Shown piece by piece: positions 1 to 64,000 of a stretch of 64,000 bases of DNA. The stretch comes from Armatimonadota bacterium. GTDB lineage: Bacteria > Sysuimicrobiota > Sysuimicrobiia > Sysuimicrobiales > Humicultoraceae. Under the pieces are notes generated by a model. The model ran no database searches, was not told the origin of the DNA, and saw only the letters and a program-made list of their open reading frames with translations. The translations under genes were made by a program, and so were the position numbers. Positions within the stretch are counted from its first letter, which is position 1. Each line of letters starts with the position of its first letter. Where the stretch lies: positions 30,481 to 94,480 of the forward strand of contig JBQTJP010000110.1 of the NCBI GenBank assembly GCA_052386995.1. The letters are read 5' to 3'.

Positions 1-1091
1 ATGTAGATGGTGCGCGAGTCGTTCTCGAAGCTCCGCGACAGATCATGCACGTTCTCGATCCGGCTCGTCCGGAGCTTCTCGCGGAAAGCCTCGTTGAACA
101 CGCGGTATTCCTCCGCGAACAAGGGCGTGGCGCCCCCGCGGCGGCCGCGCCGCGCCCCTGTCAACCGCCAGCGTTCCTCGTCGGGGGAGAGGACTTTCTT
201 GGAATAGATGCTCGGTTGCCAGTAGAACACGGCGCGGAAACCGTACTCTCGCGCCAGCATGTTCACCAGCCGCACGTTGGCCAGGTACACGTCCACGGTG
301 GTGCCCGCCAGCGCCGGCTCGAGGAAACGGCGCGACGCCCCTTCGGCCGGGGCGGCTCCGAGCGATCCGAGCACGCCACGCATGAACCGATACAACCCCA
401 CCTTCTCGAGGAGCCCCTGCCGCCACGCGACCCGGTTCCGAGAGTTGAACTCGGTGACGCGGTTGATCTCGTTTTGGGGAATGCCGGCCACCCCGCTCTG
501 AAAGGCCGCCCACGCGTCGTTCACACCGTCATAGAAGATGACGACATCGGGCACGTTGCCCTTCCGCAGCTCGAGGATGAGCGTGATCAGTTCCTGGGTG
601 CTCACGTAGCCGGGCTCTCCATAGTTGACAACGTACGGCGCCGCGGGCAGCCTGCTCGCCAGCTTCTTGGATACGAGCGAGGGGATCGTAAACTCATCGC
701 GGGCGCCATAGCCCCAGAGGGTGGAGCCGCCGAACATGAAGATCTTCGCCTGGCCGGGCGCCGGGGAGGGGGAGGCATTCCAGGTCCGGCGAAGCCCATC
801 GTCGTCGATGCTGATATGCGCTCCCTTGTATGGCCGCGCGCGCCAGTACACGTACGGCCGCCATCGCTCCCGGACGGCCACGATCAGCTCGGCGTGATAG
901 TCGCGGACCCACTCCTGCCCGGGATTGGCCGCCTGCAGCCTGTCTACCGTGACCACGCTGGTGGCGGGACGCGCGCGGTCGCGGATGAGAAAGAACAGTT
1001 GAAACGCCCCTTCGAGCATCACGAGCACCAGCAGCCCCACACCGACGTTGATCCACACGGTGCGAACCGCCTGGCCGATCCGTTGACTCAT
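1..1091 (-). CDS. Membrane-anchored SGNH/GDSL-like hydrolase (probable polysaccharide O-acetyl esterase/acetyltransferase-associated). It is partial and runs off the window start.
   Basis: Hand-translated minus-strand frame. ATG is at complement 1089-1091 (MSQRIGQAVRTVWINVGVGLLVLVMLEGAF...), 11 nt after the Wzx stop. It has an N-terminal TM helix, then FGGSTLWG (block I Ser), NYGEPG and DGVNDAW blocks typical of the SGNH fold. There is no stop within the window, so it is absent from the ORF track. Confidence 0.5.
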   Translation of the reverse strand, partial: MSQRIGQAVRTVWINVGVGLLVLVMLEGAFQLFFLIRDRARPATSVVTVDRLQAANPGQEWVRDYHAELIVAVRERWRPYVYWRARPYKGAHISIDDDGLRRTWNASPSPAPGQAKIFMFGGSTLWGYGARDEFTIPSLVSKKLASRLPAAPYVVNYGEPGYVSTQELITLILELRKGNVPDVVIFYDGVNDAWAAFQSGVAGIPQNEINRVTEFNSRNRVAWRQGLLEKVGLYRFMRGVLGSLGAAPAEGASRRFLEPALAGTTVDVYLANVRLVNMLAREYGFRAVFYWQPSIYSKKVLSPDEERWRLTGARRGRRGGATPLFAEEYRVFNEAFREKLRTSRIENVHDLSRSFENDSRTIY

Positions 1092-1101
1092 ACCGACCCT
1101 C

Positions 1102-2622
1102 CTAGACCTCTTCCGCCTTGCGCAGGCGGGGCGAGGCCGGCGCGCCTCGCGTTTCGTGCAGCATGCGCAGCAGCTTGATGAGCGCCTGGCGCTGCGTCAT
1201 CCACGTGATGCCGCCGTAGGTCGCCACCCCGAGCAGCACGAGCACGGTCAGGGTGACGGACTTCGGCACCGCTCTTTCGATCAATGCGATGCGGGCCGGC
1301 AGCACAACAGCCGTCATCACGGCGCATCCGACGACCGACGGGAAGATCGCCGCCCAGATGTCGCGCACCGTCACCCCGATCACGCGCGCCACGAACCCCC
1401 ATTGGATCGGCGTGAGGACCATCGTGGCGACGAGATACCCCGTGGCCACGCCCACGACGCCCCAGCGCAGGCCGATGGCGAACGCGGGCAGGTACAGGAA
1501 CACCGAGAGCAAGGCCCATCGCATGTGCAGGTCGGTGCGTCCCATCGCCTGCAGGGCACTGGGGCCCAGGGCCGTCATCAACTGCAGAAATCCCGCCAGG
1601 GCCAACACGCTCATCACCATACCCGCCGGCAGCCACGTGGCCCCGAAGACGATCGCGACGAGCAGCGGCGCCACGAGCGAGAGGCCGACCATCATCGGCA
1701 GGGCGATCATCGTGATGTATCGCGTTGCCAGGAGGAAGCTCCGCTTGAGACGGTCGGCGTCGTCCTGCAGCCTGGACAGGGTGGAAAACATCACCTGCGT
1801 CATCGGGAAGCCGATGTCGACGACCGGGACGAGAAACACCGAGTACGCCAGCGCGTAGAATCCCAGGGCCATCGATCCCAGATAACGGCCGATGAGCAGG
1901 TTGTCCGTGTTGCGCACCGCGTAGCCGAACAGGCGCGAGAGGAACAGCGGTCCGCCAAACGACCACAGATCCTTGAACTGCTCCCACGAGAACGTCAGCC
2001 TGGGCCGGAACCCTCCGGCGTAGAACAACGCGATCGCACCCGCCACGCTGCCACCCAGCTGCTGGCCCACCAGGCTCCAGACCCCGAAGCCCTTGAACGC
2101 CATGATCATGCCGATCGTGCCGCCGACAATGGTCGCAAACAACGGCCTCAGCGACAGGGCGCGGTAGAGCATCCGCCGCGACATCCACGCGGCCTGCGTG
2201 CTGGCCGCGGCGTCAAAGACCAGCCGCGTGGACAAGGCGACCATGATCGGCCCGGCAAGCGGCTCCCGCATGAAGAGGCCGATGAACCGGCTGGCGATCA
2301 CGGCGACGATCATGAGGATGCATCCGAGGGCGATATTCGCCCAGAACGCGGTCGACAGGTACCGATCATCGATGTCCCGACGCTGCACGATGGCCCCGCT
2401 GATGCCGGAATGGGTGAACAGGCCGAGGACGCCGGTAAAAACGGCGGCCATCGCCAGCAGGCCGAAATCGCGCGGGGCCAGCAGCCGGACCATGACGATG
2501 GTAAAGAATTGGTCGAGGAGGCGCCCGCCAATCCGCTGGCCGCTCAGCCACAGCATCCCCTTGATGGCCAGGCTGCGCAGCCGCGGTTTGGTGGGACCTG
2601 CCGATCTCGTCTCTCCGCTCAT
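1102..2622 (-). CDS. wzx: Wzx-type oligosaccharide flippase (MOP/PST polysaccharide biosynthesis protein family)
   Basis: Multi-TM protein with the typical PST-family length. The likely start is MSGETRS (ATGA overlap with the upstream gene stop). It is a paralog of the ORF at 20984-22567. Confidence 0.8.
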   Translation of the reverse strand: MSGETRSAGPTKPRLRSLAIKGMLWLSGQRIGGRLLDQFFTIVMVRLLAPRDFGLLAMAAVFTGVLGLFTHSGISGAIVQRRDIDDRYLSTAFWANIALGCILMIVAVIASRFIGLFMREPLAGPIMVALSTRLVFDAAASTQAAWMSRRMLYRALSLRPLFATIVGGTIGMIMAFKGFGVWSLVGQQLGGSVAGAIALFYAGGFRPRLTFSWEQFKDLWSFGGPLFLSRLFGYAVRNTDNLLIGRYLGSMALGFYALAYSVFLVPVVDIGFPMTQVMFSTLSRLQDDADRLKRSFLLATRYITMIALPMMVGLSLVAPLLVAIVFGATWLPAGMVMSVLALAGFLQLMTALGPSALQAMGRTDLHMRWALLSVFLYLPAFAIGLRWGVVGVATGYLVATMVLTPIQWGFVARVIGVTVRDIWAAIFPSVVGCAVMTAVVLPARIALIERAVPKSVTLTVLVLLGVATYGGITWMTQRQALIKLLRMLHETRGAPASPRLRKAEEV

Positions 2623-3212
2623 CGAATGCCTCCCAGGAACGCCGCCAGCTTCACGTACTCTCGAAAGACGAGACGTCGGTCGGCCGATCGCGTCCACCAT
2701 CGATGTATGCTGAAGCGCCCGTCGTCAACGGCGATCACGCTCGCCCGCAGCCCCGCCCGGCGGAAGATCTTCGAGAACACCACCGCGGTCCGGCGCGTGT
2801 GATAGGGTGACGTGAGGACAACGCCACTCCGTAGTCCCCGCGCCGCCATCACGCGGGCCGTGCCTTCGGCGTTGTCGACGGTGCTCTCCGCACGATCGTC
2901 GATGAGAAGCCGCTCCGCCGGTATCCCGGCGGCCAGCGCCTCATCGCGGTTGACCGCCGCGGAATTGGGACCATTGAGCGTTGGGCCGCCGCTGACGACC
3001 AACCACTGCCCCTGCCCGTTCTCCAGCAGGCGCTTGGCGGCGGTGATCCGCTCGATGCCGTTGCCGCCGATCACAATGACCGCATCGGCCGGCGCCGGTG
3101 GGTCGGACACCACCAGGAAATCGCCCGCGGCCTGCAGGAGCGGCTCACGCAAGGCGTAGCCGGTCGCGGCGACCAGCACGGACACCGCCACCAGTAGGAC
3201 CCACCGCCGCAT
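2619..3212 (-). CDS. DUF218 / YdcF-ElyC-SanA family envelope-biogenesis protein
   Basis: N-terminal TM segment, then a VIVIGGNG...SGG...TSPYH pattern typical of DUF218. Confidence 0.6.
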   Translation of the reverse strand: MRRWVLLVAVSVLVAATGYALREPLLQAAGDFLVVSDPPAPADAVIVIGGNGIERITAAKRLLENGQGQWLVVSGGPTLNGPNSAAVNRDEALAAGIPAERLLIDDRAESTVDNAEGTARVMAARGLRSGVVLTSPYHTRRTAVVFSKIFRRAGLRASVIAVDDGRFSIHRWWTRSADRRLVFREYVKLAAFLGGIR

Positions 3213-3215
3213 GGG

Positions 3216-5159
3216 CTACGACGCAGGCTTGGCGCCTGTGCGCGCACGGCTCCACTCCTCGCCCTCCGGCGGCAGCGCGGAAAGCGCGCTGTCGGATGCC
3301 AGGTGACGCAGGATCGCCCGAATGCCGGCGTCGTCCCGGCGCTGGACCAGGTGCTCGAGTTGCTGCAGCGCAAGGCGCAGGGTGACCTCATCGGGCTCGC
3401 GCTCGTCGATGACCTCAAAGATGCCCGGGTACGGCGAGGGCCGTACGGACTCCTCCGGAGTCGAGAGTTGTTCTTCCAGTTTTTCGCCCGGCCGGATGCC
3501 AGTGTAGACGATGGGGATATCGCGATCCGGTTCCAGGCCCGACAGCCTGATCACCTCGACCGCCAGGTCCGCGATGCGCACTGGCTCCCCCATGTCCAGC
3601 ACGTAGAGCCCGTAGGGCCATTCGGACATCGACGCCTGCAGGACCAGCAAGACCGCCTCAGGCGGACTCATCACGAACCGCGTCATGTCGGGATGCGTGA
3701 GCGTCACGGGCCCGCCCTGGCGAATCTGCTCCTGAATCAACGGGATCAGGCTGCCCCGGCTGCCCAGCACGTTGCCAAAGCGGACCGCAAGGAACCGGGT
3801 GCGGCCGCGGTGGCTGAGGACGTGCCCGATGAGCTCGCTCACCCGCTTGGTGGCTCCCATCACGCTGGTCGGGCGCACCGCCTTGTCCGTGGAGATGAGC
3901 ACGAAGGTCTCGACGCCGCAGCGCACGGCGCCTTCTGCGACGGTCAGGGTCCCGAGGACATTGGTCTTCACGGCCTCGTCGACATCGCGCTCCATCAACG
4001 GCACGTGTTTGTACGCCGCGGCATGAAAAACCATGCGGGGCAGCACCGAACTCATCACCCAGTCCATCTTGGAGGCATCGCGTACATCCGCTACCAGCGT
4101 CCGGAAGACCGCCTCGGGATGCAGCCGCTTGATCTCCTCCTCCAGGTCGAACAGCCCGGTCTCGTTGATGTCCAACGCAATGATCTCGCAGCGGGCCAGA
4201 CGGGCGATCTGCCGGACCAGCTCCGACCCGATGGATCCTGCGGCCCCGGTCACGAGCACCCGGCTGCCTTGCAGGCGGCGCGCGATCTCGTCGGTGGCGA
4301 TCTGCACGGTCGGCCGGCCGAGCAGGTCGGCCACCTCGACCTGCCGGAGATCGTTGAGCGTCGCATTGCCCGACAGGAGTTTTTGCACTCCCGGAAGGAT
4401 CCGCATGCGCTTCATGCCGGCCTGGCGCACGCACGCCACGATATCGCGGATCTCCTTCGACGGCGCCGAGGGAATGGCGATGATCACCTCGTCCACCCGC
4501 AGGCGTGTGACGACGTCATCGATGACCTGGCGACCGCCGTACACCCGCACGCCCTGCACGAACGCGCCCCATTTCGCCTGATCGTCGTCGATGAGGCCGA
4601 CGGGGTGCAGCGTGCCGTGCGGGTACTCTGCCATGGCCTGGACCAGGCGCGTCCCGGCGGCGCCGGCGCCCACGACCAGGAGCCTCGCCCCGGGGATATC
4701 CGACCGCCTGCCGCGCTGGCGGTCGACCTGTATCTGCCACATGCGCCGGCTGACGCGCACCAGCGCGACGCCGCAGAAGGCGAGTACGAAGTCCATGATC
4801 AGGACCGACCGTGGAAAGCCGCGGAAGGCCTCAACCGAACGCAGGAAGACCATCGTGGCCGCGATCGTTGCGGTGGACGCGCCGACGGCCTTGAATATGT
4901 TCACAAGCTCCGAAAGTCCCACCGCCCGCCACGAGATCTGATAGAGGCGAAAGGCCCAGTGCCAGACGGCCTTGATGGGAATGCTCAACAGGAGCAGCCG
5001 CGGGATGTACACCAAGTGGTTCGGGGGGATGCTCCCGTCAAATCGGATGAGGAACGCGGCAATGAGCGCTCCCGTCCACACGGCCAGGTCCGCGCCGAAA
5101 TAGAGTGCCGCGCGCAGCAGGCTGCGCCGACCGCTAAACGGAAACACTGGTCTGGACAC
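3216..5159 (-). CDS. Membrane-bound UDP-N-acetylglucosamine 4,6-dehydratase (PglF/CapD/WbpM family)
   Basis: N-terminal TM helices, two Rossmann regions (VVGAGAAG; VLVTGAAGSIGSEL) and a YKHV...K short-chain dehydrogenase catalytic motif (Tyr and Lys); 647 aa. Confidence 0.85.
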   Translation of the reverse strand: MSRPVFPFSGRRSLLRAALYFGADLAVWTGALIAAFLIRFDGSIPPNHLVYIPRLLLLSIPIKAVWHWAFRLYQISWRAVGLSELVNIFKAVGASTATIAATMVFLRSVEAFRGFPRSVLIMDFVLAFCGVALVRVSRRMWQIQVDRQRGRRSDIPGARLLVVGAGAAGTRLVQAMAEYPHGTLHPVGLIDDDQAKWGAFVQGVRVYGGRQVIDDVVTRLRVDEVIIAIPSAPSKEIRDIVACVRQAGMKRMRILPGVQKLLSGNATLNDLRQVEVADLLGRPTVQIATDEIARRLQGSRVLVTGAAGSIGSELVRQIARLARCEIIALDINETGLFDLEEEIKRLHPEAVFRTLVADVRDASKMDWVMSSVLPRMVFHAAAYKHVPLMERDVDEAVKTNVLGTLTVAEGAVRCGVETFVLISTDKAVRPTSVMGATKRVSELIGHVLSHRGRTRFLAVRFGNVLGSRGSLIPLIQEQIRQGGPVTLTHPDMTRFVMSPPEAVLLVLQASMSEWPYGLYVLDMGEPVRIADLAVEVIRLSGLEPDRDIPIVYTGIRPGEKLEEQLSTPEESVRPSPYPGIFEVIDEREPDEVTLRLALQQLEHLVQRRDDAGIRAILRHLASDSALSALPPEGEEWSRARTGAKPAS

Positions 5160-6342
5160 CTTCTTTCAGTCCCGCGGCGATGCGTTGGATATCGTCGCGG
5201 GAGAGGTCATTGTAGAACGGGAGGGCGATGGCTCGACGGCTGGCGTCTTCCGCCACGGGAAAACTGCCCTCGGGGTATCGGGCAAACGCCTTGAAGTAGG
5301 GCTGCAGATGCAGGGCCGGAAAATACGCGCGGCTGGTGATCCCCCGGCCGGCCAGATGCCGGATCAGCCCATCTCGATCGATGCCCGGCGCGACCCGCAC
5401 GACGTAGACGAACCAGCTCACGCGCGCCCAGGGCTGGGCGGCCGGCAGGGTGAGTTCGGAGATCCCGCCGAGCACCTCACCGTACCAGGCGGCGACCTGA
5501 ACGCGCCTGGCCGCCAGTGTCGGCAGCCGCTTCATCTGGGCCACGCCCAGTGCGGCGGACAGCTCGTCCATCCGGTAGTTGAACCCCAGCCGATCATGGC
5601 ACAGCCACTCCGCACCTTCGGCGCGCCCCTGGTTCCTCGCGCTGCGGGTGTAGGCCGCGATCTCATCGTCGTCGGTGACGACCATGCCACCCTCGCCGGT
5701 CGTGATCTGCTTGTTGGGATAGAAGGCGTACACTGCGGCATCAGCGAATGCCCCGGCCGCGACCCACCGCTGTCGAACACCGGAAGAATACTCCGAGCCA
5801 AACGCTTCCGCGGTGTCATCCAGGAACCGGAGGCCATAGGCATCTGCCAGCATGCGAAACTCGTCCATCTTGACCGGGTGCCCGTACACGTCTACTGGAA
5901 GGATACCCACGAGCGGGCGCCCCGTTACCCGGCCGACCAGGCGGCCGGACGCCGAGCGATACTCTCTGCGGATGAAGTCGGTCACAGTCTGCGGGTCGAG
6001 ATTCAGGGTCACCGGATCAACGTCTACAAACACGGGGTGGGCCCGTTCCATCAAGAGGATGTTGGCCGTCGCCGCGAAGGTGAACGGCGTCGTGATAACC
6101 TCCACGCCGTCGCTGAACCCGAGCGCCCGGCCGGCCAGGTGCAACGCCGCGGTGCCGCTGCTGACCGCAACGGCGTGCCGGCGGCCGGTGGACGCGGCCA
6201 CGGCGGCCTCGAATTCCTCGACCTTCGGGCCGAGGCTGAGCCAGGGCGTCTTCAGCACGCCCAGGACCTCCTGGCACTCGGCTTCCGTGATGTCGGGCCG
6301 TGACAACGGAATGGTCATGTCGCTCTCCTGTGATGGAACCAT
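5134..6342 (-). CDS. DegT/DnrJ/EryC1/StrS-family PLP sugar aminotransferase (PglE/WbpE-like)
   Basis: Fold-type I aminotransferase with typical DegT-family motifs, about 400 aa. Confidence 0.85.
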   Translation of the reverse strand: MVPSQESDMTIPLSRPDITEAECQEVLGVLKTPWLSLGPKVEEFEAAVAASTGRRHAVAVSSGTAALHLAGRALGFSDGVEVITTPFTFAATANILLMERAHPVFVDVDPVTLNLDPQTVTDFIRREYRSASGRLVGRVTGRPLVGILPVDVYGHPVKMDEFRMLADAYGLRFLDDTAEAFGSEYSSGVRQRWVAAGAFADAAVYAFYPNKQITTGEGGMVVTDDDEIAAYTRSARNQGRAEGAEWLCHDRLGFNYRMDELSAALGVAQMKRLPTLAARRVQVAAWYGEVLGGISELTLPAAQPWARVSWFVYVVRVAPGIDRDGLIRHLAGRGITSRAYFPALHLQPYFKAFARYPEGSFPVAEDASRRAIALPFYNDLSRDDIQRIAAGLKEGVQTSVSV

Positions 6343-7010
6343 TAGACAGCAGAAGCGCTGGATGATGGAGTCGTCGGGCCGCCGGGCACCAGCCGCATGA
6401 CGGCCGCGCGGCCGAGCCGCGGCGAGAAACCGGCAATGGGGGTCAGCACCAGGATGGCCAGATCTGTCGCCCAGGTGCGCCGCCGGGCGTAGGCGAGTTC
6501 GAGCGCGACTTTCTCGGGCAACACCGTATTGAAATACATGGCCTGCGGATCCTCCGACGTCCCCAGGAGGCGCTCTTCGTGGGCGAAAGCCAGCTGAGCC
6601 ACGCCCGTCATGCCGGGCCGAGCCGCGTAGACACGATGCGCCAGATCGGGCGGGATGGCGGCGACTTCGTTCGGAGGCAGGGGCCTGGGCCCAACCAGAC
6701 TCATCTCGCCCCTGACCACATTGATGAGCTGGGGCATCTCGTCCACCTTGGTGGCGCGCAGGATCCGACCCAGCGGTGTGATGCGCGAATCGCCGCGCGC
6801 CGTGACGGTTCCTCCCGCAGCCGCCCCGTCGACCATCGTCTGGAACTTGAGGATGGTGAACGGCCGCAGCCTGAGGCCGATCCGCGTCTGCCGGAAGAAG
6901 ACCCGACGGCTCACGATCCAGCTCACCGCGGCGACGAGCGCCAGCAGCGGCGCCGTCAGCGCCAGGAGCACGCCCCCCAGAATCAGATCAACCAGACGCC
7001 GCACGGAGAC
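6342..7010 (-). CDS. Undecaprenyl-phosphate sugar phosphotransferase (small PglC/WbaP-C family initiating transferase)
   Basis: A single N-terminal TM helix, then the 'bacterial sugar transferase' core (KFQTM...DEMPQLINVVRGEMSLVGPRP). The start is uncertain; the ORF extends to 7088 and overlaps the upstream GNAT. Confidence 0.8.
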   Translation of the reverse strand, partial: VSVRRLVDLILGGVLLALTAPLLALVAAVSWIVSRRVFFRQTRIGLRLRPFTILKFQTMVDGAAAGGTVTARGDSRITPLGRILRATKVDEMPQLINVVRGEMSLVGPRPLPPNEVAAIPPDLAHRVYAARPGMTGVAQLAFAHEERLLGTSEDPQAMYFNTVLPEKVALELAYARRRTWATDLAILVLTPIAGFSPRLGRAAVMRLVPGGPTTPSSSASAV

Positions 7011-7029
7011 ACGCCTCGTTCGTGGATGC

Positions 7030-7650
7030 TCACGCGCGCGCGGGCGACCGGTCGCCCAGCCCGATGACGTACACGGCGGCGTATTCACCGGGGTGGATCT
7101 CCGCGCGGTGCAGCAACGTAAAGCCCGAGCGTTCGTAGACCCGGCTCGCGGCGTGGTTGTCGCTGGCAGTCGTCACGCGAACCCACTCGACCCCACGATG
7201 GAGGAACTCGTTGAGGATGGCGCGCACGAGCGCGTCCGCGGCCCCGGTCCCGCGGGCCTCCGGACGCACCGCAATCGACACCAGTTCCGCCTCCGGCAAC
7301 GATCCGGCCGCGGTGTACTTCGAGGTCTCCATGAGGCGGCGCAGCCCGCCGCCCACGATCTTTCTGGCCACGGCCTTGATGGCGAGCCACTCGTTCCGCA
7401 GCACGAACGCCTGGTAGAAGCGTCGCCACTGCACGACCCCGGTGCCAAAACCCACGCATTGGCCGTCTCGTTCGGCCACAAATGCGAATCCCCATGGTGA
7501 GCCCAGCAGCGTCTGATAGAACGCGTCTACGAACCGCGGCCCCATGCCGGAGAGCAGGCCCCAGGGGATCTCGGCCATGTGTAGCGCCGTAATGACGGCG
7601 CTATCGGCCGGTGACGCTTTCCTGACTGAGATCGTCGATGGCGTGTCCAT
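7030..7650 (-). CDS. GNAT-family N-acetyltransferase. It may N-acetylate the 4-amino sugar as a PglD functional analogue.
   Basis: GNAT beta-strand / Q/RxxGxG/A-like acetyl-CoA motif (VRPEARGTGAADALV); adjacent to the dehydratase, aminotransferase and sugar-transferase trio. Confidence 0.65.
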   Translation of the reverse strand: MDTPSTISVRKASPADSAVITALHMAEIPWGLLSGMGPRFVDAFYQTLLGSPWGFAFVAERDGQCVGFGTGVVQWRRFYQAFVLRNEWLAIKAVARKIVGGGLRRLMETSKYTAAGSLPEAELVSIAVRPEARGTGAADALVRAILNEFLHRGVEWVRVTTASDNHAASRVYERSGFTLLHRAEIHPGEYAAVYVIGLGDRSPARA

Positions 7651-8785
7651 GTTTGTCCGCCAGAAGCCTGCGATAGACCTCCAGTATCTGCCTGGCAATG
7701 CGACGCTCGTCAAACGACTCCAGCGCCTTCTGCCGGTTCACCTCGCCACACCGTCTGCGCAGCGGCGCGTCATCGATCAGTCGCCGCACCGCGGCCTCCA
7801 ACGCCGGCGCGTCGCGCGGCGGTACCAGAAACCCTCCTGCACCGTCGGTCAGCACCTCGCGGCAGCCGCGGATGTCGGTCAGCACCATCGGGAGGCCCAT
7901 CGCCGCCGCCTCAACGGCCGACCGCGGCATGCCCTCCCGGTACGATGCCAGCACGAAGATGTCCATCGCGCGGTATAGATCGCGCACGTCATGGCGCAGG
8001 CCGAGGAACCGGATCACGCCACGTCCTTCCAGATCGGCGATGACATCGTGCGGGACGGCATCGGCCTTGTCGGCATCCTGGGGTCCGACGATGAGAAACC
8101 GCACGTTCGGCCTGGTCGCGCGAAGGCGTTCGGCCGTCTGGAAGACCTCCCGCAGACCCTTCTCCCACACGAGCCGGCCGACGGTCCCGACGACGATCGT
8201 CGAGTCATCAATCCCCAGTGCCGCGCGCACCGCGGCGCGATCGGCCGCGGCCGGATCGAACACCGCAAGATCGACGCCATTGCCGATGTGCAATGACCGG
8301 TCGTACCGCACAATGCGTAGAGCGCGCAGGTGGTCCAGATCCTCGCGGCTCTGGCAGAATTCGAAATCCGAGCAGGCCGCGGCCAGGCGCTCCATGGCCA
8401 GATAGGCCGTCCGCCGCAGGCCGCTCCGATCGACGCCGTACAGCCCATGCACGGTGTTGACGACGACCGGCACGCCGGCCAGACGCGCGGCTGTGCGGCC
8501 GAACACGCCGGTTTTTGGATTGTGCGTATGGACGATATCAAAGCGCTCGCGACGAAAGAGCGAGAGCAGATCGGCGAAAGCCCGCGCATCCGACGCCGGC
8601 GACCACGACCGTACCAGCGTCGGCACCACGAGGTGCCGGATGCCCCGCGCCCGCAGACCGGCGGCCCAGGGCCCGGGGCCGCTGATGCCGGTGACGTCGA
8701 ACCCCGCGGCCTGGTAGGCCGTCAGTTGATGACCCAACAGCAGGGCCAGGCTGATATCAGAGGTCGTGACGTGCGCCAGCCTCAC
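7601..8785 (-). CDS. GT4-family glycosyltransferase
   Basis: GT-B fold with the EX7E-type C-terminal motif (ASYREGMPRSAVEAAAMGLPMV). Confidence 0.8.
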   Translation of the reverse strand: MRLAHVTTSDISLALLLGHQLTAYQAAGFDVTGISGPGPWAAGLRARGIRHLVVPTLVRSWSPASDARAFADLLSLFRRERFDIVHTHNPKTGVFGRTAARLAGVPVVVNTVHGLYGVDRSGLRRTAYLAMERLAAACSDFEFCQSREDLDHLRALRIVRYDRSLHIGNGVDLAVFDPAAADRAAVRAALGIDDSTIVVGTVGRLVWEKGLREVFQTAERLRATRPNVRFLIVGPQDADKADAVPHDVIADLEGRGVIRFLGLRHDVRDLYRAMDIFVLASYREGMPRSAVEAAAMGLPMVLTDIRGCREVLTDGAGGFLVPPRDAPALEAAVRRLIDDAPLRRRCGEVNRQKALESFDERRIARQILEVYRRLLADKHGHAIDDLSQESVTGR

Positions 8786-9249
8786 CGCGAGCCCTCCGGG
8801 TGCAGCTCGACGGCAGCCGTCCCCTCACTCACGTGCCGTCCATCCAGCGTGACCGCCCACACCTCCAGGTTCACCACGCGAGCGCCGCCGGCAGAGGAGT
8901 CGCGCACGCGGCCTTCGCATCGGATCGTCTCGCCCACGTAAACCGGCGCGCCGTGGCGCACGGCCAATCGCTTCAACCAGCCGGCCGAACCGAGCCAGTC
9001 CGTGATCATCCGTGTCAGCAGCGCCGTGCGATGATGGCCGCTCTGAATGCAGTCGCGTAGCCCACGCATCTGTGCAAACGCGCGGTCGTAATGGAGCGCA
9101 AACCAGTTCTCCTGATAGGCGGCCCACCGCACGAAGTCGGCAAGTGTCAGCGGTCCCATCTCAACCGCCGGCAGTAGCGCGCCGGCCGCTATATCGAGTG
9201 GTGAAGACCCGATCGCGGCGTGTCCCTTCGCGGCGCCGGGGTCGGTCAT
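8782..9249 (-). CDS. MaoC-like (R)-specific enoyl-CoA hydratase, hotdog fold (C-terminal catalytic half-type)
   Basis: Hotdog-fold MaoC_dehydratas signature. It has 4-nt overlaps with the neighbouring GT4 and CoA-transferase genes. Confidence 0.7.
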   Translation of the reverse strand: MTDPGAAKGHAAIGSSPLDIAAGALLPAVEMGPLTLADFVRWAAYQENWFALHYDRAFAQMRGLRDCIQSGHHRTALLTRMITDWLGSAGWLKRLAVRHGAPVYVGETIRCEGRVRDSSAGGARVVNLEVWAVTLDGRHVSEGTAAVELHPEGSR

Positions 9250-10385
9250 GCCCCGGTCCGAGCCTGCTGGCGCGGGCCGGTGGCGATCACACCGGCGGCT
9301 TCGAGACGTCCGATCTCGTCCCGCGAGAATCCGGCCTCACGCAGGACCTCGGCGGTGTGTTGCGCCGGGCGCGGCGCGGGCGATGGGCGCCGCATCCACG
9401 GCACACGCAACACGGGTATCTCATCGTCGCCAATCCGCTGGAAGAACTCTCGGGACCGCAGCTGTGGATCGGTCAGCAGGTCATCGACACTGTGGACGGG
9501 GGCGATCGGAATGCCCCGTGCCTGAGCCAGCTCGGAGAGCTCGGCCTTGCTGAACCTCTGGGTCCATGCCCCGACGATCTCGAACACATCTTCCTGGCGC
9601 GCCAGGCGGGACTGTTCCTCCGTCAGCGCCTGGTCGCGCAGCCGCTCGTCACCGACGAGGTCGACCAGGGCGGCCCACATGCGCCGCTCGTTGGCGGAGA
9701 TCACCACATAGCCATCCCGACACGGCAGCGCGCCTGCCATGGCGATATGAGCGTGGCGGCTGCCGCGGCGCGTGACCACGCGTCCCGACAGCGCGGCCTC
9801 GTAGACCCCTTGCTGCATCACGGTCAGCAGGGCCTCGTGGCCGCTGACGTGCACCAGTCGCCCATCGCCGGTCTGCCGTGCCAGGCGCGCCCCCAGCACG
9901 CACGCCAGCGCCCCGTAGACCGCCGTAATCGCGTCGGCGAGCCCGCCTCCGACGAGCATCGGCGTCTGTCCCGGCTGCCCGGTAATCGACATGAGACCGC
10001 TGAGGGCATACCGGACGATGCCGGCAGTCCGGGCGATCTCACCACCCGCGGCCGGTGCGAAAGGTCGTAACGCGACCCACACGAGCCTCGGGTTGGCCGC
10101 GCGGCAGCGCGCGTAGAGCGACGGCGTGTCGTCGAACCGTGGTGCGATGCCGTCCATGACGACATCCGCGGCCGTGCACAGGCGCTCCAGAATCTCGCTC
10201 CCCCCGGCCCGCCGCAGGTCAACGACCACGCTGCGCGTGCCGGCGTTGAAGAACCGGTATGAAGGGTCGCGCGCGGCTCCGTCGGCGGCATCCAGGCGGA
10301 CCACATCGGCGCCGAGATCCGCCAGCAGTCTCCCCGCATAGACGGCGGACTCATCGGTCAGGTCCAGCACGCGCAGTACGCTCAT
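9246..10385 (-). CDS. Family III CoA-transferase (CaiB/BaiF family)
   Basis: N-terminal LRVLDLT...GADVV Rossmann motif of CoA_transf_3, about 380 aa. Confidence 0.8.
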   Translation of the reverse strand: MSVLRVLDLTDESAVYAGRLLADLGADVVRLDAADGAARDPSYRFFNAGTRSVVVDLRRAGGSEILERLCTAADVVMDGIAPRFDDTPSLYARCRAANPRLVWVALRPFAPAAGGEIARTAGIVRYALSGLMSITGQPGQTPMLVGGGLADAITAVYGALACVLGARLARQTGDGRLVHVSGHEALLTVMQQGVYEAALSGRVVTRRGSRHAHIAMAGALPCRDGYVVISANERRMWAALVDLVGDERLRDQALTEEQSRLARQEDVFEIVGAWTQRFSKAELSELAQARGIPIAPVHSVDDLLTDPQLRSREFFQRIGDDEIPVLRVPWMRRPSPAPRPAQHTAEVLREAGFSRDEIGRLEAAGVIATGPRQQARTGA

Positions 10386-10954
10386 GCGTGTGGCGGTGAC
10401 CCCATGAGAGAACGCGGACTCCCGCCGGCCACATCCGGCGCGACGATCCTGATCGTCGTCTGCCGGACCACGGCCAGCGGCTGTCCTGCCTGATCGGTAT
10501 AGCGGCGCTCCTCGGTGATGTACACCGCGGGGCCATCACGTCGTTCTTTCACGGCAATGTCAACGATCCTGAACCGCACCGTCACCCAATCGCCGATGCG
10601 AGGTGGGCGCATCCACTCGATCTCTGTGGCGACGTTGAGCCGGAGACGTTCACCCGGGACCTTGATCAGCGCGACCGGTCCGCCGACCGACGCTGCCCCG
10701 CCCTCGCGATCATCGTCGTGTGCGTTCATCCCCGGCGCGGGTCGCAGCACGTCCAGGATCATGGCCGGCGGCACCGGCGCCCCGGTCCGATCGTATGCCG
10801 CCTGCACGCCACCGGCAGGCGCCACCGGACTCTGCCCTCCAACGGCGTTGAGATATCGCCGCACGTCGCTCCACTCGATCGGCCCCGGGGCCCTGATGGG
10901 TCCCCACTCGTGCCCGATCCACTGTCGCAGAGCGTCTGCGGGGTCGGTCGTCAT
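10382..10954 (-). CDS. MaoC-like hotdog protein (N-terminal/FAS1-like dehydratase half; partner of 8782-9249)
   Basis: Hotdog-like protein of about 190 aa that pairs with the downstream MaoC gene. Split MaoC heterodimers of this kind occur in ChsH1/ChsH2-type hydratases. Confidence 0.55.
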   Translation of the reverse strand: MTTDPADALRQWIGHEWGPIRAPGPIEWSDVRRYLNAVGGQSPVAPAGGVQAAYDRTGAPVPPAMILDVLRPAPGMNAHDDDREGGAASVGGPVALIKVPGERLRLNVATEIEWMRPPRIGDWVTVRFRIVDIAVKERRDGPAVYITEERRYTDQAGQPLAVVRQTTIRIVAPDVAGGSPRSLMGSPPHA

Positions 10955-10957
10955 CTG

Positions 10958-12175
10958 TCAGACCAGCACACCCTCGGCGTGAAGCCGGGTAATCTCGGCG
11001 TCTTCCAGAGCGAGCACCTCGCGAAGCACCGCGTCGGTGTGCTCACCCAGGCGTGGACCGGCTCGATCTGGCCAGACCGTGTCCGCATCGAGGTGAATGG
11101 GGTTGGGCAGCGCCGGCATCGCGCCGATAACGGGATGGCGCATCGTGCGGACCGATGGGGCGAAAACCGGCAGATCGGCCAGCGCCTCGACATTCGTGCG
11201 CACCGCCGCGGCGGGCGCGCCCGCGGCCTGCAGCTGAGCCTCGACATCGCGCGACGCCCGCTGCCTCGTCCAGCCCTCGAGCCGGGAATCGATCTCCTCG
11301 AGCGCCTGCAGCCGGCCCTCGGCCGTCGCGTAGCGCGGATTCCGCAACGTTTCATCGCCGACCGCGCCGACCAGCGCCTCCCACTCGCCGCCGCTGCCGA
11401 TGCTGATCACGCACCAGGCATCCTCGCCGCGACACCGGTAGCAGCCCTGCGGGACGCGGTCCGCTGCGCGGTTTCCCGGGCGCGCGCCGGGCGCGTGGCG
11501 TGTGCCGTTCGATGGCCCATTCAGCATCAGATGTCCGAGCGGAAGGGCGTTCGCCTCGTACTGACTGACATCGATCCAGCATCCCTGGCCCGTGCGGTCG
11601 CGCCGCTCGAGCGCCGACACGAGCACGAGCGCCGCGTGCAGTCCGGCCATGAAGTCAGCCCACGAGTTCGAGACGCCTGTGGGCGGCTCGCCGGGGCTGC
11701 CGGTTGTCAGCATGAGCCCCGAGAGCGCCTGGATCACGGCGTTGAAGCTCGCCCATCCGCTCCGCGGACCACCGTAGCCGAGCCCTGACATGCTCACGTA
11801 GATCAGGCGCGGGTTGATCGCCAGCAGCTGGTCGTGCCCTAACCCCAGCCGATCCATGACGCCTGCACTGAAGTTCTCGGTCACGGCGTCGCAACGCGCC
11901 GCCAGCGCCCGCGCGACATCCGCGCCGTGCGGGTGCTTCAAGTTGATGGCCACCGACCGCTTCTGACGGTTCAAGCCGGCAAAAAGCGCGCTGCCCTCCG
12001 GGTCACGGGGACCGTCGGGCCGAAACGGCCCCAATCGACGCCCGGCCTCGACGGCGGTCGCGCTCTCGACCTTGATGACGTCGGCGCCGAACTCTGCGAG
12101 CAGGCCCGTCGCGAATGGCCCGGTCACGACGTGACCAAAGTCCAGGATGCGAACGCCCTGCAACGGCGTGGTCAT
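10958..12175 (-). CDS. Family III CoA-transferase (CaiB/BaiF family), second copy
   Basis: The start is MTTPLQGVRILDFGHVVTGPF (ATGA overlap with the next gene). The long N-terminal extension shown in the ORF track is spurious. Confidence 0.8.
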   Translation of the reverse strand: MTTPLQGVRILDFGHVVTGPFATGLLAEFGADVIKVESATAVEAGRRLGPFRPDGPRDPEGSALFAGLNRQKRSVAINLKHPHGADVARALAARCDAVTENFSAGVMDRLGLGHDQLLAINPRLIYVSMSGLGYGGPRSGWASFNAVIQALSGLMLTTGSPGEPPTGVSNSWADFMAGLHAALVLVSALERRDRTGQGCWIDVSQYEANALPLGHLMLNGPSNGTRHAPGARPGNRAADRVPQGCYRCRGEDAWCVISIGSGGEWEALVGAVGDETLRNPRYATAEGRLQALEEIDSRLEGWTRQRASRDVEAQLQAAGAPAAAVRTNVEALADLPVFAPSVRTMRHPVIGAMPALPNPIHLDADTVWPDRAGPRLGEHTDAVLREVLALEDAEITRLHAEGVLV

Positions 12176-12648
12176 CGCCTGCGCGCTCCCGCGGTCGTGG
12201 CTTTCTTCCCCGCGCGCGGATCGGGGGCGACTGCGCTGGGTACCGGTTCGAAGCTCGGCAGTGTGTACCGCCTCCCAATCGGGCGGAAGACGACGCGCAC
12301 GGGCATCCCGATGAGCACCGCATCGGTCCGGCAGTTCACGACCGTGCTGACCATCATCGGGCCTTCGTGCAGCTCGATGGCGGCATACACATACGGCGTG
12401 GGAAACGCCGGGTCGTGCTGGGCCCGCTGCACCGTGAAGGCGAATACCTTTCCCCGCCCGCTGGCCTGTGTCCATTTCAGGTTCTCAAGGTACGGAGCGT
12501 TGGGGTGCTCGCGGCAGCCCGCCAGCGGCCAGCGCCAGGCTCCGCACACGTCGCAACATAGCAGCAGAAACTCGTTCCGCCGCAGGCCCTCCCAAAATGG
12601 CCGCATTTCCTCGGTGGGATTCGGGTCCGGCCCTTTCCAGTCGCTCAT
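12172..12648 (-). CDS. DUF35 Zn-ribbon/OB-fold protein (thiolase/aldolase partner subunit)
   Basis: CCDVCG...C Zn-ribbon followed by an OB-fold. The start is MSDWKGP (ATGA overlap with the thiolase stop). Confidence 0.65.
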   Translation of the reverse strand: MSDWKGPDPNPTEEMRPFWEGLRRNEFLLLCCDVCGAWRWPLAGCREHPNAPYLENLKWTQASGRGKVFAFTVQRAQHDPAFPTPYVYAAIELHEGPMMVSTVVNCRTDAVLIGMPVRVVFRPIGRRYTLPSFEPVPSAVAPDPRAGKKATTAGARRR

Positions 12649-13853
12649 GCCGCCCGCCGGTGCGGTTGCGTCGTCAACACAATCGTGGAGTGGATCGAGC
12701 ACATCTGCCCGGACAGCACTTCGGCGCCGTGTCCGGAGACCAGCGCGACTTCGGCGTCGGCCACCTGTCGCGTACCGCCCTCGCCCCGCAACTGAATGAC
12801 CGCCTCGGCAAAGCCGGTCAGGTTGCCCAGGTGGTGGGAGGACAAGAGTCCACCGCCGGTGTTCACGGGGATGTCGCCGCCGGGCGCGGTCCGCATCTCC
12901 GCTGCGAAGGCGCCGCCCTCGCTCTTTCCGCACCAGCCATAGTCTTCCAGCTGAAGAATGACCTCGCCCGTGAAGCAGTCGTACAACTGGGCGAGATCCA
13001 CGTCGGCCGTGGTAATGCCGGCCTGCCGGAATGCGGTCTCGCGCGCGCCGTGCACCGCGAGCGTCGTGTAATTCGTCTTGTCCCACCACAACTCGGCCAT
13101 CTGCTCGCCAAATCCGATGCCGCCCATATACACCGGCGGCCGGCGCAGGTCGCGCGCGCGCTCCTCCGTGGTGACGATGAACGCGGTGCCACCGTCACTC
13201 TGGAGGCAAATGTCGAACAGGCGGTACGGCCAGACGATCACCGGCGATCGCTGGTGATCCTCCAGCGTCAACGGCCGGTCATGCAGGTAGGCGCGTGGAT
13301 TCAGGTTCGCCCACCGCCGCGTGGCGACGGCCACTGCACCGAGCTGCTCGCTGGTGGTGCCGAATTCATGCATGTGGCGGCTGGCCAGGAGGCCGTGATA
13401 GGTGGGCGCGTTCGCGCCGAAGAGCGCGGCCCATGAGTTCTGCTTGGCGGCATAGGACTGGCCGCGCTTTCCCGACCCCTGCTTTGCCGCCTGACTGCGA
13501 CTCCAGTCGTCGCGCGCGCCCGAGCACAGCACGTAGTCGGCGATGCCATGATCGAGCAGCCCGGTCGCCGCGAGCAACGCGTGGCCCGCGTACTCGCCGC
13601 CCCGACCCACGTTCTCCAGGTACAGGTTGACCGGCAGGTTCAGCACCCGGGCGAACGAGTCGTGATGCCGAGGACGCACACCGCCTCCCGCATCGCTCAG
13701 CATCTGAACCGCCGCGCCGATGTCGTGCGCCGCCAGACCCGCATCTTCCATGGCGAGTCGCGCGGCCTCCACTTCGAGCATCAGGACCGACCGGCCGGGC
13801 AGATGCCCGACCTCGGTGACGCCGAGTCCGACAATCGCGTAGCGTCCTCTCAT
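12645..13853 (-). CDS. SCP-x / lipid-transfer-protein-type thiolase-like enzyme (thiolase or retro-aldolase, Ltp2-like)
   Basis: Thiolase fold. DUF35-associated subfamily. Confidence 0.75.
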   Translation of the reverse strand: MRGRYAIVGLGVTEVGHLPGRSVLMLEVEAARLAMEDAGLAAHDIGAAVQMLSDAGGGVRPRHHDSFARVLNLPVNLYLENVGRGGEYAGHALLAATGLLDHGIADYVLCSGARDDWSRSQAAKQGSGKRGQSYAAKQNSWAALFGANAPTYHGLLASRHMHEFGTTSEQLGAVAVATRRWANLNPRAYLHDRPLTLEDHQRSPVIVWPYRLFDICLQSDGGTAFIVTTEERARDLRRPPVYMGGIGFGEQMAELWWDKTNYTTLAVHGARETAFRQAGITTADVDLAQLYDCFTGEVILQLEDYGWCGKSEGGAFAAEMRTAPGGDIPVNTGGGLLSSHHLGNLTGFAEAVIQLRGEGGTRQVADAEVALVSGHGAEVLSGQMCSIHSTIVLTTQPHRRAA

Positions 13854-13874
13854 GATGACCCAGCCGCTGATGAC

Positions 13875-14783
13875 CTAGCCGCGGATGAAGGACTCGGGTG
13901 GCCTGGGGCCCCAGAGGTTGACCGCGCCGACACGTCCCCTGACGGGATCCCAGACCCCGGCCTCACGCATACCCTCGCCGTCGAAACGCACCGACTCTGC
14001 GAGAAGCTCCCACCGGATATTCCACGGATCCACGAAATACACGAACAGGCTGTTGCCGGGCCCGTGCCGCCCGGGGCCGTACTCGACCTGCACGCCAAGG
14101 GTGCCGAAGTGGTCGAGCATCCGGAGCATGTCGCTCCAGGACGCGATCTCGAGCGCGACGTGATGCAGACCCGGGGTCGAGGACCGTACCAGGGCGACGG
14201 TGGTATGCTCGTCTCCACAGCGCAGCCAGTAGAACTCGTCGGGGATGCGATCCGACAGGCGGAGGTCGAGGTGATCCTCCAGCCACCGTGCGGACGCGCC
14301 CACGTGTGGGCTGCGGAGATTGATGTGCGACAACCTCAGCAGATTGGCCGGTGAAGCTTCCGCCGCGGGCCGCGCAACAGGCGCGTCGGGAATCACCAGC
14401 TCCAGATAGAGTCCGTCGTCGTCCTGGAGCCGGACGGCCGGTCCGTGGACGGACTCCATGGCCGCGGGCCCCTCGACCGTCAGGCCGCGGCTACGCAACA
14501 TCGCAGCGGCAACATCCAGGGCGCCTTCATCGCGCACCGCCAGGGCATAGTGCGCCAAACCGAAAGGCTCGCCGGGGTACAGCACGAGTTCGTGGTGCGG
14601 CACCAGTTGCGCGCCGGCCGGTAGCGTGCTCATGAGCACCGCGCCCGTCGACGCGTCCCGACCGGTGATGCCGAGTCCCAGCACGCGGCGATAGTATTCG
14701 GCCGCGGCGTCCGGATCCGACACCCGGAACGTGACGTGATCCAGGTGCGTCACGGGGAGACGCTGGCCGGTGCGACCCGTCAT
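13875..14783 (-). CDS. Two-domain VOC (glyoxalase/extradiol dioxygenase-like) protein
   Basis: Two VOC modules and a C23O-like C-terminal motif (GPGRHGPGNSLFVYFVDPWNIRWEL). The start MTGRTGQ overlaps the CE4 stop (ATGA). Confidence 0.65.
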   Translation of the reverse strand: MTGRTGQRLPVTHLDHVTFRVSDPDAAAEYYRRVLGLGITGRDASTGAVLMSTLPAGAQLVPHHELVLYPGEPFGLAHYALAVRDEGALDVAAAMLRSRGLTVEGPAAMESVHGPAVRLQDDDGLYLELVIPDAPVARPAAEASPANLLRLSHINLRSPHVGASARWLEDHLDLRLSDRIPDEFYWLRCGDEHTTVALVRSSTPGLHHVALEIASWSDMLRMLDHFGTLGVQVEYGPGRHGPGNSLFVYFVDPWNIRWELLAESVRFDGEGMREAGVWDPVRGRVGAVNLWGPRPPESFIRG

Positions 14784-15664
14784 CGAGATCCTGGCTCCAG
14801 CCGGGCGGCGGGAGTCGCGGACGACCCGTCGGCCGTTCGAGTTCCGAGCTGATGCATCCGGGCGCGGAATAGTCGGAACCCATCGGTACGCAGCACGGGA
14901 TAGCGCCACAGCCGGTGAGGGCGGAGGGCGGCATAGGGATTCTTGCCAGGCCCTCCGAGCGCCGCGGTCGCGTAGCGTGGGGCCACCATCGGCTCAACCA
15001 CCGGCGACCAGCGACCCCAGGGGTATGCGAAGTGCCTCGGCGTCACCCCAAGGCGCCGCTGGATCATACGATCGCACTCGTCGAGTTCGGCAGCTGCCTG
15101 ATCCGGCGTCGTCTGCGACAGATCCACGTGGGTGTGCGTGTGGCTGCCGATCGCCACGAGTCCCGACCGCGCCATCTCGCCCGCCTGCTCCCAGGTGAGG
15201 GGCAACGGCCGGCGTTCCGGCGCGAGATTGCCGAAAGCACCGAAGTCGAACGGCCGCCGGGTCTCGACGTACATCGCGGGCAGATAGACGGTCGCGGGCA
15301 GTCCGTACCGACGCAGTACGGGATACGCCACGTCATACGTCTCGCCGTAGCCGTCGTCGAACGTAATGGCCACGATATCCGATGCGGCCTGACGGCCCGG
15401 AGACGCGCAGACCTCGGCCACATCGTCCAGCGAGACAACCCGGCAATGACGATGAAGACAGCGCATCTGCGCTTCGAAGGCGCGCTCCGTGACATCCACG
15501 TCGCTGCGCGTGTTGCCGCCGACGCGGTGGTACAGCAGCACCACGACGCCCGGCTCCGGGTGCGGCCGGACGGCCTGCAGCGGCAGCGCCAGCCACCGCC
15601 CGAGGCTGCGCGCCGTGCGTCCTGCCCCCATGATCCAGTCGGGCAACTCCATAGCGGCCGTCAA
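14780..15664 (-). CDS. Polysaccharide deacetylase (CE4 / NodB homology)
   Basis: TFDDGY and HTHTH motifs. Confidence 0.8.
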   Translation of the reverse strand: MTAAMELPDWIMGAGRTARSLGRWLALPLQAVRPHPEPGVVVLLYHRVGGNTRSDVDVTERAFEAQMRCLHRHCRVVSLDDVAEVCASPGRQAASDIVAITFDDGYGETYDVAYPVLRRYGLPATVYLPAMYVETRRPFDFGAFGNLAPERRPLPLTWEQAGEMARSGLVAIGSHTHTHVDLSQTTPDQAAAELDECDRMIQRRLGVTPRHFAYPWGRWSPVVEPMVAPRYATAALGGPGKNPYAALRPHRLWRYPVLRTDGFRLFRARMHQLGTRTADGSSATPAARLEPGSR

Positions 15665-16677
15665 AAAACCTCGATATCTCCGAGCGCCAGCCGCCAGGCG
15701 GCGAACGTCTTCGGATCCATCGCAGGTGCCGGTCCGAGCGGCCTCACGGTGAAATACGGGCCGCGGGGGACAGGTACAAATCCGAGGGAGAGCAGCACCG
15801 ACCGGTGCGGTGTTCGCCAGGCGCAGTGGGCGACGGCGTAGTCCGCGCCGCTACTAGACAGCACCTCGCGTACCACGCGGCGGCCGTCGGCCGGCCGGTC
15901 CATGAACAGTTCGCACAGGGTCAGCTCGCGCAGCCCCCGGCGCCGGGTCAACCGAAAGATCGCCGCCGCGCGCACTCCATCGCCCTCGATCCAGTGCGCC
16001 CCATAGCGCAGCGATGGCACCATGGCATACCGCCATCGCAGAAACGAAGGGCTGCGGGCCGTCCGTATCCCATCGCTCAGATGCGCATCGTCACAGGCCA
16101 GCAGATCTGCCACCGCGGCCTCGTTTGCCAGCAGCTTGTCGAGAAGGGGCAGGCGAACATCCCATCCCTCCTCACCGTCTTGGGGTGAGGCTCCACGACG
16201 GGACAAGACGGACCGGATCAAAGCGCCCGGCCGGACCGGCCGCACGAAGATGAGGGCGCGCCCGACATAGGTCCAGCCAAGTTTGATGTAGCCCGGCAGA
16301 CTGTATCGGTTGGGAGTGTTAAAGACCAGGTCGACGCCATCGAGGCGCGCGCGGTCCAAGCACGCGGCCGTCAGCCGTGAAAAGATGCCTTTTCGCTGAT
16401 GGTCAGGGTGCGTGGCGGTATCCACGGCGCGAACCGCGTGAATGACCTGCTCTCCGGCGCGGAACTGCCAGCGCAGAAAAGCGCGGAGGCCGACCACGTG
16501 CTCATTCTCTGCCAGCAGCATGAGCGACCGGCCAAAGGGATTCTCGATATGCTTCCAGCGGAAGAACGAAGTGGACCGCTCGAACGCCCGCCCGGTCCCC
16601 AGGGTCAGATTGAGCAGCCCCAGCACCTGGGCTTCATCGGCCGTCTCATAGTCGCGGACCATCAGGGGCGCGGTCAC
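15661..16677 (-). CDS. GNAT-family acyltransferase with a C-terminal extension (two-lobed)
   Basis: N-terminal GNAT acetyl-CoA motif (HQRKGIFSRL); 338 aa. Confidence 0.55.
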   Translation of the reverse strand: MTAPLMVRDYETADEAQVLGLLNLTLGTGRAFERSTSFFRWKHIENPFGRSLMLLAENEHVVGLRAFLRWQFRAGEQVIHAVRAVDTATHPDHQRKGIFSRLTAACLDRARLDGVDLVFNTPNRYSLPGYIKLGWTYVGRALIFVRPVRPGALIRSVLSRRGASPQDGEEGWDVRLPLLDKLLANEAAVADLLACDDAHLSDGIRTARSPSFLRWRYAMVPSLRYGAHWIEGDGVRAAAIFRLTRRRGLRELTLCELFMDRPADGRRVVREVLSSSGADYAVAHCAWRTPHRSVLLSLGFVPVPRGPYFTVRPLGPAPAMDPKTFAAWRLALGDIEVF

Positions 16678-17798
16678 GATCGCTCACCCCAGAGTAGACC
16701 TGCGTACACCTGCTCGATCGCCGCCACCATGTGCCCCACCCCGTATCGGGTCCGCGCGCGCGCTCGCGCCGCGGTGCCCATACGAACCCTGAGGTCGGGT
16801 GAGGCGACCAGCGCGCTGAGGGCATCGGCCAGCGCCTGAGGATCCTCGGGCGGCACCAGCAGACTGCTGGCCTCGTCGGTGGCTTCGGGAATCCCGCCCA
16901 CGCGCGTCACCACGCTGGGTTTCCCGAGCGCCATCGCCTCCAGCAGCGCCACGGGCAACCCCTCGTAGATGGAGGACAGCACAAAGATGTCCGAAGCCGC
17001 CACCAAGCGCACCGCGTCGGGCCTGAACCCCGCAAACACGAGCCGGCCGTCCAGACCCAGGCGGTCGGCCTCGATGCGCAGGGCGTCGGCCCGAGGCCCC
17101 TGGCCCACGATGAGGAAGCGTGCGTCCGCGTGCCGGGCCGCGACCTTCACCGCCGCCGCGAGCAGATGGGTGTGGCCCTTCTTGGGTGTCAGGTTTCCCA
17201 CTGTGACCACGACGAGCGCATTCGCAGGGAATCCAAACTCTCGGCGCAGGGCGTCCGGCGCAACCGGCAGGGTGGCGAGCCCTTCGGCGTCCACGGCGTT
17301 GGTGACCGTCAGGACCTGCGGGCCGCCGGCCGCATACCCTTCGACCGCGCGACGCACCTCGTCGGACACCGCGATGACCGTGTCGTTCAGCCGATAGGTG
17401 CAGTGGTTGAGGATGCGCATCGGCAGGGAATAGCGCTGAGGCACGTTGTGCTCGGTGTAGACAACGCGCGGCCGCCCGGCAAGGGGGGCGGCGATCCGTC
17501 CCCACACGCCGGCCATCGGCAGGTGCGCATGGATGAGATCGATACGCTCGCGCCGCACCAGGCGCACGAGGCGCATGAACGCTCGGGGATCACCCTCGAC
17601 TCTCATGTTCAGGTCGTGGACGGGGACGCCCGCGGCCTCAAAGGACGGCACCAGCGCGCGCTTCCACGGCAGCATGTAGGCCACGCGATACACAAACCGG
17701 TCGCGATTCAAAAAGGGCAGCGACGCTTCCAGCAGCCGCTCCGCGCCGCCGATGCCCAGACCCTTGATCAGGAGAAGAATGCGCGCGCGCTCGGGCAT
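16674..17798 (-). CDS. GT4-family glycosyltransferase
   Basis: GT-B fold with the GT4 C-terminal motif (SSIYEGLPVALLEAMALGKP). The start is MPERARILLL. Confidence 0.8.
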   Translation of the reverse strand: MPERARILLLIKGLGIGGAERLLEASLPFLNRDRFVYRVAYMLPWKRALVPSFEAAGVPVHDLNMRVEGDPRAFMRLVRLVRRERIDLIHAHLPMAGVWGRIAAPLAGRPRVVYTEHNVPQRYSLPMRILNHCTYRLNDTVIAVSDEVRRAVEGYAAGGPQVLTVTNAVDAEGLATLPVAPDALRREFGFPANALVVVTVGNLTPKKGHTHLLAAAVKVAARHADARFLIVGQGPRADALRIEADRLGLDGRLVFAGFRPDAVRLVAASDIFVLSSIYEGLPVALLEAMALGKPSVVTRVGGIPEATDEASSLLVPPEDPQALADALSALVASPDLRVRMGTAARARARTRYGVGHMVAAIEQVYAGLLWGERS

Positions 17799-17799
17799 G

Positions 17800-18948
17800 T
17801 TATGCGTGGACCCGCCGGCCATTGCGGAGGCCGGTGTAGACCTCCGCGTACTGCGCCGCGATGCGGCCGATCTCAAAGGCCCGGCAGGCCGTGCGCGCCG
17901 CAGCCCCCATCGCCTCTCGCCGGCCGCCGTCGATGGCCAGACGCGTCACCGCGTCGGCCAGCGCCTGCTCGTCGTTGACGGCCACCAGGGCCCCGGTTTC
18001 TCCGTGGCGGACGACCTCATCGATGCCACCGACGTCGTACGCGACGACCGGCAGGCCCGCCAGACCGGCCTCGATGATGGCCGCGGGCATCCCCTCTGTC
18101 AGGCTTGGAAGGACGAACAGGTCCGCGCCGGCAAGCAGCGCGGCCACATCGCCGGTCGTGCCCGCCAGCCACACCAGCCCGTCGAGGCCAGCGCGGTGGA
18201 TCGCGGCTTCGATCGCCGGACGCTGCGGACCATCGCCGACGAGCCACAGACGGGTCGCTACCCCGCGGCCGCGCAGCGAGGCGACGAGGCGGATCAGCGC
18301 TCCGTGGTTCTTTTCCGGAGACAGACTGCCGACGTGCGCCAGCACGATCTCCCCCGGCGGGACCGCGGCCTTCGCACGCACCCGGGCGCGAAGGTCCGCC
18401 GACTGCGTGAGAAACGGCGCGGCGTCGACGCCGTTGGGGATGACCGCGACCCGCTGCGGAGGGAGCCCGACGCGCTCGACCAGCTCCGTCGCCGCGCGAC
18501 GGCACACGGCCACGACAAGATCGGCCTGCCGGAACCACCACCGGTACGCCGCAGCGCGCAGCGGATCGCGCCGCCAGTAGGACGGCATGCCAATGGTCCG
18601 GTAGACCAGTGGCCAGCGGCCTCGAGTGATCAGGCGCGTCGTGGCAAGGTACTTCAGCGTCGCGGCCCCATTGGCCTGAACGATCGGCTCTCCGGCCGAG
18701 GCGATGCAGTCGGCGATGGCGCGCACCAGGCGCAGCGACAGCGGCCCCGCTGGCCGGCGGTCGGTCAGCGTCCCACCCCACACCCCGGCGGTGGCGGCAG
18801 CGTCGGCAAATCGCGGGTCCCCGGGGAACAGGCCGACGATGGTCGATTCCCACGACCGATGCCGGAGCGTCGCCGACAGCTGCAGCGCGAACGTCTCCGC
18901 GCCGCGGCGCTGCGGAGCTTGGATCATCTGCAGAACGCGCTCACTCAT
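17800..18948 (-). CDS. GT4-family glycosyltransferase
   Basis: GT4 motif (PSLTEGMPAAIIEAGLAGLP). Confidence 0.8.
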   Translation of the reverse strand: MSERVLQMIQAPQRRGAETFALQLSATLRHRSWESTIVGLFPGDPRFADAAATAGVWGGTLTDRRPAGPLSLRLVRAIADCIASAGEPIVQANGAATLKYLATTRLITRGRWPLVYRTIGMPSYWRRDPLRAAAYRWWFRQADLVVAVCRRAATELVERVGLPPQRVAVIPNGVDAAPFLTQSADLRARVRAKAAVPPGEIVLAHVGSLSPEKNHGALIRLVASLRGRGVATRLWLVGDGPQRPAIEAAIHRAGLDGLVWLAGTTGDVAALLAGADLFVLPSLTEGMPAAIIEAGLAGLPVVAYDVGGIDEVVRHGETGALVAVNDEQALADAVTRLAIDGGRREAMGAAARTACRAFEIGRIAAQYAEVYTGLRNGRRVHA

Positions 18949-19934
18949 ACGGGCGACGCGACGCGAATCTCATAGCCCCAGTGGGGCTCGCCGTCAACAA
19001 GCCTGGGGTCGATCTCCAGCCGCAGGCGCTGCCCGGCGCGAAGCCTCGGCTGCTCAAGCACGGGAAAGTACATCTGCGACCAGTTCGTCAGCGGCAGGCG
19101 CGGCGAGTTTGAGAGCGGCACACCCGGAGTGAGTACAGCGTCAAACCAGCCGAGGAACCCATCCAGTCGTCCCTCTCGCAGCACCGAAAATTCAAGGACC
19201 TCGGCGCCCGGCGCGCTGCCATCGCGGTGGTAATCCACGTGCCAGCAGCGGATCGGCTCTGCCAGCTCCACGAAGCGCTTTCCCGATGCCTGAACGGTCT
19301 CGGGTTCCTGATACAGCGCCCGGCGAAACAGCGAGTAGTCCCAACCATAGACGCGCTCTGGCATCCGCCCCAGGCCAAATTCCCCGGAGTGAACGGGCAT
19401 GAGGACCGTGTCAGACGATTCAGGAATGATCCGCGATCCCGGCTTCAGCATCCGCCGCCGCGCATCCGCCACGTACTCGATGATGTTCTCATTGTCGAAC
19501 CCACACGTGCTGAGCGTCTCGGTGACCAGGAGATCACCCCGTTCCGGCAGGTCTACGTGCCTCGAGTTCCCCCGGACGAGAATCACGCGGTCCCCGAGCC
19601 CGTTTTGCTCGATCAACTGCCTGGTCAGGTCCGCGATGGGACCGAGCTCTATCGCATACACGCGCTTCGCACCCGCCTGGACGGCAAAGAAGGAGAGCAG
19701 GCCGGTGCCGGCGCCCAGATCCACCACCACGTCCTGAGGACCCACCGTGCGCGCCAAAGCGTCACGGTACGCTTCGCAGCGCGCGGTATCGAGCAGCATC
19801 TTCTCCTGCATCTTCGGGCTGGCAAAGTTTTCGGCGACACGCAATTCGCGCAGGAGCGGCCAGTGGGCCGCGCGCTTGAGCACGCCGCGGAGCCTCCACA
19901 GCCCAGACGCCAGCAACCGTCGCGCCAGCCCCAT
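18945..19934 (-). CDS. PRMT-fold (protein arginine N-methyltransferase-like) SAM-dependent methyltransferase
   Basis: PRMT motif I (VVDLGAGTGLLSFFAVQAGAKRVYAIE), a double-E loop-like segment (GDLLVTETLSTCGFDNE), motif III (MLKPGSRIIPES) and a THW-like loop (PHWGYE). Confidence 0.65.
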   Translation of the reverse strand: MGLARRLLASGLWRLRGVLKRAAHWPLLRELRVAENFASPKMQEKMLLDTARCEAYRDALARTVGPQDVVVDLGAGTGLLSFFAVQAGAKRVYAIELGPIADLTRQLIEQNGLGDRVILVRGNSRHVDLPERGDLLVTETLSTCGFDNENIIEYVADARRRMLKPGSRIIPESSDTVLMPVHSGEFGLGRMPERVYGWDYSLFRRALYQEPETVQASGKRFVELAEPIRCWHVDYHRDGSAPGAEVLEFSVLREGRLDGFLGWFDAVLTPGVPLSNSPRLPLTNWSQMYFPVLEQPRLRAGQRLRLEIDPRLVDGEPHWGYEIRVASPV

Positions 19935-19944
19935 GCCGCTGCTC

Positions 19945-20928
19945 CTATGCCGGCTTTTGGATCACGAGGTTGGAAATCATCGGCATGGCCGCGGTGATGG
20001 GAACCCGCGTCCACCTCGTGATGGAATGGTAGATCACGGATTCAAAGACACGCCTCTTCCAACTCTGCGCGCCTCCCGTGTAGTTGACGTGCCGGTCGTG
20101 ACCCGGCAGCCCGTTCACCACGCGTAACGGCCGGCCGCGAAGGTAGCGCACGATCTCGAAGAACGTGGCTCCCCACGCCCCTCGTTCTTCCAGGCCCAAG
20201 GGCCCGTCGGAGTGCGTCGCGGGGTTATCGATGTGCTGTCCTGCACGGACCGCCCTGGCGTACGCCCACATCGACCCTGGCGAGCTCCACGGAATCCACC
20301 ACAAGCCGGTCGTGTGAGAATCCTTTGGCCACAGCCTGTTCGGCGTCTCGTTGATGTACAGATGGCCCCCCGGGTTGAGGGCATCGAACAGCCGCGCGAC
20401 CACCCGTCGCCTCAGGCCCCTGATCGACAGGGGGAGATGCTCGAGCACGGCATGGAGCAGGATGAAATCGAAGGTCCCCACGTCTGCGGCGATCTCTTCG
20501 AAATCGCGCGCCCACACCACCCGAACGCTGTCGAGCAGCCGGTGCTCTTCCAGCCTCTTGAGGCACACGGCGACGCTCTTCTCATCGATATCGAAGGCCA
20601 CGAGCCGCTCACAGTGCGGGGCAAGCGCGGCTGTCGCAGACCCCGTGCCGCAGCCAAAGTCCAGGACACGCTTGGCCGAGAGATCGCCGCAGTGGTATCG
20701 AATCTCGGGATACAACTGCGTCTCGAACCGACCCAACCGGCTGTCCGGCCCACCCATGTGTTCGGCAATGTAATCCTCATAGGCCGGCAGGCCCTCCTTG
20801 CCCCTGTGCAGGTCGACGATGAGCCGCTTGAACTCCTGGGAATAGTCGCGAGTGCATCCGGAAAGCCTCACTTCCACGCAATGGTCCACGTCAACGCGTT
20901 CTTCTGGGATCAGCAGCCCCTGGCGCAT
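19945..20928 (-). CDS. Class I SAM-dependent methyltransferase
   Basis: VLDFGCGTGSAT motif I, acidic motif II (AFDIDE). Confidence 0.7.
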   Translation of the reverse strand: MRQGLLIPEERVDVDHCVEVRLSGCTRDYSQEFKRLIVDLHRGKEGLPAYEDYIAEHMGGPDSRLGRFETQLYPEIRYHCGDLSAKRVLDFGCGTGSATAALAPHCERLVAFDIDEKSVAVCLKRLEEHRLLDSVRVVWARDFEEIAADVGTFDFILLHAVLEHLPLSIRGLRRRVVARLFDALNPGGHLYINETPNRLWPKDSHTTGLWWIPWSSPGSMWAYARAVRAGQHIDNPATHSDGPLGLEERGAWGATFFEIVRYLRGRPLRVVNGLPGHDRHVNYTGGAQSWKRRVFESVIYHSITRWTRVPITAAMPMISNLVIQKPA

Positions 20929-20983
20929 CCGAATTCTCTCTCATCGCCATATCGCCGCCAGATCGACAACCGCACCAATCCTT

Positions 20984-22567
20984 TCAGGGTCCGTCTCGGC
21001 CGATCAGGGCGCCTGCACTGAGCCGCGCGCCTTCGCTCCCATCCATCTCGGCAAGCCCGCCTTCTGCACGCCCTCCGGCCCGCCCAAAGTTTCCGCGAAG
21101 CATATCGATGAATGTGAACACCACCTGGCGCTCGGTCAAGAGGATGACCGCTCCGTAGACAACAATCCCGACGGCGACCTCGAGGATCAGGGTCACGAGC
21201 GCGGCGGTGCCCGCCGCCTTCAGCGCCCAATCCACCAGCACCACGCTCGCGATCATGACGGCGCATCCCACGAGGCTCGATCGCACCGCCTCCCACACGT
21301 CGTGGGCCGTTATCCCCAGCACCGACGCCACAAAGCGATGCTGGACCGGCACCAGAATCGCGGTAGCGGCGAGATATCCGGCGGCCACGCCGACGATGCC
21401 CCACCGCAGCCCGATGGCAAACGCCGGGAGGTACAGCAGCAGCGAAAGAAACGTCCATCGCAGCTGCAGATCAGCGCGACCGGCCGCGAGGAGTCCGCTG
21501 AACCACAAGGTCGTCACCAGCTGAAACGTCCCCGCAAACGCCAGGACGCGTATGACCGGGGCCGATGGCAGCCATTTTGCGCCGAAGACCACCTCGACCG
21601 CCGGCGAGGCAACCAGCGCCAGCCCGACCATGACCGGCAGGGCTATGATCGCGACATGTTGCGTCGCAATGAGAAACCCCCGCCTGAGCCGAGCCGTGTC
21701 ATGCTGGACCTTGGAAAAGGCCGACAACATCACCTGATGGAGCGGCGCGGCAACGTCCTGGAGCGGGATCCGGAACGCCGTATACGCGAGCGCATAGTAC
21801 CCCAGAGCAATTGGGCCAAGGAACCGGCCGATCAGCAGGTTGTCGAGATTTCGGATGAAGTAGCTAAAGAGCCGCGAGAGCGTGAGCGGCGTGCTGAACG
21901 ACCAGAGATCCTTGAACTTCGGCCATGAGAATCGCAGGGTCGGCTTCCACCGCGTGGCGAGATAGTAGGCAACCGGGGCCGTGGCGGAGCCGGCAAGCGC
22001 TTTGCCTACCAGACTCCAGACACCCGTGCCGGCCAGGGCCATCCCGAGCCCGGTCAGGCCGCCGACAACCACCGCGGCCGCGTCGCACAACGCCAGCGCA
22101 CGGTACTCCATGCGGCGCGCAGCGAGCGCGAAGTGCGTCACCCATGTGGCGGAGATCACGATGCGGAAGGAGAGGATGACGAGCACCGTCTCCGCGAGCG
22201 GATCCGCCAGAAACGCGCCGGCCAGAGGGGCAGCGGCGAGCGCGATTGCGAACAGAAACGCCCCGACGACCAGGCTCGTCCAGAAGGCTGTCGAGAGGTA
22301 TTCATCGTCCACATCACGCCGCTGGATGATCGCCGACCCACCGCCGGCTTCAAGGAAGAGCTCGAGGAATCCCACAACCACCCACCCGATGGCGATAAGA
22401 CCATAGTCACGAGGAAGGAGGAGTCGAACCAGAATGACTGTGAACACCTGGTCCAACCCTCGCGCCGCGACACGCTGGCCTCCCAGCCAGAACATGCCTT
22501 GCATCGCGGCCGCGCGAATGCGCGGCACCGGATGGCCGTGGGGCCGCACGGTCTCGACCATCGTCAA
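20984..22567 (-). CDS. wzx: Wzx-type flippase (MOP/PST family), paralog of 1102-2622
   Basis: Multi-TM protein about 45% identical by eye to the first Wzx (e.g. LWSFSTPLTLSRLFSYFIRNLDNLLIGRFLG against LWSFGGPLFLSRLFGYAVRNTDNLLIGRYLG). Confidence 0.8.
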   Translation of the reverse strand: MTMVETVRPHGHPVPRIRAAAMQGMFWLGGQRVAARGLDQVFTVILVRLLLPRDYGLIAIGWVVVGFLELFLEAGGGSAIIQRRDVDDEYLSTAFWTSLVVGAFLFAIALAAAPLAGAFLADPLAETVLVILSFRIVISATWVTHFALAARRMEYRALALCDAAAVVVGGLTGLGMALAGTGVWSLVGKALAGSATAPVAYYLATRWKPTLRFSWPKFKDLWSFSTPLTLSRLFSYFIRNLDNLLIGRFLGPIALGYYALAYTAFRIPLQDVAAPLHQVMLSAFSKVQHDTARLRRGFLIATQHVAIIALPVMVGLALVASPAVEVVFGAKWLPSAPVIRVLAFAGTFQLVTTLWFSGLLAAGRADLQLRWTFLSLLLYLPAFAIGLRWGIVGVAAGYLAATAILVPVQHRFVASVLGITAHDVWEAVRSSLVGCAVMIASVVLVDWALKAAGTAALVTLILEVAVGIVVYGAVILLTERQVVFTFIDMLRGNFGRAGGRAEGGLAEMDGSEGARLSAGALIGRDGP

Positions 22568-22932
22568 GAGTCTCTAACGGCGTAGATAATGGAAGGATCT
22601 AGTCCGGCCGGCCCCGGAAGCACGCTGAAACCCTCGCCGATTTCCATTTCGGGAATCGCGGTGTAGGACCGCCGTTCAAAAATCTCCTTGATGAATCCGA
22701 AGTCCACGCGGGCCCAGTGGAGCTTCTTCCCTCGGAAGGGACGCCGGAAGCTTACCCGTCCCAGACGATCGTAAATGGCCGCGAGCGCCCTCCGTCTCGT
22801 CAACGACACCCACGACAGCAGCAGGAACCGCATGGTGACACGCGGGCCGAACCAGCGCCACGCCGTACCGCTGAGCGCGAGCAGTCTCCTGGCACCGCGC
22901 AAGCGAGACCTCAAAAACGTGCTCGGTGCCAC
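22564..22932 (-). CDS. Hypothetical protein
   Basis: It fills the gap between the flanking genes exactly, with a 4-nt overlap and a 15-nt gap. No recognisable domain. Confidence 0.3.
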   Translation of the reverse strand: MAPSTFLRSRLRGARRLLALSGTAWRWFGPRVTMRFLLLSWVSLTRRRALAAIYDRLGRVSFRRPFRGKKLHWARVDFGFIKEIFERRSYTAIPEMEIGEGFSVLPGPAGLDPSIIYAVRDS

Positions 22933-22947
22933 TGCCTTCCCCTTCCA

Positions 22948-24144
22948 TCAGGCTCTCTCAACCCGCGAGCCATCGAGATGCGCAGAGGCGGCATGGTCCG
23001 ACTCGCCATGCACAAGCGCCTCGTAGAGATGCTGATAGGCTTCAGCCATCTGGCCGATGTCGAATAGCCGTCGCGCTCGCTCTTGACCTGCTTCACCCAA
23101 CTGCTTCCTACGGGCGGCATCTCGAAGGAGTTCTGTGGTCGCCCGGATGAGCGCGCCGGCATCTCCGGGCAGACAGAGACGCCCGGTGCGCCCTTCTTGA
23201 ACCTGATCCACGACGCCACCGACGCTTGTGGCGACAACCGGTAGACCCGCCGCCATGGACTCCAGGATGGTGAGAGGAAAACTCTCGTAGTTTGACGTCG
23301 ACAAGAAAAGATCCGATGCGTGGTAAAGATCCACAAGGTCCGTCCTGAGCCCCAGAAATCTGATCGCGTTCTGCAGACCCTCCTTGCGAACGGCGCTCTC
23401 GAGTGCTGGGCGTTCCGGTCCATCACCGGCTACCAGAAAAACCGCCCTGTCGACCGTCGCGGCCACCTGACGGGCCACCTCGACGAACAGCGCGACATTC
23501 TTGACCGGCACGACCCGAGCCATGTACAGCACCACTAATGCGTCGTCCGAAAGCTGGTTGCGCCTGCGCCATACGTGACGCGGCGTGCGCGGGGACGCAA
23601 AGGACGCCGTGTCGATGCCAGTAAGGATCATCGCAATCGAGTCCGCACCGAGCCCAAACGCTTTGGCGACATTGTCGCGCGTGTCGGTGGAGTGCACGAC
23701 AGGTCGATAGCCCAGCCGGCGGGCCATGAATCTCTGGCTTGCGGTATTGAGCCGCGACAGTTGGCCGCCGTCCGGGCCGGTATGGATATCCAGGAGCCTG
23801 CCCCTGACGGCCCGACCGAGAAGATCAGACGGGATCGCATACCACGCGATCCCGGTATACGCGTGCAACACATCTGGCCGAACCTTCCGCACCACGTGCG
23901 CCAGTTCCCACATCAGCCTGCCCTGCAGCCCGATGCCGGCATCCCGCGGCATGTTCAGGGGATGGAACGTCACGTGATTCCCGATCTCGGCGAGGTCGTC
24001 TTCGGGGAGCAGTGGCCTCGCGGTGCAGGCGTGGAGCTCAAAACGCTCGTTGTTCACCCGTCGCAAGAGATCGCGGATAAACCGTGGCACACCGCCCGCC
24101 TTAGACAGCCTCCAGGTGAAATGGAGCACGCGAATCCGTCTCAT
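22948..24144 (-). CDS. GT4-family glycosyltransferase
   Basis: GT4 motif (STSNYESFPLTILESMAAGLPVV). The start MRRIRVLHF overlaps the upstream stop. Confidence 0.8.
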   Translation of the reverse strand: MRRIRVLHFTWRLSKAGGVPRFIRDLLRRVNNERFELHACTARPLLPEDDLAEIGNHVTFHPLNMPRDAGIGLQGRLMWELAHVVRKVRPDVLHAYTGIAWYAIPSDLLGRAVRGRLLDIHTGPDGGQLSRLNTASQRFMARRLGYRPVVHSTDTRDNVAKAFGLGADSIAMILTGIDTASFASPRTPRHVWRRRNQLSDDALVVLYMARVVPVKNVALFVEVARQVAATVDRAVFLVAGDGPERPALESAVRKEGLQNAIRFLGLRTDLVDLYHASDLFLSTSNYESFPLTILESMAAGLPVVATSVGGVVDQVQEGRTGRLCLPGDAGALIRATTELLRDAARRKQLGEAGQERARRLFDIGQMAEAYQHLYEALVHGESDHAASAHLDGSRVERA

Positions 24145-25346
24145 GTGCGCGCGGGGATTCCTTGGGCGCGGGCGCCGCCATCGACAGCGACGCTTTGGAA
24201 CAGTGCCTCGAGGGCCGCCACGACGGTCACAATATCGTAGCGTGAGCGCACCCATGTGCGCCCGTCCTCGCCAAGCTGCCTGGCGAACTCGCGATCCTCT
24301 GCCAGGCGCAGGAGTTGAGCGGCGAGGCTTGCAGGCGACTGTGGGTCGGCCAGCAACGCCACGGTGCCGTCCCCTGTGACCTCGCGAAGCACGGGTATCC
24401 GACTAGCCACGCATGGTTTGCCCGCCGCCATTGCTTCCAGCAGGGCATTTCCAATGCCCTCATAGAGCGACGGGAACACAAAGATGTCGGCCGCCTGCAG
24501 CAATGCGGGGATGTCTCGCCGCTCGCCAAGCAGCGTCACATGGTCACCCAGGCCTTGCGCCCGGATTGACTGCTCCAGCGTGGAGTGAAACCACCCGTCG
24601 CCAGCGAGAACGAGGCGTGCCCGCGGAAACCTGGTCAGGACCTCCTTCATCGCGGCAATGGCGTAGGGCTGTCCCTTCTGCGGGACGAGCCGGGCCACGT
24701 TCAAGATGACCGGATAGGCGTCTTCCCATCCCAGGGCTGCCCGAACCGCCCGTGGGTCGCCCCCCTCGCGCGCGGCATAGTCATCCAGCGCCAGCCCCCG
24801 CGGAATCACGGCGATGCACTCCGGGCGTAGCCCCAACTGGCGCACCGCCGACGCTTTGACGCTTTGGGTGATTGCCACGAATCGGGTTCCCCACCATCTG
24901 GCAGTCAGCCCGTCCAAAGCCTGCGTGATCCAGACCTTCCAGCCCTTCACGTGAGGGTTGTCCAGGCGCCACTCCGGCTCGTAGGTCGTATTGACTAGGG
25001 TCGTGATGACCGGGATCCCGGTCACTCTCCCGACGCACCGGCTCGCGATACCCGGACGGTAGAGGGCGGCGTGAAGAAGATCCGGCGCGAGGGCTCGGAC
25101 GAGACGCCACAGCCGGACCGCTGCACGACCCAGATCCCTCCTGGACGTAACGCCGAGGATGTGGACAGGGATACCGAGCCCTTCCAGATCCGCGACAAAG
25201 CGGCCGCCCTCCGAGAGCGCACACACCTCGTGACGAAAGCGGCGTGGGTCTGAGCGCGACAGGAACGCGATCATCTGCCGCTCCGTCCCTCCGGTGTCCA
25301 GGTCATCAAGGACATGCAAAATGGTGATCCGACGACTATCAGCCAT
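24141..25346 (-). CDS. GT4-family glycosyltransferase
   Basis: GT4 motif (PSLYEGIGNALLEAMAAGKPCV). Confidence 0.8.
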   Translation of the reverse strand: MADSRRITILHVLDDLDTGGTERQMIAFLSRSDPRRFRHEVCALSEGGRFVADLEGLGIPVHILGVTSRRDLGRAAVRLWRLVRALAPDLLHAALYRPGIASRCVGRVTGIPVITTLVNTTYEPEWRLDNPHVKGWKVWITQALDGLTARWWGTRFVAITQSVKASAVRQLGLRPECIAVIPRGLALDDYAAREGGDPRAVRAALGWEDAYPVILNVARLVPQKGQPYAIAAMKEVLTRFPRARLVLAGDGWFHSTLEQSIRAQGLGDHVTLLGERRDIPALLQAADIFVFPSLYEGIGNALLEAMAAGKPCVASRIPVLREVTGDGTVALLADPQSPASLAAQLLRLAEDREFARQLGEDGRTWVRSRYDIVTVVAALEALFQSVAVDGGARAQGIPART

Positions 25347-25427
25347 TGGACGGCATCGGCAGGCTATCGAGTTGAGCTGTGTCTGATGGAGGGCTCTCTA
25401 TGATCGATCCGTGCCTTGCGACGTCCG

Positions 25428-25462
25428 CCCTGGGGGGTCGACACCCTCCGACCGCCCCAGGG
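25428..25462 (-). terminator. GC-rich hairpin 18 nt downstream of the G8 gene stop. It lacks a U-tract and is a possible terminator or RNA-stability element.
   Basis: CCCTGGGG-GGTCG..loop..CGACC-G-CCCCAGGG, about 13 bp of stem. Confidence 0.35.
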
Positions 25463-25480
25463 CAGCAATCTCAGACGAAC

Positions 25481-27964
25481 CTAGAACCTTCTCACTCGAA
25501 GTACACGGCTGGCATTGACAGTCCCATTGCTGCCGATCCCCAGAGCCCAGAAGTACGCCCGGCGCGGCGGGTGGCTGCCCATGCTGAAGCTCATCGAGGC
25601 GAACCCGCGGACCGTTCGCACCCGCTCGAGTCTCTGGTTGGCCTGGTAGAACTCGACCTCGGCTGCGTTGGTCTCCACGGTCAAGGTAATCGTCCCGGTG
25701 GCCACGAGGTCATCGTTCGGCGCCGACCACCGCACGCGCGGCGTCTGTGGGCGGGTCCCCGTGCCATCGTTGTCCCTGCGGCGGGCGTTGTACTCAGAGT
25801 CCACAACGCCCGCCGCTCCATCCTCTCTGTGGAAGAGCGTAAAGTCTCCTGGGCGCGAGAGCCCGCGCTGCTGGCGGAATCGCAGCTGGCTGCCCGGTGG
25901 AGGTGCATCGGCCCCGCCGAACCAGATGCCGCGGCTCGGCGAGAACTGTACGCGCGCGAATTGCACCACCGATCGCTCACCCGGGCCATTACGGTCCTGC
26001 GAGTGCCGCACGTTGAAGGCCGTGACGTTCCGGACGACACCGTCCTCATAGACCGAATCGAAGCTTGACGCCGCAACGTACGACTGGATCTCAACACCAG
26101 TCGCCCCGACGCCCATGCCGTCGGCGAGGAACCCCGTGAATCCCCACAGCGCGGGAACTGACCCGGCATGGCCACTCGTCCAGTGCGCGATCTGCGCATG
26201 TCGGTTGCCCAGCGATCTAAGCCCGTGCAGCCAGTAGGCCGTGATGTAGGCTCCCCACCCGAGGCCGACTTCATTCCTCCACGTCAGGAGGTCGACGATA
26301 CGCTGAGTGGGCGTGAGATTCTGCCATGAGTGAAATCCCATGGCCGTATTGGAATTCGCTTCCGCCCGAAACACGTGGGGCGTTTCTCCGTAGTCCGTCC
26401 CGCCCTCAGGCCAGTGAATTCCCGACGACCGCGCGGAAGGGAATCCGTCCGCGGCGCTGCTTCCGGCCGCGACTGCCCCGACGATCGCGCAGTTGCGGCT
26501 TCCGTCCATCCAGATGCCGGCGTTGCGGGCATTCCGGCTGTTCCCCCATCGCATGACCAGCACGCGATCGAGCCAGCAATCGTCCGCCGCGTGATACTGG
26601 TTGTGGTTCGGCCCGACCGCATTGACGCAGAAGGACTCGAACCGGCACTCCAGCATCACCGGGGTTGTGCTTTCTATATCGTCTTGCCGCGCATTGCGGA
26701 CGGAATGCCGGGAGTGGTCGTAGACCACGAGGTCCTCCACGGTGATGCCGAAGGAGCCGTGGATATGCAGACCGTCCCCGGGCCCGCCGGCCAGGACAAC
26801 GCGGCGGAGGTAACTGCCCCGCGAACCGTCAAGCTGCCTGTGACTGTGCCAGGCGTACCGGCCCATGGGCTCCCGTGTGGGCGCCGGCGAGAAGTTGTAG
26901 ACTGCCAGGTTCTCGACATAGTACCTCGCGCGGTCCATAAACATCACATGCGGCCGGTGATTCGGGTCGCCCGCCTCGAAGATGACATTGCTCGTCAGGT
27001 TGGCCACCTTGGCCGTCAACCGCTCCGTCCAGGAGTCGCCCCACGCGTCCTGCCAGCCGACTGAGAGCGCCTCATGTGTGTACCGCAAGCCCGAATCCAG
27101 CTGGAACCGGCCGTGACCGAGGTCGGCGGTGATCCGGCGCACTTCGTCCTGGTGATCGTTCTCGTTGGCCCGCAGATTCGACGGTCCCACGACCACTCGA
27201 TCGCCCACCCTCCAGCCGGCCGCAAAAGCGGGATCGACGGCAATCTCAGCGCTCCCGGCTCGTGCTGTCTCGGTCAGCGGGGACCAGGTGTCCCGATAGA
27301 CGCCGGCTACCCACACTTGAGCGCTGTCTATGGCCCACAGGCCCACATCGGTCGCGAGGGGCGCCATCACGTTGCCACCAACATACTGGCCCTCGTTCAG
27401 GAACCACCGGATGGAGGCCGGAACCGTGACTCGATCGCTCGCGCGGCCGTAGTCCAGCACCCCCCGGACAACGAGGTTGCCATAGAGCGTGAGCCGCGAG
27501 GCCCTGCCACGGCTCGCGCGGAGCGTACCGTCGACCGTGACTGTCCGGGCTTCCGCGGCTTCCGTGTCGACTTCGATCACTCGCCCCGCCGGAATGACGA
27601 CATCGTTGTCCCGTGTGGGGACGCGGCCGGACGGCCACGTCGCGGGGTCGCTCCAGCGAAGCCCTCCGGATGATGGAGGAGGGGTTGGCGGGATCGGCGT
27701 GCGCGATGGGACGGGCGCGGGCGGTGTTGGTGCGCCCGGGGTCGGGGCGGGTGTTGGCGCAGGCGTCGGCTGCGACGGCGGCGGTGTGGGCTGTCCTGGC
27801 GTGGGCTGACCTGGAGCCGGCGTAGGTGGCGCAGGTGGTGAAGTGGGCTGCGGTGTCGGTCGCGGTTTTCCACCAGGCGGCGGCTGGGCAGAAATCAGAT
27901 TCGGAGAGGGGAGCGCGAGGGTGAGGGCGACGAGGAGTGAGAGGGAGAGAAGACGCAGACGCAC
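25481..27964 (-). CDS. Secreted G8-domain / right-handed beta-helix protein (CEMIP/TMEM2-like). A glycan depolymerase or modifying enzyme is likely.
   Basis: GTG start, a signal peptide, a ~70-aa Pro/Thr-rich linker and a G8-like N-terminal segment (RWSDPATWPSGRVPTRDNDVVIPAGRVIEVD...TVDGTL). A long beta-helix-like region follows. Confidence 0.6.
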   Translation of the reverse strand: MRLRLLSLSLLVALTLALPSPNLISAQPPPGGKPRPTPQPTSPPAPPTPAPGQPTPGQPTPPPSQPTPAPTPAPTPGAPTPPAPVPSRTPIPPTPPPSSGGLRWSDPATWPSGRVPTRDNDVVIPAGRVIEVDTEAAEARTVTVDGTLRASRGRASRLTLYGNLVVRGVLDYGRASDRVTVPASIRWFLNEGQYVGGNVMAPLATDVGLWAIDSAQVWVAGVYRDTWSPLTETARAGSAEIAVDPAFAAGWRVGDRVVVGPSNLRANENDHQDEVRRITADLGHGRFQLDSGLRYTHEALSVGWQDAWGDSWTERLTAKVANLTSNVIFEAGDPNHRPHVMFMDRARYYVENLAVYNFSPAPTREPMGRYAWHSHRQLDGSRGSYLRRVVLAGGPGDGLHIHGSFGITVEDLVVYDHSRHSVRNARQDDIESTTPVMLECRFESFCVNAVGPNHNQYHAADDCWLDRVLVMRWGNSRNARNAGIWMDGSRNCAIVGAVAAGSSAADGFPSARSSGIHWPEGGTDYGETPHVFRAEANSNTAMGFHSWQNLTPTQRIVDLLTWRNEVGLGWGAYITAYWLHGLRSLGNRHAQIAHWTSGHAGSVPALWGFTGFLADGMGVGATGVEIQSYVAASSFDSVYEDGVVRNVTAFNVRHSQDRNGPGERSVVQFARVQFSPSRGIWFGGADAPPPGSQLRFRQQRGLSRPGDFTLFHREDGAAGVVDSEYNARRRDNDGTGTRPQTPRVRWSAPNDDLVATGTITLTVETNAAEVEFYQANQRLERVRTVRGFASMSFSMGSHPPRRAYFWALGIGSNGTVNASRVLRVRRF
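27664..27883 (-). repeat. Low-complexity Pro/Thr-rich linker coding repeat inside the G8 gene
   Basis: Reiterated (PTPAP/PTPGQ)n codons. Several spurious antisense ORFs arise here. Confidence 0.5.
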
Positions 27965-28029
27965 GGATCACCTCCGATTTATCCAGAAGCTCTCCGTCGG
28001 TCGGGGAACGCTGCAGGACCGTCCTTCTC

Positions 28030-28135
28030 TTCGGCAGCCCGGCTGTCTTGGAAGTATCGTCCAAGACCCGTAGCTTTGCGTCCCCGAATCACTTCGGGTT
28101 TGCCCTTGTCGGAGAGTTCCGGTGAATGGGATCTC
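28030..28135 (-). ncRNA. Candidate c-di-GMP-I (GEMM) riboswitch in the 5' leader of the G8/beta-helix gene
   Basis: The minus-strand RNA reads ...GGGCAAACCCGAAGUGAUUCGGGGACGCAAAGCUACGGGUCUUGGACGAUACUUCCAAGAC... It carries the conserved GGCAAAC element, a P2 hairpin capped by a GNRA tetraloop (CCCGAA-GUGA-UUCGGG), the invariant GGACGCAAAGC element and a P3 hairpin (GUCUUGG...CCAAGAC). An SD (GGAGG) and a GTG start follow about 60 nt downstream. Confidence 0.5.
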
Positions 28136-28188
28136 TGAAGTTCCCCATACCCGACTCCCAAAATCCTTAGACCTCTGGAAACCCATCC

Positions 28189-28980
28189 TCAATCAACCCC
28201 TCTTTCGTGCACGACACAAATCCGCGCGGGGCCCAGTCTATTCAGAAGAAGATGAATGCGGTGATCCCTAAAGTACTCGTCTGCCGCCCGCCTCGCCCCT
28301 TGCCAGTACCCGTAGTCGTCGATGATGAGAACGCCGCCGCGGCTGATTCTCGGGAACAAGTGCTGGAGTTCGTGCTTCGTTGATGCATACCAGTCGGTGT
28401 CCAGCCGGAGCAACGCAATCGAGTCCGGGGCTTGTCGTGGAATCGTCTCCTCGACAAGACCCGCGACGCAGTGAATTCTGGCCTCGTCATACCCTGTCGA
28501 TCGCATGACGCTGCGCACTTTGTCGATCGAGACCGCAGCCCAGGTCGCCTCTTCATCGGCGGGGTCCGACTCTGCCAGGACCTGGCCGGCCGTTGCCCCG
28601 TCCCACCTTAAGTCGTGGGGGCTCGGGGGCGGCATACCTTCAAAGGTATCAAACAGATACAGATCGCGGCTCGCATCATGCTCCAGAAGCAACGTGTACG
28701 CAGCGGCCATCATGCTCCCACCGCGCCAGACACCGCATTCAACAATCGCCCCGGGTACGTGTGCACGAGCCACGTATCTCACCGCGTGGCACAGCGCAAA
28801 GGCTTGCTCCGGCGTGGACTTGGTGTAAGGACCAACACGCTCAATTACCTCATTGAACTCCGGGTCGAAGTCCGGAGGAGAGCGATAATATGGAACAACG
28901 TCAAGGCCGAACTGACGGGCAACGAGCCGAACACCCGAGATGACGAAACGAGATATGCGGCCTGTTCCCGTGGCGATCAT
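28189..28980 (-). CDS. TylF/MycF-family (macrocin-type) sugar O-methyltransferase
   Basis: TylF-family architecture: GVWRGGS, FDTFEGMP and LLRLDTDWYAST motifs. Confidence 0.75.
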   Translation of the reverse strand: MIATGTGRISRFVISGVRLVARQFGLDVVPYYRSPPDFDPEFNEVIERVGPYTKSTPEQAFALCHAVRYVARAHVPGAIVECGVWRGGSMMAAAYTLLLEHDASRDLYLFDTFEGMPPPSPHDLRWDGATAGQVLAESDPADEEATWAAVSIDKVRSVMRSTGYDEARIHCVAGLVEETIPRQAPDSIALLRLDTDWYASTKHELQHLFPRISRGGVLIIDDYGYWQGARRAADEYFRDHRIHLLLNRLGPARICVVHERGVD

Positions 28981-28986
28981 CGCGGT

Positions 28987-30081
28987 TTACTGAGGCCTCT
29001 CCAGCACCTCCGACCAGGCGGTGGCGAGGCGTCGGAGGATGTGCCGGGGGTGAATCCCCGAGAGTCCGAGTTGAAACCGGCTGCACGAGTGTGTGACGTT
29101 CACGAGTTGACGGGGCAGCGCGAAGTGTTCGCGCGCCGATGGGGTCCAGCGGCCAAACCCTACGCCAAAAGCCGCCACGAACCCGCGCTCTTTCAGCAAC
29201 GAGGCCGCTCGGGCATCGTAGTGGCCGAACGGATAGGCGAACACCTTTTCCACCGTACCTAGTTCACGCTCGAGGTCGGCCTGGGAACCCTTGATTTCCA
29301 TGACGAGTTCTTCGTCGGTGAGAGACGGCATCGATGCGTGCGTTCGGCCATGCGAAGCAATGATCACGCCGTCTGCGGCCAGCGCGCGGAGCTCATCCCA
29401 GCTCAGAACCGTGGTTCGCGGCGCCACGCTGACACCCAGGGTGGCACGGAGATCGGCCATGCGGTGTTCAATTGCCTTAGGACTCTTGGTCCACAATTCG
29501 TTCCTGAGCTCTTTCAGCGCCGTCCAACGCCCGCGCGGGGTACGGAGGTCGACGCGTCCCGCGCCATTAAGGGTAACCTCTGCATTCGCCGCGTGCGAGA
29601 GCATCTGCCAGAGCTCGTCCCACCAGAAGAGCTTCGCCCGATCCGGATAGGCGGTGGGGACAAATACAACGGCGGGCACACCGTGGGCCTTGAGCACCGG
29701 CCACGCATGCGTTGAGAAATCCCGATAGCCGTCGTCGAAGGTCACCAGCGTGGCCCCCGCCGGGAGCGTTCGACCCTCCACCAGAGATGCCCTGAGCTCC
29801 TCGGCCCCTATGGGGACGTAGTGCCGGGCGATCAGGCGGATCTGCTCAGCGAAAGCCTGGGGGGTCGCGCTGATAACGCCGGGATGGCCACCGATGGGGT
29901 CACGTGCAGGGTCACTGACCCTGTGATAACAGAGGACCCGAAGAGACCGGGCCTGCTCGCGCAGGTCGCGCCCCCGCAGCATTCTCAGCAGTCCGGAGTG
30001 CCGCAGGACGAGGTCGGCCACCTGCTCCACAGCCAGCGCTGTACGTGGGCGGCCGGCGGACTCCATGACCCGTGCGACCAT
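28987..30081 (-). CDS. Polysaccharide deacetylase (CE4 / NodB homology)
   Basis: TFDDGY motif and NodB-like His motifs. Confidence 0.75.
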   Translation of the reverse strand: MVARVMESAGRPRTALAVEQVADLVLRHSGLLRMLRGRDLREQARSLRVLCYHRVSDPARDPIGGHPGVISATPQAFAEQIRLIARHYVPIGAEELRASLVEGRTLPAGATLVTFDDGYRDFSTHAWPVLKAHGVPAVVFVPTAYPDRAKLFWWDELWQMLSHAANAEVTLNGAGRVDLRTPRGRWTALKELRNELWTKSPKAIEHRMADLRATLGVSVAPRTTVLSWDELRALAADGVIIASHGRTHASMPSLTDEELVMEIKGSQADLERELGTVEKVFAYPFGHYDARAASLLKERGFVAAFGVGFGRWTPSAREHFALPRQLVNVTHSCSRFQLGLSGIHPRHILRRLATAWSEVLERPQ

Positions 30082-30084
30082 GAC

Positions 30085-30807
30085 TTAGGTCTCCGATCCT
30101 TGAGAGTTCGATCCGGCTCGATTGACCCAGATGCCCAATCGCTCGCGTGTGCGCCAGACCAGGATACCGGGTCTCATCTGAGCGGACCGCAGGATCAGTG
30201 TCTCGAGGAGCGGCCCCGCATTGCCACGCGAGCGCGCGACGTATACCCCCAGGCCGCCCAAGAGCTGGAGTGAGAGCAACTCGATCGGGCGCTGGAACTC
30301 GACCGTTTCAAAGGCCTTGAGGGAAGGTCGGTTGCGGTTGCTCACCCGGGCGTAGACCCGCCGCACACCACGTTCTCTGGCATACTTGAGACACGTTCCC
30401 ATGACCGCCTGAAACACGTGACTGCTTCGAAATTCGGGGGCGGTGTACGCATCATAGATGTACGCTTCCTCGTGGTTCAAGCGAATCTTCACCCCGATAT
30501 CCTCGAGATCCCACGACCCGAAGCCCAGCCAGCTCCCGTGGATCATCCGCTCCCCTACGCGCGCGACGAAGCAGAGATGGCCGTTGCGAAGACGTTCAAA
30601 GAACCTCGCCGTGTCGACAAAGTCCGGGACCGGCGGAGCCTGGGACTCGCCCAGGGTCGCCGACGAAATGCACCCAATCGCGATCGCGATGCGGGGCGAC
30701 ACCTCCTGGAGCGGCGCGCCTGGGTCGCGAACGAGGATGGACTCGGACCACTTTCGCCACAGCGAGCGTTTCGCGCCTGCGAGAACCTCACGTGCCTCAT
30801 CGATCAT
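30085..30807 (-). CDS. GNAT-family N-acetyltransferase
   Basis: GNAT core of about 240 aa. Confidence 0.6.
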   Translation of the reverse strand: MIDEAREVLAGAKRSLWRKWSESILVRDPGAPLQEVSPRIAIAIGCISSATLGESQAPPVPDFVDTARFFERLRNGHLCFVARVGERMIHGSWLGFGSWDLEDIGVKIRLNHEEAYIYDAYTAPEFRSSHVFQAVMGTCLKYARERGVRRVYARVSNRNRPSLKAFETVEFQRPIELLSLQLLGGLGVYVARSRGNAGPLLETLILRSAQMRPGILVWRTRERLGIWVNRAGSNSQGSET

Positions 30808-30861
30808 GGCAGGTGTCGTTCACGATCTCTTGCCGCCCCGACGTGCCACGGGCCATCGTGG

Positions 30862-31680
30862 TTAGGTTTTGTGCAACAAACCGACATAGTAGACCTTGTC
30901 CCACCGGTACACCCCGCGTCGCGTCGGCTTGGGAATGATCAGCGCGGCCAGCCCTTGCGCGTCCGCGAAGTCCAGAAACGCGTCGTGCTCCTGGACGTCA
31001 TCCACCATGAGCACCCCTCCGGGGCGCATGTGCGGCCACAACAGACGCCAGGCGCGCAGCATCCCCTCGTAACTCTTGTCTGAGTCATAGAAGAATACGT
31101 CGACCGGGCCAACACGGTTCAGCACAGCGGGCAGCACCCGCCGGTCTGGACCCAAGAGCAGCTGCCAGCGGCCCGAGGCTCGAAGGCGCTGCGGGATCGC
31201 GCCGCCGGTATACGACGTCACTCCAGGGCGGAACATCGGAAGGTCCACGCTGCAGAGGGTACCGCGCTCGTTGTCCTCTAACGCCTGCAGAATCGCGGCC
31301 GTACTGTACCCGTGGGCGACGCCGGTCTCTAGAACGACAGTGGGCTTGAGCAGCCGAACCACGGCATAGCATGCTTCGAGGAACGCAGCGCCTCCCAGTT
31401 CGCGGGCCGGGGTGGGAATCGCGTAGGCCTCCAGCTCGGCAAGGAGCCGCCGCAGCGACGGCGCCTCCATATGACCCTGAATGACGGCCGGAGCCGCTCC
31501 TGCGAGCTTCGAGATCCCATCCGCCGGCGGACTCGCCAGCGTCGGGTAGGCGTCGACGCGCTTGCGGTGGCGCCTCAGCGTGACTCTCGAAATGGACTTC
31601 CACCACACCTCCGGCAGCAGCGAGGGATCACGCAGCACGCGTTCCAAGACGGCGACTCCCTGCGTCGCAAACCTGCGCAT
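30862..31680 (-). CDS. Class I SAM-dependent methyltransferase (Methyltransf_24 / O-MT family 3-like)
   Basis: LETGVAHGYST motif I, VDL...FFYDSDKSYEG. Confidence 0.65.
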   Translation of the reverse strand: MRRFATQGVAVLERVLRDPSLLPEVWWKSISRVTLRRHRKRVDAYPTLASPPADGISKLAGAAPAVIQGHMEAPSLRRLLAELEAYAIPTPARELGGAAFLEACYAVVRLLKPTVVLETGVAHGYSTAAILQALEDNERGTLCSVDLPMFRPGVTSYTGGAIPQRLRASGRWQLLLGPDRRVLPAVLNRVGPVDVFFYDSDKSYEGMLRAWRLLWPHMRPGGVLMVDDVQEHDAFLDFADAQGLAALIIPKPTRRGVYRWDKVYYVGLLHKT

Positions 31681-31704
31681 AGATTCGTTAAGTCGAGCCT
31701 GGGG

Positions 31705-33030
31705 TTAGAGTCTTTCGAGCTGCGGCGTGGGGCGCGGCGGAAGGTAGGCGAGGAGCATAAAGATGAATGGCAGGAGTTGAGGGCGTTGCCGGGCGATGAT
31801 GGCGAAGTTGGAGATGCCCGAGAAGAAGAATGCGAACAACAAGATGAAGACGACGGCAAGCATCATGAACGCGTTCCCCGGCGCGGCGGCAACCGCGGCG
31901 GCGAGGCTCTTCCACTTCCTAAAGAACAGCAGAATGAGGAAGATGCCTTCCACCGCCGAGATCATCGCAAACGCGTTGTGGGCTTCCCACGGAAATGGCC
32001 GAAAGAACACGGTGCTGAGTCCGTCGACGAACGCGATTGGATTCGTGGGCACGACGCGATGGATCGCCGCCCCCCCGCGCTCGGTCCTCTCCTGACGGTC
32101 CTCGATGTAGCTGAGGACGCCGTCCGGCGTGAGATCATCGAGCTGGATGTAGCCCGCGGACGTTTGCACGACAAAGATGGCGACGACCGCGAACACCAGC
32201 ACTACCGCGATGCGCACCATGGGCGTCAACAGGCCGGCGCGTGCCGGCCGCCACACCGAGGCGGCCGCGACCGCCACGCCGATAATGCCCGCGACGTGCG
32301 GTCGAATCACCATGACGCCACCCAGACCGACGCCCATGATCACGAGGCTCGACAGCGCTATGCGTCGCATGAGCCGCGCCGCCCCGTAGGTCCCTAAGCC
32401 GAGGCAAAAGCACACGAGGGCGTCCTTCCCCAGGCTGCTCGTCCACAGCGCCATCGATGGGTACAGCATGATCAAATAGGCAAAAAGCCGGCGGTTGCCA
32501 TTGGGAACCGCGGTGACAAACGCCTTGTAAAAGAACAGCATGCCGAGCAGTCCGAGCCACGCCCAGAACACGAAGGCGCCGATGAGCGTGGGGCCGGTGA
32601 AGAGATAGAAGATTCCCGTGATGAGCGTGACCATATCCGTGCCGTGATAGTCGGTGATATCCGGCGAGCCCCCGGCCAGGATCGCCGCCGCCGCGCGGCT
32701 GCCGCCGCCGTGGTAGCCGACCGCGTCCGCAAAGCCGCCGTACTGATCGAAGATGAACCACAGACGAAACACGATCGCGCCGAACTTGAGGAACAGGGCC
32801 ACGATCAGCAGGCGGAACAGTAGCGTGCCTATTGGATCGTCTCGACTGGCCAGGTGGAAGATCACGAGCGAGGCCATGACCACGCCGGCAATGATCACGG
32901 CGGCCCGCATGCCCTCGATGTCTTGAATCGCGATGAAGCTGCCGATCACGCCGGCGATGGCCACAAAGACGATCCCGGGGCCCAATCGCTTTCCCACATT
33001 CGTTGAGTACGTGGACGTGCGCACGCTCAT
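31705..33030 (-). CDS. Polytopic membrane protein, probable Wzy-type repeat-unit polymerase (an O-antigen ligase-like function is not excluded)
   Basis: At least 10 predicted TM helices with a large loop. The start is MSVRTSTYS. It lies between the MT gene and the nucleotide-sugar dehydrogenase gene. Confidence 0.5.
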   Translation of the reverse strand: MSVRTSTYSTNVGKRLGPGIVFVAIAGVIGSFIAIQDIEGMRAAVIIAGVVMASLVIFHLASRDDPIGTLLFRLLIVALFLKFGAIVFRLWFIFDQYGGFADAVGYHGGGSRAAAAILAGGSPDITDYHGTDMVTLITGIFYLFTGPTLIGAFVFWAWLGLLGMLFFYKAFVTAVPNGNRRLFAYLIMLYPSMALWTSSLGKDALVCFCLGLGTYGAARLMRRIALSSLVIMGVGLGGVMVIRPHVAGIIGVAVAAASVWRPARAGLLTPMVRIAVVLVFAVVAIFVVQTSAGYIQLDDLTPDGVLSYIEDRQERTERGGAAIHRVVPTNPIAFVDGLSTVFFRPFPWEAHNAFAMISAVEGIFLILLFFRKWKSLAAAVAAAPGNAFMMLAVVFILLFAFFFSGISNFAIIARQRPQLLPFIFMLLAYLPPRPTPQLERL

Positions 33031-33077
33031 CGCGCGAATGCCTCCTTGAAAATCCCGGGAGCCCGGGCGCAGGCAGG

Positions 33078-34427
33078 CTACAGCCGAACGATCTTCGCTC
33101 GCCCCTCCGCGACCTCGCGGGTCGCGTTGCGCGTATCCATCACGAGCCGCGCGTTGCGCACGACCCAGCGATAGTCGACGCATGAGTGATCGGCCACGAT
33201 CATCACGCAATCCGCGCTTCGGAGCGCGGCCGCCGTCAGCGGCCGGCTCGCAAGCGAGTGCCCATTGACCGACAGCCTCGGCACGTAGGGATCGTGATAG
33301 CTGACTTTCACGCCGTGCTGGATCAGCAGTTGGATGATCTTCAGCGCCGGCGACTCGCGGTAGTCGTCGACATCTTTCTTGAAGGTGACGCCCAGCACGA
33401 GCAGGCGCACCGCGCCGGGACGATGCCGGTGACCGTTGAGAGCGAGGAGCGTCTTGGTGACGACGTGGTACGGCATCTCCTCATTGACCCGGGCCGCGAG
33501 CTCAATGAAGTCCATGTGAAAGTCGTATTCTCGGGCCTTCCAGGCCAGGTAATACGGATCGACCGGAATGCAGTGGCCGCCCACCCCGGGCCCGGGCTGA
33601 AATCGCAGAAATCCATAGGGCTTGGTCGCCGCCGCGTCGATGACCTCCCAGATGTCCAGCCCCATGCGGTCACACAGCATGGCCAGCTGGTTCACCAGGG
33701 CGATGTTGACGTTGCGGAAGACATTCTCGAGCAACTTGGACAGCTCGGCCGTCACCGATGAGGACACCGTCTTGACAGGCGTCCCGAGGGCGCCGAAGAG
33801 ACGCGCCGCGCGCCGTGTGCTCTCCGGGTCGACGCCGCCTACGACCACCGGCGTGTTCCGAATGGTGTAGTCCTGCCTTCCGGGGTCGACACGCTCCGGC
33901 ACGAAAGCCAGAAAGATGTCGCGCCCGACCGACAGACCGTGGGATTCCAGGATCGGCAAGACCAGTTCCTCAGTCGTGCCAGGGTAGGACGTGCTCCGCA
34001 AGATCACCAGCTGGCCGGGCCGGAGGTGCTCGGCAACGCCACGGGTGGCGCTGGCGATGCTCGACGTATCGGGTTGCTTGTTCGGTGTGCAGGGCGTCGG
34101 TACGCAGATGAAAATCACATCGGCGCGCGAGAGTCCCTCATAGGCCGTGTCGACCTTGAGACGACCGGAGGCCTGAACCGCGGCAATATCGGCCGCGGGC
34201 ACGTCGCCGACAGGCGACGAGTTGCTGAGCAAGGTGTCGATCCGCGCCGAATCGACATCGATTCCAAGCACGCGGAACCCTTCCTGGGCAAAAGCCACAG
34301 CCAGAGGCAGGCCCACATATCCGAGGCCGATGACCGCGATGTGAGCCTCTTTGGTCCGCACCAGGTCATTGAACTGCGCCGGCCTGGAGGCCTTCGATGC
34401 GGCATATTCGACAGTGGCTATCGTCAT
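33078..34427 (-). CDS. Nucleotide-sugar dehydrogenase (UDP-GlcNAc/ManNAc 6-dehydrogenase, WbpA/WecC-like)
   Basis: N-terminal GLGYVGLP Rossmann motif, a catalytic Cys region (GGHCIPVDP) and the UDPG_MGDP_dh C-terminal domain. Confidence 0.85.
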   Translation of the reverse strand: MTIATVEYAASKASRPAQFNDLVRTKEAHIAVIGLGYVGLPLAVAFAQEGFRVLGIDVDSARIDTLLSNSSPVGDVPAADIAAVQASGRLKVDTAYEGLSRADVIFICVPTPCTPNKQPDTSSIASATRGVAEHLRPGQLVILRSTSYPGTTEELVLPILESHGLSVGRDIFLAFVPERVDPGRQDYTIRNTPVVVGGVDPESTRRAARLFGALGTPVKTVSSSVTAELSKLLENVFRNVNIALVNQLAMLCDRMGLDIWEVIDAAATKPYGFLRFQPGPGVGGHCIPVDPYYLAWKAREYDFHMDFIELAARVNEEMPYHVVTKTLLALNGHRHRPGAVRLLVLGVTFKKDVDDYRESPALKIIQLLIQHGVKVSYHDPYVPRLSVNGHSLASRPLTAAALRSADCVMIVADHSCVDYRWVVRNARLVMDTRNATREVAEGRAKIVRL

Positions 34428-34492
34428 TGATAAGGCTCCGCCGTCCCGGGTACATTCCCCAGGCGAATGATGGCCAAAATTGGACGAGCGCA

Positions 34493-34510
34493 GGGACGCA
34501 AGCGCGTCCC
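34493..34510 (-). terminator. Short GC hairpin in the 92-nt gap after the NusG-paralog gene; a candidate attenuator or terminator
   Basis: GGGACGC-AAGC-GCGTCCC perfect 7-bp stem. An AUUUUGG run lies about 12 nt downstream on the minus strand. Confidence 0.3.
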
Positions 34511-34519
34511 CTCCCTGCC

Positions 34520-35038
34520 TCAGGCGACGAGTTCTACGTCTGTAACGTCCATCTCCACAGGCGTGAGACAGCCCATCAACTGGAGTAGCACGCGCACCCG
34601 CTCACCGCGGCTCGCCGGCCGCTCCAGAATCCCCTGCAAACCGACAAACGGTCCGTGCACCACGTGCACCGCCGAGCCGACCTTCAGGCGCCATCCGGCC
34701 TCCAGTGGGATGATCTCCGCATCCCCGCAGCGTTCGCGGAGCATCCCGATGGCCTCGGCCGGAACAGGCGTCGGAACATCGTCGGTCGCCACGATCCGCT
34801 TGACGCCTGGCGCCCACTTGACCGCGTGCCAGGATTCCGGCTCCAACCGCATCTGGACAAACAGATATGAAGGAAACAACGGCTCGACAACCTTCACGCG
34901 GCGGGATCGCCGCCGGCGAAGGTCCGAAACCTTTGGCAGAAAGACCGAGAGCCCCGAGCGTGCGCGCAACCAGCCGTGGACACGGTCTTCCTGCCGCGGC
35001 TTGGTTTGCACGGCATACCAGGACAGTTCATCATCCAT
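34520..35038 (-). CDS. NusG-paralog transcription antiterminator (RfaH/UpxY/LoaP-like specialised NusG)
   Basis: NGN domain (WYAVQTKPRQE...) and a KOW motif (GSAVHVVHGPFVGLQGIL); 172 aa. Confidence 0.75.
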   Translation of the reverse strand: MDDELSWYAVQTKPRQEDRVHGWLRARSGLSVFLPKVSDLRRRRSRRVKVVEPLFPSYLFVQMRLEPESWHAVKWAPGVKRIVATDDVPTPVPAEAIGMLRERCGDAEIIPLEAGWRLKVGSAVHVVHGPFVGLQGILERPASRGERVRVLLQLMGCLTPVEMDVTDVELVA

Positions 35039-35071
35039 GGCGCGTTATACTGGACCCGTTCATTGGGGAGC

Positions 35072-35728
35072 CTACGCGCCGGCCAAGGCCCGGCCCCGCG
35101 CGCGGTTCAGCACAGTCCCCAGGATGCGGGCCTCCACCCGTTCGAGCAACCGACGCATCTCCTGCTGCTCGCGTCGGGACGCGCCTTGGGGCGATACCAC
35201 CAGCAGCACGCCATCGGCCTCTTTGCCGATGTACAACGTGTCCGGATAACTCAACATCGGTGCGGTATCGATCACCACAAGATCGAAGCGCTCGCGCAGG
35301 CCGTTGAAGGCAGTCTCGAGCGCTGGCTGGATGAGCAGCGCCTGCGCCGGCGCCTGGACCCTCCCGGCCGGCACGAACGACAGGTGAGGGATCTTGGTGG
35401 CCACAACGACGCTCTGCAGGTCCGCTTTCCCCGTCAGGAGGTCCGCGAGCCCGGGCATGTGGTTGAGGCCGAAGGCCTTGTGCAGTTCCGGCTCACGCAG
35501 GTTGGCATCGACGATCACCGTCGGCCGGCCCGTGCGGGCCATCATCATCGCAAGATTCAACGCGGTCGTCGAACACCCGTCGCCTGCCTGGGCGGCAGCC
35601 ACTGCTACCGCCCGGGGAGGATTGCCGTTGTGGGCCAGCATCACGCTGGCCAGCAGGAGACCGTAGGCCTCCACGAAGGCCGTCCCTTGATCTATGGAGG
35701 CAATGGTAGTGAACCCGTTCGTTGGCAT
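35072..35728 (-). CDS. BY-kinase-like P-loop ATPase (CapB/Wzc C-terminal domain homologue). It appears degenerate.
   Basis: Walker A' (VIVDANLREP) and Walker B (LVVIDTAP) are present. The Walker A reads GDGCSTT, with Cys in place of the invariant Lys. There is no C-terminal Tyr cluster. Confidence 0.6.
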   Translation of the reverse strand: MPTNGFTTIASIDQGTAFVEAYGLLLASVMLAHNGNPPRAVAVAAAQAGDGCSTTALNLAMMMARTGRPTVIVDANLREPELHKAFGLNHMPGLADLLTGKADLQSVVVATKIPHLSFVPAGRVQAPAQALLIQPALETAFNGLRERFDLVVIDTAPMLSYPDTLYIGKEADGVLLVVSPQGASRREQQEMRRLLERVEARILGTVLNRARGRALAGA

Positions 35729-35761
35729 CGTTCGTTCCCTCCTAAAACCCTCGCACGCGCC

Positions 35762-37360
35762 CTATCGGCCGTTCGCGGTACTCTCGGCCGGCGGCTGCGG
35801 CGAGCCCAACCAGTTGGCGACCACCGTGGCGGCATCCTGAATCCGCTCGGAGGCGCCGATGGGCACAGTGACATAGCCCCGGGCGATCGCCGCCCAGGCT
35901 GCGCCACCCATTAAGAGCAGCACAAACATGAAGGTAAACATCGCGGTCGCCGGCGCCGGGCGCGGTGTGCCGTGCGCCGGGATCTGCGCCAGGACCGGGA
36001 CGCCGAGCGCGCGCTCCGCGTCCTGTGCGGTACGGATGCGATCATCCATGGACTCGAGCAGCAGTGCCGCCAGGATGCCCAGGATCAGGCCCGCGAAGCC
36101 GGCGGCGGCTCCAAAGCGCGGGAACGCGGAGGGTTCTGCCCGCCCCGGTGCCACGGCGGCCTCGACCAGCTGCACACTCGCCGGTGAGAACCCGGCTTCA
36201 TTCTCGCGCAGCAAGATCTCCTGATACCGCGTGGACAGTAATGTGTAGTTGGCCTCCATGATCCGGTTCTCGCGGGCCAGCCGGTTGAACTCCACTTCCA
36301 CGGCCGGCACGATCGCGACCTGTCCCTGGCGGCGCCTCAGTGTGGACTGGAGCGCGGACACCCGCGCACTCACGGCTGCCTGCTCAATTTCCTGCGTCAC
36401 GATGTCGGCGACCAACCGGGCGTGAATCGGGTTGGTGGTGGTCACCTCTTCACCAACCATCGTCCGCGCCTCGGCTATGAGGCGATTGCGCACGTCGGCG
36501 ATCTCCCGGTTGAGGGCCTCCATGCGCGGATGCAGCGGTGTGTAGACCTGCGCCATCTGCGCGCGACGGAGCTCGAGTTCGATAATGTGGGTCTGGTACC
36601 GGCGGAAGGTCGGGTTCTCGGTCGTCGCCCGCCGCTCAACGATGCGCGGCTGCTCTCGCCCGAACCGTGCGCGGGCGGCCGTCAGGCGTGCGTCCGTCTC
36701 CATACGCGCCCGGTTGGCCGCGTCAAGCTCGACTTCGGCCGAGCGCATCGCCGAGAGGGCTCCGCCGCTCACGTCGGAGAGCGAGATGACTCGATTCCGC
36801 TCACGATAGGCCTGCAGTGCCCGTTCGGACTGTTCGAGCCGCGCACGGGACTGCGTCATTTGATCCTCAACAAACCGGCGCACCTCGCTGACGCTGTTCC
36901 GGTTCGCCTCTCGGAAGTACGCGATGAACTCCTCTGAGGCCACATTCGCCAGGCTCGCCGAGCGCTCGGCGTTGTTCGTCGTCGCCGTGATCCTCACGAG
37001 CGAGGTCCCGCGCTCCGGCGCGGCCGTGATAGCCCGCTGCACCGTATGCGGACCGGCCATGCCCATCCGCTTCGCTACCCGTGTCGCGATCGGGCGACTA
37101 TCGATCAGGGCCATGATGTCGCCAACGGTATTGTCATACCGGTTGAACACAGGCATCGCCTCGCGCGGCAGCACCGTCGGTGGGTTTACCACGACGGGCG
37201 ACGTCACCATCATCCGGGCGGTCGCCACGTAGCGGGCGGGGCGGCGGCCGATGGCCACGTAGGCAGCCCCGACGGCGATGATCGTGACAAGAATCACCAG
37301 CCAGAGGCGGTTTCGTACCGCCTGCCAGTACTGGCCTAATTCACTCGAATGTCCGCTCAT
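35762..37360 (-). CDS. Polysaccharide co-polymerase / chain-length determinant (PCP, Wzz/GumC-like)
   Basis: N- and C-terminal TM helices flank a long coiled-coil periplasmic region; 532 aa. Confidence 0.75.
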   Translation of the reverse strand: MSGHSSELGQYWQAVRNRLWLVILVTIIAVGAAYVAIGRRPARYVATARMMVTSPVVVNPPTVLPREAMPVFNRYDNTVGDIMALIDSRPIATRVAKRMGMAGPHTVQRAITAAPERGTSLVRITATTNNAERSASLANVASEEFIAYFREANRNSVSEVRRFVEDQMTQSRARLEQSERALQAYRERNRVISLSDVSGGALSAMRSAEVELDAANRARMETDARLTAARARFGREQPRIVERRATTENPTFRRYQTHIIELELRRAQMAQVYTPLHPRMEALNREIADVRNRLIAEARTMVGEEVTTTNPIHARLVADIVTQEIEQAAVSARVSALQSTLRRRQGQVAIVPAVEVEFNRLARENRIMEANYTLLSTRYQEILLRENEAGFSPASVQLVEAAVAPGRAEPSAFPRFGAAAGFAGLILGILAALLLESMDDRIRTAQDAERALGVPVLAQIPAHGTPRPAPATAMFTFMFVLLLMGGAAWAAIARGYVTVPIGASERIQDAATVVANWLGSPQPPAESTANGR

Positions 37361-37403
37361 AGCCCTGACTCCTCTCCCTTTCCGGCCTCAGGAAGTCCGA
37401 CCA

Positions 37404-38288
37404 TTAGAAGCCTCCGAGCAGCGCGCGGATCAAGCTCAGTGGACCCAGAAAGCTCAAGATATCGGCCCACCGCACGCTGCGGTCCGGCGGGATGTAGACA
37501 ACGTCCTCGTTCCTCAACGGGACATTTTGCTTCAGATCGCCCCGGACAAAGCTGGTCATGTCCACCGTCGTGACGGCGGTTTTGCCGTCGGGCCCGACAC
37601 GAATGATGCCAATATTATTTATTGCTGACCGTTCGGCCGGTCCGCCGGCCGCCGAGATGACTTCGAAGATCCGCGCGCCCTCCTCGATGTCGTAGGCGCC
37701 CGGTCTGTTGACTGCGCCCATGAGCAGCACGCGATTTTGCAGCGTGGGAACCATGATGACGTCCCCGGACTCGACGGGGAGGTTGTGCTCCCGGTCGCCC
37801 CTCATGAGAAGCGCCTCCAGGTTCACGGCCACGATCTGTCCGGTCGCCCGGCGAGTCAGGGTCGTGCGTCGCATGGCTGCCCTGGCAGTGACACCTCCGG
37901 CGGCTCCCATCACCTCGAGCACGGTCCATCCGCGCTGGATCTCAATGGACCCCGGCCGGGAAACCTGCCCTACGACCTGAACGTATGATCGCCGAAACTC
38001 GCGGACGGAGACCGTGACCTGGGGCTCCCGAAGATAGGTCCGGAGCGCTTTCGTGATCCGCTCGGCCAACTCCGCGGGAGAGGAACCTGCCGCCTGGATG
38101 TCACCGAGCAGCGGCATATTGATCTTGCCGTCGGGACGGACCGTGATGGTCCGGGTGAGGTCGGCCTCACCGAACACCGTGATCTCCACGGAGTCACCGG
38201 CGGCGAGTACATACTGCTCCGGCTGCTGCGCCTGGACGCTCAAGGCGCCCAGGCCGAGCACCTGGGGCAAGAAAAAGAGAAGGGCCAT
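37404..38288 (-). CDS. Polysaccharide export protein (Wza/Poly_export + SLBB domains)
   Basis: Signal peptide (MALLFFLPQVLGLGALSVQAQ), PES motif (GDSVEITV) and SLBB repeats. The start is moved to an internal Met. Confidence 0.75.
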   Translation of the reverse strand: MALLFFLPQVLGLGALSVQAQQPEQYVLAAGDSVEITVFGEADLTRTITVRPDGKINMPLLGDIQAAGSSPAELAERITKALRTYLREPQVTVSVREFRRSYVQVVGQVSRPGSIEIQRGWTVLEVMGAAGGVTARAAMRRTTLTRRATGQIVAVNLEALLMRGDREHNLPVESGDVIMVPTLQNRVLLMGAVNRPGAYDIEEGARIFEVISAAGGPAERSAINNIGIIRVGPDGKTAVTTVDMTSFVRGDLKQNVPLRNEDVVYIPPDRSVRWADILSFLGPLSLIRALLGGF

Positions 38289-39023
38289 GGCAACACGCCA
38301 CGCCAACTTCCGATTCACCAGCCGGTGCGATTCTCTAGACGACCCTGGCACGATCTTCCCTCCCCTCTTGAACCACTGGCCGTTCTTCCGCTGCCCGTCC
38401 GTCAAGGACGAGATATTCCACCACCTCGCTCGTGATCGGATCGGTCCCCATGAAGAGACCGACGATCAGCCAGTCTTGGCCCCTATAGGCCAGGACATCG
38501 CCAATAGAGGGCGGCCGGTTCGGGCGGCCAAGACAATCACAAGCACGAACAGTAATTTGGGAGGTCACCTAATCTCCCCCCTGCGGCACATGCTCCCAAG
38601 ATGACTCTAGCGTAGCCTCCGGCACATGAGGCGACAATTCCCTGCAAGTGGGAATTAAGCACAAATTCGGGATGCTCCCGCGCTCCCCCTCTTGGGGGAT
38701 GCGATTGAAGCGTACGGGGGACTCAGGGGGTATCCAGCGGACAGAGAGCGTGGAGGGGAGCCGAATCCGGCCCAAACCTCGGCAGAATCTACCAGGAAGA
38801 CGCCTCGGAATTCCCGCGGGGCGGAGCGAAACTCGTCGTGGGGAGCCGTCGGCCGGCTCTGAGGGCGCCGAGCCCTGGAGAATTCCAGGTCTGGCGGGAC
38901 TCGACATACTAGGCTCTAGATAGGGGGACGTGGAATAGCCGTCGTAGGGCGCGCGGTTGTGAATATCGCGATCAATCGGCCCGGGCGAATGGTCCCAGAC
39001 GGCCGTACATCGTAGGAGGAGAA

Positions 39024-39947
39024 TTGCGTCGGAACGTTGTCATCCTGGGCGGGGGGCCGGCAGGCCTGACCGCGGCCATTTACGCCGCCCGCGCCAACCT
39101 GGCCCCCGTCGTCATCGAGGGCGCCGAGGCCGGCGGCCAGCTTATGCTGACGACGCTGGTCGAGAACTACCCAGGGTTTGAAGACGCCATCATGGGGCCC
39201 GCACTCATGCTGGCCATGCGGAAACAGGCCGAGCGCATCGGGGTGGAGTTCATCACCGAAGACGCTACGGAGATCGCGCTGGGTCAGTGGCCGTTCGCAG
39301 TTGCCACGCAATCCGGCCGACGCGTCGACGCGCGGGCCCTGATTGTGGCCACCGGGGCTTCGCCAAGACTCTTGGGTGTGCCGGGCGAGGCGCGCCTGAT
39401 GGGTCGCGGGGTCTCCACGTGCGCCACGTGCGATGGCTTCTTCTTCCGAAAGAAGGATGTGGTGGTGGTCGGGGGCGGGGATTCGGCCCTGGAAGAGGCG
39501 CTTTATCTGGGCAACCTGGCCAAGTCGGTGACCGTCGTCCACCGACGCGATGCGCTGCGGGCCAGCAAGATCATGCAGAATCGCGCGTTCGCCCACCCGG
39601 CGATCGGCTTTGTGTGGAACTCGGTCGTCGAGGACATCCTGGGCGACGGGGTCGTTCACGGCGTTCTGCTGCGCGACCTGAAAACCGAGGAGCGTGCCGA
39701 GCGCACGACCGACGGCGTCTTCGTGGCCATCGGGCATATCCCGAACACCGCGCTCTTTCGGGGTCAGCTGGAACTCGACGGGCTCGGGTACATCAAGGTC
39801 CGTGATGGGTCATTGACAAGCGTAGAGGGTGTCTTCGCCGCCGGAGACGCCCACGATCATACGTACCGCCAGGCCGTTACCGCCGCCGGGTATGGATGCA
39901 TGGCGGCGATCGACGCGGAGCGCTGGCTCCAGGGGCAACCCGCCTAG
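39024..39947 (+). CDS. trxB: Thioredoxin-disulfide reductase
   Basis: FAD GGGPAG motif, CATC redox centre and NADPH GGGDSA motif. TTG start with an AGGAGGA SD. Confidence 0.9.
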   Translation: MRRNVVILGGGPAGLTAAIYAARANLAPVVIEGAEAGGQLMLTTLVENYPGFEDAIMGPALMLAMRKQAERIGVEFITEDATEIALGQWPFAVATQSGRRVDARALIVATGASPRLLGVPGEARLMGRGVSTCATCDGFFFRKKDVVVVGGGDSALEEALYLGNLAKSVTVVHRRDALRASKIMQNRAFAHPAIGFVWNSVVEDILGDGVVHGVLLRDLKTEERAERTTDGVFVAIGHIPNTALFRGQLELDGLGYIKVRDGSLTSVEGVFAAGDAHDHTYRQAVTAAGYGCMAAIDAERWLQGQPA

Positions 39948-40294
39948 GTCGCAGCGCTACTGGACTGGGCTTGCAGCGCGCCTTCTAGACGGCGCTTGAG
40001 CTCCTGCTTGGGCATGAAGCCGACGATCCGTTCGACCAGCTCTCCACCCTTGAACACGCCGAGCGTCGGGATGCTCATGATGCTGTAACGCATGGCCAGG
40101 CTCGAATTGTCATCCACGTCGATCTTGACGACCTTCACCCGTCCCGCGTACTCCACGGCCAACTCTTCGACGATCGGCGCCACCATCCGGCATGGCCCGC
40201 ACCATTCAGCCCAGAAGTCAACGAGCACGGGTAATTCCGCCTTGGTGACCTCCTGCTCGAATGTGTTCACCGTCACTGCCAAGAGCGTTGCCAT
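39944..40294 (-). CDS. trxA: Thioredoxin
   Basis: WCGPC active site. Its stop codon overlaps the trxB stop (CTAG). Confidence 0.85.
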   Translation of the reverse strand: MATLLAVTVNTFEQEVTKAELPVLVDFWAEWCGPCRMVAPIVEELAVEYAGRVKVVKIDVDDNSSLAMRYSIMSIPTLGVFKGGELVERIVGFMPKQELKRRLEGALQAQSSSAAT

Positions 40295-40390
40295 CCCAAT
40301 CCTCCTCACATGATTCGGCAGGCGGCCGCCCGATACGCGACAACCGCTCCCCACGGTAGGGTATTCCCCCTGGCGGGTCAATCGGACGTC

Positions 40391-40912
40391 TCAGGCAACC
40401 GCCAGCGCGATGACCAGCAGCAGGAGGAGGGCGGCGCTGCCAAAGCATCCCAGGCGGCGGCGCCCCTCGCCCGTTGCGGAGCGGAGCGCTCCACGCGCCG
40501 ACAGCCTGGTGGCCTTGCGAAGCGAGGCGATCGCCTCGCTCGTCCTACCCAACTGCTTGTAGAGCCCGCCCAGATTCTGGTGAGCCACCCAGTAGTCGGG
40601 ATCCGCGGCTACCGCCCTCTCGTACGCCTCCAGCGCCCGCTCGATGCGCCCCGTTTCTCTGTACACGTTCCCCAAGTTGCTCCAGGCGGGAGCGTATCGC
40701 GGGCTGACTTCAACCGCCCGCGCGAACGCTCCCTCGGCCTCGTCCAGCCGCCGCTGATGAGCCAGGGCCACCCCGAGCTTGCTGAATGCGACCGCCGAGG
40801 TGGGGTCGATCTCGGCCGCGCGTCGAAACGCGGCCTCGGCTGCGGGCCACTCTCCCGCGTCGAGATGCTTCTCTCCTTCGGCCAGCTGAGGTGCGGCCGG
40901 TGCATGCGCCAT
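40391..40912 (-). CDS. TPR-repeat protein with a C-terminal TM anchor
   Basis: Four TPR-like 34-mers and a hydrophobic tail (AALLLLLVIALAVA). Confidence 0.55.
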   Translation of the reverse strand: MAHAPAAPQLAEGEKHLDAGEWPAAEAAFRRAAEIDPTSAVAFSKLGVALAHQRRLDEAEGAFARAVEVSPRYAPAWSNLGNVYRETGRIERALEAYERAVAADPDYWVAHQNLGGLYKQLGRTSEAIASLRKATRLSARGALRSATGEGRRRLGCFGSAALLLLLVIALAVA

Positions 40913-40958
40913 TTGGGGTCAGAAGAGGTTTCTTCGGCGGCGACGTGTTGCCCTTCGG

Positions 40959-41405
40959 CTACGCGGCCTCCGTCCGGCGGGCGGCCGCCCACAGGGGAAG
41001 ATCGGCGTAGCGCGGACGCGGCCTCACGGCGACGGAGGCCGCCCTGGCCGCGCGCGCCATCGAAGAAGGTGGCAGGTGGCGTATCCTGGCCTGGTGGAAC
41101 ACGTTGAGCAGTGCCCGCACCTGCAGGTAGGGCCCGATGACGTCCGCCGACGGCTGTTCGGTCCCTTCGACCTGTGCAACGACCTCCGGAGCATCGAGGG
41201 CCAGGTCCACCAGCTTTGCGCCGGCGCGCCTGGCCTCCCAGAGCCCGAGGACCAACGCACGGTAACCGGCCGGCGTCGAGTCGTGCGGCTCTAAACATCG
41301 CACGATGGTCTTCGACTCGTCCTCGCCGTCCCAGCGCAAGACCGCGGCCACAGCCCGGCGTCCGTTCCAGTCGGCGGAAGCCGCGGCCACGTGCAGCGTC
41401 CTCAT
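40959..41405 (-). CDS. RNase H-like (RVT_3 / RNase HI-fold) protein
   Basis: Weak resemblance to the RNase HI family: a DxxG-like N-terminus (HVAAASADWNG) and the right length. Its start overlaps the upstream small ORF. Confidence 0.4.
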   Translation of the reverse strand: MRTLHVAAASADWNGRRAVAAVLRWDGEDESKTIVRCLEPHDSTPAGYRALVLGLWEARRAGAKLVDLALDAPEVVAQVEGTEQPSADVIGPYLQVRALLNVFHQARIRHLPPSSMARAARAASVAVRPRPRYADLPLWAAARRTEAA

Positions 41406-41611
41406 GGCCAGGGTACCTCGAGGGCCGCGGCGACCACCGCGGTGACGAGAAGAAGAACGATCTTGGCCCTGATCGCCCGCCGGTCATCGGCGAGCAACGC
41501 GCAGATTTGTATCCCCATTTCTGCGGGTGACCGTGTGGCCATCGGACCCAGCCGGCCGGCTGCGCAGCGCCGATAAGCGGTGTGGACGGTGAACGGTTCG
41601 GTTCGGATCAT
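41402..41611 (-). CDS. Small hypothetical protein with a C-terminal hydrophobic helix
   Basis: 69-aa ORF whose start overlaps the lexA stop (4 nt) and whose stop overlaps the RNase H-like start. It could be non-coding. Confidence 0.25.
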   Translation of the reverse strand: MIRTEPFTVHTAYRRCAAGRLGPMATRSPAEMGIQICALLADDRRAIRAKIVLLLVTAVVAAALEVPWP

Positions 41612-42234
41612 GACACACCGAGAGGGTAGCGTCGCAGCAATCCCACGACTTTCCCCAGGATCTCAAACTCGCCGGTGATCGGCCCGTACGCGGGGCTCTC
41701 CGCACGGAGAACCGGGCAATCCTCAGACATGTCGAGGCGCTTCACGGTCGCCTCGTCGCCAAGCAGCGCAACGACCAGTTCGCCGGGCGCAGCGGTGGGC
41801 TGACAGCGGACGATGACGAGGTCCCCGTCAAAGATTCCTGCGCCGACCATGCTGTCCCCCCGAACCGTCAGCAAGAAGCACTCCTCACTCCAGCCGACAA
41901 AACGCCGCGGGATTGGAATCATCTCTTCAACGTGTTCCTGGGCTAACACGGGCACTCCCGCGGACACGCGCCCCACCAGGGGCAGTGAGACGATCTCTGT
42001 ACCCTCATGGAATATATCCCGCCCGGTGATCTCCAAAACCCGCATCCTGTCGCCATCCCGACGCAGGTACCCCTTGCGCGCCAGAGCCGTGAGGTGCTGG
42101 TGGACAGTCGACGGAGATCGCATGCCCAAGGCGTGCCCTATCTCCCGGACAGACGGAACGATGCCAGAGCGCCGAATGCTGGAAGCGATGTGCTGCAGGA
42201 TCTCTTGCTGGCGATCAGTCAGCGGCTGAGCCAT
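41608..42234 (-). CDS. lexA: LexA repressor
   Basis: N-terminal wHTH, Ala-Gly cleavage site (VSAGVP) and S24 peptidase Ser/Lys (GDSM...KRL). Confidence 0.9.
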   Translation of the reverse strand: MAQPLTDRQQEILQHIASSIRRSGIVPSVREIGHALGMRSPSTVHQHLTALARKGYLRRDGDRMRVLEITGRDIFHEGTEIVSLPLVGRVSAGVPVLAQEHVEEMIPIPRRFVGWSEECFLLTVRGDSMVGAGIFDGDLVIVRCQPTAAPGELVVALLGDEATVKRLDMSEDCPVLRAESPAYGPITGEFEILGKVVGLLRRYPLGVS

Positions 42235-42261
42235 CGGTTCACCCCTCAGACGCTATAATAG

Positions 42262-42275
42262 CGAACATATGTACG
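42262..42275. promoter_or_regulatory. LexA operator (Cheo-box type) 1
   Basis: CGAACATATGTACG, one mismatch from the CGAAC-N4-GTTCG palindrome, 28 nt upstream of the lexA start. It overlaps a TATAAT-like -10. Confidence 0.7.
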
Positions 42276-42296
42276 TCATGGCAAGGTTATTGTATA

Positions 42297-42310
42297 CGAA
42301 CATATGTACG
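42297..42310. promoter_or_regulatory. LexA operator (Cheo-box type) 2
   Basis: Identical 14-mer CGAACATATGTACG, 35 nt from box 1. Confidence 0.7.
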
Positions 42311-42401
42311 CTATAAGGTGCCTGTACGACGGTACGCGTGATCTCGGGCCCGGACGCCTGTTTTCGCGCCCGCACGGGGCCGCGCGGCGTGTCTTGGGGG
42401 T

Positions 42402-43349
42402 TCAGCGGGTCTGCGACAGAAGTGCCGCGAGAAGACTCGGGTCGAGGTTGCCGCCGCTGATAACCGCGAGAGCAGGGCGTTGGAGGACGAGGCCGCCCAG
42501 GAGCGCCGCTACCGCGATCGCCCCGGATGGCTCGACCACCAGGTGGGCCTCGACACACAGGCGACGAACGGCATCGAGGATCCACTCATCATCCACGCTC
42601 ACGAACGCGTCGACGTATTGGGACGTAGCGTCCCATGTCAGCAGACCAGGCTGCTGCCCCCTGAGGCCGTCGGCGATGGTCGCGACCGACGGGACGGTCA
42701 CCCGTGTGCCCGCCGCACGCGAGGCCGCGAAGCGGGCCACGGATTGCGGCTCGGCCCCGATGACCTGGATCGACGGCCTTAGCGCCTTGATCGCGAGCGC
42801 GATCCCGGAGATCAATCCACCTCCCCCGGTCGGCACAACGACGGCGGAGACCTCCGGGCACTGATCGAGGATTTCCAATCCGCAGGTGCCCTGGCCTGCG
42901 ATCACCAGGGGATCATCGAATGACGGGACCAGGTGCAGCCCGCGCTCTTTCGCAAGCCGCGCGGCCAGGGCTGAGCGCTCCGGCATTGTCGTGCCGCACC
43001 GGATCATCTCCGCGCCGTAGCGAGCGATCCCCGCCTGCTTCAACTGCGTCACCGTCTCCGGGACCACGATGACGGCCGGCACGCCCACGCGCGAGGCCAT
43101 GTAGGCTACGGCCTGCCCGTGATTCCCTGACGATGCCGCAACGACGCCTTTGATCCCCGCGCCCATCGCCCGGAGATGATTGGAGGCACCACGCACCTTG
43201 AACGACCCGGTGGGCTGAAGGCTCTCGAGCTTCAGCCACAGGTCCGAGGCCTGATCCCAGGGGTGGATTGGAGTGCGCCGGACATCAGACGCGACGCGCG
43301 CCGCCGCAGCTCTAACCTCTGCAATCGTCGGAAGGATCCCGGCGCTCAC
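42402..43349 (-). CDS. PLP-dependent threonine/serine dehydratase (catabolic type, no ACT domain)
   Basis: PS00165-like SFKVRGA lysine motif and a glycine-rich loop (GGGGLISG). A GTG start is assumed near the gcvPB stop. Confidence 0.7.
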
Positions 43350-44824
43350 CCGCCGCGCCCGGGTGATCCGGGCGGCCGCCAGCGCAGATCTGGGCGCCGC
43401 GCGGCCGCGACCTCGTCGAGCCTGCTGACAACCGTTCGATGGGGGGCCGTGCGCACGGTCTCGGGATCTGAGGCGCACTCTTCGGCCACACGCATCATCG
43501 CGTCCGCAAACGCGTCGAGCGTCTGCCGGCTTTCGGTCTCTGTCGGCTCGATCATGATCGCCTCATCGACGATGAGCGGGAAGTAGATCGTCGGCGCGTG
43601 GAACCCGTAGTCCAGCAGGCGCTTGGCGATGTCCAGCGTCCGCACGCCGTGCCGTGTCTTCTGCCGCCGGCCCGACAGCACGAACTCGTGCATACACACC
43701 CGGTCGTAGGGGAGATCGAAGTACGGGCGGAGGCGCGCCAGCAGGTAGTTTGCGTTGAGCACCGCCGCCTCGGAGACCTGGCGCAGCAGCGGTCCGTAGG
43801 CTCGCAGATACGCGTACGCGCGCACGAGCACGCCGAAGTTGCCCGCAAACGCGCGCACGCGCCCGATGCTCTTCGGCCGATCGTGATCGAGACGGAATCC
43901 TTCGCCATCGCGTTCGACGATGGGGACCGGCAGGTACGGCTCCAGCCGCCGCTTGACGGCGACCGGTCCGGCCCCGGGGCCACCGCCGCCGTGCGGAGTG
44001 CTGAACGTCTTGTGCACATTCATGTGCATGACGTCGAATCCCTGATCGCCGGGCCGTGTGACGCCGAGCACCGCGTTGAAATTTGCGCCGTCGAGGTAGA
44101 GCAGCGCCCCACACCCATGGACGATCTCCGCCACTTCGGTGATACCTTCCTCGAACAGGCCAAGCGTGTTGGGATTGGTGAGCATCAAGGCCGCGACCGA
44201 CTCATCGGCCGCGCGGCGGAGCGCGGCGTGATCGATATTCCCCCGCGCGTCGCTGGGAACCGTCACCACCGTATAGCCGCACATCGCGGCGGAGGCCGGG
44301 TTGGTCCCGTGCGCCGAGTCGGGCACGATGACGCGTGTGCGGCGCTCGCCGCGGTCGTCGTGAAACGCCCGAATCATCATCAACGCCGTCAGCTCGCCGT
44401 GCGCGCCGGCGGCGGGCTGGAAGGTCACGCGGTCCATGCCACTGATCTCGCAGAGCATCTGCTCGAGATGCCACAGGAGCTCCAGCGCCCCCTGCGCCTG
44501 GGCGTCCGGCGTGTTCGGGTGCAGGCGCGCGAATCCCGGCAGCCGCGCCGCGTCTTCGTTGACCTTCGGATTGTATTTCATCGTGCACGAACCCAGGGGA
44601 TAGAATCCCGTGTCGATCGCGTAGTTGCGGTGCGACAGGCGCGTGTAGTGCCGGACGAGATCGGGTTCGCTCACCTCTGGTAGGGCCGCCGGATCGCGAC
44701 GCAGGTGGTCGGCGCCGACGATGTCCTCCAGCGGCACTTCGGGAACACCGGCATCGGGCAGCGAGGCGGCAATGCGCCCGGAGACGCTGTGCTCGAAGAT
44801 CAGAGGAAAGTTGGGGCCGGTCAC
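43346..44824 (-). CDS. gcvPB: Glycine dehydrogenase (decarboxylating) subunit 2
   Basis: PLP-lysine region ([16 protein letters not shown]); split P-protein. Confidence 0.9.
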
Positions 44825-46218
44825 TGCCGCGTGACCCGCACGACCGACCCGATCACGGCGGTAACGGCGTCCACCAGGGCGTCGATCTGCGCGGGGGTGC
44901 GCGCTTCCGTGACGCAGACCAGCCAGCCGTCACTCAAATTTGGATACCACCGGTGAAGCGCGAGCCCGCCGAGAATGCCGTGGTCGAGAAGACGCGCGTT
45001 CAACTCGTCGGGAGGCATCGGCACCCGCAGAACGAACTCGTTGAAGATCGGCCCATCAAAGGCGGCGCGAATCCCCGGCACGGCGCAGAGTCGTTGCCGC
45101 GCATAGTGCGCGCGGCGTGCGTTCACTTCCGCGACCCGACGCATACCCGTACGCCCCAGCGCCGCCATGTAGACGGACGCGGCCAGCGCGTTGAGCGCCT
45201 CATTGGTACAGATGTTGCTGGTCGCCTTCTCCCGCCGGATGTGTTGCTCGCGCGTCTGCAGGGTTAACACAAAGCCGCGCCGTCCATCGCGATCGGTCGT
45301 CACGCCAACTAGCCGTCCCGGCATGCGGCGAACGAACGCCTCGCGCGTAGCCAGCATTCCGAGGTAGGGGCCACCGAAGTTGAGATAGTTGCCCAGGGGC
45401 TGGCCTTCGCCGGCGATGATGTCGGCGCCGTAGGCGCCCGGCGGCTTCAGCAGCCCGAGACTGATAGGATCGGCGATCCCCACGACCAGCAGCGCGCCGG
45501 CGTCGTGCGCCGCCTCCGCGAGGGCCGGCCCGTCTTCTATGCAGCCGAAGACCGTGGGCGACTGCACCATCACCGCCGCGGTGTTGGGCCCAAGCGTTGT
45601 GCGGAGCCCGTCGAGCGGAGTGCGGCCGTCCCGATGCGGGACTTCGATGACGCGCACCCCTAGATGCCGCGTGTAGGTCCGCAGCACCTCGCGGTAGTGT
45701 GGGTGGACGGCGGTCGACACCACGACCTCGTCGCGCCTGGTGAGATCGCGGGCCATGACCGCGGCCTCACCGAAGGCGCTCGCACCGTCATACATGGAGG
45801 CGTTCGCCACATCCATGGCCGTGAGCTCGCACAGCATGGACTGGTACTCGTAGGCGGCCTGGAGCTCGCCCTGCATGATCTCGGCCTGGTACGGCGTGTA
45901 CGCCGTGTAGAACTCCGCGCGCCCGGCCAGGTGCCAGACGACGCTGGGAATGTGATGGTCGTAGGCGCCGGCCCCAAGAAAACTCACGAGCCGGTCGGCA
46001 TGCCCGTTGCGCTCGGAGAGCGCGCGGAGGTGCGCCAGCAGATCAGCGTCGGTGAGCGCCGGCGGCAGCGCGAGCGGCCGCCGCAGGCGCACGGCGGCCG
46101 GGATCTCAGCCAGCAGGTCTTCGACCGACGACCGCCCGATGGCCCGCAGCATCTCGTCGCGCTCGGCAGCCGTGAGCGGCAGATACTTGTGCGGGTGCCA
46201 GGTGGACGACGAACTCAT
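44821..46218 (-). CDS. gcvPA: Glycine dehydrogenase (decarboxylating) subunit 1
   Basis: GcvP N-terminal half motifs. The start is [14 protein letters not shown]. Confidence 0.9.
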
Positions 46219-46604
46219 GCGCCCGCGGCTCCCACGAGTTTGACATACGCGTCGGCCGAGAGGAGTTGATCCCACTCCGAGGCATGCGCCGCGGGCTCGA
46301 CGACGATCATCCAGGCGGCGCCGTGGGGATCCTGATTGATGAGCTCGGGATTGTCGGACAGCGCCGTATTCGCATCGACCACTCGACCGGAGACCGGCGC
46401 GAACAGGTCGTTGGCGGCTTTGACCGACTCAATCACGCCGAATGGCTGCATCGCGCGCACCTCGGCCCCCACTTGGGGAAGCTCGATGAAGACGACGTCG
46501 CTCAGCCGGTCGGCGGCGAACTTTGTGATGCCGATGCGAATCCGGCCATCCTCCTTCTTGGCCCATTCGTGCTCCTGCGTATACCGGCGGTCGTCTGGAT
46601 ACAT
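46215..46604 (-). CDS. gcvH: Glycine cleavage system H protein
   Basis: Lipoyl-lysine motif (ESVKAANDLFAPVSG). Confidence 0.9.
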   Translation of the reverse strand: MYPDDRRYTQEHEWAKKEDGRIRIGITKFAADRLSDVVFIELPQVGAEVRAMQPFGVIESVKAANDLFAPVSGRVVDANTALSDNPELINQDPHGAAWMIVVEPAAHASEWDQLLSADAYVKLVGAAGA

Positions 46605-46607
46605 GCG

Positions 46608-47729
46608 TCACCTCGCCGAGCCGCTGGCTCGCGGGCGTTTGTAGAACGGCAGCCGAACCACGCGCGCCTGCGCGATCTTGCCGCGGACCTCTATGCCGAG
46701 ATCGGCTCCCACCGATGAAAACGCCAGGGGCACGTAGCCCAACCCCAACGGCCGTCGCAGGAACGGTGCAAATGTTCCGCTGGTCACCTCGCCGAGTCTC
46801 TGGCCGTCGGCGGAGATCGTATAGTGCTGCCGGGGAATCGCCTGTCCGGTCGACTCGAACCCAACCAGACGCCGCGTCACGCCCTCGGTGCGCTGCCGCT
46901 GCAACACCTCGCGCCCGATGAACGGCCCCTTGTCCAACTTCACCGTCCAGCCGAGCGGGGCCTCCAGGGGTGAGGTCGTCTCGTCGATATCCTGGCCGTA
47001 CAGCATCAGCCCGGCCTCCAGCCGCAGCGTGTCCCTGGCGCCCAGACCGGCGGGCTGCAACCCAACCGGCGTGCCCGCGTCGATGAGCGCGGCCCAGACT
47101 GCGGGCGCGTCATCCCACGGGCACGCAATCTCGAAGCCATCTTCTCCCGTATACCCGGAACGCATGATCGTCAACGGTATCCCGCGAAGCGCCACATCGT
47201 CGCGCAGGTGAAACGGAGGCAACCGCGACAAGTCCACATCGGCCGCGGCCGACAGCACCGCCTCCGCGCGCGGCCCCTGCAGCGCCAGCAACGCCGTTTC
47301 ATCGGAGGCGTCCCTCACCGCGGTGCCCCCGGCATGCTCCTGTATCCACGCCAGGACCTTCGCACGCGTGGAGGCATTGACGACCGAGAGGTAGGCGCGC
47401 TCAGCGGTCCGGAAGACGGTCACATCATCGATGATCCCGCCCTCGGGCGTGCACATCGGCGTGTACAGCCCCCGTCCAACGGTGAGGCGCGCGGCGTCGT
47501 TGGCGATCACGCGCTGCACGAGCTCGAGCGCTCCGGTACCCTCGATCCGAATCTCGCCCATGTGCGAGACGTCGAAGACGCCCGCCCGCGTGCGCACGGC
47601 CATGTGCTCCTCGCCGACACCGGCATACTGCACCGGCATCTCCCAGCCCGCGAACGGCACCATGCGGGCGCCGGCGGCGACATGGGCTGCGTAGAGCGCC
47701 GTGCGTCGAAGCGAAGCGTCCGTTGACAC
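46608..47729 (-). CDS. gcvT: Glycine cleavage system aminomethyltransferase T
   Basis: GcvT family length and motifs. Confidence 0.9.
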   Translation of the reverse strand: MSTDASLRRTALYAAHVAAGARMVPFAGWEMPVQYAGVGEEHMAVRTRAGVFDVSHMGEIRIEGTGALELVQRVIANDAARLTVGRGLYTPMCTPEGGIIDDVTVFRTAERAYLSVVNASTRAKVLAWIQEHAGGTAVRDASDETALLALQGPRAEAVLSAAADVDLSRLPPFHLRDDVALRGIPLTIMRSGYTGEDGFEIACPWDDAPAVWAALIDAGTPVGLQPAGLGARDTLRLEAGLMLYGQDIDETTSPLEAPLGWTVKLDKGPFIGREVLQRQRTEGVTRRLVGFESTGQAIPRQHYTISADGQRLGEVTSGTFAPFLRRPLGLGYVPLAFSSVGADLGIEVRGKIAQARVVRLPFYKRPRASGSAR

Positions 47730-47740
47730 GTGTCCCGCAC

Positions 47741-48379
47741 CTAGGGATTGCCGGCGAGTCGTTCGGCCAAAAGCGCCGTAACCTCACCGTCATCCACCTG
47801 CACGAAATTCTCATAGAACTGACCGACCGCGTGAAAGATCGCCGGGGACGCGAGACACACGACTTCATCCGCCTCCCGCGCAAGCCGCACGATGCCCTCC
47901 GGCGGGGCAACGGGAACGGCGGCAACGAGTCGGGCCGGCGCCATGGCGCGCACGGCGCGCAGCGCCGCGATCATGGTCGCGCCGGTCGCGATGCCGTCAT
48001 CGACGACGATCGCGGCCCGGCCCTCCAGCGATGAAATCGGGCGGTCGCCGCGATAGACCTGCACGCGCCGCGCAATCTCCGCGCGCTGCGCCGCGATCTC
48101 CTGGGCCAGGTACCCGGCCCCGATTCCACGGGCGATTGCGTCGTCGATGAAGACGGCGCCTCCTTCGGCCACTGCACCGATGGCGAGTTCGGGATTGTAG
48201 GGCGCGCGCAGCTTGCGCGGGACGATCACGTCGAGCGGGGCCCGCAGATGCGCCGCCACTTCGTGTCCCACCACCACGCCCCCGCGAGGCACGGCGATGA
48301 CGAGCGGACGGCGGTCGCGCAGATGATCGAGCGCCGCGGCCAGACGGCGACCCGCATCACGCCGGTCAACGAAGACCAT
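47741..48379 (-). CDS. Type I phosphoribosyltransferase-family protein
   Basis: PRPP-binding motif VVDDGIATGATM. Confidence 0.7.
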   Translation of the reverse strand: MVFVDRRDAGRRLAAALDHLRDRRPLVIAVPRGGVVVGHEVAAHLRAPLDVIVPRKLRAPYNPELAIGAVAEGGAVFIDDAIARGIGAGYLAQEIAAQRAEIARRVQVYRGDRPISSLEGRAAIVVDDGIATGATMIAALRAVRAMAPARLVAAVPVAPPEGIVRLAREADEVVCLASPAIFHAVGQFYENFVQVDDGEVTALLAERLAGNP

Positions 48380-48391
48380 CTGGGCGTCTTC

Positions 48392-48850
48392 CTACGTCTG
48401 GGCGATCGCGCGCTGCTCTTCCTCCGACAGGGTGAGCGTCGATCGACCGCTGCTCACGGGCTTCGCGTAGGCGCGGGCGCCGTCACGACCGTTGATAACG
48501 CTCAGCACCACCCCATCTTGCCGCTTATTGAGCAGCGCCAGGCTGAAACTGAGCTGCCCGCCCGCTCCGTGAAAGGCATCGTACCGGACGACGCCCACCC
48601 GCTGCACGCTGCGCTCGGCCTGCTGGACCGCTTCATCGACCCGCGCCGCCAGTTGCTCGAGGCGTCGTGCCGCGGTGCCGAGATCGCGTTCCACGGTGAC
48701 CAGCCGTTCCAGAATCTTCGGGTCGCCGGTTGTCACGGCAACGCGCCGTTCCAGGGTTCGCAGACGCGCGCCTGCGGACACGATTGCCGTGGCGAGCACG
48801 GCGCATGCGATCAGGGCCAGGGCGGTCCAAGCATCAGGACCTGCGGACAT
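48392..48850 (-). CDS. DUF4446-like membrane-anchored coiled-coil protein
   Basis: N-terminal TM helix plus a coiled-coil region. The family is often found near parAB. Confidence 0.45.
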   Translation of the reverse strand: MSAGPDAWTALALIACAVLATAIVSAGARLRTLERRVAVTTGDPKILERLVTVERDLGTAARRLEQLAARVDEAVQQAERSVQRVGVVRYDAFHGAGGQLSFSLALLNKRQDGVVLSVINGRDGARAYAKPVSSGRSTLTLSEEEQRAIAQT

Positions 48851-48933
48851 CGTCGATTTTCGCCTCCGCGGACAGGACTCCGTTCTTCCACGATATCGGG
48901 GGCAACTCCTGTCCTACACCGCGTCGTGCAGGC

Positions 48934-49521
48934 TTACGACCCCGCGGTCAACCCGAGAGCGGGAGCGATGCTGCGCATCGCGTCGACGACATTGGCGACA
49001 TGCTCATCGAACGGCACGCCGAGCGCGTCGGCTGCGCGCACCATCTCGTCACGGTCAACCGCCCGCGCAAACGCCTTGTCCTTCATCTTTTTCCGCACAG
49101 CCGCAGCATCCACACCCTCGAGACTGCGCCCTGGACGCACGAGGGCGACGGCGACGATGAATCCGGTCAAATCGTCGCACGCATGCAGTGCCAGCTCCAT
49201 GTGGGAGTGGCGAGTCACGCCCGAATAGTCGGCATGGGAGAGGATCGCTCGGCAGATCTCCTCCGGATAACCCACACTGCGGAGGTGCTCTACACCCTGA
49301 AACGGATGCCCGGCCTCTTGAGAGGGAAAACGCTCGTAGTCAAAGTCGTGGAGCAGCCCGACGAGTCCCCACAAGGACTCGTCTTCGCCAACGCGCCGCG
49401 CGTAGCTCCGCATGGCCGCCTCTACCGCCAGCATATGTTTGCGGAGGTTGGGGTTCGCGGTCCACTCCGACACGAGCGCCCACGCGTCCTCACGCGGCGG
49501 GAGGCGATCCGCAGGCGTCAT
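48934..49521 (-). CDS. HD-domain (HDIG) phosphohydrolase
   Basis: H...HD...H...D metal-binding pattern (HMLAV...LLHDFDY). Confidence 0.7.
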   Translation of the reverse strand: MTPADRLPPREDAWALVSEWTANPNLRKHMLAVEAAMRSYARRVGEDESLWGLVGLLHDFDYERFPSQEAGHPFQGVEHLRSVGYPEEICRAILSHADYSGVTRHSHMELALHACDDLTGFIVAVALVRPGRSLEGVDAAAVRKKMKDKAFARAVDRDEMVRAADALGVPFDEHVANVVDAMRSIAPALGLTAGS

Positions 49522-50420
49522 GGCTTGCCGACCGTTCCGCCCCCGAGTGCCGTCAGCAGTCTGTCCAGGTCGTCCGCCGTGTAGAACGCGATTCGGATCT
49601 CACCCCGGCCCTTCTGATCCGCCCTGATCCTGACAGGGGCGCCGAGAGATGCGGAGAGATTTAGTTCTATTATATTCAACTCAGCGGCATCTTGCCTGGA
49701 CCTTTGGGGTATTTCACGTGAAATAATCCGGCGCTTTGCGGCAATCTCTGTCTCCCTTACTGAAAGCCCCTTCGCCTCGACCATCCTCCAGACATCAAGT
49801 AGCCGGGATGGGGGTTCTATGCCCAGGAGCGCTCTGGCGTGGCCCTCGGTCAGCCTGCCGGCCTCGACTGCTGCCTGAACCTCTGGTGGAAGCGCAAGTA
49901 GGCGCAGCGTGTTGGCCACCGACGGCTGGCTCCGGCTCACACGCCTGGCCACAGCATCCTGACTCAGACCGAACTCCTCGGTCAGTCGCCGGTATGCCCT
50001 CGCCCGGTCGATGGCATTCAGGTCCTCCCGCTGCAGATTCTCCACGAGCGCGGCCTCAAGCGCCCCCCGATCGTCGAGGTCGCGCACGATCGCCGGGATG
50101 GCACGAAGCCCAGCGGCCCTCGCCGCACGCCACCGTCGCTCGCCCGCCACGAGTTCGTACCCCTCTGCCGCCGGCCTGACGAGCACAGGCTGAAGAACCC
50201 CCTGCTCCTGAATCGAGGCCGCCAGCTCCGCGAGGGGCGCGTCTTCAAATACCGCTCGAGGCTGGCGGCTGGCAGGCCTGATCTGATCGATGGCGATCTC
50301 GGTAACGCCCGATTCGACCTGCTGACCCGCACCCGGGATCAAGGCTCCCAGGCCGCGGCCGAGTCCCCGGGGCCGCTGTGCCCGCGCTGGATCACGAAGC
50401 GGTTGTGGGCTGTCGTCCAC
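49518..50420 (-). CDS. parB: Chromosome partitioning protein ParB (Spo0J)
   Basis: GLGRGLGALIP box and HTH. Confidence 0.85.
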   Translation of the reverse strand: MDDSPQPLRDPARAQRPRGLGRGLGALIPGAGQQVESGVTEIAIDQIRPASRQPRAVFEDAPLAELAASIQEQGVLQPVLVRPAAEGYELVAGERRWRAARAAGLRAIPAIVRDLDDRGALEAALVENLQREDLNAIDRARAYRRLTEEFGLSQDAVARRVSRSQPSVANTLRLLALPPEVQAAVEAGRLTEGHARALLGIEPPSRLLDVWRMVEAKGLSVRETEIAAKRRIISREIPQRSRQDAAELNIIELNLSASLGAPVRIRADQKGRGEIRIAFYTADDLDRLLTALGGGTVGKP

Positions 50421-51270
50421 GTACGATCACCTCCTGGGCAAGGGCCTGATAGGCCTTCGCGCCTCGTGACGTTGGGTCGTAGAGGGTGATGGGCTTGCCG
50501 TGGCTAGGCGCTTCTGCGAGCCGGACGCTACGGGGGATCACGGTCCCGTACACCCGGTCCCCAAAGTACCGCCTCACCTCAGCCGCCACTTGGTCGGAAA
50601 GGTTCGTACGCGGGTCGTACATTGTCAGCACCACGCCGCTGATCTCAAGCCCGGCATTAAGGTGGCGCTTTACGAGTTCGATGGACTGAAGGAGCTGGGT
50701 GAGGCCCTCAAGGGCGTAGTACTCGCACTGGATTGGTATCAGCGCTTCCGTGGCCGCCGTCAGGGCATTGATCGTCAGCAACCCAAGGGACGGCGGGCAG
50801 TCAATCAGGACGACGGGGAAGTCGGCTTCGGAGAGTGCGTACCGCAGACGCGTCTCCCGGCCCACGACGGCGGCAAGCTCCACCTCTGCGCCGGCCAGGT
50901 TGATGGTACTCGGAACCAGGAACAGATCGGGGATCGCGGAAGGCAGCACGAACCCCGAGAGGTTCTCCCCATCCAGAAGGACGTCGTACACCGAGCCCAT
51001 CTGGCGATCGCGCGGGATTCCGAGGCCGCTCGTCGAGTTCGCCTGAGGATCGAGGTCCACTACGAGCGTGCGTTGTCCGGCGGAAGCCAGGCACGCCCCG
51101 AGGTTCACGGCCGTCGTCGACTTGCCGACCCCGCCCTTCTGGTTGACGATCGCAATAATGCGCCGCACCGGCAAACGATTCGCCGGGTTGCGGTAGTGTT
51201 CCCCCCCTGCACTACGGAGGCCGTCCCAGACGTCCGGCACTCCTGGGATATCCGGAGGGTGTCTGTGCAA
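50392..51270 (-). CDS. parA: Chromosome partitioning ATPase ParA (Soj)
   Basis: Deviant Walker A KGGVGKSTTAVNL. The true start may be internal, since the ORF overlaps rsmG. Confidence 0.85.
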   Translation of the reverse strand: MHRHPPDIPGVPDVWDGLRSAGGEHYRNPANRLPVRRIIAIVNQKGGVGKSTTAVNLGACLASAGQRTLVVDLDPQANSTSGLGIPRDRQMGSVYDVLLDGENLSGFVLPSAIPDLFLVPSTINLAGAEVELAAVVGRETRLRYALSEADFPVVLIDCPPSLGLLTINALTAATEALIPIQCEYYALEGLTQLLQSIELVKRHLNAGLEISGVVLTMYDPRTNLSDQVAAEVRRYFGDRVYGTVIPRSVRLAEAPSHGKPITLYDPTSRGAKAYQALAQEVIVRGRQPTTAS

Positions 51271-51928
51271 CCTTGTTAATCACGACAATGACCCGCTGCC
51301 TGTCGGCGGTTGGAATGGTGCGCACCTCACTGCGGGCAATCTCGCCGCCAATCGCCGCGATCAGAGGTAATGCTTTCTCGAGTTCGCCAAGGATGCGCGG
51401 GCCCTTCAGAAAGACCGCCGCCCCTCCTGGGCGCACCAGCGGAAGGCACAGCTCCGCAGCCACACTCAGGCGGGCCGTCGCCCGCTCGACCGATCTGTCG
51501 TACGCCTCACGCCGCTCACCGCGGCGGCCGAACTCCTCCGCCCGCGCCCACTCGATCTCCACATCGTCCAAGCCCGTGACCGCTCGGACGTGTTCCAGGA
51601 ACGCGACACGGCGGCGTGAGGCTTCAATGAGCACCAGGTGAAGGTCGGGGCGGGCGATCTTGATCGGAATGCCTGGGAGCCCGGCGCCTGAGCCGACGTC
51701 CGCCACGCGACACCGCTTGGGGAAGTCGCACGCGGAGAGGGCTAGGAGCGCATCGACAAAGTGTAGGCTGACGACCTGCGCCGCGTCGCTGGCGGACGTG
51801 AGGTTGATGCGCCGGCGCCAGTGGAGAATCTCGCCGAGATATTGGTCGAACCGTGACAGGGCCCGCTCATCCAGCGGCACGCCGAGCCCGGTCGCTACGG
51901 CGTGAAGCTGCGCCAGACCGACAAGCAC
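51212..51928 (-). CDS. rsmG: 16S rRNA (guanine527-N7)-methyltransferase
   Basis: GidB family. Confidence 0.85.
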   Translation of the reverse strand: MLVGLAQLHAVATGLGVPLDERALSRFDQYLGEILHWRRRINLTSASDAAQVVSLHFVDALLALSACDFPKRCRVADVGSGAGLPGIPIKIARPDLHLVLIEASRRRVAFLEHVRAVTGLDDVEIEWARAEEFGRRGERREAYDRSVERATARLSVAAELCLPLVRPGGAAVFLKGPRILGELEKALPLIAAIGGEIARSEVRTIPTADRQRVIVVINKVAQTPSGYPRSAGRLGRPP

Positions 51929-52599
51929 TACTGCTCTAAGTCTTCGGGGGGCAGCACGTCGTCGTCAGGAAGCCCGTCGCCGGGCGAGCGAGGGTGGACG
52001 ACCACGCGCCGCTCCTGGTCCTCGCCCACGCTCGACGTCGTGACCCTCGGATCCTCCTTTAGCGCAAGATGCACGGTCCGTCGATCGCGTGGATCCATGG
52101 GCTCGAGAAAGATCGGCTTCTGCTCACGAACGGCCCTGGCGGCCGCCTGACCTGCGACCTTCTGGAGCGCGGTCTCCCGCCTCACGCGGTACCCTTCGAT
52201 ATCAATCGTGACATAGGCCCGCCGGCCGAGGCGTCGCGCCAGTTGAAGCCCGACGAGAAACTCCAGCGCATCTAACGTTTGCCCCTGTTTTCCGATGAGG
52301 CCCCCGATCTCCTGGCCTTCAAGGACAACCGTGGTCCGTCCGACGCCCTCTTGGACGTCCGCTGTCACCACGTATCCCATGCGCTCCAGGATCTCGGTCG
52401 CCACCCGCTCTGCAAGCGCCCCGTCCTTCGGCCGGAGCGTGACGCGGACACGCGCCTCTCGCCCGCCGAGACCGAGCAGAGCGGGCCTGGGTTCCTGCAG
52501 CACCTCGACTTCAACTTCATCCCGGGTCGCGCCGATTTGACCTGTGGCCAAGGCTATCGCCCCTTCGATAGTGCGCGCCGAGGCCTCGGCCGAGCTCAC
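51928..52599 (-). CDS. jag: Jag/KhpB R3H-KH RNA-binding protein
   Basis: Jag_N, KH and R3H segments. Its position after yidC is conserved. Confidence 0.8.
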   Translation of the reverse strand: MSSAEASARTIEGAIALATGQIGATRDEVEVEVLQEPRPALLGLGGREARVRVTLRPKDGALAERVATEILERMGYVVTADVQEGVGRTTVVLEGQEIGGLIGKQGQTLDALEFLVGLQLARRLGRRAYVTIDIEGYRVRRETALQKVAGQAAARAVREQKPIFLEPMDPRDRRTVHLALKEDPRVTTSSVGEDQERRVVVHPRSPGDGLPDDDVLPPEDLEQ

Positions 52600-53291
52600 T
52601 GCTGTCCCTGAGGTTTGGCAGGACCCTGACGCTGATCGCGCCTGGGAGCAACGCCGACCTTCCTGGGCCGACCCACCACCAAGTAGTACTCAGCTATATA
52701 CGCCACCGTAGAAACGATCCAGTAGATAGACAATGCGACAGGAAACTGCGTCGCGAGGTACGCCACGAAGAATGGCATAAAAATAAACATCCTGGCCTGC
52801 TGTGGATCTGTGATCGTCATCTGCTGCTGCCAGTACGTTGTGACGCCGGAGAGAATCGGGATAAGAATCAGCAGCGGATGGTCGATGAACACCTGGAGCG
52901 GCCAGGGTTGACTTTCAAGGGGAATACCCGCGAACATCTCACCGCCAAAGATTCCCGGCTTGCGCAGCAGGGCGAAGAGAGCCCAGAGGACCGGTAGCTG
53001 CAGGATCAGCGGCAGACAGCCGCTGAAGGGGTTGACCTTGCTCGAACGATAGAGGTTCATCGTTTCGATGTTCAGCTGCTTGGGGTCCTCCTTGTACTTT
53101 CGGCGCAGGACCTCGATCTGCGGCGCCAGCGAAGCCATTGCCTTCATAGACTTGAGCTGGGTTCTCGTCAGGGGGTGCAGCACGGCCTTGATAGCGATGG
53201 TCAACAAAGTAATGGCCACCAGGTAGCTGCCCACGACGCCGTGAACGAGCTGAAGCACCTGGTTCAGTACGGAGGCAATGGAATCGATCAC
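52596..53291 (-). CDS. yidC: Membrane protein insertase YidC (short Gram-positive type)
   Basis: 60 kDa inner-membrane-protein C-terminal core, 231 aa. Confidence 0.85.
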   Translation of the reverse strand: MIDSIASVLNQVLQLVHGVVGSYLVAITLLTIAIKAVLHPLTRTQLKSMKAMASLAPQIEVLRRKYKEDPKQLNIETMNLYRSSKVNPFSGCLPLILQLPVLWALFALLRKPGIFGGEMFAGIPLESQPWPLQVFIDHPLLILIPILSGVTTYWQQQMTITDPQQARMFIFMPFFVAYLATQFPVALSIYWIVSTVAYIAEYYLVVGRPRKVGVAPRRDQRQGPAKPQGQQ

Positions 53292-53304
53292 TACCCGACC
53301 TCCT

Positions 53305-53514
53305 TCAGGGCACCGGGTCGTAGCCGCCAGGGTTGAATGGGTGGCAACGGGTGAGGCGTCTGGCGCTCAAGATCGTGCCGCGCCACGGGCCGTGACGTTC
53401 GATGGCCTCTGCAGCGTACGTTGAACAGGTCGGGTAGAATCGACACGCGCGCGGGAGCAGCGGGGACAGCAGGCGTTTGTATCCAGCAATGAGCACCAGC
53501 AGCAGCCGCGTCAT
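53305..53514 (-). CDS. yidD: Membrane protein insertion efficiency factor YidD
   Basis: Conserved YidD motif (LIxxYKxxxSP...CRFxPTCSxY). Confidence 0.8.
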
Positions 53515-53879
53515 CGGGGCTCCTTGCGATTGTCTCCGGTCAGCACTCTGGCTGCCTTCAGCGCCGCACCTACGCCATTCCGAAGCTCCGCGTAGCTGGC
53601 TGTGCCGGCGGCGGTGCGCGGCACAACGACCAGATCTACGCCGGGACTCATCCGGGGCCGGTGTGACCTTACGGCTTCGCGCAGCCGTCGCTTCAAGCGG
53701 TTGCGCGCGACCGCCGTGCCAAACCGCCGGCCGACAGGCACCCCAAGGCGAACGGTCCCCAGGCTATTGGGGCAGGCATGAACTACGACCAAGACCTCCG
53801 TGCGGTGGGTTCCACTCTGATAGACCCGGCGAAACTCTTCGCTCCGCGTCAGCCGGCCGACCGAGGGGATCCCACCCAC
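53511..53879 (-). CDS. rnpA: Ribonuclease P protein component
   Basis: [11 protein letters not shown] and [10 protein letters not shown] motifs. The start was assigned downstream of the rpmH stop. Confidence 0.75.
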
Positions 53880-53884
53880 TTCCC

Positions 53885-54023
53885 CTAGCCGGAAACGGTC
53901 AGCCGATGCCTCCCTTTCGCTCGCCGGCGCTGGAGCGTGCGGCGACCGCCCGGCGTACGCATGCGCGCACGAAACCCATGCACCCGGCGGCGGGGACGCG
54001 TCTTTGGCTGAAAGGTTCGCTTC
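53885..54023 (-). CDS. rpmH: 50S ribosomal protein L34
   Basis: (V)[21 protein letters not shown]...; GTG start. Confidence 0.85.
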
Positions 54024-54112
54024 ACGTGGCTCCCCCCTGAGAGCAGGCCTACTATAGCACAGCATGGAAACCGCGGCCACGACTCCCCCCGAGTCCACGC
54101 CAAGATCCGAAG

Positions 54113-54373
54113 TGTGAACAGCCTGTGGGCAATGCCCCCGTTATCAACATCTTTGCCTGGGGCCCGCCCATCCTGGCAGCGCCGCCGCGGTTCAATAGAG
54201 CAGCAGGCAGCCGCTTTGTCCACACCGCGATGCCAGTTATCCACACGATTCTCCACACCTGTGGACAACCCGAGAAACACGTATCAACGTTGTCATTGCG
54301 CCGGGCCTCTACGCCGCAGGAAGCCGGTACAATCGTGGAGAATTCTGCGCTCAACCGGCCTGAATTGTCCACA
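54113..54373. promoter_or_regulatory. oriC part 1: DnaA-box cluster between rpmH and the gene upstream of dnaA
   Basis: Perfect TTATCCACA at 54237-54245. One-mismatch boxes are TTATCAACA (54141), TTGTCCACA (54216, 54365 and reverse at 54260) and TTCTCCACA (54249). Weaker boxes are at 54113 and 54124. Confidence 0.75.
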
Positions 54374-54487
54374 ATACTGCCACGCGGGTGACCGTCCCCG
54401 GGTCGGCGTGAAATCCGCAAGCTCCCGGCCTGCGCGATAGGAGTCCTGGAGCCTGCGGCCAACTACGATTTTCGCACCTGAGGGGCA

Positions 54488-55270
54488 ATGTCGATACGGG
54501 ACCTCATTGCCCGGCTGACGGAGGAGCGGCGCACAGCGCCCCCCCCCGAAAGGGAGGAGCCCGAAGTCAGGCTGGCGGTTTATGATTCACCGGCGGCACA
54601 CCCTCAGGTCGTGTCGCTGCGCGGAGACGATTTTCACGCCCTCGTCGGCGAGATTGCCGCGCGCACCTATGGCGTCTCGCGTGAGCGGGGCGGAAGAGTT
54701 CCGTATGTGGTAATTCGTGAGATCGTAGAGAACTTGATCCACGCCTATTTTCAGAATGCCACGGTCACGGTCTTAGATGACGGCAACACCATCCGCATCT
54801 CCGACCAGGGGCCGGGCATCACGAACAAGGACCTGGCTTTCCTGCCAGGATTTTCTACCGCCACAACGGAGATGCGGCGAGTGATCCGGGGAGTGGGAAG
54901 CGGGCTTCCAGTGGCCAGGGAGCAGTTGAATCTGCTCGGCGGGACCGTGACCATTGAGGACAACCTGGATCAAGGGACCGTCGTCACGCTGAGTCTCCGC
55001 CGGGACCCGGGGCCGTCGCTCCCCGGCGATCGCCCGGCCCGCCATCGGCCCGAGGTGACCCCGCGTCAGAAGAAGGTGCTCTTGCTCATCGCGGAGCTCG
55101 GCGCGGCCGGACCGATGGCGATCGCCAGAGAGCTCGACATCAGCCACAGCACGGCGTACCGCGAGCTCCAAGCTCTCCAATCACTGAATCTCGCGACCGG
55201 CAAAGGACGGGGCAAACGGACGCTCACTGAAGAAGGCATCGCCTACCTCGACGAGGTCTTCAAGTCTTAG
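54488..55270 (+). CDS. GHKL (histidine-kinase-like) ATPase domain protein fused to a C-terminal winged-helix HTH
   Basis: N box (EIVENLIHAYFQNATV), G1 (DQGPGI) and G2 (GVGSGL) of HATPase_c. The C-terminal MarR/ArsR-like wHTH is LLIAELGAAGPMAIARELDISHSTAYRELQAL. Confidence 0.6.
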   Translation: MSIRDLIARLTEERRTAPPPEREEPEVRLAVYDSPAAHPQVVSLRGDDFHALVGEIAARTYGVSRERGGRVPYVVIREIVENLIHAYFQNATVTVLDDGNTIRISDQGPGITNKDLAFLPGFSTATTEMRRVIRGVGSGLPVAREQLNLLGGTVTIEDNLDQGTVVTLSLRRDPGPSLPGDRPARHRPEVTPRQKKVLLLIAELGAAGPMAIARELDISHSTAYRELQALQSLNLATGKGRGKRTLTEEGIAYLDEVFKS

Positions 55271-55286
55271 GGCCGGGCACCGGCCC
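55270..55286 (+). terminator. GC hairpin immediately after the GHKL-wHTH gene stop (no U-tract)
   Basis: GGGCCGG-GCA-CCGGCCC. Confidence 0.3.
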
Positions 55287-55318
55287 ACGCAGCCGCGCAC
55301 TCAGAGAGGAGACGGCTC

Positions 55319-56671
55319 GTGTCCATCGACATATCGCCCACCACGTTGTGGACGGAAGTCCTCCGTCGAATTGAAGGTCATCTTAACAAGCCCACGCTCG
55401 AGTCGTTCCTCAAAGTCATCAGACCCATCGGTCTCCAAGGCGACACGTTTGTGCTGGCCGTGCCGAATCGCTTTGCCCGCGACTGGATCGAGCAGCGCCT
55501 GCTTGTCACCGTGCGCGGCGCGTTGTCGGCAGCGATTGGCCGGGAGATCCAGGTGCAAATCACCGTGGCGGAGGTCCCGCCTCCGGCCGCTCCCGTTCGC
55601 GCGGCGCCGGCGCCTGCGGCGCCTCCGCGGACCACGGAAGGGCTGCACCTGTCGCCCAAGTACACGTTCGAGACGTTCATCGTAGGCGCCGGGAATCGCT
55701 TCGCACATGCGGCGGCGATGGCGGTGGCCGAATCCCCGGCGACATCCTACAACCCCTTGTTTATCTACGGTGGCGTGGGGCTGGGAAAGACCCATCTGCT
55801 GCAGGCAATCGGGCATGGCGTGCTGCGCCGGGCCGGTGTCGCGCGGGCAGCATATATCAGCAGCGAAAAATTTACGAACGAGCTCATTAACGCGATTCGC
55901 GACGACAAAACCCTTGAGTTTCGCCACCGGTACCGCAATGTCGACGTTCTCCTCATCGACGACATACAGTTCCTCGCCGGAAAGGAACGCACACAAGAAG
56001 AGTTCTTTCACACTTTTAACACGCTTCACGACGCCAGTCGCCAGATCATCATCACATCCGACCGCCCACCGAAGGAGATCCCGACCCTTGAAGACCGGCT
56101 GCGCAGCCGATTCGAATGGGGCCTGATCACCGACATCCAGCCGCCCGATCTGGAAACACGTATCGCCATTCTCCGCAAGAAGGCCGAAACCGAAGGGATT
56201 TCTGTGCCCGATGAAGTAGCCGAGTTTATCGCGCAGCGTATCTACACGAACATCCGCGAACTCGAGGGCGCCCTCGTACGTGTCGTCGCCTACGCATCAC
56301 TTACGCGGTCTCCTATCACCGTCGAACTTGCCGCAGACGTGCTGCGGGATCTGCTGCCTCCGACGCGTTCACGCATTGTGACCATCCAAGCTATTCAAAC
56401 AGCCGTAGCGGAATTCTTCCGAATTCGGCCAGAAGAAATGCGGGCGAAACGCCGCACAAAAGACCTAGCGTTCCCACGTCAAATTGCCATGTATCTGGCA
56501 CGAGAACTCACGGACGCATCGCTTCCCCGCATCGGTGAAGAATTTGGTGGGCGAGACCACACCACGGTCATCCATGCTTGTCAGCGGGTGCGCGAAACTC
56601 TTCGCGGTGACGCCCACCTTACAGCCAGCCTCAAACGACTGACCGAAGATCTTCAGCGACACAGTGGATAA
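55319..56671 (+). CDS. dnaA: Chromosomal replication initiator DnaA
   Basis: AAA+ Walker A (GGVGLGKTHLL), the DnaA signature and the C-terminal HTH. GTG start with an SD. Confidence 0.95.
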   Translation: MSIDISPTTLWTEVLRRIEGHLNKPTLESFLKVIRPIGLQGDTFVLAVPNRFARDWIEQRLLVTVRGALSAAIGREIQVQITVAEVPPPAAPVRAAPAPAAPPRTTEGLHLSPKYTFETFIVGAGNRFAHAAAMAVAESPATSYNPLFIYGGVGLGKTHLLQAIGHGVLRRAGVARAAYISSEKFTNELINAIRDDKTLEFRHRYRNVDVLLIDDIQFLAGKERTQEEFFHTFNTLHDASRQIIITSDRPPKEIPTLEDRLRSRFEWGLITDIQPPDLETRIAILRKKAETEGISVPDEVAEFIAQRIYTNIRELEGALVRVVAYASLTRSPITVELAADVLRDLLPPTRSRIVTIQAIQTAVAEFFRIRPEEMRAKRRTKDLAFPRQIAMYLARELTDASLPRIGEEFGGRDHTTVIHACQRVRETLRGDAHLTASLKRLTEDLQRHSG

Positions 56672-56877
56672 CCTGTGCATAAACATCAAAATGGACGAGA
56701 TTGAAAGCTACTCCTATTACAAGGGCATCTTTTATCCCCGTCCTAACCACAATAAGATTCACAGACTCATAAGCTCCACGATCCAAACAGAGTGGACTCT
56801 TTACTGGTTATCCACATCATCCACACCATCTACTACTACGACGGTTTTATTAATATAATATATAGAGGAGAATAACT
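56672..56877. promoter_or_regulatory. oriC part 2: dnaA-dnaN intergenic DnaA boxes plus an AT-rich DNA unwinding element
   Basis: Perfect TTATCCACA at 56808-56816, followed by TCATCCACA. A box also overlaps the dnaA stop (GGTTATCCACT, reverse). The AT-rich run TTTTATTAATATAATATATAG (56846-56866) sits in a genome of ~70% GC. Confidence 0.75.
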
Positions 56878-57987
56878 ATGTTCTTCACTTGTTCACACGA
56901 GCACCTTAATCGCGCGGTCGCTCTTGTTGGACGAGCTGTGTCATCGCGTGTGGCTATGCCCATTCTCAGCAATATTCTCATCGAGACAAAAAAAGATTCT
57001 GTGAAGTTTGCCGCTACGGATCTGGATCACGGGATTCAAACTGAGATTCCCGCGACAGTGAAAAAAGGCGGAGCCATCACCATACCAGCTCGGCTGTTTA
57101 CGGAAATTGTGACCAATCTTCCGAATGCGTCTATTGACTTTAAAGTGGCTGATAACGGACGAAACGTTGAAGTACAATGCGAACGTATAACGTACGATCT
57201 AGTCGGATTACCGGCCACCGATTTTCCGTTGATGCCGGAACCAGATTCAACACCTGTCGTCACGATCGAAGCTGGAGTATTGCGTACAATGGTTCGTCAA
57301 ACTAGCTTTGCGGTGTCAACAGACGAAACGCGGGTATTTTTAACTGGCTTGTACTTGGGCTTGGATGGCAAGGACGCTAAAGTGGTGGCTACAGATGGTG
57401 GACGATTGGCACTGCGGTCTGTGACACTGACATCTCCGAGCAGACAAAAGGTTGGAGTAATCATTCCCTCTAAAACCATGCAAGAACTCACACGGGCCCT
57501 GGCAGGTGTAGAGGGGGATGTAGATATCTCTTTAGCTGAGAACCAGATCCTGTTCACACTGCCGGCAGCTAGACTCGTCAGCCGGCTCATTCCCGGACCG
57601 TTTCCGAACTATCAGCAGGTCATTCCTCAAGGACACAAGCAGAAGCTGACGGTTGGAACGGAGCGGTTTATGAGTGCCGTTCGGCGTGTGGCAATTACGG
57701 CTCGGGACTCGGCCAATGTCGTGCGTCTGCAGGCGAACGCCGATACACTAACGCTCTCTTCCAGCACCCCGGAGTACGGTCGGTCTGAGGAGACTCTTCA
57801 GGTAACGGCCGAAGGAGAAACCGTCCCGACGGCCTTCAACGCACGCTATTTGCTCGATTGCCTGGGCATCGTGGAAGCGGACGAAGTGACGCTTGAGCTC
57901 ACGGGGCCGCTTAGTCCCGGAGCCCTTCGGCCCGTGGGACACACGGACTACACGTACGTGCTGGCGCCGGTTCGCGTTGCCACCTAA
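56878..57987 (+). CDS. dnaN: DNA polymerase III beta sliding clamp
   Basis: Typical DnaN three-domain sequence. Confidence 0.95.
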   Translation: MFFTCSHEHLNRAVALVGRAVSSRVAMPILSNILIETKKDSVKFAATDLDHGIQTEIPATVKKGGAITIPARLFTEIVTNLPNASIDFKVADNGRNVEVQCERITYDLVGLPATDFPLMPEPDSTPVVTIEAGVLRTMVRQTSFAVSTDETRVFLTGLYLGLDGKDAKVVATDGGRLALRSVTLTSPSRQKVGVIIPSKTMQELTRALAGVEGDVDISLAENQILFTLPAARLVSRLIPGPFPNYQQVIPQGHKQKLTVGTERFMSAVRRVAITARDSANVVRLQANADTLTLSSSTPEYGRSEETLQVTAEGETVPTAFNARYLLDCLGIVEADEVTLELTGPLSPGALRPVGHTDYTYVLAPVRVAT

Positions 57988-58273
57988 GCGATCCGGCGCG
58001 CCGTCTTCCTCCCGGGCACGGCGCGTCCCCATTTACACCGGAACGATTACGCTTGGTGCTTTCCTCAAGTGGGCCGGCATCACAAATACCGGAGGAGGGG
58101 CCAAGGCGCGTATTGCTGCGCGTTCCGTGTCTGTCAACGGCGTTGTCGAGCTGCGGCGAGGACGCCAGTTGGGGCCTGGAGACGTGGTGATGGTCGATGG
58201 GGGACCGATGTTGCTCGTCGTGAAAGGACACGATGCTGCGCCTGCGCCGCCTCTGGCTCCGGGCGTTTCGTAA
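57977..58273 (+). CDS. yaaA: S4-like RNA-binding protein (YaaA family)
   Basis: Aligns with B. subtilis YaaA (ITLGAFLKWAGI...GGGAKARI...VSVNGVVELRRGRQLGPGDVV). No canonical start lies just before the domain, so the TTG at 57977 is a guess. Confidence 0.55.
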   Translation: MPPKRSGAPSSSRARRVPIYTGTITLGAFLKWAGITNTGGGAKARIAARSVSVNGVVELRRGRQLGPGDVVMVDGGPMLLVVKGHDAAPAPPLAPGVS

Positions 58274-59351
58274 TTACGAGCGCGCCGATCTGACCGTCGG
58301 GCCCGGGATTACCGCCTTCGTCGGTCCGAACGCCGCGGGGAAATCCAATCTGCTGGAAGCGATTCACCTGGTGGCTACCGGACGCTCGCATCGAACGCTG
58401 CGCGAGGGCGAGGCGATCCGCCATGGCGAGACGAGCGCGCGCATCCGGGCCCTGGTGACACGACGCGGCCATGATGAGGATCTCGACATCACGCTTGTGG
58501 CTGAAGATGGACGGGAGCGCGTCCAGATGCGCGTCAACGGGGCTCCGATGCCCCGCAGTGGGGTGCTCGGCAGACTGCCGGTCGTTCTGGCGGCGCCGTG
58601 GGATCTGGATGTCGTCCGTGGGCCGGCGGGCGGCCGGCGGAGGTTGCTCAACGGCGCACTATCGCAGCTCAGTCCGGCCTATCATTTCGCCGTGCACCGC
58701 TATCATCGCGTGATCGCCCAACGGAACACCGTCCTCCGCCAACGATGGCCCGAAGGGTTGCAGCCGTGGGATGCGCAGATGATCACGCTGGGGGCTCGGA
58801 TCACGGCGCGGCGCGGCGAGTATGCCGGGCGGCTGGCTGCGGCTGCCCACAGGTGGTTCGAGCGTCTGGCCGGCGGGGGCTTTTTTCGGGTTGCCTATCG
58901 AGCGGCCTGGAGCGGAGGCGACGACGCGGAAATTGCCGAGACCGGACAGATGGAACTTGCCCGCTGCCGGGCCGATGAACTTCGGCGGGGGGTGAGTGTC
59001 ACCGGCCCGCACCGTGACGACCTCGAACTGACACTGGACGGTGCGCCGCTGCGCGCCTGCGGCTCGCAGGGAGAGTGGCGAGCGGCGATGCTGGCGCTGC
59101 GGTTGGCCGAGCGTGCCGTGATGGCGGAAGACCTCGGCGCGCCGCCGGTGTTGCTGTTGGATGATGCGCTTGCCGAGCTCGACGCCGGCCGGCAACGCCG
59201 CTTGCTCGAGACCGATGACGAGGCGCAGGTGCTGCTGACCGCTACCGAGCTGCCTCAGGCGGGGCCTTTGAAAGGCGCGCTGACGATCGTCACGGTGGAC
59301 CATGGACGCCTTGGTGAAGGAGTATGGTTACCCCAATTCGATCCATCCTGA
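58233..59351 (+). CDS. recF: DNA replication and repair protein RecF
   Basis: Walker A (GPNAAGKSNLLEA) and the SMC-like signature. Confidence 0.9.
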   Translation: MLRLRRLWLRAFRNYERADLTVGPGITAFVGPNAAGKSNLLEAIHLVATGRSHRTLREGEAIRHGETSARIRALVTRRGHDEDLDITLVAEDGRERVQMRVNGAPMPRSGVLGRLPVVLAAPWDLDVVRGPAGGRRRLLNGALSQLSPAYHFAVHRYHRVIAQRNTVLRQRWPEGLQPWDAQMITLGARITARRGEYAGRLAAAAHRWFERLAGGGFFRVAYRAAWSGGDDAEIAETGQMELARCRADELRRGVSVTGPHRDDLELTLDGAPLRACGSQGEWRAAMLALRLAERAVMAEDLGAPPVLLLDDALAELDAGRQRRLLETDDEAQVLLTATELPQAGPLKGALTIVTVDHGRLGEGVWLPQFDPS

Positions 59352-59695
59352 AGGTGGCGGCACGCGCATGGGGCATCGAGCCGGCGGCCCACCTCGCCAC
59401 GGCCCGGTCGGCGTGGCCCCGGATCGCGGGGCCAGCCCTGGCTGCCTCGAGCGCTCCGCTGGCGGTGCGTGGCCGGCGCCTGCTGGTCGCCGTCACGAAC
59501 GCGACGGCCGGGCAGGAGGTTCGCCTCACGAAGACCGCCATCATGCAGGCTCTTCGGGAGGAACTGGGCGAGGGAGCTATTGTCGATGTCGTCCCCGTCG
59601 CACGGCGCCGCCTCGATTTGGGCGTCCGCGGGCCACGGCGGGTGGGTCGTGCGCTTGTCGCCCCGGGGCGGCCCCCGAAGCGCACCCACCGATAG
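59324..59695 (+). CDS. DUF721-domain protein (DciA-like putative helicase-loading factor)
   Basis: Conserved position between recF and gyrB. DUF721-like core (LAVRGRRLLVAVTNATAGQEVRLTKTAIMQAL). Confidence 0.6.
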   Translation: MVTPIRSILKVAARAWGIEPAAHLATARSAWPRIAGPALAASSAPLAVRGRRLLVAVTNATAGQEVRLTKTAIMQALREELGEGAIVDVVPVARRRLDLGVRGPRRVGRALVAPGRPPKRTHR

Positions 59696-59805
59696 AACGG
59701 GCACGTTCTCGAGGGCCCCGGCGACGGCCAGAAGGATCGGCCGGTGAAGGGTTTTCGGGGGACACCAAAAGGGCTAAGAGCTAGTCAGGGCGCGGGTTTC
59801 CGCCG

Positions 59806-61810
<2,005 letters not shown>

Positions 61811-61827
61811 GAGAGCCGCACCCTATC

Positions 61828-64000
<2,173 letters not shown>

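Follow-up and report, generated by a model that had tools for sequence, protein, structure and literature searches.

A candidate ops-like loading site after the gene of an operon-embedded NusG paralog in a bacterial polysaccharide cluster

In a polysaccharide gene array of an Armatimonadota bacterium, the gene of a specialised NusG paralog is followed by a short conserved element that may load the paralog onto RNA polymerase. The array was analysed within a stretch of 64,000 nucleotides (the window), to which all positions refer. The 92-nt gap between the paralog gene and the gene of an NDP-sugar dehydrogenase (34428-34519) contains two hairpins and, 78 nt past the paralog stop codon, the 8-mer GGCGGAGC, which resembles part of the Escherichia coli ops element. 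The reading preferred here, with a probability of about 0.6, is that the second hairpin and the 8-mer form an ops-type pause-and-load site, situated after the factor's own gene and between the export module and the ~31 kb of biosynthesis genes. Such a site would act by pausing of the polymerase, binding of the factor, recognition at the level of DNA rather than RNA, and antitermination.

The paralog and its gene array

The paralog ORF starts with ATG, ends with the TGA at 34520-34522, codes for 172 amino acids and is the only NusG-like ORF in the window. The protein matches the Pfam NGN domain PF02357 over residues 6-99 with 75.3 bits (cut-off 22.2), and its residues 119-169 can be aligned with isolated KOW chains of E. 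coli NusG (E ~2e-4). When AlphaFold2 was run with an alignment of 112 sequences, the best model consisted of an NGN domain and a five-stranded C-terminal beta barrel (residues 123-170) at a pLDDT of 85.7, with values of ~90-97 over the NGN domain, and the other four models were of lower confidence. With a shallow alignment the KOW region was modelled as low-confidence helices instead of a barrel. The ORF, the domain match, the alignment and the model agree with the first-pass annotation, which had described a 172-residue NGN+KOW paralog inside a polysaccharide cluster.

The best-scoring of the four NusG-family NCBIfam models is that of RfaH (TIGR01955), at 102.7 bits against a cut-off of 144.5. 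The UpxY model (NF033644; 82.9 bits, cut-off 100) and the LoaP model (NF033641; 79.7 bits, cut-off 125) also stay below threshold, and the housekeeping NusG model (TIGR00922; 78.7 bits, equivalog cut-off 135.7) falls far below it. Of the three families in the former label "UpxY/RfaH/LoaP-like", RfaH is the nearest by model score, and the protein reaches none of the three cut-offs. A housekeeping NusG, named in the first-pass annotation as the alternative that would overturn its view, is rejected on this score, on the gene context and because one MAG has two such paralogs. The gene is flanked by those of a tyrosine kinase and an NDP-sugar dehydrogenase and does not stand in a secE-nusG-rplK neighbourhood, and the same holds in 27 related loci. 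These comparisons make the protein a specialised NusG paralog of the RfaH-like type.

The protein contains the RfaH-like segment EPLFPSYLFV and conserves the counterparts of RfaH residues K10, R16, E48 and R138. The residues H20, Q24 and R73, which line the pocket for T6 of ops in RfaH, are not retained; H20 is replaced by W and R73 by P throughout the paralog family, and the equivalent of R23 varies with gap placement in the alignment. Across distant loci, no clean protein-DNA covariation was found between the T6-pocket residues and the type of motif.

The paralog gene is the fifth of the array, after a small ORF, wza, wzz and the kinase gene, and not the fourth as had been thought (Table 1). 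The small ORF has 58-80% identity (tblastn) to ORFs at the same position in loci L006-L010, L012 and L013. The TTG start listed for wza may be placed too far upstream. The order wza-wzz-kinase-paralog-gap-dehydrogenase is found in 19 genome or assembly loci and eight metagenome loci. In relatives at 40-50% paralog identity, the paralog gene precedes the others, with the motif located between it and wza. No upxZ was seen beside the paralog gene, the next gene being that of the dehydrogenase. Some 33 kb of downstream genes had been proposed to depend on the paralog. A long same-strand run does exist, with ~31 kb of biosynthesis genes beyond the gap, but it is not a single unbroken unit, as it includes a c-di-GMP riboswitch (28029-28113) and a 380-nt gap (22568-22947).

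Table 1. Positions of the genes and sequence elements in the window
Feature	Positions	Strand	Basis or remark
NDP-sugar dehydrogenase, first gene past the element	33078..34427	(-)	Pfam and NCBIfam TIGR03026, 416 bits
Whole element (hairpin 2, linker and motif)	34429..34467	(-)	covariance model built here, 35.6 bits, E ~1e-5
Ops-like element GGCGGAGCCTTA	34431..34442	(-)	8-mer GGCGGAGC at 34435-34442; core GCGGAGC at 34435-34441; T11 at 34432
Hairpin 2, CCTGGG-GAATGTA-CCCGGG, candidate nascent-RNA pause hairpin	34445..34463	(-)	folds
TTTT run, 13 nt downstream of hairpin 1	34476..34479	(-)	sequence; not conserved in relatives
Hairpin 1, GGGACGC-GCTT-GCGTCCC (34493-34510) plus one G-U pair	34492..34511	(-)	sequence, fold
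Specialised NusG paralog gene, NGN + KOW, 172 aa	34520..35038	(-)	ORF and translation
Polysaccharide tyrosine autokinase, gene preceding the paralog	35072..35728	(-)	TIGR01007, 118 bits, cut-off 108
Wzz-like chain-length determinant	35762..37360	(-)	TIGR03007, 155 bits, below cut-off; position kept in relatives
Wza-type polysaccharide export protein	37404..38405	(-)	Pfam Poly_export and SLBB; TIGR03027, 185.7 bits, cut-off 180
Conserved small ORF heading the array, ~60-76 aa, no known domain	~38386..38565	(-)	tblastn

The motif and the hairpin before it

The 8-mer GGCGGAGC follows the paralog gene in 22 of the 23 non-redundant loci at paralog identities of at least 50%, in 28 of 34 at 40-50%, in 12 of 64 at 30-40% and in none of the 17 below 30%. 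It lies 30-275 nt (mostly 50-130) past the stop codon across the positive loci. In seven other loci of the 30-40% band, the corresponding place is taken by GCGGTAGC, the core of E. coli ops, and the exact ops 12-mer GGCGGTAGCGTG stands after the paralog gene in L056, L135 and L141. The motif is statistically linked to the paralog. The metagenome sample contains GGCGGAGC in 39 loci, against 5.45 expected (P ~1e-20), and the enrichment of the 8-mer in distant genome loci has a P of ~6e-5; GCGGTAGC occurs in 4 of 45 distant loci of the first genome-contig sample, against 0.35 expected (P ~5e-4). Loci with the motif belong to Ca. Sysuimicrobiota (ex CSP1-3), MAGs labelled 'Armatimonadota', Acidobacteriota, Verrucomicrobiota, Nitrospirota, Thermodesulfobacteriota and Actinomycetes. 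Open-access full texts yielded no description of the GGCGGAGC motif with such factors.

The 8-mer is invariant in the 27 tabulated copies (window and genome loci), where the rest of the gap has fully diverged, and its core GCGGAGC is invariant in 62 non-redundant loci. The consensus AAC-GGCGGAGC-YRTG matches the ops sequence at positions 1-5 and 11-12. T occupies position 11 in 54 of the 62 loci, and G occupies position 12 in 36 of them, the register in which ops has its U11 pause and TG dinucleotide (PMC5995543). The flanks tested for a consensus pause were GG at -11/-10, T at -1 and G at +1; the copy in the window has the GG flank and T11, with T in place of R at position 10 and A in place of G at position 12. 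The core falls into the GCGNAGC class and the ops core into the GCGNNAGC class, these being the two classes, by sequence, of extraordinarily stable DNA mini-hairpins (PMC13037366). Both RNAalifold and DNA folding predict a 3-bp stem with a GGA loop for the core, so that a mini-hairpin with a GCG...AGC stem is expected in the non-template strand at 34435-34441.

The copy in the gap is the only one between genes of the window's array. The 9-mer is not over-represented in the window (5 copies, 3.5 expected), and the other operon-strand copies in the array are chance matches in coding sequence. The site lies past five genes, ~4.1 kb from the start of the array, and not in a promoter-proximal 5' leader. 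The leader (38406-39023), in which a search for an ops-like element had been advised, lacks GCGGAGC on the operon strand and shows no similarity to relatives by blastn. The first-pass annotation did not notice the conserved candidate recruitment element in the gap that it discussed. Rfam at gathering and permissive thresholds gave no match at the gap (no JUMPstart, no EAR), nor at the exact ops copies in related loci.

Hairpin 2 and the 8-mer are 2 nt apart, which places the end of the hairpin at about -14 relative to T11. In 26 of 27 loci a stem of 5 bp or more ends 0-6 nt before the motif, compared with 67% of random positions, and the stems differ in sequence between loci. The covariation of hairpin 2 is 0.331, compared with 0.166 in shuffled alignments (0/500 as high) and at most 0.195 in slid controls. 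The variable arms could not be aligned by MAFFT, and the covariance model retained part of the misalignment, so these figures are conservative and imperfect. The case for hairpin 2 as a conserved element is moderate. The covariance model gives one strong match per related locus, after the paralog gene in every case except L025, where the match is upstream of it; the matches outside the seed (L022, L023 and L049) also follow the paralog gene.

Hairpin 2 and the 8-mer might instead constitute the translation-initiation region of the next gene, with GGAG serving as a Shine-Dalgarno-like sequence that is possibly gated by the hairpin. In the window, GGAG stands 9 nt before the dehydrogenase ATG, the same spacing as for the Shine-Dalgarno sequences of wzz, the kinase gene and other genes here, so a translational role is possible at this locus. 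Many loci have ATG or GTG at motif positions 10-12, opening a long ORF in 14 of them, and the downstream ORF is more often in phase with the motif than in either alternative frame. However, the 8-mer is invariant across phyla, unlike Shine-Dalgarno sequences, which vary within the window itself (AGGAGG, GGGAG, GGAGG). In half of the loci the start-like codon is just 2 nt after GGAG, too close for Shine-Dalgarno function, and in 18 of the 32 loci with such a codon it opens an ORF of 3-87 codons only. The proposal that this codon is always the start of the next gene was rejected, as a long ORF is opened in 14 of the 32 loci only. The dehydrogenase ORF of L015 and L016 begins another 20-45 nt downstream and in a different frame. 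The motif follows the paralog gene whether the next gene is that of the dehydrogenase, wza or another, and the true ops sequence occupies the same place in related loci. Translation initiation as the function of the element is therefore very unlikely.

Hairpin 1 and the proposed mechanism

Hairpin 1 begins 9 nt past the paralog stop codon. It has seven perfect pairs in a stem of 7-8 bp, with six G-C pairs and a 4-nt loop, and is the perfect 7-bp GC hairpin noted in the first pass. The short U-run that had been attached to it does exist as TTTT, but it does not adjoin the stem. The 13 nt directly after the hairpin are TGCGCTCGTCCAA, and since the sole T-run lies beyond them, hairpin 1 is not a canonical intrinsic terminator. 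A terminator scan has no entry for the site, and the hairpins at this place in relatives have no T-run either.

The 92-nt gap folds modestly better than shuffled sequences (z = -1.86), and it is only by comparison among loci that hairpin 1 appears to be beyond chance. Most loci with the order wza-wzz-kinase-paralog have a strong stem-loop that begins within ~12 nt of the stop codon, whose sequence is never conserved among relatives, the structure alone being kept. In loci where the paralog gene comes first, the equivalent of hairpin 1 is weak or absent and the motif is kept, suggesting that hairpin 1 tracks the end of the upstream module and not the action of the paralog. It is most likely a separate feature, either an attenuator or a 3'-end stabiliser of the upstream module.

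The idea put forward in the first pass was that hairpin 1 is a terminator or strong pause, overridden by the paralog and thereby gating all downstream genes. The hairpin is real and GC-rich, and its position is conserved among loci that share the gene order. For high-GC bacteria, terminators with a poor U-tract have been proposed. Hairpin 1 nevertheless has no U-tract within 0-2 nt of its stem, and the sole conserved ops-like site is downstream of it, with none upstream in the operon or leader. A paralog loaded at that site would not be what overrides hairpin 1, because the hairpin lies upstream. An override would be possible only if the paralog loaded in cis, without a site, during synthesis of its own mRNA, which could precede the arrival of the polymerase at hairpin 1. 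Cis loading has been discussed for monomorphic RfaH homologs (PMC13015549). With the motif also retained where the hairpin is weak or absent, an override of hairpin 1 is unlikely. The broader expectation that the gap is regulatory agrees with the presence of the conserved motif and the hairpins.

Alternatively, the gap may be an operon boundary, at which hairpin 1 ends the export and regulator transcript and a promoter in or around the gap starts a biosynthesis operon, the leader of which would hold hairpin 2 and the motif. All known sites of the ops, opsX and LoaP kinds lie in 5' leaders, hairpin 1 resembles a 3'-end structure, and the relatives in which the motif stands before wza fit a leader position. 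In the window, however, the two hairpins are only ~29 nt apart, and the spacer between them is not conserved. A scan of the gap found no sigma-70-like promoter on the operon strand, a weak argument, the sigma-70 type perhaps not being that of this phylum. Altogether, a boundary at this place is quite unlikely.

In the preferred reading, that of a pause-and-load site, the loading site would comprise the nascent-RNA hairpin followed 2 nt later by GGCGGAGC-Y-N-T (34432-34442). The loop of the motif mini-hairpin would be one base shorter than that of the GCGGTAGC hairpin of E. coli ops, and the flanking GG and T11 would preserve the spacing of a consensus pause. RNA polymerase would pause there after transcribing the export module (small ORF, wza, wzz, kinase and paralog genes). 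The paralog would bind the paused polymerase via its NGN domain, displacing NusG, and the modified polymerase would pause less and terminate prematurely less often as it reads the biosynthesis genes. With the loading site after the paralog gene, the arrangement would be a feed-forward one: expression of the export genes and of the factor would come first, and that of the long biosynthetic stretch would depend on the factor.

A more speculative extension, which we regard as doubtful, is that the paralog gene and the downstream hairpin-GGCGGAGC site form a self-loading cassette acting in cis. The polymerase would pause 80-120 nt beyond the stop codon while the trailing ribosome completes the protein, and the new factor would load on the same polymerase. 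Processivity would then be conferred only on polymerases that arrive by way of the paralog gene. Such a cassette would explain why the site is always after the gene, at the head or in the middle of the polysaccharide operon, and how two paralogs with the same core motif coexist in one genome.

How operon-embedded NusG paralogs find their targets was stated to be unknown outside E. coli RfaH (review PMC7593976). For a large family from uncultured lineages, a precise candidate site now emerges from comparison alone: probably an ops shortened by one base (GGCGGAGCYRTG), preceded by a hairpin and situated directly behind the gene of the factor itself. The targeting of UpxY, LoaP and PrfaH has meanwhile been worked out. 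The candidate site provides a natural variant in specificity with which the reading of non-template-strand hairpins by NGN domains can be tested, as well as a simple sequence rule for predicting long polysaccharide clusters that depend on such a factor. Should the site not function like this, what remains is an ordinary NusG paralog in a polysaccharide locus.

Comparison with known systems

E. coli RfaH and the paralog are both NusG paralogs of NGN+KOW build, and the target of both is a long polysaccharide cluster. The ops element and the site described here have GGCGG at positions 1-5 and T-R at positions 11-12 in common, and in both a GCG...AGC core is able to form a mini-hairpin in the non-template strand. 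The shorter loop is without T6, the base that RfaH inserts into its pocket, and the pocket residues are not kept in the paralog. RfaH acts in trans at a promoter-proximal leader, whereas the paralog gene is inside its target cluster, with the site after the gene in mid-array. The best AlphaFold2 model of the paralog favours a beta KOW domain over the autoinhibited alpha hairpin known from RfaH.

Experiments have defined the class-1 opsX of UpxY as a pause hairpin and, behind it, a hairpin of the non-template DNA whose stems are 5'-GCG..AGC (PMC11685472, Saba et al. 2024). A nascent-RNA pause hairpin and a GCG..AGC DNA hairpin at a consensus-like pause are predicted for the site described here as well. 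UpxY of Bacteroides and the paralog are both operon-embedded NusG paralogs of polysaccharide loci, from different phyla. UpxY is encoded by the first gene, has its site upstream in the leader and is paired with the inhibitor UpxZ, whereas here the site is downstream and no UpxZ was seen.

The gene of Bacillus LoaP, like that of the paralog, adjoins the target cluster. LoaP requires a small hairpin in the adjoining non-coding region for its action, and here a hairpin likewise adjoins the paralog gene. LoaP recognises an RNA hairpin in the dfn 5' leader and counteracts NusA at intrinsic terminators (PMC12691694). No ops-like DNA motif is involved in that system, unlike at the site described here, although this site too may be read at the RNA level, as for LoaP.

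In the gene order of its operon, the EAR of Bacillus subtilis is also comparable. Irnov and Winkler are said to have reported in 2010 that this element of the eps operon is a processive-antitermination signal. The chain-length and kinase genes of the exopolysaccharide operon precede it, and the biosynthesis genes follow. The EAR is a large structured RNA without a dedicated NusG paralog, and nothing EAR-like was matched by Rfam here. The order of gene and then site distinguishes the present arrangement from those of UpxY and PrfaH, in which the site comes first and the gene follows.

Gene order and identity of the paralog

The gene of the NusG-like paralog is an open reading frame of 172 codons, beginning with ATG and ending with TGA. 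The NGN domain scores 75 bits (Pfam) and the last 50 residues align with the KOW domain of E. coli NusG, in agreement with the first-pass annotation, which had described a 172-residue NGN+KOW protein. AlphaFold2, given a 112-sequence alignment, models the NGN domain with confidence and the C terminus as a five-strand barrel (pLDDT 85.7); with a shallower alignment the C terminus is modelled as partly helical at low confidence, so a fold switch is possible. Among the NCBI curated models, the scores are 102.7 bits for RfaH (cut-off 144.5), 82.9 for UpxY (100), 79.7 for LoaP (125) and 78.7 for NusG (135.7). Membership in the RfaH, UpxY or LoaP families by these criteria was therefore rejected. 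A housekeeping NusG, which the annotation had considered as the case against its own interpretation, was rejected on the NusG score and on the flanking polysaccharide genes. No second NusG-like reading frame was found within the window. The paralog is a specialised protein with a clade of its own. In the protein collection 141 relatives are detectable, the named ones coming from metagenome-assembled genomes (MAGs) labelled Armatimonadota, and the matches on genome contigs include Candidatus Fervidifonticultor and the 'CSP1-3' bacterium, both of the phylum Candidatus Sysuimicrobiota.

The paralog gene is the fifth of the array and not the fourth, as had been annotated, because the gene order includes a conserved small reading frame before wza. 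This frame encodes about 60-76 residues directly before wza, occurs at the same position in nine related loci (L003, L005-L010, L012, L013) and carries the motif SQITVRA..C....IG(D/E)(V/I)LAYRGQ(D/E)W(L/M)(I/V)VGLFMG(T/A)DP; no Pfam match was recorded for its relatives. The TTG start listed for wza falls in the overlap with this frame and is therefore probably too far upstream. Kinase and paralog are likewise adjacent in 19 loci from assemblies or genomes (L001-L018, L024) and in eight from metagenomes (L070-L077), in all of which the paralog is 53-90% identical. There, wza and wzz precede the pair wherever the contig extends far enough, and the paralog is followed by a gap of about 92-190 nt and then usually by the dehydrogenase. 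More distant relatives, at 40-47% identity, have the paralog gene in first place and wza after it.

Positions of features in the window and in related loci
Feature	Position	Strand	Remarks
Small conserved ORF	about 38386-38565	-	first of array
Wza-type exporter	37404-38405	-	
Chain-length determinant	35762-37360	-	
Tyrosine autokinase	35072-35728	-	
NusG-like paralog	34520-35038	-	ORF, Pfam NGN
Gap, 92 nt	34428-34519	-	between paralog and dehydrogenase
Hairpin 1	34493-34510		GGGACGC-GCTT-GCGTCCC
Hairpin 2	34445-34463	-	CCTGGG-GAATGTA-CCCGGG; gap alignment
Motif GGCGGAGC	34435-34442	-	78 nt past paralog stop codon
NDP-sugar dehydrogenase	33078-34427	-	first gene past gap
c-di-GMP-I-GGC riboswitch (RF03167)	28029-28113	-	73 bits
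G8/beta-helix protein, 827 aa	25481-27964	-	next gene past riboswitch
Glycosyltransferase	22948-24255		
Non-coding gap, 380 nt	22568-22947		between glycosyltransferase and flippase
Wzx-like flippase	20984-22567		
Two family-III CoA-transferases, thiolase-like, hot-dog dehydratase-like and glyoxalase-fold proteins	9246-14909	-	
Riboswitch, L007	8079-8157		
Riboswitch, L008	8080-8160		
Riboswitch, L014	6761-6843		
Exact ops 12-mer, L056	about 6718-6729		

Two hairpins and a conserved motif in the gap

Hairpin 1, annotated as a GC hairpin with a short U-run, has the perfect 7-bp stem described, which a G-U pair extends to 34492-34511. The U-run is not adjacent to it: the sole T-run in the gap, TTTT at 34476-34479, begins 13 nt past the stem. 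The site was not listed in the terminator scan, and the gap folds only modestly better than its shuffles (z = -1.86). Most loci in which the paralog is the last gene of the export module have a strong stem-loop of about 7-14 bp that begins no more than about 12 nt after the stop codon; its sequence differs in every locus, and a U-tract after it is never present in the loci compared. Such a stem-loop is mostly missing from loci headed by the paralog gene; their mean folding energy in the metagenome sample is -14 kcal/mol, against -20 kcal/mol for loci arranged as in the window. Hairpin 1 is therefore real, conserved as a structure only and associated with the end of the module upstream; it is read as either an attenuator or a structure that stabilises the 3' end. 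Three observations weaken the original model of a paralog that overrides hairpin 1: the U-tract is missing, there is no loading site upstream, and the hairpin tracks gene order and not the paralog. Only loading in cis that needs no site would save this model, a possibility considered for monomorphic RfaH homologs (PMC13015549).

Lining up the gaps revealed a single island of sequence conservation that the annotation had not noticed, consisting of hairpin 2 and, 1-6 nt further on, the invariant 8-mer GGCGGAGC. The count covered non-redundant loci with at least 150 nt of downstream sequence, and a motif was scored if it lay on the same strand no more than 350 nt downstream. A copy lies after the paralog gene in 22 of 23 loci at 50% identity or more, in 28 of 34 at 40-50%, in 12 of 64 at 30-40% and in none of 17 below 30% (Vibrionaceae RfaH and Bacteroidota UpxY-like proteins), irrespective of the identity of the next gene. 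An independent metagenome sample has it in 39 of 80 loci compared with 5.45 expected (P about 1e-20). The 7-mer core occurs in seven of 45 distant genome loci (0.95 expected, P about 6e-5), the carriers including Pyrinomonadaceae, Luteolibacter, Nitrospira, Thermodesulfobacteriota and an actinomycete. Within the window the 9-mer shows no excess (5 copies, 3.5 expected), and 34435-34443 is its only copy in any intergenic gap of the array; the leader, which the annotation had proposed to search for an ops-like element, contains none.

A covariance model of hairpin 2 and the motif gives one strong match per related locus (34429-34467 in the window, 35.6 bits) and recovers the non-seed sites of L022, L023 and L049, all past the paralog gene; in L025 alone the match lies upstream of it. 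In 26 of 27 loci, a stem of 5 bp or more has its end no further than 6 nt from the motif, which is true of 67% of random positions; the mean folding z is -1.3. The covariation score, on an imperfect alignment, is 0.331 against 0.166 for shuffles (0/500) and at most 0.195 for slid controls. The evidence for hairpin 2 is moderate.

The motif might instead be a translational signal for the next gene, as GGAG lies 9 nt before the dehydrogenase ATG, like at other genes of the window, and in 14 loci the next long reading frame begins with an ATG or GTG at positions 10-12 of the motif. This is quite improbable, given an 8-mer that is invariant across phyla, a spacing of 2 nt in half of the loci, a codon at positions 10-12 that opens only a short frame in 18 of 32 loci, and relatives carrying true ops sequences at the same place. 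In several relatives (L003, L010, L011 and L013 were compared) the dehydrogenase ATG coincides with positions 10-12 (GGCGGAGCYATG). These positions are TTA, GTA, GTC or CTA in the window (34425-34442, minus strand), L001, L007, L008 and L012, where the dehydrogenase ATG lies two codons further in the same frame, which puts GGAG at normal Shine-Dalgarno spacing. A secondary Shine-Dalgarno use is plausible in the window's sub-clade. An internal promoter in the gap, placing the element within a 5' leader, is unlikely: only about 29 nt separate the two hairpins, and no sigma-70-like promoter was detected, although the sigma-70 pattern may not be that of this phylum.

Proposed function and the downstream array

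The best-supported reading, to which a probability of about 0.6 is assigned, is that 34431-34463 is a conserved loading site of the type of ops, where RfaH loads in E. coli. While the gene, the motif and the link between the two are demonstrated, the steps that follow are a proposed mechanism. A polymerase having transcribed the export module and the paralog gene would pass hairpin 1, pause at hairpin 2 and GGCGGAGC..T, and there be bound by the paralog, which would recognise the element at the DNA level. As an antiterminated complex it would then transcribe the downstream same-strand genes, which extend down to position 3.2 kb or so of the window, with fewer pauses and less premature termination. 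These genes encode the dehydrogenase, a 501-residue membrane protein, methyl- and acetyltransferases, deacetylases, glycosyltransferases, the flippase, DegT and a CapD-like enzyme. Because the site comes after the paralog gene, the control would be feed-forward and not autoregulatory. The first-pass observation was largely correct, apart from gene rank and U-run position; its specialised antiterminator and regulatory gap are retained, with hairpin 2 and the motif replacing hairpin 1 as the key element.

One MAG (JAVKIJ01, Ca. Fervidifonticultor quintus) has two paralogs in different polysaccharide loci (L011 and L022), one coming after the kinase gene and the other standing first in its array. 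After each lies a separate copy of GGCGGAGC(Y)ATG, and the hairpins before the two copies differ, which raises the question of how, or whether, specificity is kept.

The downstream array also contains a c-di-GMP riboswitch, in the gap before the G8/beta-helix protein gene. The pairing, compared in L008 and L014, recurs there downstream of the paralog with 31% identical G8 orthologs, the riboswitch of L014 lying only about 130 nt past the ops-like motif; the riboswitch itself is also present in L007. In the fold downstream of the window riboswitch the GGAGG ribosome-binding site is paired and there is no U-tract terminator, which hints at translational control; such control would be compatible with a terminator-resistant polymerase. 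The genes on either side of the CoA-transferase block are those of glycosyltransferases and deacetylases; the block may provide for acylation of the polysaccharide or be unrelated cargo. In the 380-nt gap there may be an internal promoter or a different regulatory element.

Comparison with ops and related systems

Specialised NusG paralogs beside or inside polysaccharide clusters are well known (PMC7819879, PMC7593976), and the presence of one here is ordinary. The protein shares with RfaH an EPLFPSYLFV segment and equivalents of K10, R16, E48 and R138, whereas the residues of the ops-T6 pocket are absent (H20 is replaced by W and R73 by P).

The E. coli ops core GCGGTAGC occupies the place of the motif in seven loci of the 30-40% identity band; within the first genome-contig sample, four of 45 distant loci have it (0.35 expected, P about 5e-4). 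L056 (Verrucomicrobiales), L135 and L141 carry the exact E. coli 12-mer GGCGGTAGCGTG, and GGCGGTAGCCTG stands at the equivalent place in L026 and L027. These copies lie 51-324 nt past RfaH-like paralog genes, several with a preceding hairpin, in a Verrucomicrobiales MAG, Thermodesulfovibrionales MAGs and metagenome contigs; Rfam gave no match at the copies in these five loci.

Over 62 loci the consensus is AAC-GGCGGAGC-Y-R-T-G, with T at position 11 in 54 and G at position 12 in 36, and matches ops ungapped at positions 1-5 and 11-12. Within ops the polymerase pauses at U11, the dinucleotide TG induces the pause, and the 5' GG forms part of the consensus pause; RfaH reads a small non-template-strand hairpin, in which the C3:G8 pair closes the G4-A7 loop and T6 is flipped out (PMC5995543). 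The ops core has the form GCGNNAGC and the present core, GCGGAGC, the form GCGNAGC, which PMC13037366 describes as the two sequence classes of extraordinarily stable DNA mini-hairpins. RNAalifold and DNA folding both predict a 3-bp stem and a GGA loop in the present core. Judged by sequence, the element can thus be described as an ops site whose loop is shorter by one base and whose 3' side is longer by one, the spacing from GG to T being unchanged.

A full-text search for the motif with NusG, RfaH, antitermination or JUMPstart found no description in the literature covered, and no model among the families of Rfam 15 matches the element. Three features appear undescribed so far: the ops variant GGCGGAGCYRTG, the fact that it directly follows the paralog gene in several phyla and, for this lineage, its location in the middle of the array.

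A parallel in architecture exists with UpxY, whose sites combine a nascent-RNA pause hairpin, reaching to -9 to -14, with a non-template-DNA hairpin having '5'-GCG-AGC stems' (Saba et al., PMC11685472); hairpin 2 ends at about -14 relative to T11. The sites of UpxY and PrfaH lie upstream of the paralog genes and the hairpin of LoaP lies in the 5' leader, whereas the site in the window follows the paralog gene.

Follow-up and report, generated by a model that had tools for sequence, protein, structure and literature searches.

Division inhibitors of the bacterial SOS response adjoin lexA, and share no sequence similarity with one another (PMC6851548). YneA of Bacillus subtilis, SosA of Staphylococcus aureus, ChiZ of Mycobacterium tuberculosis and DivS of Corynebacterium glutamicum are all small, lineage-specific, lexA-adjacent proteins with a single membrane pass and under LexA control, and the class represented by YneA, SosA and SidA is a functional one and not a sequence family. 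SidA of Caulobacter and the lexA-sulA operon of Pseudomonas are further cases of SOS division inhibitors. Small hydrophobic peptides under LexA regulation are also known in Escherichia coli, where TisB and DinQ have promoters of their own, come with antisense RNAs, and work by forming pores or by depolarisation. In B. subtilis, YneA is antagonised by the tetratricopeptide repeat (TPR) protein DdcA (10.1101/391730). DdcA (YsoA) is an intracellular, partly membrane-associated protein of 334 aa, which has no tail anchor and whose gene lies elsewhere in the genome (near tig); it is an example of a TPR protein acting on a small membrane protein of the SOS checkpoint.

Autoregulation of LexA as such is textbook knowledge. 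Autoregulated lexA promoters with tandem operators, e.g. that of E. coli lexA, carry two operators of which one overlaps the core promoter. The Cheo box of Gram-positive bacteria (CGAAC-N4-GTTCG) and the cyanobacterial LexA box (RGTACNNNDGTWCB; PMC3091678) are both 14-bp pseudo-palindromes. In the literature that we searched, no SOS box is described for Sysuimicrobiota/CSP1-3, nor is a cassette of lexA, a microprotein and a pseudo-RNase H described.

The locus studied here comes from this lineage, Ca. Sysuimicrobiota/CSP1-3 (labelled Armatimonadota by NCBI), which is uncultivated and known from MAGs. It lies in a stretch of 64,000 nucleotides, in the following referred to as the window, and comprises lexA, a small open reading frame (sORF), a gene for an RNase H-like protein (rnhL), a TPR gene and trx, which form a block of conserved synteny with trx as its last gene. 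The explanation that we favour overall, with about as much confidence as doubt, is an autoregulated SOS operon of Ca. Sysuimicrobiota with a membrane checkpoint pair; its parts differ in strength and are discussed separately below. The features are as follows, with positions counted from the first nucleotide of the window.

42297-42310, minus strand: predicted distal LexA operator, CGTACATATGTTCG, upstream of the -35 element; exact match, 27.5 bits with a position weight matrix (PWM)
42262-42275, minus strand: predicted proximal LexA operator, which takes up the -35/-10 spacer; exact match, PWM 28.7 bits
42255-42284, minus strand: sigma-70-type promoter, -35 TTGCCA at 42279-42284, 18-nt spacer, -10 TATTAT at 42255-42260
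42242-42247, minus strand: Shine-Dalgarno sequence GAGGGG, 7 nt 5' of the lexA ATG, read from the sequence
41608-42234, minus strand: lexA, 208 aa
41402-41611, minus strand: sORF, 69 aa
41408-41506, minus strand: conserved C-terminal module of the sORF product, 33 aa (I36-W68), from alignments
40959-41405, minus strand: rnhL (RVT_3/RNase H-like), 148 aa
40989-41003, minus strand: C-terminal peptide D135-L-P-L-W139 of the rnhL product, following a variable Ala-rich linker
40913-40958, minus strand: rnhL-TPR spacer, 46 nt
40391-40912, minus strand: TPR gene, 173 aa
39944-40294, minus strand: thioredoxin gene trx (PF00085, 1.1e-30)

The lexA product is, as judged from its sequence, a canonical self-cleavable LexA. 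It scores 198 bits (1.2e-58) with TIGR00498 of NCBIfam, where the cutoff is 111, and contains the Pfam domains LexA_DNA_bind (PF01726, 1.5e-22) and Peptidase_S24 (PF00717, 1.4e-28). The cleavage site A92-G93 (VSAGVP) and the catalytic dyad of Ser128 (GDSM) and Lys165 (TVKRL) align by motif with A84-G85, S119 and K156 of the E. coli protein.

An earlier note on this DNA had reported two identical boxes 35 nt apart, and an exact search bears this out: the 64-kb window contains exactly two copies of CGAACATATGTACG, at the two operator positions listed above with 35 nt from start to start, and both copies read CGTACATATGTTCG on the lexA (minus) strand. The proximal box lies entirely within the -35/-10 spacer and stops 1 nt short of the -10 element, which it abuts and does not overlap, contrary to the first description. 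Since this operator takes up the entire spacer, bound LexA should shut out RNA polymerase. The lexA promoter is also the sole sigma-70-like site in a consensus scan of positions 39800-42700, where shuffled sequences give 0.2 expected sites. The label 'Cheo-type' given to the boxes is roughly right, as CGTACATATGTTCG combines one Cheo half-site with one GTAC half-site as in the cyanobacterial box, whose consensus it fits at 13 of 14 positions by eye.

Comparison with relatives supports the view that lexA has an autoregulated promoter and that these boxes are its LexA-type operators, because the two-operator layout is common to about 37 related loci while the flanking DNA has diverged. In the relatives, the distance from the proximal operator to the second, upstream one is 31-56 nt (100 nt in L050), and the spacings fall into two classes of 34-36 nt and 54-56 nt, i.e. 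about two helical turns apart. A layout of TTGnnn, 2-3 nt, box and (C)TATnnT is kept, the half-sites are asymmetric (CGTAC-N4-GTTCG), and their orientation is always that of lexA. The arrangement thus resembles the known tandem lexA promoters in having one of two operators at the core promoter, but differs from them in its consistently asymmetric half-sites and its two classes of spacing. A PWM made from 37 operators of relatives yielded no match above 20 bits in the window apart from the two lexA boxes, and no further match of at least 20 bits in about 450 kb of sequence; recA and uvrA are not among the genes in the sequence examined, and the conservation of the box refers to lexA promoters only. 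One box-like site at 57281-57298 (19.4 bits) was judged to be a chance match, being located inside dnaN (56878-57987) in an AT-rich context and outscored in 1 of 20 shuffles.

Downstream of the promoter, the genes were said to follow one another with overlapping stop and start codons. This holds for lexA/sORF and for sORF/rnhL, both of which share a 4-nt ATGA overlap; the TPR gene is an exception, as 46 nt separate its start from the rnhL stop. The overlap of the lexA stop with the sORF start is present in 19 of 21 loci, and likewise in L005, L028, L029 and L031-33. At the sORF-rnhL junction, the values over all loci lie between -13 and +20 nt. The lexA/sORF overlap is kept across lineages in which LexA identity is just 53-60% and the upstream flank differs (PALP/gcv in some, lactamase_B/luciferase in others). 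Since translational coupling of sORF and rnhL to lexA is seen in almost all relatives, the two probably share its LexA control wherever lexA lies upstream. We consider the regulatory architecture and the co-expression of sORF and rnhL with lexA to be highly probable.

The same confidence does not extend to the TPR gene, which had been counted in the LexA regulon together with sORF and rnhL. The arrangement downstream of lexA is conserved with respect to sORF-rnhL coupling, but the distance from rnhL to the TPR gene varies from 31 to 2750 nt among relatives, sometimes with inserted genes. Moreover, the 46-nt spacer lacks a Shine-Dalgarno sequence and carries a conserved motif, C(G/A)(C/A)AGGGC-N13-CG(C/A)AGAA. 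With this motif of its own and its variable distance, the TPR gene may be an independent unit. Its product matches TPR_1 of Pfam (3.5e-27; about four repeats), and the proposal that it is tail-anchored agrees with the hydropathy profile, which gives a C-terminal transmembrane (TM) segment at residues 156-172 (KD 2.76), preceded by a conserved R-x-G-C-L-G, and no N-terminal signal. The gene is always found near trx/trxB. In the spacer upstream of trx, TTGACC-17-TACCGT can be read by eye, and trx probably has its own weak promoter.

The sORF is a real gene, as far as sequence comparison can tell. Its frame is open in each related locus that contains the lexA-rnhL interval, dN/dS is 0.17-0.56 and GC3 exceeds GC2 in frame, so that the coding signature proposed as a check on this 69-aa ORF is indeed present. 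An alignment-based search retrieved 58 homologues from the database, compared to only 2 by single-sequence searches; in the NCBI annotation the gene is limited to 46 aa and begins at the internal Met24. The C-terminal TM helix noticed at the outset is recovered by hydropathy at residues 51-67 (KD 2.48), again with no N-terminal signal. In the AF2 model a disordered, Arg-rich N-terminus is followed by a single long helix (residues 29-65; helix pLDDT 76-96). The conserved module consists of a juxtamembrane W.RF.DDR..I..K, the hydrophobic TM segment and LEVPW; D43, K50 and E65 are invariant, the latter two flanking the TM segment. Two further features of this region were dropped. A hairpin resembling a terminator, at 41455-41478 within the sORF, was judged to be due to chance (1 found, 1.0 expected), its T-run being explained by the Leu and Val codons for the TM segment. 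A frameshift fusion of LexA and sORF was suggested by some loci in which the sORF frame continues without a stop deep into lexA, but long open alternative frames are to be expected at 66% GC.

The sORF product shows features of the division inhibitor class, namely predicted LexA control, one TM helix and adjacency to lexA, and like YneA, SosA, ChiZ and DivS it is small and lineage-specific. By contrast to the YneA-type inhibitors, which are divergently transcribed from lexA, the sORF lies downstream of lexA and is translationally coupled to it; its product has a tail anchor, next to nothing outside the cytoplasm and no LysM or extracellular domain, and a pseudo-RNase H always accompanies it. 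Indeed, sORF and rnhL are adjacent as a pair in all loci examined. Three loci (L030/L049, L045 and L052, from the most divergent subclade) contain the pair with neither lexA nor a recognisable box, which implies that its function does not strictly need LexA control.

The rnhL product had been described as an RNase H-fold protein and, by implication, a nuclease; the fold stands, the nuclease does not. The sequence matches PF13456 above the Pfam threshold (1.9e-7), with weak matches to NCBIfam RNase HI models, and the AF2 model (pLDDT 91.9) has an RNase HI fold. The best Foldseek matches are archaeal-type RNase HI structures (TM 0.7-0.8, 17-23% identity), with an E-value of 1e-9 to the Halobacterium RNase H1 (4e19) and the N-domain of Rv2228c (3hst); Sulfolobus tokodaii RNase HI (3aly) shares the fold as well. 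An hhalign comparison of the family with E. coli RNase HI aligned just 19 columns; the catalytic residues were located by HMM alignment to Rv2228c and counted by column over 27 aligned members. The column of the catalytic Glu (G47, equivalent to E. coli E48) is G, A, V, T or S in 27/27 and never acidic, and that of the first Asp (A7/A8; E. coli D10) is never D in the same 27. The third Asp (D71; E. coli D70) is D or E in 25 members, the fourth carboxylate (E. coli D134) is D or E in only 15, the window protein having R118 there, and there is no TNN substrate-binding motif. As both the catalytic Glu and the first Asp are missing throughout, we regard rnhL as encoding an RNase HI-fold pseudo-enzyme, which on these alignments is not a plausible nuclease. 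An inactive homologue of RNase HI is also known from B. subtilis (YpdQ).

What is conserved in this small, clade-restricted family lies elsewhere: the stretches LWEARR.GA and YLQVRALL, the surface arginines R59, R60 and R97, and the C-terminal DLPLW, in which all 27 members have L, P, L and W, and 26 of them have D. In L002, rnhL has shrunk to a 32-aa remnant. Unlike the archaeal-type RNases HI, the protein lacks the catalytic residues and has an added conserved peptide, which sits on a flexible tail (AF2 pLDDT 55-67) behind a variable linker, much like a docking peptide. Four of its five positions (LPLW) agree with the clamp motif 352-QLPLWG-357 of M. tuberculosis ImuB (PMC10421592). Clamp-binding motifs are pentapeptides of the QL[SD]LF or QLxLxL type on a flexible region, and where they have a conserved Q, DLPLW has D. 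FtsZ's C-terminal tail, DYLDIPAFLRKQAD, binds many partners (PMC4117426), and its DIPAFL shares the pattern D-[IL]-P-x-aromatic with DLPLW; in the rnhL product an Ala occupies the position of the critical FtsZ Leu378.

From these elements the following mechanism can be proposed. DNA damage would lead to RecA-stimulated cleavage of LexA at A92-G93 and hence to derepression of the promoter, upon which the products of sORF and rnhL would increase in a fixed ratio to LexA. The pair would constitute the membrane-located DNA-damage checkpoint module of the lineage, working through protein-protein contacts and not through catalysis. In this module the microprotein would be effector or anchor, like the small single-pass division inhibitors beside lexA elsewhere, and the rnhL product an adaptor whose DLPLW tail docks on a peptide-binding partner, which might be the beta clamp, an FtsZ-tail-binding protein or the neighbouring TPR protein. 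The TPR protein might modulate the module in the manner of DdcA, with which its likeness is limited to the generic repeat. We propose a checkpoint function of sORF-rnhL, i.e. a delay of division or replication, tentatively and with somewhat less than even confidence, as it is drawn entirely from gene position and protein shape. Because the microprotein is co-translated with LexA, it should also be made in undamaged cells, which suits an inhibitor poorly unless an antagonist or turnover keeps it in check.

A more specific version, which we regard as decidedly unlikely, has the tail-anchored microprotein hold the dead RNase H at the membrane, where DLPLW would mimic the C-terminal peptide of FtsZ or else a motif that binds the clamp, and titrate FtsA/SepF or the beta clamp until LexA re-represses the operon, with the TPR protein as antagonist. 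Titration of FtsA/SepF would block anchoring of the Z-ring, and that of the beta clamp would pause replication. With tblastn, FtsZ, FtsA, SepF, SSB, DinB and DnaE had no match in 449 kb of sequence.

Alternatively, sORF, rnhL, TPR and trx could be housekeeping genes with membrane or redox functions, linked to lexA only through a common transcript or synteny and without a role in the DNA-damage response, as a parallel to dinF beside lexA in E. coli. The lexA-less, box-less pairs fit such a view, as do the conserved Cys beside the TM segment of the TPR protein, the constant proximity of its gene to trx/trxB and the separate motif in the rnhL-TPR spacer. However, the persistence of the 4-nt lexA/sORF overlap, despite diverged LexA sequences and a changed upstream flank, would be unusual for unrelated genes, and we consider this alternative unlikely, though worth keeping in mind. 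Overlapping genes often encode proteins that interact, and the two products could also be feedback regulators of the SOS switch itself, binding LexA or RecA in the logic of RecX, DinI or PsiB and stoichiometric with LexA. The conserved coupling to lexA and a non-catalytic protein with surface arginines (R59, R60, R97) and a docking peptide would suit this role, for which, however, a membrane anchor is not expected; lexA-less pairs exist, and Pfam and NCBIfam scans gave no similarity to RecX or DinI, making it very unlikely in our opinion.

The earlier note had seen TisB/DinQ-like logic in the sORF, i.e. an SOS-induced, membrane-depolarising toxin favouring dormancy. It shares with these peptides its small size, hydrophobicity and predicted LexA control, but its translation is coupled to that of LexA and hence constitutive; weak consensus scans of both strands gave no own or antisense promoter, and Rfam returned no family in 39500-42800. 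A single ordinary TM segment between the invariant K50 and E65, the charged juxtamembrane motif and the constant pairing with rnhL speak against a toxin as well, so that this idea is hardly tenable. An origin from a defence system or phage was rejected on account of the chromosomal context (gcv, trx, dnaA, dnaN); PADLOC and PHROGs gave zero matches for sORF or rnhL. Finally, an active, SOS-induced RNase H clearing R-loops or primers after damage, suggested by the RNase HI fold and the Pfam RVT_3 and weak NCBIfam matches, can be dismissed as almost certainly wrong in view of the lost Glu and first Asp, the Arg in place of the fourth carboxylate and the missing TNN motif.

Returning to the autoregulated operon with a checkpoint pair, its operator and promoter architecture is the first to be described for the SOS response of Sysuimicrobiota/CSP1-3, and the PWM provides a means to map the regulon of this uncultivated phylum. 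The unit of lexA, microprotein and pseudo-RNase H appears as a phylum-wide, translationally coupled cassette. If the rnhL product is an adaptor, an enzyme fold would have been reused in the SOS response, in the form of a pseudo-RNase H that carries an invariant docking peptide, and if the sORF product is a checkpoint effector, the rule of a division inhibitor beside lexA would reach a new phylum in a new, co-translated arrangement.

The lexA locus joins an ordinary lexA promoter, predicted to be autoregulated, to an undescribed, conserved pair of genes, which encode a microprotein (sORF) and a pseudo-RNase H (rnhL). The features of the locus are as follows:

42402-43478 (-): PALP enzyme, upstream of lexA, with a 167-nt spacer between
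41608-42234 (-): lexA, 208 aa
41402-41611 (-): 69-aa ORF (sORF)
40959-41405 (-): 148-aa ORF (rnhL)
40913-40958: rnhL-TPR spacer, 46 nt
40391-40912 (-): TPR ORF, 173 aa
about 39944-40294 (-): thioredoxin, then a convergent thioredoxin reductase

The earlier note described this locus correctly apart from one point: the TPR gene and the gene before it share no nucleotides, the former starting 46 nt past the stop of the 148-aa ORF. A scan of 39800-42700 revealed no predicted promoter and no convincing terminator in the interior of the cluster, no Rfam family matches the cluster, and PADLOC and PHROGs returned zero matches for sORF or rnhL.

The sole sigma-70-like promoter in 39800-42700 consists of a -35 element TTGCCA (42279-42284), an 18-nt spacer and a -10 element TATTAT (42255-42260), and the Shine-Dalgarno sequence of lexA (GAGGGG) is located 7 nt ahead of the ATG. 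The 14-mer CGAACATATGTACG is present in exactly two copies (42262-42275 and 42297-42310), both of which read CGTACATATGTTCG on the lexA strand. The proximal box fills the spacer between the -35 and the -10 and ends 1 nt from the latter, and the distal box lies directly upstream of the -35; the core promoter is shown in this way to be occupied by a predicted LexA-type operator. A common layout, found in about 37 loci, comprises TTGnnn, 2-3 nt, a CG[TAG]AC-N4-GTTCG box and (C)TATnnT, with a second box upstream and with a constant orientation of the half-sites (GTAC promoter-distal, GTTC promoter-proximal). The box-to-box spacing falls into two classes, 34-36 nt in 24 loci and 54-56 nt in 8 loci, and since these differ by about 21 nt, i.e. 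about two helical turns, the operators retain their helical phasing relative to each other.

With an operator position weight matrix built on 37 sites, the two boxes of the window score 27.5 and 28.7 bits, and outside lexA promoters neither the window nor the related loci, roughly 390 kb, contain a site of at least 20 bits. A box-like site inside the dnaN coding region (TGCGTACAATGGTTCGTC, 57281-57298) reaches 19.4 bits; it was outscored by 1 of 20 shuffles and probably represents a chance occurrence in AT-rich DNA. The window motif agrees at 13 of 14 positions with the cyanobacterial LexA box, RGTACNNNDGTWCB (PMC3091678), and is intermediate between this and the Gram-positive Cheo box. We found no literature description of an SOS box for Sysuimicrobiota/CSP1-3, the CSP1-3 genome papers giving at most the presence of LexA and RecA. 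Because no other SOS gene lies within the sequence covered, the assignment of the box to LexA relies only on where it lies, how it is conserved and what it resembles. The 208-aa protein itself is, as judged from its sequence, a canonical LexA, with a TIGR00498 score of 198 bits (cutoff 111), LexA_DNA_bind and Peptidase_S24 domains, the cleavage site VSA92-G93VP, Ser128 in GDSM and Lys165 in TVKRL.

A scan with one genome per species yielded 21 close relatives, and further loci came from look-ups starting at other genes; all compared sequences are MAGs. The named relatives are Ca. Fervidifonticultor, assigned by the NCBI taxonomy to Ca. Sysuimicrobiota, a phylum formerly called CSP1-3. Armatimonadota is the label on many of these MAGs, among them the one from which the window comes. 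The order lexA-sORF-rnhL was recovered in about 17 independent loci with rnhL or sORF, not LexA, as the starting point, and is kept where the upstream flank has switched from gcv/PALP to lactamase_B/luciferase genes. The sORF-rnhL junction measures -13 to +20 nt in all loci. The most divergent subclade includes three loci (L030, identical to L049, 3786-4456; L045, 1406-2205; L052, 1-683) where the pair occurs without lexA and without the box, and in L030 and L052 it is flanked by unrelated genes (PhoU/APH and phosphoesterase). What stays constant is therefore sORF plus rnhL, and the attachment of this unit to lexA is dominant, not obligatory. That the two are housekeeping genes carried as passengers appears unlikely to us, and a role as feedback regulators of LexA or RecA rather more so.

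The 69-aa ORF, proposed earlier as a small membrane protein, proved to be a real gene, conserved across related loci and with a coding signature. Every related locus that includes the lexA-rnhL interval has an open reading frame there with a shared C-terminal module, among them L005, where the frame has only 34 aa. The start codon (ATG or GTG) and the lexA stop have 4 nt in common in 19 of the 21 loci examined and likewise in L005, L028, L029, L031 and L032 (10 nt in L033); the products of lexA, sORF and rnhL are predicted to be translated off a single message by termination-reinitiation. The N-terminus varies in length from 0 to 70 aa, is Arg/Ala/Pro-rich and is predicted to be disordered; the C-terminal 33 residues form the conserved part (W.R[FL].DDR..[IV]..K, about 14 hydrophobic residues, LE[VR][PV]W), with D43, K50 and E65 invariant. 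Over these 33 codons dN/dS is 0.17-0.56 (Nei-Gojobori, unsaturated pairs), and GC3 exceeds GC2 in the sORF frame only. An alignment-based search returned 58 database homologues, all annotated as 'hypothetical', and the NCBI annotation places the start of the window copy at Met24, giving a 46-aa protein. Since the AF2 model is a single continuous helix (residues 29-65, pLDDT 76-96), hydropathy peaks at residues 51-67 and hydropathy analysis detected no N-terminal signal, sORF is read as a microprotein predicted to be anchored in the membrane by its tail, with its basic N-terminus in the cytoplasm. That it is a TisB-like toxin seems improbable.

For rnhL, the fold proposed in the earlier note stands and the nuclease does not. 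The protein matches Pfam RVT_3 (1.9e-7), its AF2 model is confident (pLDDT 91.9), and its best structural matches are archaeal-type RNases HI (4e19, 3hst, 3aly; TM 0.7-0.8, 17-23% identity). Profile alignment to Rv2228c, together with residue counts per column in 27 members of the family, gave the following catalytic positions:

First Asp (E. coli D10): rnhL A7/A8; never Asp among the 27
Glu (E. coli E48): rnhL G47; G, A, V, T or S, never acidic
Third Asp (E. coli D70): rnhL D71; D or E in 25/27
Fourth Asp (E. coli D134): rnhL R118; D or E in 15/27

The preceding TNN substrate motif is likewise missing. With Glu and the first Asp gone in 27/27, rnhL, on this alignment, cannot be a two-metal nuclease, and an active RNase H is scarcely credible. 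What is conserved instead are the motifs LWEARR.GA (R59 invariant) and YLQVRALL (L94 and R97 invariant) and, on a low-confidence tail after a variable Ala-rich linker, a C-terminal D-L-P-L-W (L, P, L and W in 27/27, D in 26/27). When 1.84 billion representatives were searched exhaustively with the profile, only about 50 clusters matched through this tail, the remaining matches being generic RNase H domains. In the related locus L002 (6827-6925) a 32-aa ORF is all that is left of rnhL, retaining the first strand and a C-terminal ...PLWVAAAS; its sORF and TPR genes are complete, and the loss reflects either a deletion in frame or an error of assembly.

The TPR gene and thioredoxin follow downstream in nearly all loci, with a rnhL-TPR gap of 31-2750 nt among relatives and sometimes other genes within it. 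Short spacers lack a Shine-Dalgarno sequence and share the motif GCAGGGC-N13-CGCAGAAG; the element C(G/A)(C/A)AGGGC-N13-CG(C/A)AGAA, with half-motifs about 21 nt apart, is present in the window (40913-40958) and in six related loci (L001, L003, L004, L005, L008 and L029) and may serve as a regulator-binding site or as another promoter. In one soil subclade (L017, 7470-7694, and its equivalents in L018/L019) an extra small ORF (MAIGNLEIRMAHLEGAYEQ...), with a coiled coil and a C-terminal TM, separates rnhL from the TPR gene. Wherever the C-terminal tail of a TPR orthologue was aligned, it has R-x-G-C-L-G, including a conserved Cys, directly before the C-terminal TM helix (window 40397-40460). 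The adjoining thioredoxin and thioredoxin reductase hint at a redox link.

Elsewhere, the window contains 13 DnaA boxes (TTATCCACA, at most 1 mismatch; 3.5 expected), clustered upstream of dnaA (6) and in the dnaA-dnaN spacer (4) at 54141-54373 and 56663-56825. GC drops to 44%, and cumulative GC skew is minimal at about 56.8-57.2 kb; these two intervals and 56600-57200 are the predicted replication origin. The genes here are:

55319-56671: dnaA
56878-57987: dnaN
58233-59351: recF

The composition of dnaN is atypical (GC3 0.54 vs 0.67-0.85 in the other genes measured), its AT-rich 5' half continuing the origin region. A polysaccharide biosynthesis cluster (1102-24255) includes two Polysacc_synt_3 flippase-like genes and a GT4 glycosyltransferase, and several large ORFs (3303-5294, 17752-18975, 31705-33210, 35762-37360) have no Pfam match.

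Gram-positive SOS-induced division inhibitors are small membrane proteins that do not resemble one another in sequence and are identified by their place next to lexA (PMC6851548), and in B. subtilis the intracellular TPR protein DdcA antagonises the small membrane checkpoint protein YneA (10.1101/391730). The DLPLW tail of rnhL resembles both QLPLWG, the beta-clamp motif of M. tuberculosis ImuB (PMC10421592), and DYLDIPAFLRKQAD, the tail of FtsZ, whose binding partners include FtsA, ZipA and MinC (PMC4117426). In the 449 kb covered, tblastn with FtsZ, FtsA, SepF, SSB, DinB and DnaE gave no match that would allow a comparison with motifs of this lineage. Because of these analogies we tentatively favour the reading that sORF and rnhL may form a membrane-located checkpoint module acting via protein docking. 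As for regulation, DNA damage would lead to RecA-dependent cleavage of LexA, the promoter would be derepressed, and the products of lexA, sORF and rnhL would all rise in a fixed ratio.

Follow-up and report, generated by a model that had tools for sequence, protein, structure and literature searches.

In the B. subtilis-type chromosome origin (incA/incB–dnaA–incC) an array of DnaA-boxes lies upstream of dnaA, and the unwinding elements lie between dnaA and dnaN. In B. subtilis itself, dnaA comes straight after the upstream boxes. The basal unwinding system (BUS) is recognized by one or more DnaA-boxes, followed by at least three DnaA-trios within 16 bp and then by an AT-rich region (PMC8287927). 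The locus described here lies within a 64-kb stretch of DNA, analysed as a whole (hereafter the window), and shares with these systems the box array upstream of dnaA, the tandem boxes, trios and AT-rich stretch between dnaA and dnaN, and a divergent rpmH upstream. It differs from the B. subtilis origin in that a 783-nt gene, here called X, separates the upstream box array from dnaA. The original prediction, made from the sequence, had described a bipartite Bacillus-like origin with a gene for a GHKL-type ATPase and winged helix-turn-helix (wHTH) between the upstream boxes and dnaA, and both parts of this description were borne out: the first by box enrichment, trios, AT-rich stretch and skew, the second by Pfam and gene order.

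Anatomy of the origin region

Pfam assignments give the gene order rpmH(−), X(+), dnaA(+), dnaN(+), with an S4-domain gene, recF, dciA and gyrB located 3′ of dnaN. The features of the locus are as follows.

Beyond rpmH, − strand: rnpA, yidD, yidC and jag (gene table and Pfam)
53885–54025, − strand: rpmH, ribosomal protein L34 (Pfam Ribosomal_L34, E 9e-21), divergent from X
54026–54487: rpmH–X spacer, 462 nt
54124–54373, no strand: upstream cluster of DnaA-boxes, forming the left half of oriC and probably controlling the X–dnaA operon
54237–54268, no strand: conserved box triad, TTATCCACA, 3 nt, TTCTCCACA, 2 nt, TGTGGACAA
54405–54463, + strand: conserved blocks, presumed promoter or leader of X
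54488–55270, + strand: gene X, 260 aa, 783 nt, Bergerat-fold ATPase plus winged helix; ATG start with GAGGGG just 5′
54563–55003, + strand: ATPase domain of X, residues 26–172
55055–55264, + strand: C-terminal wHTH of X, residues 190–259
55270–55286, + strand: hairpin GGGCCGG-GCA-CCGGCCC, at or overlapping the X stop codon
55319–56671, + strand: dnaA, GTG start, RBS GAGAGGAG (Pfam DnaA_N, Bac_DnaA, Bac_DnaA_C)
56663–56866, no strand: right half of oriC, with boxes, DnaA-trios and AT-rich unwinding stretch
56878–57987, + strand: dnaN, β clamp (Pfam)

The whole 64 kb was scanned for DnaA-boxes with TTATCCACA, allowing at most one mismatch, and compared with 100 shuffles. Thirteen boxes were found against 3.5 expected, a number reached by none of the 100 shuffles, and 10 of the 13 fall in the rpmH–dnaN origin region. 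The rpmH–X spacer holds six of them (54141+, 54216+, 54237+ (perfect), 54249+, 54260− and 54365+) and a further two at two mismatches (54124− and 54334−), eight in all; with up to two mismatches its box density is 17/kb versus 1.75/kb for the window, approximately 10-fold higher. The upstream boxes are thus significantly enriched, as expected of the upstream cluster of a bipartite oriC. The right half contains boxes at 56663(−), 56674(−), 56808+ (perfect) and 56817+, the last two arranged in tandem. An earlier count of at least seven upstream boxes therefore holds if two mismatches are allowed and fails at one or fewer, and of the two perfect boxes that had been assigned to the upstream cluster one is indeed there (54237), while the second (56808) belongs to the dnaA–dnaN spacer.

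Four nucleotides past the tandem boxes the sequence reads CTA CTA CTA CGA CGG (56830–56844), and its three CTA repeats (56830–56838) constitute three perfect DnaA-trios (3′-GAT-5′ on the opposite strand). They are followed by TTTTATTAATATAATATATAGA (56845–56866), a stretch of 22 nt that is 95% A+T and which, together with the tandem boxes, matches the box pair and AT-rich DUE that had been predicted for this spacer. Boxes 56808/56817, trios and AT-rich stretch follow one another as in a BUS, and the basal unwinding module therefore sits between dnaA and dnaN. GC skew, computed over the 64 kb as a check on the origin, flips sign at the locus, negative upstream and positive downstream, and the minimum of cumulative G−C within the window is at 56,982.

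Related loci were collected from MAGs labelled Sysuimicrobiota (CSP1-3), Armatimonadota, Actinomycetota, Bacillota and UBP13. In the triad two direct boxes face one inverted box, and its 23-nt register (first box to inverted box) is common to most of the related loci, from Sysuimicrobiota to Actinomycetota MAGs. DnaA-box 8-mers occur in the upstream spacer of 74 of 79 related loci and the 7-mer ATCCACA in 78 of 79. Trios of the CTACTAC type are found between dnaA and dnaN in 35 of 73 relatives, and hardly ever in the spacer upstream of X. On the basis of box enrichment, trios, AT-rich stretch and GC-skew minimum, and of the partition of boxes and trios shared by relatives, the region is identified as a bipartite chromosomal origin of the Bacillus type, as predicted from its anatomy.

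Downstream of the box cluster, X is preceded by three lineage-specific blocks that hardly vary among 15 aligned close relatives, GGCGTGAAA (54405–54413), TAGGAGTC (54438–54445) and CGGCCAAC (54456–54463). RNAalifold detected no conserved RNA structure in the X leader (−1.4 kcal/mol), and positions 53900–57000 gave no match in Rfam. No sigma-70 consensus promoter for X was present on the + strand, although a consensus scan is uninformative for this phylum. When an operator for X was sought by k-mer counts in 79 upstream and 73 downstream spacers, the counts returned DnaA-boxes upstream, boxes and trios downstream, and nothing else; the DnaA-box is the sole motif conserved across lineages in the upstream spacer.

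The gap between X and dnaA in the related loci is usually 4–130 nt and contains zero DnaA-boxes, all of which lie upstream of X. A scan of this gap found no canonical terminator or promoter, and across 79 loci the X–dnaA spacers showed no excess of structure over shuffled sequence (mean z 0.25). The proposal that X shares the promoter region of dnaA fits these comparative data, since no box falls in the gap, all of them preceding X, and no canonical terminator intervenes. The hairpin reported to follow X is present at 55270–55286 but lacks a U-tract, and GC hairpins recur in the X–dnaA spacers of several relatives without being conserved as a class. In a high-G+C organism such a hairpin could serve as a terminator, and dnaA would then depend on a promoter of its own.

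Gene X and its place before dnaA

Pfam places HATPase_c on residues 74–172 of X with 56.6 bits against a cut-off of 26.4, and the protein has both the Bergerat α/β sandwich fold and a wHTH fold. Several wHTH families match residues 190–257, all of them under the Pfam cut-off (HTH_IclR 21.2 versus 22; HVO_A0261_N 22.7 versus 35; TrmB 17.2 versus 25.6), and some members of the X family exceed the cut-offs for TrmB, IclR or MarR. The HMM search proposed with the original prediction thus places the ATPase above and the HTH below family thresholds. A highly conserved, family-specific β-β-α segment (residues 26–72) precedes the catalytic core. The ATP-binding domain is of the histidine-kinase/SpoIIAB type, catalytically intact in appearance and without a phospho-accepting DHp domain; a flexible linker joins it to a MarR/TrmB-like winged helix.

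The ATP-site motifs ExxxN, DxGxG and GxGxG are all intact in X. Across 42 diverse sequences E78, E81 and N82 (N box), D106, G108 and G110 (G1) and G139 (G2) are invariant, and conservation is at least 90% at G135, V136, G137 and S138 of the GVGSG motif (G2); T164, in the GT motif, is invariant only in A1. In the wHTH, the positions that never vary are S219, S221-T-A and R225, near where the recognition helix starts, and, within the wing, G242 and R244, with T245 again invariant only in A1. The sole invariant histidine of X, H85, falls within the N-box helix.

The first protein search returned 4329 homologues of X (E ≤ 1e-3), and at E ≤ 1e-30 the family falls into 318 clusters of 50% identity. 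An NCBI MAG protein annotated as "ATP-binding protein" matches X at 100% identity. Three protein searches and a cluster look-up found homologues among MAG and metagenome proteins only, under the names "ATP-binding protein", "hypothetical", "histidine kinase" and "anti-sigma regulatory factor", and no description of X was found in curated families, solved structures or the searchable full-text literature. Measured against the window proteins, median identity is 62% for X, compared with 66% for DnaA, 56% for DnaN and 45% for RecF, and in the deepest comparisons it is 51% for X, 52% for DnaA and 34% for DnaN. X is a real gene under strong constraint, and by these identities its conservation is about equal to that of DnaA.

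When the rpmH–dnaA interval was compared in relatives that carry X, dnaA was the next gene on the same strand in 90 of the 90 related loci with sequence past X. This order is kept in a locus whose upstream neighbours are not rpmH (L085) and in five loci where recF is missing downstream (L003, L022, L024, L035, L039); in another an additional gene lies between rpmH and X (L091). Three loci have an X–dnaA gap of 4–12 nt (L087, L088, L092), which suggests translational coupling of the two genes. The rpmH–dnaA–dnaN region is among the most syntenic in bacteria, and adjacency of X and dnaA by itself is for that reason weaker evidence here than it would be elsewhere. X is ancient and vertically conserved, with X followed by dnaA standard in this lineage and in several other phyla. 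To call X "inserted" and its placement "not a standard feature" was therefore misleading, given 90/90 loci and a G+C content that is that of the neighbouring genes.

Proposed role of X and its alternatives

X is a strong candidate for a partner or regulator of replication initiation that has so far gone undescribed. Our main reading, to which we assign a probability of roughly 55%, is that X heads an X–dnaA–dnaN operon autoregulated by DnaA, and that its product binds DNA in an ATP-dependent way to regulate either initiation or the expression of dnaA. According to this model, the dnaA operon of the lineage would start with X rather than with dnaA, and the upstream DnaA-boxes would control a promoter that co-transcribes both genes, so that the level of X would track that of DnaA. 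X would then act at the origin or at the dnaA control region, with ATP binding, hydrolysis or phosphotransfer to a partner (e.g. DnaA) switching its DNA binding or oligomeric state, thereby tuning dnaA expression and/or DnaA assembly at oriC. We infer co-transcription, autoregulation, binding of oriC DNA and any effect on DnaA from sequence and gene order; to that extent the earlier suggestion of an origin-associated regulator stays conditional, and synteny has strengthened it. Against this reading weigh the failure of the k-mer counts to yield an X operator, wHTH scores under every Pfam cut-off, the general synteny of the region and a hairpin that could end transcription before dnaA.

Control of DnaA is a central checkpoint of the bacterial cell cycle, and to our knowledge each of the known DnaA regulators (Hda, SeqA, DiaA, YabA, SirA, Soj, CtrA and others) is limited to a few well-studied lineages. 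It is possible, and we put it forward tentatively, that X is an ancient unrecognized core component of initiation control across much of the Bacillati (Sysuimicrobiota, some Armatimonadota, deep-branching Actinomycetota and Bacillota, and UBP13). Here, a GHKL ATPase or kinase stoichiometric with DnaA would contact the box triad, or a different oriC element, with its winged helix and would draw on ATP either to license DnaA assembly or to hold it back, possibly via phosphorylation of DnaA. If so, X would represent a class of DnaA regulator without counterpart in E. coli or B. subtilis.

It is rather unlikely that X is an ordinary one-component transcription factor, combining an ATP or ligand sensor with a wHTH, that controls only the X–dnaA operon or an unrelated regulon and is not directly involved in origin firing or DnaA activity. 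A sensor domain with a C-terminal wHTH does parallel Csa3/CasR-type regulators and MarR-family repressors, and regulators commonly adjoin their targets and are co-transcribed with them. However, local regulators are usually fast-evolving and come and go, whereas X is conserved like DnaA across phyla and holds its position in every one of the 90 loci, and the upstream spacer offers no conserved operator for it other than the DnaA-box.

We regard as quite doubtful the proposal that X is a Ser/Thr kinase or partner-switching protein like SpoIIAB, RsbW or CapK, with a target elsewhere (a sigma factor or STAS protein) and an adjacency to dnaA that reflects just cell-cycle-linked expression. The wHTH would then serve protein binding, and wHTH domains do at times bind proteins rather than DNA; yet S219, S221, T222, R225 and R244 are invariant, as DNA contact would predict. 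By sequence the catalytic domain is nearer to those of sensor kinases and CheA. The NCBIfam model for anti-sigma F (TIGR01925) scores X at 21.7 bits against a cut-off of 135, and the neighbourhood gene tables are all free of sigma-factor, STAS and PP2C genes. Membership of the SpoIIAB family was rejected on this score and the lack of partner genes, and the anti-sigma-like role once suggested for X finds no support in context, since its neighbourhoods contain no sigma or STAS gene.

More doubtful still is that X has no functional relation to replication and is a housekeeping gene trapped early in a syntenic block and kept by inertia: recF and rpmH have been lost or moved and a gene has been added in L091, yet in the same loci the X–dnaA junction is unbroken, and the translational coupling suggested by the shortest gaps also argues against it. 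That the ORF is spurious, or recent mobile or defence DNA inserted at the origin, has a negligible probability, because although high-G+C genomes yield many long spurious ORFs (dozens in the window), X has thousands of homologues, full-length conservation, invariant catalytic motifs and native G+C, plasmid and phage collections gave no match by tblastn, and PADLOC and PHROG returned only generic wHTH or kinase-domain matches.

X unites conservation at the level of DnaA, an intact ATP site with a DNA-binding domain, and a fixed first place in the putative dnaA operon, making it a concrete and cheaply testable regulator candidate in poorly studied, mostly uncultured phyla. With small X proteins, many of them from thermophiles, and origin DNA of approximately 700 bp, in vitro work is possible without culturing. 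Even if X were not a replication factor, it would define a family of about 320 clusters (50% identity) annotated merely as "ATP-binding protein", and the order X–dnaA provides a practical marker for finding origins in MAGs of these lineages.

X compared with known ATPases and initiation regulators

The best sequence matches of X are the CA domains of sensor histidine kinases and the P4 domain of CheA (WalK, KinB, CpxA and CheA, E 2e-6 to 1e-4 with the family profile), and in alignments its ATP-lid motif PGFST...GxGxG...GGxxxxxS/DxxxxGT matches CheA and KinB. Unlike sensor kinases and CheA, X is devoid of a HisKA/DHp domain and of any sensor or transmembrane part, and outside the N-box it shows no conserved phospho-acceptor histidine. 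A canonical sensor histidine kinase was rejected, as Pfam gave no HisKA-type match (E ≤ 1) and no neighbourhood gene table contains a response regulator gene. In contrast to SpoIIAB/RsbW and CapK, X carries its own fused wHTH and the family-specific residues 26–72, and it has no STAS or sigma partner gene nearby. Compared with Csa3/CasR (CARF-wHTH) and the MarR/TrmB regulators, the nucleotide-binding domain of X is a GHKL ATPase rather than CARF, and X itself reaches none of the family cut-offs.

Resemblance to DIP2311 (PDB 3lmm; AlbA_2/HATPase_c_4/wHTH) and COG2865 is structural only, over approximately 161–164 residues and with 13% identity to DIP2311, and X is without the AlbA_2 (Schlafen-like) domain. 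A COG2865/DIP2311-like identity was rejected because the combination of AlbA_2 and HATPase_c_4 is absent by Pfam, with no HATPase_c_4 even at E ≤ 1. We know of no function for DIP2311.

Pfam and NCBIfam scans (E ≤ 1) detected no similarity of X to known DnaA or oriC regulators, and we know of none that has a GHKL domain or heads the dnaA operon. Relative to YabA, SirA, Soj, Hda, DiaA/HobA and SeqA, and to Spo0A, CtrA, MtrA and HP1021, X is thus a candidate functional analogue only. Several of these oriC regulators are outputs of histidine-kinase signalling, and the analogy is that of a DNA- or DnaA-binding protein that would couple initiation to a cellular signal.

Origin architecture and gene order

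Gene X, a 260-aa ORF encoding a GHKL-type ATPase domain and a winged helix (wHTH), lies between rpmH and dnaA within the following arrangement.

Features of the origin region (window positions; + or -, strand)
53885-54025, -: rpmH, last of jag, yidC, yidD, rnpA and rpmH (left to right, all -)
54237-54268: box triad in the 462-nt rpmH-X spacer, made up of a direct DnaA box, 3 nt, a weaker direct box, 2 nt and an inverted box
54405-54413: GGCGTGAAA, past the last DnaA box and ahead of the X start codon
54438-54445: TAGGAGTC, in the presumed promoter or leader of X
54456-54463: CGGCCAAC, in the same presumed promoter or leader
54488-55270, +: X
55319-56671, +: dnaA
56663 and 56674, -: inverted DnaA boxes at the end of dnaA
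56808 (perfect) and 56817, +: tandem DnaA-box pair in the 206-nt dnaA-dnaN spacer
56830-56844: DnaA-trios, CTA CTA CTA CGA CGG, four bases after the tandem pair
56845-56866: 22-nt run, 95% A+T, directly 5' of the dnaN ribosome-binding site
56878-57987, +: dnaN, followed by an S4-domain gene, recF, dciA and gyrB in that order (all +)
59324-59695, +: the DciA-family gene between recF and gyrB (Pfam PF05258, E 9e-14)

With up to one mismatch allowed, the 64-kb window contains 13 matches to the DnaA-box sequence TTATCCACA where 3.5 would be expected, a number reached by none of 100 shuffles, and 10 of the 13 fall within the origin region. The rpmH-X spacer alone holds six boxes at this threshold and eight when two mismatches are allowed (17 per kb, compared with 1.75 per kb window-wide). 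Of two perfect boxes that had been placed upstream of X, the one at 54237 is there; the second, at 56808, belongs to the dnaA-dnaN spacer. A basal unwinding system has been defined as one or more DnaA boxes and at least three DnaA-trios within 16 bp (consensus 3'-GAT-5'), then the unwound region (PMC8287927), and the dnaA-dnaN spacer of the window fits this definition with its boxes, trios and A+T-rich run. GC skew switches sign at the origin region, where the cumulative G-C curve of the 64 kb has its minimum (56,982). Thus, within this 64-kb view, the box enrichment, the unwinding module and the skew confirm the origin and the Bacillus-like bipartite label that the original prediction had given it.

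Given the DciA-family gene, the lineage probably uses a DciA-type helicase loader, not DnaC/DnaI. The G+C content of dnaN (0.54) is clearly below that of X (0.64), recF (0.68) and gyrB (0.64), and the lowest 2-kb composition window of the 64 kb surrounds it (0.53); this dip is smaller or absent in close relatives. The sole Rfam family above threshold within the window is a c-di-GMP-I-GGC riboswitch aptamer (RF03167) at 28029-28113 on the - strand, with 73.2 bits (gathering score 59; E 2e-15).

Linkage of X to dnaA among relatives

An NCBI MAG protein carrying the label 'Armatimonadota bacterium' matches the window protein at 100% identity; the closest relatives with a name are species of Ca. 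Fervidifonticultor (phylum Ca. Sysuimicrobiota, CSP1-3). Two strict peptide patterns, applied to one genome per GTDB species, found 144 relatives; loci were retrieved for 80 of these and for 12 more from contig look-ups, down to 37-39% identity. Their record labels, which for MAGs are not fully reliable, are Sysuimicrobiota, Armatimonadota, 'Bacillati bacterium ANGP1', Actinomycetota (including Ca. Aquicultoria and a Coriobacteriia-labelled MAG), Bacillota and UBP13.

The rpmH-dnaA interval was compared among these loci, as suggested with the original prediction. In this sample, which is skewed to the best-scoring relatives and leaves out members with E 1e-30 to 1e-10, dnaA is the next gene on the same strand in all 90 loci that continue past X (the remaining 2 stop at X), usually followed by dnaN. 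In locus L085 the upstream genes are not rpmH and rnpA, yet X-dnaA-dnaN is intact; in L091 a PBP-family (PF01161) gene at 2929-3438 sits between rpmH and X; and recF is missing from its usual downstream place in five loci (L003, L022, L024, L035 and L039) with X-dnaA-dnaN unchanged. Since all of these keep X beside dnaA, the linkage is to dnaA, not to the block as a whole. The gap between the two genes is short, typically 30-70 nt, rarely above 130 nt and only 4-12 nt in L087, L088 and L092.

The neighbourhoods vary in other respects. L085 and L091 are the two exceptions to the divergent arrangement of rpmH and X. In the former (45% identity; cluster members bear the label Armatimonadota), genes with CarboxypepD_reg domains precede X on its own strand (1-4366), and in the latter X is extended at its N-terminus by about 225 aa that match nothing in Pfam. 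Among the loci lacking recF, an S4-domain gene, dciA and gyrB come after dnaN in L003 (63% identity in X), and the other four have gyrB within about 1 kb after dnaN. The gyrA product of L003 (12331-12789 and beyond; 1255 aa) contains Intein_splicing and LAGLIDADG_3 domains, so an intein splits this gene.

Compared with the window proteins, those of the relatives have a median identity of 62% in X, 66% in DnaA, 56% in DnaN, 45% in RecF and 42% in RnpA; the 25 loci that differ most give 51%, 52% and 34% for X, DnaA and DnaN. X therefore evolves about as slowly as DnaA. Its G+C matches that of neighbouring genes, and plasmid and phage collections yielded no relatives. X is therefore not an insertion, as the original prediction had it, but has long belonged to the locus and been inherited vertically with it.

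Spacer motifs and transcription

The spacers of the relatives show a clean division of labour, with boxes upstream of X and trios between dnaA and dnaN. In k-mer counts DnaA-box words predominate upstream, where 74 of 79 spacers contain box 8-mers and 78 of 79 the ATCCACA 7-mer, so that nearly all loci have boxes before X; the X-dnaA gap contains none in any locus. Trios of the CTACTAC type are present in 35 of 73 dnaA-dnaN spacers versus 0-2 upstream spacers. Across the upstream spacers of L001-L084, the box triad keeps its register (23 nt from first to third box) in the majority of loci, in MAGs ranging from Sysuimicrobiota to Actinomycetota, and another box usually follows about 95-110 nt downstream of it. 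K-mer counting detected no cross-lineage motif in these spacers other than the DnaA box; if X binds a conserved site here, the triad would therefore be the sole visible candidate, and binding there is speculation. Four Bacillota-labelled loci (L077, L080, L081 and L083) have a far longer rpmH-X spacer, about 900-1200 nt with 9-15 DnaA boxes, and an X whose linker between ATPase and wHTH spans some 60-100 residues.

The three short blocks before X hardly vary among 15 close relatives, match no scanned promoter consensus and have no conserved RNA fold; Rfam has no match in 53900-57000. Consensus scans found no sigma-70-like promoter on the + strand, a result that is uninformative because this phylum's own promoters are unknown, and detected no terminator in the X-dnaA gap. 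The hairpin originally predicted after X exists (GGGCCGG-GCA-CCGGCCC, 55270-55286) and lacks a U-tract. The simplest reading would thus be that X is co-transcribed with dnaA from a DnaA-box-controlled promoter. The hairpin could serve as an attenuator or mRNA-end stabiliser; similar GC hairpins occur in some relatives, yet taken together the X-dnaA spacers show no more structure than shuffled sequences.

The X protein and its possible function

Pfam HATPase_c matches residues 74-172 at 56.6 bits (cut-off 26.4), and residues 190-257 attract a stack of Pfam winged-helix matches, all sub-threshold. No NCBIfam model covers the whole protein. Two alignments, one with 30 and one with 42 diverse homologues, served to judge conservation at the ATP site typical of GHKL ATPases: E78-x-x-E81-N82 and D106-x-G108-x-G110 are invariant, as is G139 of G135-V-G-S-G139, where the other four residues reach 90% conservation or more. 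The alignments further show conservation of a family-specific N-terminal segment (A30, Y32, D33, P39, G68, G69, P72) and of positions near the start of the recognition helix and in the wing (S219, S221, T222, A223, R225, G242, R244). The family profile matches the catalytic domains of WalK, KinB, CpxA and CheA (E 2e-6 to 1e-4) and SpoIIAB (E 2e-3). X has no DHp/HisKA domain, and its catalytic core is preceded by two strands and one helix; it thus combines an ATP-binding domain of the kinase type, standing on its own, with a predicted DNA-binding domain in one protein. Membership of the two-component kinases was rejected on the same features, and membership of the anti-sigma kinases was also rejected.

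We favour, with a probability of about 0.55, a reading in which X opens an autoregulated X-dnaA-dnaN operon and acts as an ATP-dependent DNA-binding regulator of dnaA expression and/or of DnaA at oriC. ATP might switch its DNA binding or oligomerisation; alternatively, X might transfer phosphate to DnaA or another partner. That it is a plain local transcription factor seems unlikely. A SpoIIAB/CapK-like kinase with its target outside replication has a precedent in CapK/CapS (PMC13373217); we consider this improbable. Synteny inertia, with X resting beside dnaA and having no function at the origin, we hold to be about as improbable, and a spurious or mobile ORF is effectively refuted.

Neither Pfam nor NCBIfam has a specific family matched by X, no solved structure is close to it, its homologues bear only generic pipeline names and full-text literature searches found no prior description of such a gene, probably because all homologues found are from uncultured organisms. 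Thus, X is undescribed in the resources queried, whereas the origin itself is ordinary. In at least one cultured Armatimonadota genome, that of Fimbriimonas, the origin gene set is scattered and lacks the X-dnaA arrangement (PMC4072686). With a function that is a candidate only, X can be likened to GHKL-coupled DNA-binding regulators and to origin-linked regulators, from which its parts are familiar.
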